Part shown: piece by piece, positions 1-32,463 of the stretch
Position numbering within the stretch: the stretch's first letter is position 1
How the letters are laid out: the number at the start of each line of letters is the position of its first letter
Assembly: GCA_964581145.1 (NCBI GenBank)
Contig: CAZONU010000004.1
Location: forward strand, 1-32,463
Direction of reading: 5' to 3'
From: an uncultured Planctomycetia bacterium
GTDB taxonomy: Bacteria > Planctomycetota > SZUA-567 > JAKLDR01
Length of the DNA stretch: 32,463 bases
Program-made: the position numbers and the translations under genes
The notes under the pieces: generated by a model
The model's input: the letters and a program-made list of their open reading frames with translations, nothing else
The model's database searches: none
Told to the model about the DNA's origin: nothing

Positions 1-183
1 GGCCTGTTACGTGTGCGCGCCGTGCAGATTGCCTCGGGAACCGGCAGCGCTTGAGCCTCGGCCCGAGGTCCGGCGCGCGCTCCCCGCGGGTTTCGTTTCA
101 CCTTCTCGGTCCGCTGAATCCCTTAAGGGCATGGTGCTGCCGCGGTATCGCCCCGAGCGCGTGTCAGTTGCGGTGGTTCCCTC

Positions 184-212
184 TTGACCCGCAAAGGGGA
201 GGAGAGTATCCT
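184..212 (+). promoter_or_regulatory. sigma70-type promoter TTGACC-N17-TATCCT
   Basis: -35 at 184-189 and -10 at 207-212 with a 17-nt spacer, ~40 nt upstream of GGAGG + GTG255. Confidence 0.6.
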
Positions 213-254
213 CAACCGAGCAGCGTGTCCCCGCCGGGCGAAGGAGGTCGAGGC

Positions 255-1598
255 GTGTACTGCATCGAGTGCGGGAGTCATAACCTGGACCGGGCCAAGT
301 TCTGCCAGCAGTGCGGCGCGGAGATGCCCGCCCCGCTCAAGGGCCTGCCGGCCGGCGAGGCGGAAGCCGCGCCTCCAGCGGCCCGGCCCGCTGTTCCCGT
401 GGGCCTGCCGGTCGAGCCCGCGCCGGAGAAGGAAAAGGCCGCAGAGCCCCCCGCCGGGGAGAAGCCCGAGGAGCCCGCCGCCGCCGCGGAGGAGAAGGAA
501 ACCGAAGAGAAGGAAGAAGCCACTCCCGAGGAGGAAGCGGAGCCCGAGCCGACCGCCGAGGAGAAGCAAGCCGCAGAGGAAGCGGAGCCGGCGGAGGCAG
601 AGGAGAAGGAAGAAGCCGCCGCTCCCCAGGAGAAAAAGGAGCCCGAAGCGCCCGCCGAGCCGGCAGCGCCGCCCTCCTCCCCCGCGGCCGCGCCGCTCGC
701 GGAGGTGCCCCAGGCCATCCCGGTCATGAAGATAACCGTCCCGCCGGAGGCCAAGCCGGCGCCTGCGCCGCAGGGAGAAACAACGCAGCCGACTTTGGCG
801 CAGGCCAGGGTGGAGACGGAAGCCACGCAGCCCACGCTGCCCCAGGCCGCGGCCCGGCCGCTGGCCCGGCCCCCGGCCTGGCCGCCGGAGCCGCCCAAGG
901 CCATGAAGGTGCTGGGGACCCTCTGCATCATCGCCGGGTCGCTGAACACATTGATAAACACCATTGCGCCGGTCATCGCGATGCTCGTCCTTTGGAACAA
1001 GCGCGGCGCGGAGCTCGCCCTGGTGGCCGTTCCCGTCGCGGGGCTGATCTGGCTGGGCTATTCGCTGCTGCTCCTGGTGGGCGGCATCGGCATGGTCCGC
1101 GGGCGGCCCTGGGGCCGCAGCCTGTGCCTGTTCTTCGCCTGGACGAGCGTGCTGGTCATGATCTACAGCATCCTGGGCCTGGGAGTGGTGGAGGTCATCA
1201 TTAACCTTCGCGGCGCGGCGTTGCCCACGAGAGTTCTGGTCGTGGCCGCGCTCTTCGTCCCGGCGTTGACCGTCGTGCTGCTCATGGGCCTCCTCACCGG
1301 GCGGATCAAGCGCTGGGCGGAGTTCATGGCCGCCGGTCCGGGGGTGATTCCGCCGGCCCGGCCGGAGCTGAGCATGCCGGCGGCCTTCAGCCTTCTCATC
1401 AGCCTGGTCCCGTTTCCGCCGTTCGCCCATATGTACTCGATCATCCTGGGCTTCGTGGGCCTCAGGCAGATAGCTCGCTCAAAGGGCCGGAAGTGCGGCC
1501 GGGGCAAGGCCATTGCCGGAACAGTCATCTCCGGCCTGGTGCTGCTGGTGCTGGTGGGGGGCGTGGTCGCGGCGATAGTCGCTGCGAGCAACCGGTAG
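255..1598 (+). CDS. zinc-ribbon domain membrane protein with Glu/Pro/Ala-rich linker and C-terminal DUF4190-like domain
   Basis: GTG255 follows GGAGG (243-247). N-terminal CIECG...FCQQCG ribbon, long acidic linker, several hydrophobic helices, and the DUF4190-like motif IILGFVGLRQIARSKGRKCGRGKAIAG. The ORF-track start at 51 is probably too early. Confidence 0.8.
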   Translation: MYCIECGSHNLDRAKFCQQCGAEMPAPLKGLPAGEAEAAPPAARPAVPVGLPVEPAPEKEKAAEPPAGEKPEEPAAAAEEKETEEKEEATPEEEAEPEPTAEEKQAAEEAEPAEAEEKEEAAAPQEKKEPEAPAEPAAPPSSPAAAPLAEVPQAIPVMKITVPPEAKPAPAPQGETTQPTLAQARVETEATQPTLPQAAARPLARPPAWPPEPPKAMKVLGTLCIIAGSLNTLINTIAPVIAMLVLWNKRGAELALVAVPVAGLIWLGYSLLLLVGGIGMVRGRPWGRSLCLFFAWTSVLVMIYSILGLGVVEVIINLRGAALPTRVLVVAALFVPALTVVLLMGLLTGRIKRWAEFMAAGPGVIPPARPELSMPAAFSLLISLVPFPPFAHMYSIILGFVGLRQIARSKGRKCGRGKAIAGTVISGLVLLVLVGGVVAAIVAASNR

Positions 1599-1641
1599 CG
1601 GCAGAAGAACATATCGAACGGGGGTGCAGGAGGGCCCGTGC

Positions 1642-2667
1642 CTACCTGTTCGGCTCGATGATGACCTTGAGGCTCTCGCCGGCCTCGGCGGTCAGGCGGA
1701 AGCCCTCGGCGGCCTCGGCCAGCGGCAGGCGGTGGGTTATCAGCCGCTCGACGTCCACCGCGCCGGAGGCGATGAGCTCAATGGCCTCCTCGGCGTCGGC
1801 CGGGCTGTTGGCGTAGCTGGGCAAGAGGGTAACTCCGTTGCGCCAGAAGTCGTTGACGGGTATGGGCAGCTCCACGCCGGGCGGGGGCACCGCGAAGAAG
1901 AGCACCGTGCCCCCGCGGTCAACCGACGCGACCCCCTGCTGTAGCGCGGAGAGCGCGCCGGCGCAGACCACTACCAGGTCGGCGCCGCGGCCGCCGTTGG
2001 CGTCCCTGATGCGCGCGGGAACGTCCTCGGCGGCGGCGAAGACCTCGTCGGCGCCGAGCTCCCGGGCCCTGGACATGCGGTACTCGCTGATGTCCGTGGC
2101 GAAAATGTGTTCAACTCCGCGGGCGCGGGCCAGGGCGATGTGCAGCAGGCCGGAGATGCCGCTGCCCAGCACGGCCAGGGCGTGCTCCGGCTTCAGGCCC
2201 GCGGCGCGCTGGCCGCGCAAGACGCAGGCCAGGGGCTCTATGAAGGTGGCCGCCTCGAAGGACACCGCGTCCGGCAGCGGGAAGACCCCGCGGTCGACGT
2301 TAATGGCCGGCACGCGGACCAGCTCGGCGAAGCCGCCGGGATCGAAGTTGGTGGTGTGCAGGGTCTCGCAGACGGTGTGCTGCCCGGCCCGGCAATATCT
2401 GCACGTGTTACAGGGCACGTGGTGGCTGACGAACACCCGGTCGCCGGGCTCCAAGCGCGTCACCTTCGCGCCGACCCGCTCCACCGTGCCGGCGGCCTCG
2501 TGGCCCAGGACGATGGGCGCCTTCCTGATGCGGTACCACTCCAGGACGTCGGAGCCGCAGATCCCGCAGGCTTCCACACGAAAAAGGAGCTCGTCGGCGC
2601 CGATTTCCGGCACCGGCCGCTCCTCCAGGCGGACGTCGTGGTTGTTGTAGTAGACCGCGGCGCGCAC
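1642..2667 (-). CDS. zinc-dependent MDR alcohol/polyol dehydrogenase (sorbitol/threonine dehydrogenase-like)
   Basis: CGICGSD, GHEAAG, structural Zn site CNTCRYC...C, Rossmann GSGISG; GTG start directly abuts the lsrF stop. Confidence 0.92.
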   Translation of the reverse strand: MRAAVYYNNHDVRLEERPVPEIGADELLFRVEACGICGSDVLEWYRIRKAPIVLGHEAAGTVERVGAKVTRLEPGDRVFVSHHVPCNTCRYCRAGQHTVCETLHTTNFDPGGFAELVRVPAINVDRGVFPLPDAVSFEAATFIEPLACVLRGQRAAGLKPEHALAVLGSGISGLLHIALARARGVEHIFATDISEYRMSRARELGADEVFAAAEDVPARIRDANGGRGADLVVVCAGALSALQQGVASVDRGGTVLFFAVPPPGVELPIPVNDFWRNGVTLLPSYANSPADAEEAIELIASGAVDVERLITHRLPLAEAAEGFRLTAEAGESLKVIIEPNR

Positions 2668-3453
2668 TTACTTGCCGGCCTTGAGGTCCCGGTAGAGCTC
2701 CAGGGCCTGCTGGGCAGAAGCGTCCTCGTGAACCACCGCGCGCACCGCCTGGACCATGGCCACGGGGTGCTCGGCCTGGAAGATGTTGCGGCCCATGTCC
2801 ACGCCGGCGGCGCCGTCGCGGATGGCGCCCGCGGCCAGCTGGAGGGCCTCGGGCTCGGGGATCTTCTTGCCGCCGGCGATGACCACCGGCACCGGGGTGG
2901 ACTTGACCAGCTTGGGGAAGTCCTCGCAGTAGTAGGTCTTGACCAGCTGGCAGCCGATCTCCGCGGCGATGCGGCAGCACAAGCCCAGGTAGCGCACGTC
3001 GCGGACCATCTCCTTGCCCACCGCGGTCACGGCCATGACCGGAAGGCCGTAGCGCTGGCCCTCGTCGATGAGCCTGCCGAGGTTGAGCAGCGTCTGGCGC
3101 TGGCCGGGCCCGCCCACGTAGATGGAAAGGGTGATGCCGGAGGCGCCCAGGCGCACGGCGTCCTCGACGGAGCAGGTGAGCCCCTCGTCGGAGAGCTCGC
3201 CGAGGATGCTGTTGCCGCCGCTCATGCGCAGCATGATCGGCGGGGCGCCGGCCGGGTTCACGCAGGTGCGCAGCATCCCGCGGGTGAGCATCAGGCAGTC
3301 GGCAAAGGGCAGCAGCGGGTCGACCGTGGCCTTGAAGTCCTCCAGGCCGGTGGTCGGCCCCAGGACGTAGCCGTGGTCCACGGCGAACATGACGACGCGC
3401 CCGCTCTCCGGCTGAATGATCCGCGAGAGGCGGTTCTGCATTCCCCAGTCCAT
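2668..3453 (-). CDS. lsrF: LsrF-type class I aldolase/thiolase (DhnA family)
   Basis: MDWGMQNRLSRI...AVDHGY.LGPTTGLE, VKTYY Schiff-base Lys, IAGGKK, GVDMGRNIFQ. Confidence 0.88.
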   Translation of the reverse strand: MDWGMQNRLSRIIQPESGRVVMFAVDHGYVLGPTTGLEDFKATVDPLLPFADCLMLTRGMLRTCVNPAGAPPIMLRMSGGNSILGELSDEGLTCSVEDAVRLGASGITLSIYVGGPGQRQTLLNLGRLIDEGQRYGLPVMAVTAVGKEMVRDVRYLGLCCRIAAEIGCQLVKTYYCEDFPKLVKSTPVPVVIAGGKKIPEPEALQLAAGAIRDGAAGVDMGRNIFQAEHPVAMVQAVRAVVHEDASAQQALELYRDLKAGK

Positions 3454-3493
3454 GTGCGTTCTCCCTTTCCAGACGGGTTTCCGGCGGGAGGAG

Positions 3494-3521
3494 ATTCTAG
3501 GCTATCCGCCGAGCGTGTCAA
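3494..3521 (-). promoter_or_regulatory. sigma70-type promoter TTGACA-N16-TAGAAT for lsrF-dehydrogenase
   Basis: -35 at 3521-3516 (inside the SGNH gene end), -10 at 3499-3494. Confidence 0.55.
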
Positions 3522-4089
3522 CGATGACCCGGGCGACCCGGGCGCCCAGCGCGGCGCAGCCGGGCTCGGTGAAGTGCACCCCGTCGGGGGTCATCATGCC
3601 CTCCGGGCCGCGCTCCTTGACGAGCGAGTAGAGGTCGTCGACGGCCAGGCCCGCTTCCCGGACGGCCTCCAGCGCGGCGGCGTTGTAGGCCTCTACGTCA
3701 GAGTTCTCCCGGGGGAACTCCCTGCTCATGTTCGGCGCGCCGTCAATGACCGGGGTGGTCGTCGCCCAGATGACCCGCGCGCCGGTCTCCTTGAGCTTGG
3801 CGGCCAGCAGGCGCATGTTCTGGGCGTAGTCGGCCGGCGGCACCTGGTACGCGCCCTTCTCGGCCCAGAAGCGCAGGTCATGAAGGCCGGCGTTGGCGTG
3901 GATGACGTCGGGCCTCTCGCCCAGGGCGGCGAGCCACTCGCTCAACCTGGAAAGTACGTTGTGCGTGTCCCCGCCGTTGCCCTCGTGGCGGGCGAGGCGC
4001 GCGCGGCCGGCCAGCTTCTTCGCAACGACCGGCGTGTAACCCATCGAGATGGAATCGCCGATGATGAACACCAGGGGCAGGCCGCTCAC
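3502..4089 (-). CDS. SGNH/GDSL hydrolase family protein
   Basis: IGDSISMGY block I, NAGLHD block III, DGVHF block V; GTG start with AGGGAG RBS. Confidence 0.9.
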   Translation of the reverse strand: MSGLPLVFIIGDSISMGYTPVVAKKLAGRARLARHEGNGGDTHNVLSRLSEWLAALGERPDVIHANAGLHDLRFWAEKGAYQVPPADYAQNMRLLAAKLKETGARVIWATTTPVIDGAPNMSREFPRENSDVEAYNAAALEAVREAGLAVDDLYSLVKERGPEGMMTPDGVHFTEPGCAALGARVARVIVDTLGG

Positions 4090-4113
4090 CGAGTTCTCCC
4101 TTCAGGAAACGGG

Positions 4114-4142
4114 AGCATAGCGCGCCGAAGGCGGACAATCAA
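4114..4142 (-). promoter_or_regulatory. sigma70-type promoter TTGATT-N17-TATGCT for the SGNH gene
   Basis: -35 at 4142-4137, -10 at 4119-4114. Confidence 0.5.
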
Positions 4143-4167
4143 GCGCCCCGGACGGGGTCCGGGGCGC
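4143..4167 (-). terminator. GC-rich hairpin closing the regulator/giant protein/C25 operon
   Basis: 11-bp perfect stem GCGCCCCGGAC/GTCCGGGGCGC with a 3-nt loop, followed on the minus strand by TTGATTGT, ~30 nt after the C25 stop. Confidence 0.6.
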
Positions 4168-4194
4168 GGGGTGGTCAATGGAAGCCGGCGGCGG

Positions 4195-6330
4195 TCACCT
4201 GAGCGCCGGGTCTCCTAACAGGTTAAAACTGCGCAGCACGTCCTCGTGGGCGAGCGGCAGGCGCCGCTTGGCGAGCATCAGCGCGCGGCCCAGGGAGGCC
4301 TTGCGGTCCTCCTTGATTATTTTGGCGATCTCCCGGCCGAGGATGAGCTGGCCCTCCGGGGCGCTCATCCCCGAGGGCGCCACCAGCGCGGCGACGCCCT
4401 TGCCGGGCTCCTTGAGGAGCCTCTCGGCCAGCGAGTCGCTGCCGGTCGTGAAGTTGAAGTGGCCGGCCAGGCAGGCCAGGATCACGCCGGCGGGCAGCTC
4501 TTCGGCACAGAGCGCGGGCACGTCCGCAGCGCGGAGCTCCGTGCCCTTGCCCAGGTAGCCCGTGGCCGCGTGGCCGTAGAAGACGAAGTAGCGCGGCTTC
4601 TTGGCCCAGCCGGCGATGATCTCCGCCCGGACCGCGGCGCTGGTGCCGTAGTCCGAAAAGAGCACCAGGTCGGTCCCGCCCCAGGCGAAGAGGCCGGCGA
4701 TCTCCCGGGCGCCCTCCTCGAAGATGGCCTGGTCGTCGTCGCCGACCACCAGCGCGGCCTGGGAGCCGCCGTACTGGTCGGCGCTGGCCAGCCGCGCGGC
4801 GACCTTGTCGACCATGGCCCCGGCCTCCGCGGCGCTGCGCGCCGGCAGGCGCCCCACGGCCACCTCGGGGTACTCATCGCCGCCGCGGATGCAGCCGAAG
4901 AGGTTGTCGCTGGCCTCCTCGAAGTGCGGGCCCTGGGCCAGGAAGCTGGGCACGAGACCCGCGCCCGGCGCTCCCAGCCGGCCGCGCATGTCCGCGCTGG
5001 CGTCGCCCAGCAGGCAGAGGTACTCGGGCCGGTGATGGCGGGCCAGGGCGCGAATGGCCCCGGGAATCTCCTGGCCGCAGCCGAAGGCGTCGTAGACGGC
5101 ATTGGCGGCGTAGAGGCGCGCGCGGCCGCGCCGGCCGCCGTGGAGGCGGGCCAGGCGCGCGGCGGCTTCGATGTAATCGGCGTGGCTGACCACGAGATAA
5201 CGATGCCCGCCGGTCCGTCGCGCGTCCCAGGGGTCGGCGGCGCGCCCCGAGCTGGCCGAGAGCCGCCCGCCGGGCCCGGCCAGCGCGTAGCTGCGCCGGC
5301 CGGCGGAGCCCGTCACCCACTCGGCGACCCAGGAACCGCCCTGCGGCTTGACGTCGAGCTTCATGAGCTGGGGGCGCGCCGGGTCGGTGACGTCCAGGCC
5401 CACGATGTCGGGGCCGCTGAAGCCGCCGACGGCCACGCGTTGACTCGCGTCCGCGGAAAGCGTCGCGTTGAGGCGGTCGCCGCGCGCAGCCAGCCCGCGC
5501 GGATAGGAGACCTCAATCCAGTCGGCGCACACGAAATCGAAGGTCACCCCGGGGAGCGCCCCCGCGGTGAGCTTCACGGTGTTGGCGCCCTCGACGGCCA
5601 GGCCCGCGGGCAGATCGAAGCTCCCCTCCAGGCGCGCGTTGCCGTTCCAGACCATGGTGCCCACCAGCCGGCCGTTGAAGCGCACCTCCACGCTGTGGTC
5701 CGGGTTTACTCCGGCGACGTCGAAGCAGCCGCGCAGCGCGACCTTGAGCCGCACCGGGCCGGGGGCCAGCGGGCCAGCGAGCTCGGCGGTCAGCTCCAGA
5801 GAGCGGCCGGGCATCAGGAACGTGGAGTAGAACCAGTGCTCCTCGCCGGGCTGGGCGCCGGCCATGCCGCTCATGTAGAACTGGTCTTCCTCGACGTGCA
5901 CGGCCTCAATGTAGCCGGTCGGCCCGTCGGTGACCCTTTTCCCTCCCCTGCCCCGGCGGCGGAAGCGGCTGTAGCGATCGAAGCCCTTCCCGCTCCGGCC
6001 GGCGCGCAGGGGCAGGCTGCCGCCCTTGTAGGGCAGCGCCCGGTTGGATATCAGAAAGGCGCGCTCGGCGGCGTAGAGGCTGTTGTAGGGGGCGGAATAG
6101 GCCTCGATGCTGTCTTTGGTTCGCACGTAGTCGATGCCCCGCCCGCCGGTATAGACGTAGACCCGCCCGCGGCCCAGGCCCCAGGAGGCCAGCTCGGCGT
6201 TCGTGATTCGGAGCACGCCCTCGCCGGGCGCGGTCAGCCGGCGCGCGGAGGGCGCTCCCGCGCGGGCCGAGGCCAGCGGGACAATTGCCGCCAGCAGCGC
6301 GAGCGCCAAAAGTCTGGTTGGCTTTATCAT
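4195..6330 (-). CDS. secreted C25 family (gingipain/PorU-like) cysteine peptidase
   Basis: Signal peptide MIKPTRLLALALLAAIVPLASARA. Motifs VYDAF, YLCLLGDA, SDNLF, PEVAVGRLPARS, catalytic His in VFYGHA and Cys in ILACLAG, terminal FNLLGDPAL. The ATG overlaps the upstream stop (ATGA). Confidence 0.88.
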   Translation of the reverse strand: MIKPTRLLALALLAAIVPLASARAGAPSARRLTAPGEGVLRITNAELASWGLGRGRVYVYTGGRGIDYVRTKDSIEAYSAPYNSLYAAERAFLISNRALPYKGGSLPLRAGRSGKGFDRYSRFRRRGRGGKRVTDGPTGYIEAVHVEEDQFYMSGMAGAQPGEEHWFYSTFLMPGRSLELTAELAGPLAPGPVRLKVALRGCFDVAGVNPDHSVEVRFNGRLVGTMVWNGNARLEGSFDLPAGLAVEGANTVKLTAGALPGVTFDFVCADWIEVSYPRGLAARGDRLNATLSADASQRVAVGGFSGPDIVGLDVTDPARPQLMKLDVKPQGGSWVAEWVTGSAGRRSYALAGPGGRLSASSGRAADPWDARRTGGHRYLVVSHADYIEAAARLARLHGGRRGRARLYAANAVYDAFGCGQEIPGAIRALARHHRPEYLCLLGDASADMRGRLGAPGAGLVPSFLAQGPHFEEASDNLFGCIRGGDEYPEVAVGRLPARSAAEAGAMVDKVAARLASADQYGGSQAALVVGDDDQAIFEEGAREIAGLFAWGGTDLVLFSDYGTSAAVRAEIIAGWAKKPRYFVFYGHAATGYLGKGTELRAADVPALCAEELPAGVILACLAGHFNFTTGSDSLAERLLKEPGKGVAALVAPSGMSAPEGQLILGREIAKIIKEDRKASLGRALMLAKRRLPLAHEDVLRSFNLLGDPALR

Positions 6331-9300
6331 TGGGACTCTCCTTCGCGGCGCGCCGGTGCGACCTTCCCACGGCGTCCGCAGGCTTCAATTTCCTCGATGA
6401 GATACTCGTATGTCCCCGGAGGCGCCTTGTCGCGATGGCGATAGCACTGCCCGCCGGGCTCCCCGCCGGGGGCGCGGACCGGAACTCTGTCCACCTCGCG
6501 CCAGGCGCCGGTGAATTTCTCGAAGCGCTCTCCGCGCGGCGCCGCGCCGCCGGCTTCCTCCTCGATCAGCCCGCCGTGGCGCTCGACCCGGCGGCGCAGC
6601 ACGCGGTAGCCGGCGGTGCCCCGCTCGCCCGCGGCGCTCCAGGTGACCAGCGTCCCGCGCGCCGTTCTCTGAACGCGGGCCTCCAGGCCCTCCGCGGCGG
6701 TCGGGGCCCAGGTGATCGTTCCGGAGGTTTCCATGTCGGTAGCGTCTCCGGAGAGCCAGCCGGCGCCGGAGCCGTATTGGCTGAGGGTCACCGTGCCCCC
6801 GGTGGTGATCTCCACCGCCCGGGTCTTGGTGCCGCCGACGTCGCTGAACCCCATCCCGTAGAAGTTGTGCCCGTTCCAAGCCGCGCCGGTGACTCGCAGG
6901 TAAGGCGTGGCTCCCGCGGCCCCGTCGTAGAAGAGCACGTTGTCAAACACCGTTGTAGTGGAACTCGCCGACAAAGTCAGGCCACCGGAGTTGAGATCAT
7001 AGAAGCGGGCGAAGCGCAGGTCCACGTTGCCGGCCAAGGTCATCGCGTAAGTGCCGCTCGAAGCCTCAACTGTGGCGTAACCGCCGGCCAGCTGGCTGGT
7101 GCCGGCGACTTTGAAGGTGCTGCCGGTACCGGTGGAAAAAGTCGTGTCGGCGCCCAGGCGCAGGGTGGAGTTGCCCTGGAGCTCCATGGTCCCGCTGACC
7201 GTCACGTTCCCATAGCAGGTGAGCAGCTTGCCGGGTTCCACCTTGACCGAGGAGTTCGCGGCGACGGTCAGCACTTTGGCATCGCCGTTGGCGGAGACGA
7301 TCGGCTTGGTGCCCACGTTGGGAACGGTGACATCTATCGAAGGTCCCGGTCCCACGGCCTCGTTGTAGTTGCCCGGCAGGTTGAAGTCGGCGTTGACCGA
7401 GCCGTTCCAGGTGATGGCGGTGACCGACGCGATGGTCTTGAGCCCGCCGGAAACCGGCGCGCCCGAGGGCGTCAGCGGGCCGCCGGTGTTCACGTCGGTC
7501 ACGGTCACATCGGAGTTGTTGAGCAGGCTGACCTTGAAGGTCTCGTTGCCGCTGGCCGCGCCGTTCAGGTCGTAAACCACGATCCAGTTGACCGACGAAC
7601 TCGCGTTAATGCGTTCGGCCGCGAAGTTGAAGGTGAAGTACCCGTCGTTGGCGGGCGGGGCCACCGTGTCAATAGTTGGGTCATCACCGGCATTGTAGAC
7701 GCCGTCGCCGTTGTCCCTCGCCAGGAGTATTGGGTTGGAGATGTCCGTATTGTCGTTGCCGGTGCCGCTGGCCTTGAACCGGATGGAGGTCACGTCCACC
7801 GCGCCGGAGGCCCCGGCGGTGAGCTTGACCTGGATCATGGAAACGTCCTGCTCGTTGTCCTGTACGTAGCTGTCACCGGGGTTGCTGGCGCCGGCGGCCA
7901 GGGTCAGGCTGCTGACCTGGTTGACGGTCAGCGTCCCGCCGGGGACCGGCGCGCCGATCTTGCTGGCGGGCTGCCCGCTGGAGACGCCGGTGGCGGTCAC
8001 GTCCGCGTTGGCGTTCAGCTTCTCGATCAGCGTGCGCCCCAGCGTGGCGCCGCCGGCCATATCGAAAACCAGGATGAACTTGACGTTGCCCCCGGCCGGG
8101 ACGGTGACCGGGAATTCGTCGTCGCCGCTGAAGCTCATGGTGCCGCCGCCGAAGCTGGCCAGGGTGCTGCCCAGCTGCACGTCGGGCCCGCTCAGGACGC
8201 CGTTGCCGTCCACGTCCTTGTAGAGCTCGATGGAAACGACGTCCGCGTCCAGAGCGGAGCCCGAGTGGGTCAGGTCGATCTGGGATATCTCGACGTCCTC
8301 GACGCCGTTGGCGGCGGCCTGAAGCTGCAGAGTGACCACGTCGAGCTGGCCCTGGGCGATGTTGCCGTCGGCAGGATTGGCCGGCCCCGCCGTGAAGGTC
8401 AGCGTGCCGGTGCTGTTTACGGTCAAGACGTTGGAGACCACCGGAGCGCCGCTGACCGAGGCGGCCCCGGCGGTGATGCTGTTGTTGGAGGCCAGCTGGG
8501 CCTGGAAGGTCTCTCCGCCCGAGGCGGTCCCGGGGTCCTTGAAGTCGTAGACCAGCAGCCAGCTCTCGGTCTGCCCGGCGTTGATGACCTCGCTGAGCCC
8601 GCTGAGGGTGATCAATCCATTGTCGCCGCTGTAGGTGCCCGAGCTTATGGAGGGATCGGTGCCCGCGTCGTACTGGCCGTTGGAGTTCACGTCGTTGTAG
8701 AGGTGGACAGTCTGGAGGTCGGTCGAGTCGTGGCCGGTGCCCGAGGCATCGAACTTGATCTCTGTGACGGTAACATCAGCCAACGCCCCGGCGGTGAGCT
8801 TGAGCTGCAGGACTTCTTCTTTCTGGGCGTTGGCGGGTATGCCCTTGGCCGGGGGCATCTGCAGGCCCGCAGCCACGGTCAGCGTCGAAGTCTGCAGCGT
8901 TATGGTGCTGGATTCCTGAAGCACCGGGCCGTTGTAGAGGTTGGCCTCTGCGTTGGGGTTGTCCACGGTGACGTCGCTGGGGATGTCGTTGTAGTCCGAG
9001 GGGTCCAGGAGGGCAAGCTTTATGGTTTCTCCAGCCGAGCCCGTCCCGGAGAGGTCCAGGACGAACAGGAAGGTCTGCTCCTCCCCCGCGGGGATCTGGT
9101 ACCCACCGCTAATCTGAATGCGACAGCCGTTGGGGTCGGTGGCGGGCGGCGGTGCGGGGTTGTAGGTGTTGAATGTCCCGTTGGCGATTTCGAAGTCGCC
9201 GCCGTTCACGGTGCCGTCCCCGTCTACGTCCCGATAGAAGCGCACGGCGGTCACGTCCGTCGATCCGGTGATGGTGCCGCTGTTCCAGATCACTAGATCG

Positions 9301-11018
9301 CTGATGGTCGCGTTGCGGCCGGTGGGGGCCCGGATCCGGGTCTGCATGACCACGATCCCGGTATCCGCCGGGGTGTGCGTGGTCGGTCCGGGGTCATTGC
9401 CGCCCTTGGAGAAGGTCACCGCCGCGGCGTCCATGTTGACCACCACGTCGTTGAGTATGTCGATGCGGGTGCCGCCGATGGGGAATGTGCCCGTGGCGGG
9501 CACGGGACTTCCGTCTGAGGAGGCCTCGGCGGTCACATGACCGGCTTGGGCCAGCCGGACCATCATGCCCTCCTGGTCGGTCCCCGTGCCCGAAAGGTCA
9601 ATTACGGCAATGAAGTTGACCGTGCTGCCGGCCTGGAGCGCGCGGTACTCGTTGTCCAGCAGGTTGAAGGTGATAGTGGTGTCCTGACCGCCGGGAACCC
9701 AGGTCACAGTGTTCCCCACCTGCGGATCGGTAGCCGCGTCCAATTCTCCGTCGCCGTCGTTGTCCCGGTACAGCCGGATATCGACGACGTCCCCGGCCTC
9801 GAACTCGTTGGCCGCCGGACCGACGTAAGTGCAGGTGAGAGTCAGGCTGGTGAGATCGACGTCCCCTCCCACCAGCCCGGCATTGCAGGCCAACTGCAGC
9901 AGCGTCTTGTCCTGGCCGCCTGCACCGACTATCTGGTAGGTGACATCGGGGTTGTTGTCGCCCAGGGCCACGCCCAGCGACGGGCTGTTGGAGATGGTGG
10001 TGGTGTTGCTGCCGACCGCGGGGCCCACAATCGGCGGCGACCCGGTAGCGGTCACGCCACCGGGCACGATGCTCAGAGAGTAAGTGTCCCCCACCGTCGC
10101 GCTCGAGAAGTTGTAGACCACGACGAAGTGGCCCTTGGAACCCCCGCTGATGACCGAGCTGAAACCGCTGAAACTTAGCGTGGCTCCAGGGCTGTTGATG
10201 GTGGCCAGCAGCGAGTCGCCGCCGAGCTGCAGCTTGCCGTCGGCGTTGTTGTCGCGGTACAGCCTGGCGCTGGACACGTTGCTCATCGCGCCGGCCGTGC
10301 CGGTGTGCGTAAAGGTCAGCGCGGTGACAGTGTAGCTGCCTGCCCGCACGCCCGCCTCGATTTCCAGTTGGTTTAGGACGACGTCGCTCTGGTCCGTACC
10401 AGCGGTCTGGGTAGGCGCGGTCTTGGGGCCGAGCGCGATCTTCAGGTCGCCGATAGCGATGGCGTGGTTGAAGCTTTCGCCGTCCCCTCCCGGGGGGGTA
10501 GGGTCCTCCTGGTTGTCACCCAGGCCGTAGTCGATGACGTAGCTGCCGGGCGTCTCGCCGGCGGGTATGGTGATGGTTCCCGTTATAGTTACTAATTCGG
10601 CGGTTTCGATGTCGATGAGGCCGGTGGTCCCACCCCACCAGTAGGTGCTGGCCCCCGAGCCCCAGTAACCCTCCGCGTCGCCGGCCTTGCCGGCGGCGTA
10701 GTTAACCTCCCCGGCCAGCCGGCGGCTCTGGCTGGTGAAGTCCATGGAGTTGTTCTTGACGCCCCAATTGTTGCGCATCCGGATGTACACGAAGCCCTCG
10801 GCGCCTAAGGCAACGCCGGGCATGTTCGCATAGATGGTCACAGGAATCTCGCCGCCGGGGACGCCATACGCCGGCTGATTGATGCCCCTGTCGGCCAGAG
10901 TGGTCTCGAACTGCAGACAGCCGACCGCGGCCAGCAAGCCGACCAAGAGTGCCAGGCGCGGGGCGATGAACCACCGCCCGCGGGCGCCCGACGGATTTCC
11001 CAGGCGTTGCTTTGTCAC
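6327..11018 (-). CDS. giant secreted repeat protein B (~1563 aa): six ~165-aa beta-sandwich-like repeats with Dx[DN]x[DN]G loops, one beta-helical module, and the shared C-terminal PTA domain
   Basis: GTG11018 after GAGGGGGA; signal or lipoprotein-like leader RLALLVGLLAAVGC; repeat cores LYRDNNADG, LYRDNDGDG, FYRDVDGDG, LYNDVNSNG, LYKDVDGNG, LARDNGDG. Confidence 0.85.
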   Translation of the reverse strand: MTKQRLGNPSGARGRWFIAPRLALLVGLLAAVGCLQFETTLADRGINQPAYGVPGGEIPVTIYANMPGVALGAEGFVYIRMRNNWGVKNNSMDFTSQSRRLAGEVNYAAGKAGDAEGYWGSGASTYWWGGTTGLIDIETAELVTITGTITIPAGETPGSYVIDYGLGDNQEDPTPPGGDGESFNHAIAIGDLKIALGPKTAPTQTAGTDQSDVVLNQLEIEAGVRAGSYTVTALTFTHTGTAGAMSNVSSARLYRDNNADGKLQLGGDSLLATINSPGATLSFSGFSSVISGGSKGHFVVVYNFSSATVGDTYSLSIVPGGVTATGSPPIVGPAVGSNTTTISNSPSLGVALGDNNPDVTYQIVGAGGQDKTLLQLACNAGLVGGDVDLTSLTLTCTYVGPAANEFEAGDVVDIRLYRDNDGDGELDAATDPQVGNTVTWVPGGQDTTITFNLLDNEYRALQAGSTVNFIAVIDLSGTGTDQEGMMVRLAQAGHVTAEASSDGSPVPATGTFPIGGTRIDILNDVVVNMDAAAVTFSKGGNDPGPTTHTPADTGIVVMQTRIRAPTGRNATISDLVIWNSGTITGSTDVTAVRFYRDVDGDGTVNGGDFEIANGTFNTYNPAPPPATDPNGCRIQISGGYQIPAGEEQTFLFVLDLSGTGSAGETIKLALLDPSDYNDIPSDVTVDNPNAEANLYNGPVLQESSTITLQTSTLTVAAGLQMPPAKGIPANAQKEEVLQLKLTAGALADVTVTEIKFDASGTGHDSTDLQTVHLYNDVNSNGQYDAGTDPSISSGTYSGDNGLITLSGLSEVINAGQTESWLLVYDFKDPGTASGGETFQAQLASNNSITAGAASVSGAPVVSNVLTVNSTGTLTFTAGPANPADGNIAQGQLDVVTLQLQAAANGVEDVEISQIDLTHSGSALDADVVSIELYKDVDGNGVLSGPDVQLGSTLASFGGGTMSFSGDDEFPVTVPAGGNVKFILVFDMAGGATLGRTLIEKLNANADVTATGVSSGQPASKIGAPVPGGTLTVNQVSSLTLAAGASNPGDSYVQDNEQDVSMIQVKLTAGASGAVDVTSIRFKASGTGNDNTDISNPILLARDNGDGVYNAGDDPTIDTVAPPANDGYFTFNFAAERINASSSVNWIVVYDLNGAASGNETFKVSLLNNSDVTVTDVNTGGPLTPSGAPVSGGLKTIASVTAITWNGSVNADFNLPGNYNEAVGPGPSIDVTVPNVGTKPIVSANGDAKVLTVAANSSVKVEPGKLLTCYGNVTVSGTMELQGNSTLRLGADTTFSTGTGSTFKVAGTSQLAGGYATVEASSGTYAMTLAGNVDLRFARFYDLNSGGLTLSASSTTTVFDNVLFYDGAAGATPYLRVTGAAWNGHNFYGMGFSDVGGTKTRAVEITTGGTVTLSQYGSGAGWLSGDATDMETSGTITWAPTAAEGLEARVQRTARGTLVTWSAAGERGTAGYRVLRRRVERHGGLIEEEAGGAAPRGERFEKFTGAWREVDRVPVRAPGGEPGGQCYRHRDKAPPGTYEYLIEEIEACGRRGKVAPARREGESQ
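6576..6944. repeat. 369-bp exact direct repeat, copy 1 (copy 2 at 11273-11641)
   Basis: Base-by-base comparison at offset 4697; diverged homology extends to ~6385 and ~7200. Confidence 0.93.
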
Positions 11019-11032
11019 GCTTCCCCCTCGAC

Positions 11033-14000
11033 TCAGAAGCCCCTGACGGCCCGGACGCGGCGCCCGGGCCTGCCGCTGCCTTCCACTTCCTCGATCAGGT
11101 ACTCGCACTTGCCCGGCGAGGTCTTGTCGTGGAAGCGGTAGCGCTGCCCGCCGGGCTCCCCGCCGGGGGCGCGGACCGGGACTCTGTCCACCTCGCACCA
11201 GGCGCCCCGGAACTTCTCAATGCGCTCTCCGCGCGGCGCCGCACCGGCGGCTTCCTCCTCGAGCAGCCCGCTGTGGCGCTCGACCCGGCGGCGCAGCACG
11301 CGGTAGCCGGCGGTGCCCCGCTCGCCCGCGGCGCTCCAGGTGACCAGCGTCCCGCGCGCCGTTCTCTGAACGCGGGCCTCCAGGCCCTCCGCGGCGGTCG
11401 GGGCCCAGGTGATCGTTCCGGAGGTTTCCATGTCGGTAGCGTCTCCGGAGAGCCAGCCGGCGCCGGAGCCGTATTGGCTGAGGGTCACCGTGCCCCCGGT
11501 GGTGATCTCCACCGCCCGGGTCTTGGTGCCGCCGACGTCGCTGAACCCCATCCCGTAGAAGTTGTGCCCGTTCCAAGCCGCGCCGGTGACTCGCAGGTAA
11601 GGCGTGGCTCCCGCGGCCCCGTCGTAGAAGAGCACGTTGTCGAATATCGTGGTGGTGGAAGCGGCCGAGAGCGTGACCCCGTTGGAGTTCAGGTCGTAGA
11701 ATCGCGCGAAGGTTACGTCCACGTTGCCGGCCAGGGTCATCGAGTAAGCGCCGCTGACAGCCTCAATGGTCGCGTAGCCCCCGGCCTGCTGACTGGTCCC
11801 CGAGACCGTGAATGTGCTGCCCGTGTTAGCGGTGAACGTGGTGCCGCTGGCCATGCGCAGCTTGCTGTTGGTGCTCAGCACCAGGGTCCCGCTGAGGGTC
11901 GTGCTGGTGCTGAGCGAGAGAATCTTGCCCGAACTCACCGTGACCTGCGACCCGGCGGCCACGGAGAGGACGTTGCTGACCGTGATGTTCGTGTTCAGCG
12001 TCACCGTGCTGCTGTTGGTTACCGTCAGGTTGTAGAGGGTCGGGATCACCGTGCCGGCAATCGCCTGCGACGCGCCGGCATTGAGCGTTACCAGTCCGCC
12101 GCTGGCGATCACGGACTCGTTGCTGGTCCAGTCGCCAGTGCTGCGCAGTTCGCCGCTCGAAAGGGTCAGGGTGGCGCCGCTGCTCACCGTGATGCTGCCG
12201 GCAACGGTCAGGAGGTCCGTGCCCGCATCTATGATCAGCGTTCCGCCGCTGCCCACCTCCAGGGTCTGACACTGGGCGGTAGCCACGTTGACGTTACAGG
12301 GGTTCGCAGCGGTGCCTATGAAGACGTTGTCGGTGGCAATGGGAACCGAGTTGCCGGACCAGTTGGTCGGCTCGCTCCAGTTGGAGTTGGTGCTGCCGTC
12401 CCATATTTTCTGGTTCTCCCACTTGATAGTGGTGCCAGGATCGTTGTCGTAACCTTCACCGGCCTTTGCGCCGGTGGCCCCGATCATGACGATCTTGTCA
12501 GCCTGGACGATGGCAGCCGCCACGTTGTACTGGCAGTTGCTGTCGAAGTCGCAGCCGGCGAAAGAGTAGGTGGTCGTGCTCGTGTCCTGCACCCGCAGGT
12601 AGGTGCCGGTGGAGAGCCCGTTGTTACAGTCCAGGTTGTCGATATCGACGATGGTCGCACCGTCATTGATGGTCAGGCCGTCGGCATTGGGGTAGTTCAG
12701 GTTGAGGGCGTCGATTTCGATGGTCCCGTTGACCGTGAACGCGTAGCGCGTCGAGCCGTTCCAGGTCACGGTGGGCGTGAGCCCCAGAGCGGTGAACTTG
12801 CCGTTGGTGCCTCCGGAATCGACGCTCAGCGAGGCGCCCAGCGCGATCGTGCTGCTACCGTTCATGTAGAGTTCCCCGCCGGCCTTGACTGCCGCGGATC
12901 CGGAAGCGTTGAGGGTTCCCCCGGCGTTGACCTCCAGCTTTCCGTAAATGTCCGTGGTCCCGGTCACGAAACAGGAACCGGTGCCCAGGTCCAGGGTGCC
13001 GGAGGTGAGGGTAAGGTTGCCGTTAAGCACGATATTGCCGCCGAGCAGCGCCTCTTTGCCGCTCTTGTTGATCTCCAGGTGATTGAACGTCTCTGCGGGA
13101 ATCGTCTGGTCGGCGGTGGTCGAATAGAAGCTGACAGTTCCCGCGTTGGCGTTGAACGTTCCGGAGCGCAGCCAGGAACCTCCCGCCTTCAACGTGGTGG
13201 TGGCGCTGGACATGGTCAGCGTTCCCCCGGAACTCACCGTCACGTTGCCGGAGACGGTCAAGGTCGTGGAGGCCGTGGACATGGTCAGCAGGCCGCCGCT
13301 CTGGATGGTTAAGGTTGCGCACTGCCCGTTTACATTGAGAACCGGGTCGTTTGTCGCGCTGGGAATGATGACCGCGTCGGAGGCCTCCGGGACCGTTCCC
13401 TTGTCCCAGTTCTCCGCTACGTTCCAGAGGGTCGGGTTGGTTGCGTCGTCTCCCTGCCAGATGTGGGCGTCGGTCCAGGTTATGTTGGCGTCGACCGTTC
13501 CGTCGTAGTCCTCGGGGTCGGTGGTTCCCTTTCCCTCGGTGGCGCTGACCATGGCTATGCTGGCCCCGTTGGGGGCCACCACGTTCCAGTTGTGATTGGC
13601 GTCGAAGCTATGGCCGGTGAGGTTGTACGAACCGGAGGCGTGCCCGATCCAGAGGTAGCGTGAGGCCGCCCCGTTCTGTCCGTTGGTGTAGGTCACGCTG
13701 TCCAGGGCCTGGATGGTCGCGGTGTTCTGGATGGTCAGGCCATTGTCGTTGGGACGGTTGACCGTCAAGCCGTCGGCGTTGATGGTCCCGTCGATGTTTA
13801 TCCCGAAATAACTGCCGGCGCCGGTGGAGGCCAGCGTACCTCCCGAGCAGGTAATGACGCCGTCCACGTCCAGGGCCCCGCCGTTCGCGAAGGTCAGGGT
13901 GGACGAGCCCAGCGCGAGAGTCCCGGCGAACACGTTGAACTGGTTGTTGACGGTGACTCCCGCGGCCAGGGTTACCGTGCTGCCGTTGACGTCGATGTTG

Positions 14001-17000
14001 TAGTAGTTGCCGGGGTTGGGGATAGTCTGGGTGGTGCCGTTGAACTCCACGGTGCCGGCGCCGGCCGTGAAGGTGCCGGTGCTGGTGAAAGTGTTCTTGG
14101 CCTTGATTCGCCCGGTGTCGAGGTCCAGCGTACCGGAGTTGGTGACGTTGCCCTCCACCGTGATGGTGAACGCTCCCAGGTTCAGCGATGCGGTGTTGTT
14201 GATGATCAGGTTGTTCTTGACGGTGACGTCCGCGGTCAAGGTGCAGGCGCCGTCGATGGTCAGGTTGTAGTAGGTCACCGCCGGCACGTTGGCCGTGCCC
14301 TTCAGCACCACGGTGGAGGTGCCGTAGTTGAAAGTGGTTGGCGCCGCCGTCCAGGAGCCAGTGGTTGTCAGCGTCGTGCCGGTGCCGGCGTTTATCGTGG
14401 CGCCGGTGGGGTTGAAGGTACCCAGGGCGGTGACGCTGTCACCGTTGGTGATGGTCATGATCCCGGAGACGGTCAGGTTGTCGAAGGTCTCGGTCCCCGC
14501 GCTGCCGGTGGCCTTGTCGACGATGGTGGTCCCGTTGAAGATAAGCGTCCCGCTGGTGGTGCCGCTCTGCAGCGTGAAGGTTCCGTCGTTGGTCCAGTTG
14601 CCGCCTACGGTTAGGGAGTCCTCGTTGTTGAGATTGACGGTTCCCCCGCTCTGAATCCTGAAGTACTCGCCAACTGTCAGGGCGTTGCCGGCGCCCGTTA
14701 CGTACAGCACCCCGCTCGACGTGCCGTCGATCACGATGCCCTTGCATGTTGCGCCGGCCACGTTAACGTAGCATTGCCGGTTGGACGTTGGCGGGCCGAT
14801 GATGCGAACGTAATCAGCGGCGGTGGGCACTCCGGTGGGCGACCAGTTGCCGGTGACGTTCCACTTGTCCCGGTTGCTCGGGGGTCCTCCGGAGGCCCCC
14901 TGCCAGCTCTTTTCGTCGTACCAGTTGATATGGTTGCCGGTGTCGTCGTCGTTGGCCTCTCCGTTGGTCGCCCCGCCGAAGGCACCGCTGGTGCCCACCA
15001 TGTTGAGGGTGATCCCGCTGGCCGCGGGTACGTAGACGTTGTTCTGTACTGTGTTGTCCAGGACGCAGCCCGAGGAGAAATACACGGTGGTGCCCAGGTC
15101 CAGAACGCGCAGGTGGCGGCCGGTGGCGGCCACACCGTTGGTGAAGTTGATGTTGTCTATGGCGGTTATCAGCGCGCCGTCGTTGACCGTCAGGCCGCTG
15201 GCGTCGTAGTAGCTCATGTTCAGGGCGGTGACGTTGATCGCCCCGCTGACGGCGAAGGCGTATCGGTTGGCCCCGTCCCAGGTGACCGTGGGAGTGGAAC
15301 CGGCGGCGATGAACGTACCGTCAATGGCGCCGTCGTCCACCGCCAGCCCGTTGGTCGAGAGCCGCAGGAAGCAGGCCCCGTTCATGTTCAACTCGCCGCC
15401 GGCCTTGACCGTCACCTTGCCGCTGCAGGTGATGTCGCTGCCGGCTACCAGCATCAGCTTGCCGAAGACGTCCGTGGTGCTTGATACTGTGTGAGTGTAA
15501 TTGCCCAGGTTAAAGGTGCCGAGGGTGACCGTCAAGTTGCCGTTAATCGTGAGCGCGCCGGTGGCCGTGGCCGTCAGAGCTTCGAGCTTGTCAATTTCCA
15601 GGTTGTTGAAGGTCTCAACCGGTACGTCTTGGTCCACGGCCTGACTGTGGAACACCACGGTGCCGGCAGAGGCGGTGAACGTGCCGCTGTTGTCCCATAT
15701 CCCGCCGCACTTGAAGACCGTGCCGCTGGCGGTCATGGACAGTGTGCCGCCCAGGTCGATCTGCAGACGGCCGCCCATTTTGCGGCCGCGGATCTCCAGT
15801 GTCTTGTTGGCCACCGACATGCTCACGGTGGCGCCGTTCTGGATGGTGAGCGTGTAGCACTCGGCGTCCACGTCCACCGTGGGCTGGTTGGCCACGTTGG
15901 GAATGGTTATCACCGCGTCGCCGGAAGGCACCACCCCCGTGTTCCAGTTCTCGGCTACGGACCAGAGAGTGGGGCTGGTGGCGTCATCCCCTTGCCAGGT
16001 AATGGGGTTCGCCCACGTGATGTTGGCGTCTATTGCCCCGTCGTTGGCCTCGCCGTTGGTTACCCCGCCCTTGGCCCCCGATGAGTCGATCATGGCCACC
16101 TTGATGCCGCTGGGCGCGGTAACGTTCACGTTGCAGTTGGCGTCTATGACGTGTCCCACGAACGAAACCGCCCCCGAGCCCTGGCCCATGTAGAGGTAGC
16201 GGCTGGAAGCTCCGTTCTGTCCCGAGGCGTAGGTGATATTGTCCAGGCGGGTCACCGTCGCTCCCGATGAGATGGTCACGCCGTTGTCATCGGGGCGGGT
16301 GACGCTCATGGACCCGATATTGACGGTGCCATTGAAGGTGATGCCGAAGTAGGCCCCGGCTCCCGAGGAAGTCAGCGTTCCCCCGCCGCTTTCGATCGTG
16401 CCGTTCACGGTAATGGACGCGCCGCTGGCAAAGGTCATGGTGAAGTTCGACAGCCTGATCTTGCCCGTGCTGTCCACCACGAAGGTGTTGTTGACGACGG
16501 TGCTGCTGTCCGCCAGGGTCGCCGTGGAACCGGTTACCTGGAGGTCGTAGTAGCTGACGCCGGTAATGTTCTGCGTCGTACCGTTGTAGTTGAACGTGCC
16601 CGTGCCGCGGTTGTAGGTGCCCGATGTGAAGGAGCCCTTGAGGTTCACCGTGCCGGTGTTGTTGTTGAGCGTGCCGCCGGTGGTGTCCAGGTTGCCCTCG
16701 ACGGACAGGACGCCGCCGCCCACGCTGAGCGTTCCCGAGATGGTGGCGTTGCCCTTGACCGTGAGTGTGTAGCCGTTGAGATTCAGCGTGCCGCTGACCG
16801 TCAGGTCGTTGTCGACTGTCACGTTGCTGGTCAGGGTGTGCGTGCCCGAGACGATCACATTCCAGAAGTTGCCGCTGCCGGTGCCGCCCGAGCCGTCGTG
16901 GTCGATGTTGCCGGAGTTGTTGAAGTTGACCGTGCCCGAGTCCCCGCCGCCGATGTTGTAGCTGAAGCTGCCGTTGTTGTTCCAGTTGCCGCCGACGTAG

Positions 17001-17371
17001 AGTATGCAGGTGCCCCCGCTGCCGACTACGATGGTGCCCCCGCTGTTGACGGTCACGTTCCCGCTGACGGTGAGGTCGACGAGGTTTTGGATGGCTCTCA
17101 GGCTCATCGCGTTCTGGACGGTGAGCACGGCGCAGGCCCGGTCAGCGCCGTCAATCAGACAGATGCCTCCAGCTTCGGTGGCAATCGTAACCGTATCGCC
17201 AGCGACAGGGCCACCGTTGCCGGACATCGGCGTCCAGTTCTGCTTCTTGCTCCAGTTGTCGTTGTTACTGCCGTCCCAAGTATAACTTGCACCCAGCGCC
17301 GACCCGGAGATCAGCGCAAGCGCCAGCGCGCACGTTGCGGCTCGCCAGAGCCTAGCGGCTCCTCTGCCCAT
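11033..17371 (-). CDS. giant secreted beta-helical adhesin-like protein A (~2112 aa): five W-x-G...NW modules plus the shared C-terminal PTA domain
   Basis: ATG17371 after GGAGG; signal peptide ending ...ISGSALG|ASYTWDG; G/T/N/S-rich beta-strand repeats; no transmembrane anchor or barrel at the C-terminus. Confidence 0.87.
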   Translation of the reverse strand: MGRGAARLWRAATCALALALISGSALGASYTWDGSNNDNWSKKQNWTPMSGNGGPVAGDTVTIATEAGGICLIDGADRACAVLTVQNAMSLRAIQNLVDLTVSGNVTVNSGGTIVVGSGGTCILYVGGNWNNNGSFSYNIGGGDSGTVNFNNSGNIDHDGSGGTGSGNFWNVIVSGTHTLTSNVTVDNDLTVSGTLNLNGYTLTVKGNATISGTLSVGGGVLSVEGNLDTTGGTLNNNTGTVNLKGSFTSGTYNRGTGTFNYNGTTQNITGVSYYDLQVTGSTATLADSSTVVNNTFVVDSTGKIRLSNFTMTFASGASITVNGTIESGGGTLTSSGAGAYFGITFNGTVNIGSMSVTRPDDNGVTISSGATVTRLDNITYASGQNGASSRYLYMGQGSGAVSFVGHVIDANCNVNVTAPSGIKVAMIDSSGAKGGVTNGEANDGAIDANITWANPITWQGDDATSPTLWSVAENWNTGVVPSGDAVITIPNVANQPTVDVDAECYTLTIQNGATVSMSVANKTLEIRGRKMGGRLQIDLGGTLSMTASGTVFKCGGIWDNSGTFTASAGTVVFHSQAVDQDVPVETFNNLEIDKLEALTATATGALTINGNLTVTLGTFNLGNYTHTVSSTTDVFGKLMLVAGSDITCSGKVTVKAGGELNMNGACFLRLSTNGLAVDDGAIDGTFIAAGSTPTVTWDGANRYAFAVSGAINVTALNMSYYDASGLTVNDGALITAIDNINFTNGVAATGRHLRVLDLGTTVYFSSGCVLDNTVQNNVYVPAASGITLNMVGTSGAFGGATNGEANDDDTGNHINWYDEKSWQGASGGPPSNRDKWNVTGNWSPTGVPTAADYVRIIGPPTSNRQCYVNVAGATCKGIVIDGTSSGVLYVTGAGNALTVGEYFRIQSGGTVNLNNEDSLTVGGNWTNDGTFTLQSGTTSGTLIFNGTTIVDKATGSAGTETFDNLTVSGIMTITNGDSVTALGTFNPTGATINAGTGTTLTTTGSWTAAPTTFNYGTSTVVLKGTANVPAVTYYNLTIDGACTLTADVTVKNNLIINNTASLNLGAFTITVEGNVTNSGTLDLDTGRIKAKNTFTSTGTFTAGAGTVEFNGTTQTIPNPGNYYNIDVNGSTVTLAAGVTVNNQFNVFAGTLALGSSTLTFANGGALDVDGVITCSGGTLASTGAGSYFGINIDGTINADGLTVNRPNDNGLTIQNTATIQALDSVTYTNGQNGAASRYLWIGHASGSYNLTGHSFDANHNWNVVAPNGASIAMVSATEGKGTTDPEDYDGTVDANITWTDAHIWQGDDATNPTLWNVAENWDKGTVPEASDAVIIPSATNDPVLNVNGQCATLTIQSGGLLTMSTASTTLTVSGNVTVSSGGTLTMSSATTTLKAGGSWLRSGTFNANAGTVSFYSTTADQTIPAETFNHLEINKSGKEALLGGNIVLNGNLTLTSGTLDLGTGSCFVTGTTDIYGKLEVNAGGTLNASGSAAVKAGGELYMNGSSTIALGASLSVDSGGTNGKFTALGLTPTVTWNGSTRYAFTVNGTIEIDALNLNYPNADGLTINDGATIVDIDNLDCNNGLSTGTYLRVQDTSTTTYSFAGCDFDSNCQYNVAAAIVQADKIVMIGATGAKAGEGYDNDPGTTIKWENQKIWDGSTNSNWSEPTNWSGNSVPIATDNVFIGTAANPCNVNVATAQCQTLEVGSGGTLIIDAGTDLLTVAGSITVSSGATLTLSSGELRSTGDWTSNESVIASGGLVTLNAGASQAIAGTVIPTLYNLTVTNSSTVTLNTNITVSNVLSVAAGSQVTVSSGKILSLSTSTTLSGTLVLSTNSKLRMASGTTFTANTGSTFTVSGTSQQAGGYATIEAVSGAYSMTLAGNVDVTFARFYDLNSNGVTLSAASTTTIFDNVLFYDGAAGATPYLRVTGAAWNGHNFYGMGFSDVGGTKTRAVEITTGGTVTLSQYGSGAGWLSGDATDMETSGTITWAPTAAEGLEARVQRTARGTLVTWSAAGERGTAGYRVLRRRVERHSGLLEEEAAGAAPRGERIEKFRGAWCEVDRVPVRAPGGEPGGQRYRFHDKTSPGKCEYLIEEVEGSGRPGRRVRAVRGF
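11273..11641. repeat. 369-bp exact direct repeat, copy 2
   Basis: Identical to 6576-6944; encodes DNVLFYDGAAGATPYL...TITWAPTAAEGLEARV...RRRVERH in both giant proteins. Confidence 0.93.
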
Positions 17372-17443
17372 AGCGGTGCCTCCCTGCACCCGGTCGGGCA
17401 TGGTCGTCCCCCCGTACCGACCCATCACCTTACCTCATCATTA

Positions 17444-18100
17444 TCAATCGGCCGTTTTGGCCGAGTCCTTAACCTTCACAGCACCGACCGCCGGTTTCGG
17501 ACGGCTCTTGAAGAGCTTCTTGATCTTGCTCCGGAAGACGCTTAAATCAAAGGGCTTAGCGAGATGGTCGTCGGCTCCGGCCTCGAAGATCTCCTCTACG
17601 CTCTTCTCGTCGCGCAGGGCGGTTACGGCCATGATTTTGGCGCCCGCCAGCCGGGCGTCGGCCCGCATCCGCCGGCAGGCCTCGCGGCCGTCCACCCCGG
17701 GGAGCAGGATGTCCAGGATCACCAGGTCGGGCAGGAAGGAGCTGGCCAGGAAGCCGGCGTCGAAACCGTTGCGGGCCACCTGCACCTCCCAGCCGTCGCC
17801 GGTGAGCAGCTTCTCCATGAGATTAGCCATGCGCCGCTCGTCCTCGACCACCAGGGCGCGGCGCCCGGCGGGCGGCGCCTCCTGGGGCGCGGCCAGATCC
17901 GGCAGCGGAATCCCGTGTTTGCGGGCGAATTCGACTAGATGCTTTTTCGGTATGCGCCGGAATCGGGAGCCGGGCACCTTGTAGCCTTCCAGGTCGCCGG
18001 CGTCGAAGCGGCGGATTATGGTCATGTGACTCAGGCCGCAGAGGCGCGCGGCCTCCAGGGTGCTGAACCAGTCGTGTTCCTTTCTCCGGCGCCTGCCCAC
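17444..18100 (-). CDS. response regulator with N-terminal excisionase-type HTH (HTH_17) and C-terminal receiver domain
   Basis: FSTLEAARLCGLSHMTIIRRFDAGDLEGYKVPGSRFRRIP; receiver motifs LVVEDE, LVILDILLPGVDG, KPF; GTG18100 lies 8 nt after GGAGG. Confidence 0.9.
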   Translation of the reverse strand: MGRRRRKEHDWFSTLEAARLCGLSHMTIIRRFDAGDLEGYKVPGSRFRRIPKKHLVEFARKHGIPLPDLAAPQEAPPAGRRALVVEDERRMANLMEKLLTGDGWEVQVARNGFDAGFLASSFLPDLVILDILLPGVDGREACRRMRADARLAGAKIMAVTALRDEKSVEEIFEAGADDHLAKPFDLSVFRSKIKKLFKSRPKPAVGAVKVKDSAKTAD

Positions 18101-18161
18101 TAGCCACACCTCCGCATCACTCTAGTACTAACCCCCTCCAGAGGGGAAACCTTCCACTAAT

Positions 18162-18190
18162 ATTATACAAGTTAACACGCTGATTGTCAA
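18162..18190 (-). promoter_or_regulatory. perfect consensus sigma70 promoter TTGACA-N17-TATAAT
   Basis: -35 at 18190-18185 and -10 at 18167-18162, in an AT-rich patch ~60 nt upstream of the regulator. Confidence 0.85.
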
Positions 18191-18306
18191 GCATCAAATG
18201 CAAGACCAAAGGGGCTAAAATGCAGGGGGGCTATGTAGCTGTTTATCAGCCGCTTACGGTTTCGCGAGCTGAAGACGCCGCAGCACGGCCAGAATCGCCT
18301 CCTGGC

Positions 18307-18451
18307 CTATGGACCGTTGTCTGCCGCTCCTTCGCGCCCGGCCGCCCGCCGCGCGAAGAAATCCCTGATCTCGCGGACGCCACCGTAGATCAGGATGACC
18401 AGCATCATCGGCAGGAAGCCGCTGAAGAGCATGAGCAGGCCGATAGCGCTG
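18307..18451 (-). pseudogene. orphan 3' end of a membrane protein gene
   Basis: Frame reading SAIGLLMLFSGFLPMMLVILIYGGVREIRDFFARRAAGREGAADNGP-stop with GC3-rich codons and no own RBS; out of frame with the TolC fragment. Confidence 0.55.
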
Positions 18452-18704
18452 CCAGGGCCGCCTGCCAGCGGTAGAAGGCGGCCTCCAGGCCGGGGTTGCG
18501 GAGCGCGGCGTGAGCCAGGTAGTTCTCTAGCCCGGAGTTCTCGTCGAGCTTCATCCCCGGGGCATCGCCGCTCCGGAGGCCGACTGTCCCTCCAGCCGGA
18601 GCCGCGGGCCTCCCGGGCGCACCGGCAGCGGGCCCGTCTCCCCGGGGCGCGCAGCCGGCGGCCGCGGCGGCCAACAGGCTCAGGGCAAAGAGCGAAAGTC
18701 TCAT
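18405..18704 (-). pseudogene. truncated TolC/CusC-type outer-membrane efflux lipoprotein (5' fragment)
   Basis: GGAGG RBS, lipobox AAAGC, and LDENSGLENYLAHAALRNPGLEAAFYRWQAAL resembling the first TolC-family helix; similarity ends near 18452 and the ORF stops at 99 aa. Confidence 0.7.
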
Positions 18705-18721
18705 AGTTACCTCCCGGAGCC

Positions 18722-19009
18722 TTACAGTCTGCCCCCGCAGAGACGTCCGTAGATGGCCATGAGTTCGTCGATCTTCTGCTTGCGATCGGCCTTGTCCCTG
18801 GATTTCATGGCGTTGGCCACGCAGGTCTCGATGTGGTTCCTGAGGATGATCTTGCTCACCGCGCCGAGCGCCGAGCGCACCGCCTCGACCTGGTTGAGGA
18901 TGTCGACGCAGTAGCGCCGCTCGTCGATCATCTTGCGGACCCCGCGGACCTGCCCGGCGATCTTGTCGAGACGCTTGTGGGTGTTCCCGGTGATCTCTTC
19001 CGTGATCAT
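18722..19009 (-). CDS. csoR: CsoR/RcnR family metal-sensing repressor
   Basis: RLDKIAGQVRGVRKMIDERRYCVDILNQ...RNHIETCV with the Cys/His/Cys copper-ligand set. Confidence 0.88.
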   Translation of the reverse strand: MITEEITGNTHKRLDKIAGQVRGVRKMIDERRYCVDILNQVEAVRSALGAVSKIILRNHIETCVANAMKSRDKADRKQKIDELMAIYGRLCGGRL

Positions 19010-19066
19010 GGTCCGGCCCTCCTGCCTCCAGTGGGCATGCCCCCGGTGTTCACCTTTCTAACCTGG

Positions 19067-19081
19067 TACCGGGAAGGGGTA
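19067..19081. promoter_or_regulatory. CsoR-type operator TACC-GGGAAGG-GGTA
   Basis: TACC/GGTA inverted arms around a G-tract, ~60 nt upstream of csoR. Confidence 0.6.
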
Positions 19082-19310
19082 TTCCCGCACATGGGGCCAT
19101 GCCTGGTCGCCTGGTTCCCGCGCCGCAAGGTCGGATTGGTGTTGGCGGGCGCGGGCTCTATGTATGCGCCTGTACGTAAGTCACTTGCGCGCAGGGACCG
19201 GGATCATGGGCACGCTTGCCCATAAGCTCCGGCGTAATGAGATTTCGGCCGATTGGGTGTATATATTACTGGGGGGACCGCCGGTTTCGATGGCGGGTCG
19301 CCGCCCGGAA

Positions 19311-19339
19311 CTGGCTTGGCGCGGGTGACCGGCTATAAT
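19311..19339 (+). promoter_or_regulatory. promoter with perfect -10 (TATAAT 19334-19339) and weak -35 (CTGGCT)
   Basis: 17-nt spacer; ~50 nt upstream of GGAGGA + GTG19389. Confidence 0.45.
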
Positions 19340-19388
19340 CGCGGGCCGGCCCTGAAGCGGGTCGCCACGGGACGGGAGGAAAACACCA

Positions 19389-22040
19389 GTGAACGACCAC
19401 AAGCCCCGCGCTCCTAAGTCACTGTCCAGGTTCTGTCGCGAGGTCATTCCGCTCCTCTGCCGCCGCGCCTCCGGCCGGAAGATGGTCGAGCTGGTCCGGC
19501 AGATAGTCAGTACCGACCGCTGGAACTCCTTCGATGGTTTCCGCAAGACCAGCCGCACGCTGGCCCGCGCCTTCCGCGCCGCCGGCGCCCGCGCCGAGGT
19601 AGAGGGCATCCCCACCGGCGGCCCGGTGGGGCGCGGCGGCTGGATCATGCAGGACGCTTGGGACATCGTCCGCGCCAGGGCGGACATTGTCAGCCCGGTG
19701 CGCCGGAAGCTGCTCGACTACCGGGACAACCCCTTCCACGTGGCCCAGCACTCGGGGAGCACCCCGCCGGGCGGGGCGAGGTATGAACTGGTGATAATCG
19801 ATTCCGAGGAGGAGCTTGCCCGTCTGGGCAAGCGCGCGCTGGCCGGCAAGATGGTGCTTACCCGGCTCTTGCCCTATCCCTATCCCTATCGCGGAGGAGC
19901 CGCATCCACCGGGCCGCTGCCCTGGTTCGAGAAGGGCGCCGCGGGGATTATCACCGACGCACCCGTCGGAGACTCGCCCGCTGCGGTGATCTGGGCCAAG
20001 TTCGGCTGGGGTTCGCTGCGGGTCGGCGAGGCCGCCGCGCGCCCGGTAGGACTGGCCGTCTCTCAGCGCCAGGGGGAGAGTCTCCGCCGGCTCCTCGCCA
20101 AGCACGGCAGGGTCACGATCCGCGCGGACGTTCAGGTTCGCTACTACAACGGCGAACAGAAGATAACCAGCGGCCTGGTCACCGGCCGCGACGACCCCCA
20201 GTCGGAGGTCTGGGCCATCGCCCACAGCTCCGAGCCCGGCGCGGTGGACAACGCCTCGGGGCTGGCGGTCTGCGTGGAGGCCGCCCGCCTGCTGGAAGGC
20301 CTGATCGCCGAGGGGAAACTGTCCCGGCCCCGCCGGACGGTGCGGCTGGTGAGCGCCTACGAGTGCTACGGTTTCTTCGGATATCTCGAACGCCGGAGGC
20401 GCTACCAGAAGCCCTTGGCCGGCGTATGCATCGATTCAATCGGCCTGCGGCCGGAGGCCTGCGGCGGGAAGGTTTTCTGGCACGCCACGGTGCCCTCTTC
20501 AGCGGGCTTCGTCAACGACGTGGGCGAGGCGGCGCTGCGTGCGGCGCTCCGCGCGGGGCGGCCCGGCTACCGCTTCCAGGCCGGGAGGTTCATGTCCACC
20601 GAGGACACGCTCATCGGCGACCCCCGCTACGGGTTCCCCTGTCCGTGGATATGGACCGGCAAGTACCCGGGCTACCACAGCTCCGGCGATACCGTCAAGC
20701 TGCTCCACCCGCCGGGACTGGCCTCCGGTGCGGCGGCCATGGCCGGGTACCTCTACTATCTCGCGAACGCGGCCACGCCCGAGGCCCTGGAGCTCGCCGA
20801 GTGGCAGACCGATAAGGCCCTCGCCGAGCTCGGCGCGCTGGGCCGCCGGCCGAAGCGGGGGAGGGTGGAATTCATCCGCGCGCGGCACGCCGAGAACCTC
20901 TCGCGACTGAAGCGCTGGTTGTGGGGCGGGCAGCATTCAGAGGCGTTGAAACGCTTCGCAGAGTGCGAGCGGCGGCTGGCCGGGGCCGCCGGCAGGGTCC
21001 GCGCGCGTCCCCGTCAGGCTGCCCGGGGGTCCGCCCGGCGCGTTCCCCGGCGCACCGCCTTTCTGGTGCCCAGCCCGGAGAACGTTCGCCCGGACCTCGC
21101 CGGGCGGCTCCGTGCGGCGGGGCTTCCCGGGTGGGCGCTCTACTGGGCCGACGGCCGGCGCAGCATTGCCGAGATCGCGGAGCTTGCGCGCGCGGAGCGC
21201 GGCAGGGAATACTCCCTCGACCAGGTGGCGCGCTTCTTCGAGGTCCTGGCGGAGCTGGGCTACGTGGAGCTGGTCGAGCCGCGGGAGATGATCACCAGGA
21301 AGCGGCTGGTGCGCGACCTCGAGCGCCTGGGCGTCCGGCGGGGCATGGACGTCATGGTCCACAGCGCCATGTCCCCGATCGGGCACGTGGCCGGCGGGGC
21401 CGAAACGGTGGTCGAGGCGCTGCTCGAAGCGGTCGGCAAGCGCGGCACGCTGATGTTCCCGTCGTTCAATCACGGCGAGGCGGAGGTCTACAACCCCCTG
21501 GCCACGCCCACCAAGAACGGGGCCATACCCGACGCGGCCTGGCGGCGGCCCGATGCGGTCCGCAGCGTTCACCCCAGCCACCCGGCCGCGGCCATCGGCC
21601 CCAAGGCGGCGGAGTGGTGCCGGGACCACGTCGAGAAGGGCATCTGGGACCGGGAGTCGCCCATCGGCCGGCTGATCCACGGCGGCGGGTACATCCTCTC
21701 GCTGGGCGTGGACCACGGCGCCAGCACCGCCTACCACGTGGCGGAAATCTCCATGGGCGGGCCGTGCCTGGACCAGTTCGGCGGCGTCGGCCGGGTGGTG
21801 GGCGCCGACGGCGAGGTTCGCCGCGTGCCGGCCATGGCCTGGCGGGACGGCCGCTGCCCGGCCCCCGGGGGGATAGACGCCGTACTTGATCGCAGGAAGC
21901 TGCAGCGCCACGGGAAGGTCGGCAACGCCAGCGCCACCCTGGTGCGGGCCATCGAGGTCTGGAAGGTGCGCCGCGCGAACTTGAAGAAGTTCTGCCCCAC
22001 CTGCAAGGTCAGGCCCCGCAGGAAGCGGCGCAGGCGCTGA
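19389..22040 (+). CDS. fusion of DUF4910/M28 aminopeptidase-like (PA + catalytic + winged-helix) and AAC(3)-family N-acetyltransferase domains
   Basis: AIAHSSEPGAVDNASG, YHSSGD, winged-helix-like WADGRRSIAEIA...LAELGYV; then LERLGVRRGMDVMVHSAMS, GTLMFPSF, RSVHPSH, LGVDHGASTAYHVAE. Confidence 0.8.
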   Translation: MNDHKPRAPKSLSRFCREVIPLLCRRASGRKMVELVRQIVSTDRWNSFDGFRKTSRTLARAFRAAGARAEVEGIPTGGPVGRGGWIMQDAWDIVRARADIVSPVRRKLLDYRDNPFHVAQHSGSTPPGGARYELVIIDSEEELARLGKRALAGKMVLTRLLPYPYPYRGGAASTGPLPWFEKGAAGIITDAPVGDSPAAVIWAKFGWGSLRVGEAAARPVGLAVSQRQGESLRRLLAKHGRVTIRADVQVRYYNGEQKITSGLVTGRDDPQSEVWAIAHSSEPGAVDNASGLAVCVEAARLLEGLIAEGKLSRPRRTVRLVSAYECYGFFGYLERRRRYQKPLAGVCIDSIGLRPEACGGKVFWHATVPSSAGFVNDVGEAALRAALRAGRPGYRFQAGRFMSTEDTLIGDPRYGFPCPWIWTGKYPGYHSSGDTVKLLHPPGLASGAAAMAGYLYYLANAATPEALELAEWQTDKALAELGALGRRPKRGRVEFIRARHAENLSRLKRWLWGGQHSEALKRFAECERRLAGAAGRVRARPRQAARGSARRVPRRTAFLVPSPENVRPDLAGRLRAAGLPGWALYWADGRRSIAEIAELARAERGREYSLDQVARFFEVLAELGYVELVEPREMITRKRLVRDLERLGVRRGMDVMVHSAMSPIGHVAGGAETVVEALLEAVGKRGTLMFPSFNHGEAEVYNPLATPTKNGAIPDAAWRRPDAVRSVHPSHPAAAIGPKAAEWCRDHVEKGIWDRESPIGRLIHGGGYILSLGVDHGASTAYHVAEISMGGPCLDQFGGVGRVVGADGEVRRVPAMAWRDGRCPAPGGIDAVLDRRKLQRHGKVGNASATLVRAIEVWKVRRANLKKFCPTCKVRPRRKRRRR

Positions 22041-22050
22041 CGGAACCGCC

Positions 22051-24453
22051 TCAGCGCGCTCTTATCTCGGTGAGGCCCGCGGGGAGCTTCTGGAGTCGCA
22101 GCACTCCCTCCCGGCTCGCCTTGAAGCGTCGGCGGCCGACTGAGTAGCTCCGTCCCGGCGCGGCGTTGAGCAGCAGGCACCTGGCCGCGGCCCTGGCCAG
22201 TTGCAGCTTGACGGTCTTGAGCGGCCCGGTCCCCTGCGCGAAAACGCATATCGTGTCGCCGACGCGGGCGGCGTGGGCGTTCCGGCCGGCCTCGACAGGG
22301 GAAAAGGAGGTTTCCAGCTTCCGCTGGCTCAGCGGGCGGACGAAGAGCAGGTTGAGGAAGCGGGTGCTCTTGCTAGATGTTACGGGCTCAACCTCGGTGC
22401 GCCACAGCCCCAGCTGCGCGGCGCTGCGGGGCTTGAGCGGGTTCCCGCCGGGCAGGTTCTTGCCGGTGAAGCCGTTTGACTGGTCGCCGTCGGACTCCAC
22501 GTAGCAGTTGTAGTTGGGCCCGCCGATCTTCAGCGCGCGGGCCTCGCGGGGCAGCATCACCGCGTGAAAGAGCTTGCCGCGCTTGTGCGTCGAGGTCAGC
22601 AGCCGGTCCGCGGTCGCGAGTATGCCGTCGTCCGGCCCGTTGCCGGCCAGCAGCTTCTCGGACTTCGTCCGCGGCTTGGCCAGGTGGTGCAGCAGGAACT
22701 TGGGCAGGTACTTCGCGTTGGTCGTCTCCACGCGGTCGTAGACGGCGAAGGCCCCGTGGCGGCGCAGGTACAGAAACTGCCGGGTGACCAGCCGGACCTT
22801 GGCGCGGTTGCCCGGCTCGGCCCAGCGCGTCGAGTTGTAGGCCGCGGTGATGTCCGCGGCGATGTAGTCGTACTCTGCCGGCACGCTCTCGAACTGGGTG
22901 ACCGTGGCCCGCTCCAGGTGCGGGCCGCTCTTCTGCTGCCGCCTGTAATGCTCGAAGCCCACGCAGTGGAAGCCGGTGGGGCGTATTACCCGTTGGCCGC
23001 CGGAGAGCGCGCTCCACTTCACCTTCTTGTGGGCGGCCAGATACGCGGACTTCTCGCCGGGGGCCAGAACCAGCAGGCTGTTGGCCGAGACGGTCTGGGC
23101 GGTGTAGCCCAGGCGGTGCTCCCCGAAGTACCCGCCGGGTCCGTAGAGACCGGTCTGGGGGGCGAGCAGCCCGCCGCGCTGGATGCTGAAGTGGCCCGCG
23201 TCGTAGTGGTCGTGGTGGGCCTGGTAGTCCCCGGCCTTGAAGCTGGCGTAGGTCTCTTCGGAGTCGCCCCATTTGCCACGTAAGAAGGCCACGCCCATCG
23301 AGTCGCGCCCGAAGAGCTCCGCCTGGGGCAGGTGCCGGCGCATCCAGAGCTCCGGCCTGGCCGGGTCGTAGCCCTTCTTCGGCCGGACGGCCGGGTCGTA
23401 GGTCAGCGCGACGTGCCAGTAGTAGGGCCGCCGGCCGTAAGCGACCGGCGAGCGGTTGCGGAGGTAGTCGCCCCCGGCCATCAGGCCCGGGTCGCGCGAG
23501 AGGCGGGCGTAGTAGTCGGTGGTCAGCTCCCACCAGCCGGTCGAGCCCAGGCGCAGCGAGCCGCTGGAGTCGCCGTAGGGCTCGAAGACCTGGTTGGGGG
23601 CGAACTGGTAGAGCTGCCAGAGGCCGATCCGGCGCATGACCTCGCGGATGGGAATCCCGCCGATGTGCTCGACGCCCAGGGCGGTCATGACGCAGTCGGC
23701 GGCCATGGCGTAGGGGCCGGCCCGGTTGTAGATCCAGTAGCTGGCGCCCTCCGGCCAGCCTTCACTGTACTGGAGCGCGCGGAGCGACTCGATGTAGTGG
23801 GCCGCCGCGCGGCGGAGGAGCTTCGCGCCCCCGGGCAGGTCGCCGACGGCCAGGGCGGCGATCATGCAGCCGTTGGCCTGCTGGTTGCGGCCGTGCCACA
23901 GGGCCTGGCCCTCGTCGTCGAGATCCGCGAGCTCGGTCTTCAGCCGCGCGACCATCTTGGCGACGATGACCTTCTTCTCCTCCGCGGTGAGCGCGGGATG
24001 GTCGTAGAGCCAGTCGTAGGCCAGGGCGTGCTTCCAGACGTTGGAGTAGTAGGGTTCGCCGCTCTTGCCCAGTTTCCCGGCGACCATGCGGTCGATCGCC
24101 GCGCGGGCGAACTTCTCCTCGCCGGTCACGATCCAACATGCGGCCAGCATGGCGGGGTGCTGGCGGCCGACCGCGACCTTGCGGGCCTTGTCGAAGATGA
24201 CCCTGAAGCGCTTGTCGGTGCGGTAGAGTTTGCGGACCTCCTGGAAAGTCCGGCCGTGTCCCCGGTCCGCGGCCGGGCGAAAGACCAGCCGGGGGTGCTC
24301 GGGAAACAGCCGGAGCTCGACCTCCGTTGTCGGCGGGTGCCTGCGCGCCGGCACTTCCCAGAAGGGCGTCTTCCTGGACTTAGACATGCCCGAGCAGCCC
24401 GTCGCCGCCGCCAGCGCCGCCGCCAGCGTTGCGCTTGCCAGGGGGATTCTCAT
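22051..24453 (-). CDS. heparinase II/III-like polysaccharide lyase lipoprotein (~800 aa)
   Basis: ATG24453 after GGAGAGGA; lipobox AATGC; HPRL, ALAYDWLY, WPEGASYW, HDHYDAGHFSI, DITAAYN, VYDRV. The ORF-track start at 24975 is an antisense extension. Confidence 0.75.
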   Translation of the reverse strand: MRIPLASATLAAALAAATGCSGMSKSRKTPFWEVPARRHPPTTEVELRLFPEHPRLVFRPAADRGHGRTFQEVRKLYRTDKRFRVIFDKARKVAVGRQHPAMLAACWIVTGEEKFARAAIDRMVAGKLGKSGEPYYSNVWKHALAYDWLYDHPALTAEEKKVIVAKMVARLKTELADLDDEGQALWHGRNQQANGCMIAALAVGDLPGGAKLLRRAAAHYIESLRALQYSEGWPEGASYWIYNRAGPYAMAADCVMTALGVEHIGGIPIREVMRRIGLWQLYQFAPNQVFEPYGDSSGSLRLGSTGWWELTTDYYARLSRDPGLMAGGDYLRNRSPVAYGRRPYYWHVALTYDPAVRPKKGYDPARPELWMRRHLPQAELFGRDSMGVAFLRGKWGDSEETYASFKAGDYQAHHDHYDAGHFSIQRGGLLAPQTGLYGPGGYFGEHRLGYTAQTVSANSLLVLAPGEKSAYLAAHKKVKWSALSGGQRVIRPTGFHCVGFEHYRRQQKSGPHLERATVTQFESVPAEYDYIAADITAAYNSTRWAEPGNRAKVRLVTRQFLYLRRHGAFAVYDRVETTNAKYLPKFLLHHLAKPRTKSEKLLAGNGPDDGILATADRLLTSTHKRGKLFHAVMLPREARALKIGGPNYNCYVESDGDQSNGFTGKNLPGGNPLKPRSAAQLGLWRTEVEPVTSSKSTRFLNLLFVRPLSQRKLETSFSPVEAGRNAHAARVGDTICVFAQGTGPLKTVKLQLARAAARCLLLNAAPGRSYSVGRRRFKASREGVLRLQKLPAGLTEIRAR

Positions 24454-24489
24454 TGGTCCTCTCCATTTGCGACCCGGCCATCGGGGCGG

Positions 24490-24518
24490 AATGTACCCGA
24501 AACGCGGCGCGGATACAA
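24490..24518 (-). promoter_or_regulatory. promoter TTGTAT-N17-TACATT for the lyase gene
   Basis: -35 at 24518-24513, -10 at 24495-24490. Confidence 0.5.
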
Positions 24519-24643
24519 ACGTCCGTCCAGGTGCCGCCGGGCGGTGTATAGTTCCTTGCGGGCGGAAGGTCGCCGCGCTAGACTGCGCGCTCAGGTCGCC
24601 GGCGCGTGAGGCCCATGCGCCGCCTGCAAAAGGGGGTGCCTTG

Positions 24644-25210
24644 ATGTATAGGTCGCTGACGTTTCTGTTGACTGCCGCCGCCGCGCTCCTGGCCGTCGGC
24701 TGCGCGCCGCCCGCCGAAGAACCCGCCAAGACCACCGAGCCCGCCAAGACGACGGCGCCGGCCAAGACGACCGAGCCGGCCAAGACAACCAAGCCGGTTA
24801 AGCCTGCCAAGATCGCGCTCACCCCGGCCAAGACCGTCGGCGGCGAGATCGTCCTGGAGGTGGAGAGCTTCACGATCAAGGACGCCAAGGTCAAGGCTCT
24901 TGCCGGGGCCAGCGGCGGCAAGGCCGTGCTCTTCCACCTGGACACCGCCAGCGCCAAGGCCACGGTGAAGCTCAAGAAGGGCGACTACGAGATTACCGCC
25001 TACGCCCTGGCGCCGGACACCGACCAGGACGCCTTCTACCTGACCGCCGGCGGCGCCGACGAGCGCATCTATCCCAATGAGGAGGCCAAGCTCAGCCCCA
25101 CCCGGGCGGTGAAGATCACCGTGGAGAAGGACGGGCCGGTCAAGATCGAGCTCTCCGCCGCCGAGACCGGGGTGAGCATCGACCGGCTGGTGATCAAGCC
25201 CGCCAAGTAG
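24644..25210 (+). CDS. lipoprotein with PAKTT repeat linker and a small CBM-like beta-sandwich domain
   Basis: ATG24644 after AAGGGGGTG; lipobox LAVGC; LEVESF...GASGGKAV...GDYEI...DAFYL...ETGVSIDRLVI. Confidence 0.72.
   Translation: MYRSLTFLLTAAAALLAVGCAPPAEEPAKTTEPAKTTAPAKTTEPAKTTKPVKPAKIALTPAKTVGGEIVLEVESFTIKDAKVKALAGASGGKAVLFHLDTASAKATVKLKKGDYEITAYALAPDTDQDAFYLTAGGADERIYPNEEAKLSPTRAVKITVEKDGPVKIELSAAETGVSIDRLVIKPAK
24722..24793 (+). repeat. four 18-bp coding tandem repeats (PAKTT[E/A/K])
   Basis: CCSGCCAAGACNACS-NNG units x4. Confidence 0.85.
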
Positions 25211-25253
25211 CGCGCGTCCAGCGGCGCCCGCGGGGGAGGGGGGGGAGTGCCCC

Positions 25254-25283
25254 TTGACTGGCCCCCGCGGGCGGTGCTATACT
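25254..25283 (+). promoter_or_regulatory. promoter TTGACT-N18-TATACT with extended -10 (TGc)
   Basis: The -10 ends 7 nt before GTG25291 and there is no SD sequence. Confidence 0.7.
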
Positions 25284-25290
25284 CCCCGTC

Positions 25291-25998
25291 GTGGGCATCG
25301 GCGAGCAGTTCCAGCGGGACACATCCTACGCCGCGCCGGAGGACTTCTCTCGGCCGGCGCTCGAACCGGTCGGCCCGGGGGCCGGACCCGTCGAGCTTCC
25401 CGATATCCGGGGCGAGGGGGCCGGCCTCTGGAAGGTGCTGGCCGCCCGGCGGAGCGGGCGCGGCTATGCCGCCGAGCCCCCGACGCTCGAAGAACTGGGC
25501 GCGCTCTGCTGGGCCGCGCAGGGCGTCACCGCGGTCAGGGGCGGGCACAAGCTCCGCGCCGCGCCCAGCGCCGGGGCGCTCTACGCGCTGGACCTCTACG
25601 CGGTCCTGCCCGGTCCGGAGCCGGCCGCGGGGGTTTACGTCTACGGGCCCGACGGGCACCAGCTCAAGCCGGTGCTGCGCGGCGCGGCCATGAAGGCCCT
25701 GGCCGCCGCCGCCGCGGGGCAGAAGTTCATGGCCCGCAGCGCGGTCATCTTCGTGCTTACGGCGCATCCCGAGCGGTCGGTCTGGCGCTACGAGGAGCGC
25801 TCCTGGCGCTACTTCTACCTGGACGCCGGCCACATCGGCGAGAACATCATGCTGGCCGCCGAGGCCCTGGGGCTGGCCTCCTGCGGAATCGGCGCCTTCT
25901 ACGACTCGGCGGTCAACGAGGTCCTGGTGCTCGACGGGGCCAGCGAGACGGCCGTTTACATGGTTGCCGTGGGCAGACCCCGGGGAGGCCGACCATGA
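25291..25998 (+). CDS. SagB/ThcOx-type nitroreductase-fold dehydrogenase
   Basis: RRSGRGY, WAAQG, RAAPSAGALY, LDAGHIGEN, IGAFYD. Confidence 0.9.
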   Translation: MGIGEQFQRDTSYAAPEDFSRPALEPVGPGAGPVELPDIRGEGAGLWKVLAARRSGRGYAAEPPTLEELGALCWAAQGVTAVRGGHKLRAAPSAGALYALDLYAVLPGPEPAAGVYVYGPDGHQLKPVLRGAAMKALAAAAAGQKFMARSAVIFVLTAHPERSVWRYEERSWRYFYLDAGHIGENIMLAAEALGLASCGIGAFYDSAVNEVLVLDGASETAVYMVAVGRPRGGRP

Positions 25999-27473
25999 GA
26001 CTGGGCTGGGTGCACTACTCGATAGGGGCGCAGAGCGGCGTGGAGATGGTCATGCGCCGCTTCGCCGAGGGGCTGCTCGGCGCCGACCCGGGCCTGGCCG
26101 TTCACTTCGTGGGCCGCACCGGGGCCTTCGCCGCCGACTGGCTGGCGCTGGCCCCCGGGCGGGTGAGCGCCGCGAACCTGCCGGAAATGGCCCTGGGCAC
26201 CTGGACGAGCACCGCGCCGGAGAGCCGCTCCAGGCTGGCCGAGAAGCTGGCCGCGGACCTGGGCCGCGAGCTGGCCGGCTGCGAGGCGGTCATCGTGGAG
26301 AACGCCTCGGTCGGCGCGCACCCCGCGCTCAACCTGGCCCTGGCGCGGATTCTCGCCGACGAGGCCTTCAAGAAGGTGCGTTTCGTCTTCCGGGTGCACG
26401 ACCTGGCCTTCAGCCGGCCGGCCAACTTCGCGGCCATGAGGGCCGTCGCCGAGGAGACCGGGCTCTTCGCCCACGACCTGCTCTTTCCCAAGAACCCCAA
26501 CGCCCTGCACCTGACCGTCAACCGCGCCGACGCCTACATGCTGTACGCCCTGGGGCTGGACCAGGAGCGCATCCGCTACCTGCCCAATCCGGTGGACGAG
26601 TCCCTGGCCGGCGGCGGGAAGCTGGCCGTCCCGCTGCGCGTCGAGATGGAGAAGCTCGGCTGGGTCAAGCCCGGCGAGCAGCTGCTCATCTACCCGGTGC
26701 GCGCCGTGCCCCGCAAGAACATCAGCGAGGCCCTGCTCGTCACCCGGCTGCTCAACCTGCTGGCCAGCGGGCAGGGGGGCATCCCCCACGCGCTTCAGCC
26801 CGAGGGCCCCTTCCGCCTGCTGGTGGCCATCCATCCCGAGGAGCGCAAGTTCAGCCGCTACGTGGAGCTCCTCGGCGAGTTCATCGAGAAGAACGACTTC
26901 GAGGCCCGGCTGGGCCTGGAGGAGCTGGTCGGGCCGGTCTGCCGCCTGAAGCGGGGCGGGGACTCCGCCGAGTGCTTCGGGGTCGCCGAGCTCTACGCCG
27001 CCGGTGCGGCGGCGGTGAGCACCTCGGTGCTGGAGGGCTTCGGCTTCGGCTTCCTGGAGCCCTGGTGCGCCGGGCGGGTGGCCATCGGCCGGCGGGTGCC
27101 GGTGATGGACGACTTCGTGCTCACCGGGATGCGCATGGACCACTTCTACCGGCGGCTCTCGGTGGCCGATTGCGACTTCCCCCACGTGGCCGAGCCGGAG
27201 CCCTCGGTCTTCGCGCCGGTGACCAACGACTTCGACGAGGAGGGCATGCGCCGGCGCCTGGAGATGGTCCTGGGGCTGGACGCCGGCTCGCGCCTGGGGC
27301 ACTTCCTGACCGAGAACCGCTGGGCGGTGGAGCGCATGCTCGAGGCCCTGGTGCGGCCCTCCCGCCTGGTGGCCCACAACCGCGAGCGGGCCTTCGAGAC
27401 CTTCTCGCTGGCCAAACTCAGCTCCCGCCTGGCCGCCACCCTCCGCGGCGAGCCCGACCCCGCGGAGGGCTGA
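25995..27473 (+). CDS. GT-B retaining (GT4-like) glycosyltransferase
   Basis: ATG25995 after GGAGG, overlapping the upstream stop; HY...SGVEMV, VHD, PVRAVPRKNI, STSVLEGFGFGFLEPW. Confidence 0.8.
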   Translation: MRLGWVHYSIGAQSGVEMVMRRFAEGLLGADPGLAVHFVGRTGAFAADWLALAPGRVSAANLPEMALGTWTSTAPESRSRLAEKLAADLGRELAGCEAVIVENASVGAHPALNLALARILADEAFKKVRFVFRVHDLAFSRPANFAAMRAVAEETGLFAHDLLFPKNPNALHLTVNRADAYMLYALGLDQERIRYLPNPVDESLAGGGKLAVPLRVEMEKLGWVKPGEQLLIYPVRAVPRKNISEALLVTRLLNLLASGQGGIPHALQPEGPFRLLVAIHPEERKFSRYVELLGEFIEKNDFEARLGLEELVGPVCRLKRGGDSAECFGVAELYAAGAAAVSTSVLEGFGFGFLEPWCAGRVAIGRRVPVMDDFVLTGMRMDHFYRRLSVADCDFPHVAEPEPSVFAPVTNDFDEEGMRRRLEMVLGLDAGSRLGHFLTENRWAVERMLEALVRPSRLVAHNRERAFETFSLAKLSSRLAATLRGEPDPAEG

Positions 27474-28168
27474 TGCCCGCGACCGGCGCGCTGCTGATGG
27501 CCGCGGGCGGGCTGCTGGCGGCCTACCTCCTGGGCGCGGTCCCCTTCGGGTACATCGTGGCCCGCGCCAGGGGCGTGGATATCCGCTCGGTGGGCAGCGG
27601 CAACATCGGGGCCACCAACGTGGGCCGGGCCTGCGGCAGGCTGTGGGGCGTCGCCGTGTTCGTCCTGGATGCCGGCAAGGGATACCTGGCCGCGGGCCCC
27701 CTGGCCTGGCTGGTGCTCGACCTCGGCTCGGTGCCGGCCGGGGGTCTCTTGCGCTCCGGGATCGGGCCGCTCTACGCGGTGGCGGTCTTTGCCGGGCACG
27801 TCTGGCCGGTCTTCCTGGGCTTCAGGGGCGGCAAGGGGGTGGCCACCGGAGCGGGTGCGGTGGGAGCCCTGGCGCCGGTACCGCTGGCCGCCGGCCTGGC
27901 GCTGTGGGGGGTCTCGCTGCTCGTCACCCGCTACGTGTCCGTGGCCTCCATGTTCGGGGCGCTGGGCGTGGCCGGCATCTGCTTCGCGCGGCGCTGGCAG
28001 GCCGGGCGCCTGAGTGAGGAGTGGCCGGTCTGGGGACTGACCGCGGTGCTGGCGGTCCTGGTGGCAGTGCGCCACCGGTCGAACATCGCCCGGCTGGTCA
28101 GGGGTCAGGAGCCCCGGCTGGGCCGCAGGAAGGCGGCGCCGGCGCCGGAAACGGGGCAGGCCGAATGA
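27473..28168 (+). CDS. plsY: glycerol-3-phosphate acyltransferase
   Basis: YLLGAVPFG, GSGNIGATNV, GHVWPVFLGFRGGKGVAT, RHRSNI; TGATG overlap. Confidence 0.95.
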   Translation: MPATGALLMAAGGLLAAYLLGAVPFGYIVARARGVDIRSVGSGNIGATNVGRACGRLWGVAVFVLDAGKGYLAAGPLAWLVLDLGSVPAGGLLRSGIGPLYAVAVFAGHVWPVFLGFRGGKGVATGAGAVGALAPVPLAAGLALWGVSLLVTRYVSVASMFGALGVAGICFARRWQAGRLSEEWPVWGLTAVLAVLVAVRHRSNIARLVRGQEPRLGRRKAAPAPETGQAE

Positions 28169-29154
28169 GCAGGATCGCGGTCCTCGGCGACGGGGGCTGG
28201 GGCACCGCGCTGGCGCTCTCGGCGCTGCGCGCGGGGCACGATGTCGCGCTGTGGAGCGCCTTCCCGGACTACGCCGCCGAGTTCGCCGAAAAGCGCGAGA
28301 ACGTCAAGTTCCTGCCGGGGGTGCGCGTCCCCGGGGAGGTCCGGATAACCGCTGACCCGGCCGAGGCCCTGACCGGCGTCGAGGCGGCCGTAAGCGCGAT
28401 CCCCACCCAGTTCACCCGCGAGACGCTGGGCCGGGTCGCGGCGAGCATCCCCGCCGACTGCCTGCTGGTTTCGGCCTCCAAGGGCCTGGAGCGGGGCACG
28501 CTGCTGCGGCCCAGCCAGGTGCTCGACGAGGTCGCGCCGGATCACAGAATCGTGGTGTTCAGCGGTCCCAGCCACGCCGAGGAGGTGGCCCGCGGCCTGC
28601 CCGCCTCGGTGGTGGCGGCCGCGGCGCGCGGGAGCGACGCCGAAAGGGTCCAGAAGCTGCTGATGGGCCCGGCGCTGAGGATCTACACCAGCACCGACGT
28701 GGCCGGCGTGGAGCTGGGCGCGGCGCTGAAGAACGTGATCGCGCTGGCCGCCGGCTGCGCGGACGGCCTGGCGCTGGGCGACAACGCCAAGGCGGCGCTG
28801 ATTACCAGAGGCATAGTCGAGCTGGCCCGCCTGGGCACCGCGCTGGGCGCGCGCGCGGAAACGTTCGGGGGGCTCTCCGGGCTGGGCGACCTGGTGGTCA
28901 CCTGCGCCTCGAAGCACAGCCGCAACCGCGCGGTGGGCGAGCGCCTGGGCCGCGGCGAGAAGCTGGCGGAGGTTCTCGAATCGACTGAAACGATTGCCGA
29001 GGGCGTGCCCACGACGGAGGCGATAATCGAGCTGGCCGCGGGGCACGGCATCGAGCTGCCCATCGCCGAGGCGGTCAAGCGCGTTCTCGAAGGCGGCAGC
29101 CCCAAGGAGCAGGTCATCAAGCTGATGGCCCGGGCGCCCAAGTCGGAGGGATAG
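28165..29154 (+). CDS. gpsA: NAD(P)H-dependent glycerol-3-phosphate dehydrogenase
   Basis: GDGGWGTALA, SKGLE, SGPSHAEEV, LKNVIA, GLGDLVVTC, SRN; ATGA overlap. Confidence 0.95.
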   Translation: MSRIAVLGDGGWGTALALSALRAGHDVALWSAFPDYAAEFAEKRENVKFLPGVRVPGEVRITADPAEALTGVEAAVSAIPTQFTRETLGRVAASIPADCLLVSASKGLERGTLLRPSQVLDEVAPDHRIVVFSGPSHAEEVARGLPASVVAAAARGSDAERVQKLLMGPALRIYTSTDVAGVELGAALKNVIALAAGCADGLALGDNAKAALITRGIVELARLGTALGARAETFGGLSGLGDLVVTCASKHSRNRAVGERLGRGEKLAEVLESTETIAEGVPTTEAIIELAAGHGIELPIAEAVKRVLEGGSPKEQVIKLMARAPKSEG

Positions 29155-29160
29155 ACGAAA

Positions 29161-29754
29161 GTGAAAATGAAAAGGTTCTGCACGCTGGCCGTCGCTGCCC
29201 TGTTCGCTCTCGGATGCGGCAAGGATGACGACTACAAGAAGAAGCCCGGGAACAACGGGGCGGTCCAACCGAAGAGGGGAAAGGCCCCGAAGACGCCCGA
29301 CGCGGAGATGTTCGTCTGGCCGGAGAGCACCTTCGCCGAGGTCAAGGGCTCGCTCTCGACCGGCAAGAACGTGTACGAGGAGAAGCGGGTGGACGCCTGC
29401 ATCGAAGCCGCCGGGAAGCTGGCGGCCATCAACAAAGAGCACAAGGGAGACGCCAAGGCCGTGGCTGAGAAGTCGCTGCCGGCGGTCAAGGCCGCCGGCT
29501 TCAAGGACTACGGCGACTACGTGGCCGCGCAGGGCCAGCTGCTCGCCGGCTTCGCCGTCTTCCAGCAGATGCGGACCTTTGAAAAGATGAAGAAGAGCAT
29601 GAGCGAATCCGGCCCCGGCGCAGCGGTGCTCAAGATGTCCAAGGGCGAGATGCTCAAAGCCCTGCGCAAGAACCTCAAGGATCTCAAGCTCACCGAGGCG
29701 GACCTGCGCCTGCTTCACAGGAAGAACAGGAAGCTGGTTAACTTTTTCAAGTAG
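29161..29754 (+). CDS. hypothetical Lys-rich lipoprotein
   Basis: MKRFCTLAVAALFALGC lipobox; GC3-rich codons; start may be ATG29167. Confidence 0.7.
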   Translation: MKMKRFCTLAVAALFALGCGKDDDYKKKPGNNGAVQPKRGKAPKTPDAEMFVWPESTFAEVKGSLSTGKNVYEEKRVDACIEAAGKLAAINKEHKGDAKAVAEKSLPAVKAAGFKDYGDYVAAQGQLLAGFAVFQQMRTFEKMKKSMSESGPGAAVLKMSKGEMLKALRKNLKDLKLTEADLRLLHRKNRKLVNFFK

Positions 29755-29785
29755 CCGGCCCCGGGCACGCGCGCGGGAGCGCAGC

Positions 29786-30592
29786 TCAGCCGCCCCCTTC
29801 GCCGAGCAGCAGGCGCAGCACCAGGTTGGCCTGCATGTGCGCGGCAACGCCCACGCGGGGGGCCATCAGCCCGCAGCCCGGCTCGGCGGCGCTTTCCAGG
29901 TCGCCGACCACGTGGATGCAGCGGCCCAATTTCCTCACGCCGATGTCCCCGCCCGGCCCGTGACCGGCCAGGCCGGAGGCCATGACCAGCGGTCTTTCGG
30001 GATACGCCGCCGCGAAGCTCTCCATGAGCATGGCCTTCTCCCCCGGCGCGTCGAAGGCCTCCACCAGCACGTCGACGCCGGAGAATATCCCGGGGACGTT
30101 CCCGGGGGTCAGGCGCACGGCGTGCGCCGTCAGCTCCACGTAGGGGTTGATGCGCGCCAGGTTCTCGGCCAGCGCCTCGGCCTTGAGGCTGCCGATCTGC
30201 TCGACGAAGTACTGCTGGCGGTTGAGGTTGGAGGGCTCGACCACGTCGAAGTCGGCGAGCACCAGGTGCCCGACGCCCAGCCGGGCCAGGGCGATGGCGG
30301 CCGCCGAGCCCAGCCCGCCGAGCCCGGCGATGCCCACCGTCGCGCGCTTGACCCTCTCGTGAACCCCCGGGGTGTGCCGGGCGGCCATCAGGGCTTCGAG
30401 CTGCTCTTCCGAGGGGACCTCGCCGCGCTTGATGAAGACCACGCTGTCGCCCTCGGCCAGCTGGCGGTCCCCGTCCGCCGGCGCGCCGTTATGGACCACC
30501 ACGTCGGCGTCGGGCTTGAGGCGGTCTCTGAGGGCGAACAGGGTGGTGCCGGGCTCGACGTCCAGCTCCTGCTCGGCTGCGAGGATTCTCAC
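29786..30592 (-). CDS. thiF: ThiS adenylyltransferase with N-terminal ThiS-like domain
   Basis: GTG30592 after AGGA; GLGGLGS, DFDVVEPSNLNRQ, EAFD, GLMAPRV; N-terminal ubiquitin-like segment ...DADVVVHNG...IKRG. Confidence 0.88.
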   Translation of the reverse strand: MRILAAEQELDVEPGTTLFALRDRLKPDADVVVHNGAPADGDRQLAEGDSVVFIKRGEVPSEEQLEALMAARHTPGVHERVKRATVGIAGLGGLGSAAAIALARLGVGHLVLADFDVVEPSNLNRQQYFVEQIGSLKAEALAENLARINPYVELTAHAVRLTPGNVPGIFSGVDVLVEAFDAPGEKAMLMESFAAAYPERPLVMASGLAGHGPGGDIGVRKLGRCIHVVGDLESAAEPGCGLMAPRVGVAAHMQANLVLRLLLGEGGG

Positions 30593-31059
30593 TCCTGCTG
30601 CTTCTCCTCCGGCGCCGCGGGCGAGTCGGTCTCCACCAGCCCGGCGGAGGCCGGTGCGGGAACGGGGCCCGCCGGCTTCTTCTCCATGGAATTCCAGAAC
30701 AGCTTCACCGCGGCCACCACCATCACCAGGGCGAATATCTTCTGGAGGGTGGCCTTGGGCAGGGCGACCGCGATCTTGACGCCGAGGTAGGCCCCAACGG
30801 CGGCGGCGACGAACATAAAGGCCACGGGCACGAGGTCGATCTTGATGGCAGGCTCCGCCCAGTACCGGTAGAAGCCCATGATGGCGATGGCGATCATCGC
30901 GCCCATGCTGGTGGCCTGAGCCACCTTCTGGTTGAAGCTGAACAGGACCACCAGCGCCGGGACCATAATCACCCCGCCGCCTATGCCCAGGGCGGCACCG
31001 GCGGTGCCGGCGGCCAGGCCCAAAAGGAGATACGCCCACCACAGCTGCATGTGGTCCAT
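30589..31059 (-). CDS. half-size TauE/SafE (TSUP) family transporter
   Basis: ATG31059 after GGAGGA; LGIGGGVIMVPAL, AQATS; four hydrophobic helices. Confidence 0.85.
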   Translation of the reverse strand: MDHMQLWWAYLLLGLAAGTAGAALGIGGGVIMVPALVVLFSFNQKVAQATSMGAMIAIAIMGFYRYWAEPAIKIDLVPVAFMFVAAAVGAYLGVKIAVALPKATLQKIFALVMVVAAVKLFWNSMEKKPAGPVPAPASAGLVETDSPAAPEEKQQE

Positions 31060-31192
31060 CTTAAGTCCTCCGGGGTGAGGGTGCGAGGCTTTCAAGGGGA
31101 TGCCGGGGCTAATCCTTAGCTTCCCGCTCCATTTTGACGGCGTTCATGCCCACTAAGCAGAGATTCCCGCCTCAGCCTCGGGCATTGGCGGG

Positions 31193-31942
31193 CTAGTCTT
31201 TCTTGGCGCTCTCGGCCTCGGGCTCGGACTTCTCTTTGGGCTCCTCCTTCTTCCCGGGCTTGGGGAGCGCCTTGACCTCGGGGAGCTCGTACTCCTCCGG
31301 CTCCGGGCTGGCCGCGTCGCGATAGAGGATTATCATCGCGCGGCCGTACCACCCGCCCGTGCCGTGCTTGGGATGGAGTATCGGCCGGCGGAAGAAGTAG
31401 ACCCGTTTGCTCTTGGTGCCGATGATCACGCTGCCCTCGATTATCTGGACGCGGCCCATGTCCGGGTTGGGCGGAGGGCCGGCCGGGCCCTCGGGCCAGT
31501 GCCTGCCCATGCTGTACCTGACGACTTCGCCGCCGGCGGCCTTGCCCTCCTTGTAGAAGCAGGCGTCGGCGGTGGGGTCCTTGGCCCCCTGCGAGACGGT
31601 GATGACCGCGTCGAAGAGGTCGCCGGCCTTGGCGTGCTCCTTGAAGGGGGCCCAGACCTCCTCGGGCAGGTGGCCCTCGTTCTTCTTGTCCTTGCCGGTG
31701 TAGTAGTAGTCGCAGGCGATGTCGTCGAGCTGGTCGAGCAGGATCATGCCGCGAATGATCTTGACCTGCCGGGCGCGCTTCTGGCGCTGGATCATGTAGT
31801 AGGCGAAGGCGCCGATGACCAGCACGACGCCGACCAGCGCGACCAGCAGGACCAGGGCCACATAGGGATTGCGCGGCTTGCGCGCCGGCGCGCCTTCGGG
31901 TTCCTTCTGCTTCTGCCTGATTCGCGAGCGGGCTATGGCCAT
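31193..31942 (-). CDS. hypothetical single-pass membrane protein
   Basis: One N-terminal transmembrane helix (YVALVLLVALVGVVLVIGAFAYY), charged tail, GGAG RBS, GC3 bias. Confidence 0.7.
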   Translation of the reverse strand: MAIARSRIRQKQKEPEGAPARKPRNPYVALVLLVALVGVVLVIGAFAYYMIQRQKRARQVKIIRGMILLDQLDDIACDYYYTGKDKKNEGHLPEEVWAPFKEHAKAGDLFDAVITVSQGAKDPTADACFYKEGKAAGGEVVRYSMGRHWPEGPAGPPPNPDMGRVQIIEGSVIIGTKSKRVYFFRRPILHPKHGTGGWYGRAMIILYRDAASPEPEEYELPEVKALPKPGKKEEPKEKSEPEAESAKKD

Positions 31943-31977
31943 TTATCTGTCTCCGAGACGGTCCCCTGACGGGCCGC

Positions 31978-32006
31978 ATGATAGCGGGATTCGCGGGAGG
32001 CGGCAA
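31978..32006 (-). promoter_or_regulatory. promoter TTGCCG-N17-TATCAT
   Basis: -35 at 32006-32001 and -10 at 31983-31978, upstream of ATG31942. Confidence 0.5.
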
Positions 32007-32298
32007 GCGAAAGTGCGGGGCCGGTCGAAGTGAAACAGGGAAGGGCGGAGGGGGGAATAGGGGCAAAGAGGAGCATCTCCCTCCTACTCTAACCTTTGTC
32101 CTTTCAAGGACGTACCATCCAGCCCTCGGATTCCGCGCTGATTCTCCCTGCGCACAGGTGAGATTTCTCCGGTTCTCCCGGTCACGCCCCCCGGGGTGGA
32201 AACGTCAGACTCGAGGGTAGAGCATGCGTTTTTCGGCTAATAGCTCGCGCGGCGAGCTCGCCGTAAATGGTGGGCCTCGCCCCGTGCGGAGAGGCCCC

Positions 32299-32463
32299 GT
32301 GGCGGACCCGGCGGACAGGTCCGAGCTGGTGGCGCTGGTGAAGGCCGCCCGGCGGGGGGACCGGGAAGCCTATGGTCAGCTGGTCGAGCGCTACCGCAGC
32401 GTGGTCATGGCTTCCATCTACGCCTCGGTCCGCCGCCGGGAGGTCGCCGAGGACCTGGCCCAG
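32299..32463 (+). CDS. ECF sigma-70 factor, 5' part (runs off the window; alternative start ATG32224)
   Basis: Manual translation LVKAARRGDREAYGQLVERYRSVVMASIYASVRRREVAEDLAQ matches sigma region 1.2/2.1; GGAGAGG before GTG32299. Confidence 0.8.
   Translation, partial: MADPADRSELVALVKAARRGDREAYGQLVERYRSVVMASIYASVRRREVAEDLAQ

What the first reader, a model, noticed from the sequence alone, without database searches (positions are those of the whole stretch)
4143..18190. Candidate undescribed protein-sorting system: stand-alone gingipain/PorU-like C25 peptidase co-transcribed with two giant cargo proteins that share a C-terminal domain
Seen: one unit of promoter, regulator, protein A, protein B, C25 peptidase and hairpin, with B and C25 coupled by ATGA. 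A and B have unrelated bodies yet both end in ITW-APTAAEGLEA...LVTWSAAGE.GTAGYRVLRR...GGQ.Y...DK...EYLIEE.E..G plus a basic tail, with no transmembrane helix. The peptidase has a signal peptide and intact His (YGH) and Cys (LAC), and stops right after its catalytic domain. Known: PorU, a C25 enzyme, removes C-terminal domains and conjugates cargo to A-LPS in Bacteroidota T9SS, and a similar 'PVEL/PTAV..F.A' Ig/FN3-like module often precedes T9SS tails. Inference: this C25 acts in trans as a dedicated sortase, maturase or cross-linker on the PTA domain in a lineage without canonical T9SS.
Basis: partly seen in the sequence, partly recalled or inferred. Interest (0 to 1): 0.9.

Follow-up and report, generated by a model that had tools for sequence, protein, structure and literature searches.

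The report
Split giant-protein / C25 peptidase cassette
Two giant secreted proteins of a marine-sediment planctomycete end in the same module, which looks like the partner domain of the PorU-like cysteine peptidase encoded next to them, so this may be a protein-processing or docking system that works without type IX secretion.

Summary
On the minus strand lie a consensus promoter, an HTH_17-REC response regulator, giant protein A, giant protein B, a 711-aa C25 peptidase overlapping B by ATGA, and a hairpin. A and B share about 330 C-terminal residues, not 125, including a 369-nt identical core.

The link between tail and peptidase is well supported:
- The tail-bearing gene sits directly upstream in 4 of 4 stand-alone C25 orthologue loci of at least 61% identity that have upstream sequence.
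- In 5 genomes and 7 protein clusters, a tail-like domain and a complete C25 unit lie in one polypeptide. One of these is B's own orthologue.
- All 8 of 401 phylum genomes with the tail also have a C25 relative.
- One genome has six dispersed tail-bearing giants and one C25 orthologue.
- A complex model passes its controls (0.75 against 0.04). It puts a conserved GGEP loop, not the W-A-P-T-A motif, at the rim of the His587/Cys620 site.
- Four T9SS markers were not found.

So this is a split form of 'giant passenger, FN3-like domain, C25' proteins. Nothing here shows cleavage, sortase action or anchoring, and stable docking is a serious rival. I rate it a new variant of a known kind, with moderately high interest.

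The parts
18162..18190 (-). Sigma-70-type promoter-like site, TTGACA-17-TATAAT, upstream of the regulator gene
   Evidence: 12 of 12 consensus positions. Five such sites were found in 3400-18800, against a mean of 1.5 in shuffles.
17444..18109 (-). Response regulator with an N-terminal HTH_17 domain and a C-terminal receiver domain. The true start may be later than 18109.
   Evidence: PF12728 at 1.4e-6 and PF00072 at 4.6e-22. Orthologues sit upstream of the cargo gene in L003 (77%), L015 (60%) and L019 (49%).
11033..17428 (-). Giant protein A (2131 aa at the longest start; probable start about 17371). It has a Sec-type signal peptide and a body of repeated beta-helix-like units, and ends in the shared ~330-aa module.
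   Evidence: (G8 domain, 2e-7). Its N-terminus aligns with that of P0008.
11036..12025 (-). C-terminal module of A: about 200 aa of beta-helix end-piece followed by an FN3-like tail of about 125 aa with an Arg/Glu-rich insert and a basic end.
   Evidence: model pLDDT 68; weak FN3 and beta-helix plus FN3 matches. No Pfam or NCBIfam family matches.
6327..11018 (-). Giant protein B (1563 aa from the GTG at 11018). It has a lipobox-like signal peptide (...AVGC) and a body of Ig-like repeats with Asp/Asn/Gly-rich loops, and ends in the shared module.
   Evidence: (P0007). The body is 59% identical over 1233 aa to the fused protein of L019.
6330..7319 (-). C-terminal module of B. The 369 nt at 6576-6944 are identical to 11273-11641 in A.
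4195..6330 (-). PorU-like C25 cysteine peptidase (711 aa). Layout: signal peptide, small N-terminal domain, Arg-rich linker, two beta-sandwich domains, then the catalytic domain with H587 and C620. It has no C-terminal domain.
   Evidence: pLDDT 80; 6za2 PorU, E 5.7e-23.
4143..4167 (-). GC-rich hairpin of 11 pairs after the C25 stop codon; terminator-like.

Best explanation
The region is a self-contained cassette: promoter, HTH_17-REC regulator, giant protein A, giant probable lipoprotein B, PorU-like C25 peptidase, terminator. It is the split form of a family of single-chain giant secreted proteins in which a beta-helix end-piece and an FN3-like domain are followed by a complete C25 unit.

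The ~330-aa module shared by A and B is the cognate partner domain of the peptidase. After Sec export, the FN3-like tail is gripped between the first beta-sandwich of the peptidase (loops 151-157 and 202-206) and the rim of its His587/Cys620 site.

I think the most likely consequence is that the peptidase cuts at or near the tail. That would be C-terminal processing or maturation of the giant proteins, as PorU does to CTDs, acting in trans here and in cis in the fused relatives.

Shown: the anatomy, the coupling of tail and C25, the fusions, the intact catalytic dyad, and the failure to find four T9SS markers. Inferred: binding (from a model only). More weakly inferred: cleavage. Transfer to a surface acceptor (true sortase action) is not addressed by any result.

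My odds: tail and C25 are physical partners, about 0.75. The partnership ends in cleavage, about 0.4 overall.
For: (1) Adjacency. The gene directly upstream of the C25 orthologue ends in the tail in the window, L003 (85% identity), L014 (68%) and L015 (61%). That is 4 of 4 stand-alone orthologue loci of at least 61% identity that have upstream sequence.

(2) Fusion.
- L019 encodes one 2352-aa frame made of a B-like body (59% identity), the module, a Pro-rich linker and a C25 unit.
- Of 114 representatives hit by the tail profile, 7 also carry the C25 unit after the tail-like domain.
- Five genomes of the same class (G272, G287, G332, G070, G158) have tail and C25 in one frame.

(3) Co-occurrence. 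The tail occurs in 8 of 401 phylum genomes and C25 relatives in 47 of 401. All 8 tail genomes have C25.

(4) One enzyme, many tails. G359 has six giant frames ending in the module, on five contigs, and one C25 orthologue elsewhere. The window has two tails and one C25.

(5) Concerted evolution. A and B share a 369-nt identical core between unrelated bodies.

(6) Complex model. ipSAE 0.75 (runs 0.75, 0.78, 0.72) against a best control of 0.04. That mark was reached by 58 of 80 solved complexes and 2 of 110 mismatched pairs. The runs agree in at least 77% of contacts, and partner pLDDT is at least 73. The interface includes peptidase residues 589-597 and 621-631, next to H587 and C620, and the tail loop 86-93. 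Loops 151-156 and 204-206, which had pLDDT below 50 in the monomer model, lie in the interface.

(7) PorU-likeness. The best solved fold is PorU 6za2 (E 5.7e-23), ahead of RgpB and Kgp. The NCBIfam PorU model matches residues 165-711.

(8) The catalytic GH and C are kept in 17 of 17 split and fused forms inspected.

(9) The tail ends within 24 residues of the C-terminus in 14 of the 20 representatives whose match spans more than 80 profile positions.
Against: - No result shows cleavage.
- Fusion to the C-terminus of the would-be substrate fits a permanently attached enzyme head as well as it fits cis-processing.
- B and its fused orthologue have lipobox-like N-termini, so at least B may need no C-terminal anchoring.
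- G003, which has a 54% C25 orthologue with Ig/cadherin extensions, showed no tail at E <= 1e-5. The peptidase therefore does not always need this partner.
- The predicted interface loops of the peptidase are also conserved in that tail-less orthologue.
- Interface residues of the tail are only modestly more conserved than the rest: 10 of 24 against 29 of 106, p = 0.13.
- The model may have learned the contact from fused homologues. It used my own shallow alignments of 17 and 6 rows, so its calibration holds only roughly.
- Five of the 8 co-occurring genomes are fusions, and all 8 are kin, so the 8 of 8 is not eight independent events.
- The genome is a 77%-complete MAG.
Confidence: 0.4

Rival explanations
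1. Stable docking or display. The tail is a docking module, cohesin-dockerin-like in logic, that holds the C25 peptidase non-covalently at the distal end of giant stalks. The result matches the single-chain relatives, where the peptidase is the C-terminal head of the stalk. The peptidase acts on external substrates or is kept latent by the tail loop, and the tail is not cut.
For: - Fused forms are frequent. In 19 of 19 longer relatives the C25 unit lies at the C-terminal end, and in 15 of 19 it ends within 20 residues of the terminus.
- B's orthologue is a lipobox-bearing stalk with a covalently attached C25.
- Orthologues without tails carry their own Ig, cadherin or InlB-repeat extensions, which is an effector-like build.
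- Gene fission usually preserves an existing domain interface.
- The complex model passes its controls.
- From recall: the beta-sandwich prodomain of RgpB blocks its active site with a loop. A loop at the rim of the active site is what the model shows here.
Against: - Six stalks for one head in G359, and two for one here, is an odd ratio for display.
- Binding at the active-site rim would block an enzyme meant to work on other substrates.
- The fold is closer to the processing enzyme PorU than to the effector gingipains.
Confidence: 0.3
2. Full sortase reading. The C25 removes the tail and transfers the new C-terminus of A and B to a cell-surface acceptor, forming a T9SS-independent attachment system. 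Fused relatives would be self-sorting proteins.
For: - Everything listed for the best explanation applies here too.
- PorU is both a signal peptidase and a sortase-type transpeptidase (passages of PMC11285876).
- Many tails to one enzyme in G359.
- T9SS markers were not found.
Against: - No acceptor, no PorZ/PorV/PorQ-like partner and no outer-membrane translocon was identified. The flanks of the cassette are not conserved even within the genus.
- B looks N-terminally lipid-anchored already.
- A single-turnover sortase fused to its substrate would be unusual.
Confidence: 0.15
3. No direct interplay. The shared module is only the conserved end-piece inherited when a 'passenger plus C25' gene split. 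The peptidase is a secreted nutritional protease, and adjacency is a historical leftover.
For: - The fission history is clear.
- G003 keeps the peptidase without tails.
- The excess conservation of the interface is not significant.
Against: - The module is kept nearly identical between A and B by gene conversion.
- It has multiplied to six copies in G359 while staying terminal.
- It carries motifs conserved only in the split forms, at the junction and in the GGEP loop.
- The complex model scores 0.75 against 0.04 for the controls.
Confidence: 0.15

Closest known systems
[quoted passage not shown]
   Same: - C25 catalytic domain with aligned His and Cys, preceded by beta-sandwich domains.
- Best solved-structure match is 6za2, E 5.7e-23.
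- Its clients are Sec-exported proteins with a beta-sandwich domain at the extreme C-terminus. T9SS CTDs are Ig-like 3+4 sandwiches of 67-88 residues (passages of PMC11285876).
   Different: - It scores 112 bits against the NCBIfam PorU cut-off of 420.
- It has no CTD of its own.
- The genome and three relatives lack SprA_N, GldM, cut-off-level GldK and Por_Secre_tail, all of which are present in a Bacteroidales control.
- The partner module is about 330 aa (beta-helix end-piece plus FN3-like domain with an insert) and matches no CTD model.
- Single-chain fusions of partner domain and peptidase exist.
Gingipains RgpA/RgpB/Kgp (C25)
   Same: - C25 catalytic fold (4ief, 1cvr, 4rbm at E 1e-12 to 1e-15).
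- The peptidase is physically tied to large adhesin-like regions.
- From recall: a beta-sandwich prodomain places a loop in the active site of RgpB, which resembles the modelled position of the tail loop.
   Different: - The domain order is reversed: passenger, FN3-like domain, C25, rather than prodomain, C25, adhesins, CTD.
- No T9SS CTD is present.
- Overall similarity is lower than to PorU.
Dedicated sorting-enzyme and C-terminal-tag pairs (exosortase/PEP-CTERM, archaeosortase/PGF-CTERM, rhombosortase/GlyGly-CTERM, sortase/LPXTG); recalled, not tested
   Same: One processing enzyme is paired with a lineage-restricted C-terminal signature carried by several secreted proteins in a genome. Here G359 has six tails and one C25 orthologue.
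   Different: Those tags are short motifs followed by a membrane helix, and the enzymes belong to other families. Here the tag is a folded module of about 330 aa with no helix, and the enzyme is a clan CD C25 peptidase.
Cohesin-dockerin assembly of cellulosomes; recalled, an analogy for the docking rival only
   Same: A terminal module on a large scaffold would recruit a separately secreted enzyme.
   Different: There is no sequence or fold relation, and here several scaffolds would share one enzyme.

Membership tests
Peptidase family C25 (MEROPS C25 / Pfam PF01364) | Matches the family model above its curated cut-off | tested here: met
   147.2 bits against a cut-off of 23, covering residues 378-711.
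Peptidase family C25 (MEROPS C25 / Pfam PF01364) | Catalytic His and Cys are present and aligned with those of solved members | tested here: met
   H587 and C620 are invariant in 17 orthologues. They align with the G-H and C stretches of PorU and RgpB and are kept in 17 of 17 split and fused forms.
PorU (T9SS sortase, NCBIfam NF033707) | Scores above the equivalog cut-off | tested here: not met
   112.1 bits against a cut-off of 420. Only model positions 160-731 of 1095 are matched.
PorU (T9SS sortase, NCBIfam NF033707) | The host genome encodes the T9SS core (SprA/Sov, GldK/PorK, GldM/PorM) and CTD-bearing cargo | tested here: not met
   SprA_N, GldM and Por_Secre_tail were found in 0 of 4 genomes (G000-G003). 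GldK gave only partial matches below its cut-off. All four markers were found in the Bacteroidales control G004. G000 is 77% complete.
PorU (T9SS sortase, NCBIfam NF033707) | Carries its own uncleaved T9SS C-terminal domain | tested here: not met
   The protein ends with the catalytic domain at residue 711.
PorU (T9SS sortase, NCBIfam NF033707) | Removes C-terminal domains and transfers cargo to a glycolipid | not testable with these tools
   This needs biochemistry or proteomics.
T9SS C-terminal domain (TIGR04183 / PF18962) for the shared tail | Matches a CTD model | tested here: not met
   No NCBIfam family matched A or B at E <= 0.01. No Pfam family matched the tail at E <= 10.
Fibronectin type III-like fold for the last ~125 residues | Beta-sandwich similar to solved FN3 domains | tested here: inconclusive
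   The model has pLDDT 68. Foldseek gave no hit at E <= 1e-3. The best partial hits are FN3 domains (2ic2, 8omw, 1va9; probability 0.99-1.0, TM-score normalised to the target 0.46-0.59) and the insulin-receptor L1 plus FnIII region. The nearest named Atlas clusters are fn3 at 0.83-0.84, which is a lead only.

The most novel reading that the evidence does not exclude
A T9SS-independent, PorU-like sorting system in a class of Planctomycetota. A folded C-terminal module of about 330 aa marks giant surface proteins for a dedicated C25 enzyme, which removes the tail and fixes the protein to the cell surface. The many single-chain 'giant passenger plus C-terminal C25 unit' proteins of PVC bacteria would then be self-sorting ancestors, and this cassette would catch the change from a cis-acting to a trans-acting sortase that serves several clients.
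Probability: 0.15. Interest if true: 0.85.

Novelty: new variant of a known kind. Interest (0 to 1): 0.66.

Why it matters
C25 peptidases are understood only in Bacteroidota, as gingipains and as PorU. Their many homologues at the ends of giant proteins in Planctomycetota and their relatives have no assigned role. How planctomycetes export, mature and hold their very large surface proteins is also largely unknown.

This cassette offers a small, testable pair: a 711-aa peptidase and a ~330-aa module. Genomic evidence for the pairing is strong, and there is a specific interface prediction. If the peptidase processes or anchors the tails, PorU-type C-terminal sorting would not be tied to the T9SS. 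If it docks instead, this would be a new way of mounting an enzyme on giant stalks.

The conserved signal peptide and tail around interchangeable bodies also suggest a recombination-driven way of swapping surface proteins.

Tried and rejected
- Pfam and NCBIfam on the tail alone and on A and B found no family for the tail.
- The word-based homologue search with the tail found only 2 proteins. The exhaustive profile search was needed.
- Foldseek on the module model gave no hit at E <= 1e-3.
- phmmer of the peptidase against PDB sequences found nothing. The profile of A1 was needed.
- The first SprA_N search had no positive control. I repeated it with a Bacteroidales genome.
- The test of whether predicted interface residues of the tail are more conserved gave a weak trend only (p = 0.13).
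- I looked for correlated loss of the peptidase loops in the tail-less orthologue. The loops are kept.
- Synteny beyond the cassette: tblastx gave only short, low-identity noise outside the regulator, tail and C25 regions.
- The five fused loci of the class have no orthologue of the regulator at E <= 1e-5.
- No RNA holder was listed for the stretch, so co-transcription was not tested.
- Literature: searches for 'peptidase C25' with 'Planctomycetota' found 0 papers. Searches for PorU/C25/Planctomycetes and for gingipain-like/sortase/C-terminal domain/outside Bacteroidetes listed nothing on such a system. I saw listings and abstracts only. These four searches are the only basis for saying I found it nowhere in print.
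- The PorU structure paper PMC8501833 is not held. What I say of PorU latency and of the RgpB prodomain loop is recalled.
- Supplementary files were not consulted.
- I rejected an assembly artefact as the whole explanation. The same architecture recurs in independent records (L003, L014, L015, L019), and a Logan contig bridges the A/B junction.
- I rejected a canonical T9SS.


Full report
ANATOMY.

The window has about 70% G+C. The feature lies on the minus strand. In order it holds:
- a perfect TTGACA-17-TATAAT site at 18190-18162;
- a response regulator with an HTH_17 domain and a receiver domain, 17444-18109;
- protein A, 11033-17428;
- protein B, 6327-11198 at its longest, probably starting at 11018, which gives the 1563-aa P0007;
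- a 711-aa C25 peptidase, 4195-6330, whose ATG overlaps B's TGA;
- an 11-pair GC-rich hairpin at 4167-4143.

Downstream genes are ordinary metabolism: a GDSL hydrolase, a DeoC-type aldolase and a zinc dehydrogenase.

A is built of repeated beta-helix-like units, with a G8 match at 2e-7 and internal repeats. B is built of Ig-like repeats. The two bodies are unrelated.

The last 330 residues of A and B align without gaps at 77% identity, E 2e-149. The alignment includes 369 nt of perfect DNA identity flanked by progressively diverging sequence. That pattern is the signature of gene conversion.

The module is a beta-helix end-piece of about 200 aa followed by an FN3-like domain of about 125 aa with an Arg/Glu-rich insert. 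No Pfam or NCBIfam family matches it.

The one correction is that the shared region is much longer than 125 aa.

THE PEPTIDASE.

PF01364 covers residues 378-711, so the protein ends with its catalytic domain. H587 and C620 are invariant in 17 orthologues. They align with the catalytic stretches of PorU and RgpB.

The model (pLDDT 80) has a signal helix, a small N-terminal domain, a disordered Arg-rich linker, two beta-sandwiches and the catalytic domain. Its best solved match is latent PorU, 6za2, at E 5.7e-23, ahead of RgpB and Kgp.

It is not PorU in the strict sense:
- It scores 112 bits against a cut-off of 420.
- It has no CTD.
- SprA_N, GldM and Por_Secre_tail were found in none of G000-G003, and GldK gave only partial matches below its cut-off. 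All four markers were found in a Bacteroidales control genome.

G000 is only 77% complete, but the result is the same in three relatives.

IS THE TAIL TIED TO THE PEPTIDASE?

Adjacency. About 18 proteins are at least 55% identical to the peptidase, and one is labelled Planctomycetota. Among loci recovered from genome and metagenome collections, the gene directly upstream ends in the module in the window, L003 (85%), L014 (68%) and L015 (61%). That is 4 of 4 orthologue loci of at least 61% identity with upstream sequence. L018 is a fragment without upstream sequence. An orthologue of the regulator precedes the cargo in L003, L015 and L019.

Exceptions. The loci at 54-56% identity are L004 and L005/L016/L017, the last three being one locus type. 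They have no tail within 10 kb, and their peptidases carry C-terminal InlB-repeat or Ig/cadherin extensions.

Fusions. In L019 a single 2352-aa frame contains a body 59% identical to B, then the module, a Pro-rich linker and a C25 unit. An exhaustive profile search with the tail found 115 representatives at E <= 1e-3. Within that set:
- 14 carry a full-length tail ending within 24 residues of the C-terminus.
- P0038 and P0050 are added to these by the module profile.
- 7 also carry the C25 unit after the tail-like domain.
- Many of the rest are generic multi-FN3 proteins that match only profile positions ~17-48.

Genome survey. Across 401 genomes of the phylum, the tail occurs in 8, all in one class, and C25 relatives occur in 47. 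All 8 tail genomes have C25.
- In five of them (G272, G287, G332, G070, G158) tail and C25 lie in one frame.
- In two (G000, G372) they are adjacent genes.
- In G359 six giant frames on five contigs end in the module, while the one orthologous C25 lies elsewhere.

These genomes are kin, and most of the cases are fusions, so 8 of 8 is not eight independent events. One orthologue-bearing genome, G003, showed no tail.

More distant relatives. Among longer proteins with a C25 unit at 25-32% identity, the unit lies at the C-terminal end in 19 of 19, and within 20 residues of the terminus in 15 of 19. 'Giant passenger with a terminal C25 unit' is thus a common but uncharacterised build, and the window holds its split form.

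BINDING MODEL.

I folded the peptidase (residues 28-711, alignment A1) with the 130-aa tail (alignment A3). The scores:
- ipSAE 0.75 (runs 0.75, 0.78, 0.72) against a best control of 0.04.
- That mark was reached by 58 of 80 solved complexes and 2 of 110 mismatched pairs.
- The runs agree in at least 77% of contacts, and partner pLDDT is at least 73.

This supports binding but does not show it.

The interface joins peptidase loops 151-157 and 202-206, which were poorly defined in the monomer model, and residues 589-597 and 621-631 beside H587 and C620. On the tail side it involves residues 13-14, 33-40, 81-93 and 114-119. The conserved GGEP loop therefore lies at the active-site rim. The W-A-P-T-A junction, apart from E13 and G14, is not among the confident contacts.

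The junction motif and the GGEP loop are conserved in the 16 split-form tails and differ in the fused forms.

Cautions:
- Interface residues are not significantly more conserved than the rest (p = 0.13).
- The peptidase loops are also kept in the tail-less orthologue.
- The model may echo contacts learned from fused homologues.

MECHANISM.

The firm part is that the module and the C25 unit are partners by descent from one polypeptide and have stayed coupled. What the partnership does remains open.

For processing:
- the peptidase is PorU-like;
- the catalytic dyad is kept in 17 of 17 forms inspected;
- the tail is strictly terminal;
- there are several tails per enzyme;
- the modelled contact is at the active-site rim.

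For docking or display:
- fusions are frequent;
- B and its fused orthologue have lipobox-like N-termini;
- tail-less orthologues have an effector-like build.

I put processing at about 0.4, of which true sortase action is about 0.15. I put stable docking at 0.3 and no direct interplay at 0.15.

OTHER POINTS.

- Between same-genus genomes the cargo body differs entirely while the signal peptide and tail are kept. The flanks of the cassette are not syntenic. The cargo bodies have lower G+C (0.63-0.66) than the peptidase gene (0.73) and the flanks.
- Logan contigs of two of four marine-sediment runs join 6575 to 11273 through the identical core, which skips B. Another contig bridges the A/B junction. 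Either both forms exist in the population or the assembler took a different path at the repeat.
- No RNA run was available.

NOVELTY.

My four literature searches found no paper describing C25 peptidases in Planctomycetota or a PorU-like system outside the T9SS (listings and abstracts only). I read passages of PMC11285876 for CTD size and PorU function.

I rate this a new variant of a known kind: a PorU-like C25 enzyme with a cognate C-terminal module, outside the T9SS and with a fission-fusion history.

Noticed in passing
L002 (G000:C86:6337-10503), minus strand: The genome holds a second, unrelated C25 protein in a 1711-aa open frame. It has an N-terminal hydrophobic segment and the C25 domain in its first half. 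By eye, the rest looks like beta-sandwich, propeller-like and cadherin-like regions. It has no tail module.
   Followed up: partly
L004:9959-12568 (= G359:C113), C-terminal end: The C25 orthologue of the genome with six dispersed tails has an InlB B-repeat extension. It ends in a Gly-rich stretch with a Cys, then a hydrophobic segment and an Arg-rich end. By recall this resembles a short C-terminal sorting signal of the MYXO-CTERM or PEP-CTERM type. If so, the peptidase itself would be membrane-tethered there.
   Followed up: no
window 10900-11018 (N-terminus of B) and P0032 (L019): B and its fused orthologue both have a hydrophobic signal region ending in small residues and then Cys (...AVGC...SAGC). 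That looks like a lipobox, so B is probably a lipoprotein. A has an ordinary signal peptide. The lipobox rule is recalled, not run.
   Followed up: partly
window 6575 / 11273: In Logan contigs of runs X1 and X4, one contig passes from the C25 gene and B's distal tail, through the 369-nt identical core, into A's module, skipping the 4697 nt that hold B. An X1 contig covering 10636-11101 bridges the A/B junction. This is either a population variant lacking B or a path choice at the repeat.
   Followed up: partly
window 4143-18190 against its flanks; L003: The cargo bodies have lower G+C (0.63-0.66) than the flanks and the C25 gene (0.70-0.73). The same-genus genome has one cargo gene with a wholly different body (P0008, with internal repeats by eye) between the same signal peptide and tail. 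The flanks are not syntenic. This suggests cassette-like exchange of surface-protein bodies.
   Followed up: partly
window 19389-22040 (+): An 883-aa frame combines a weak M28 peptidase match with a C-terminal aminoglycoside 3-N-acetyltransferase-family domain (PF02522, 5e-41). This is an unusual fusion.
   Followed up: no
L008:4357-5175 (+), Ardenticatenaceae MAG: A 273-aa frame with a weak, two-piece match to the tail profile (E about 2e-4 on a small database) lies just upstream of two C25 genes at 5405-8533 and 9578-11656. This hints that FN3-like partners of C25 units may exist outside Planctomycetota.
   Followed up: no
window 22051-24975 (-), 25254-27473 (+), 28105-29847 (-): Three long open frames (974, 739 and 580 aa) have no Pfam match at E <= 1e-3. 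In DNA this G+C-rich, some of them may not be genes.
   Followed up: no
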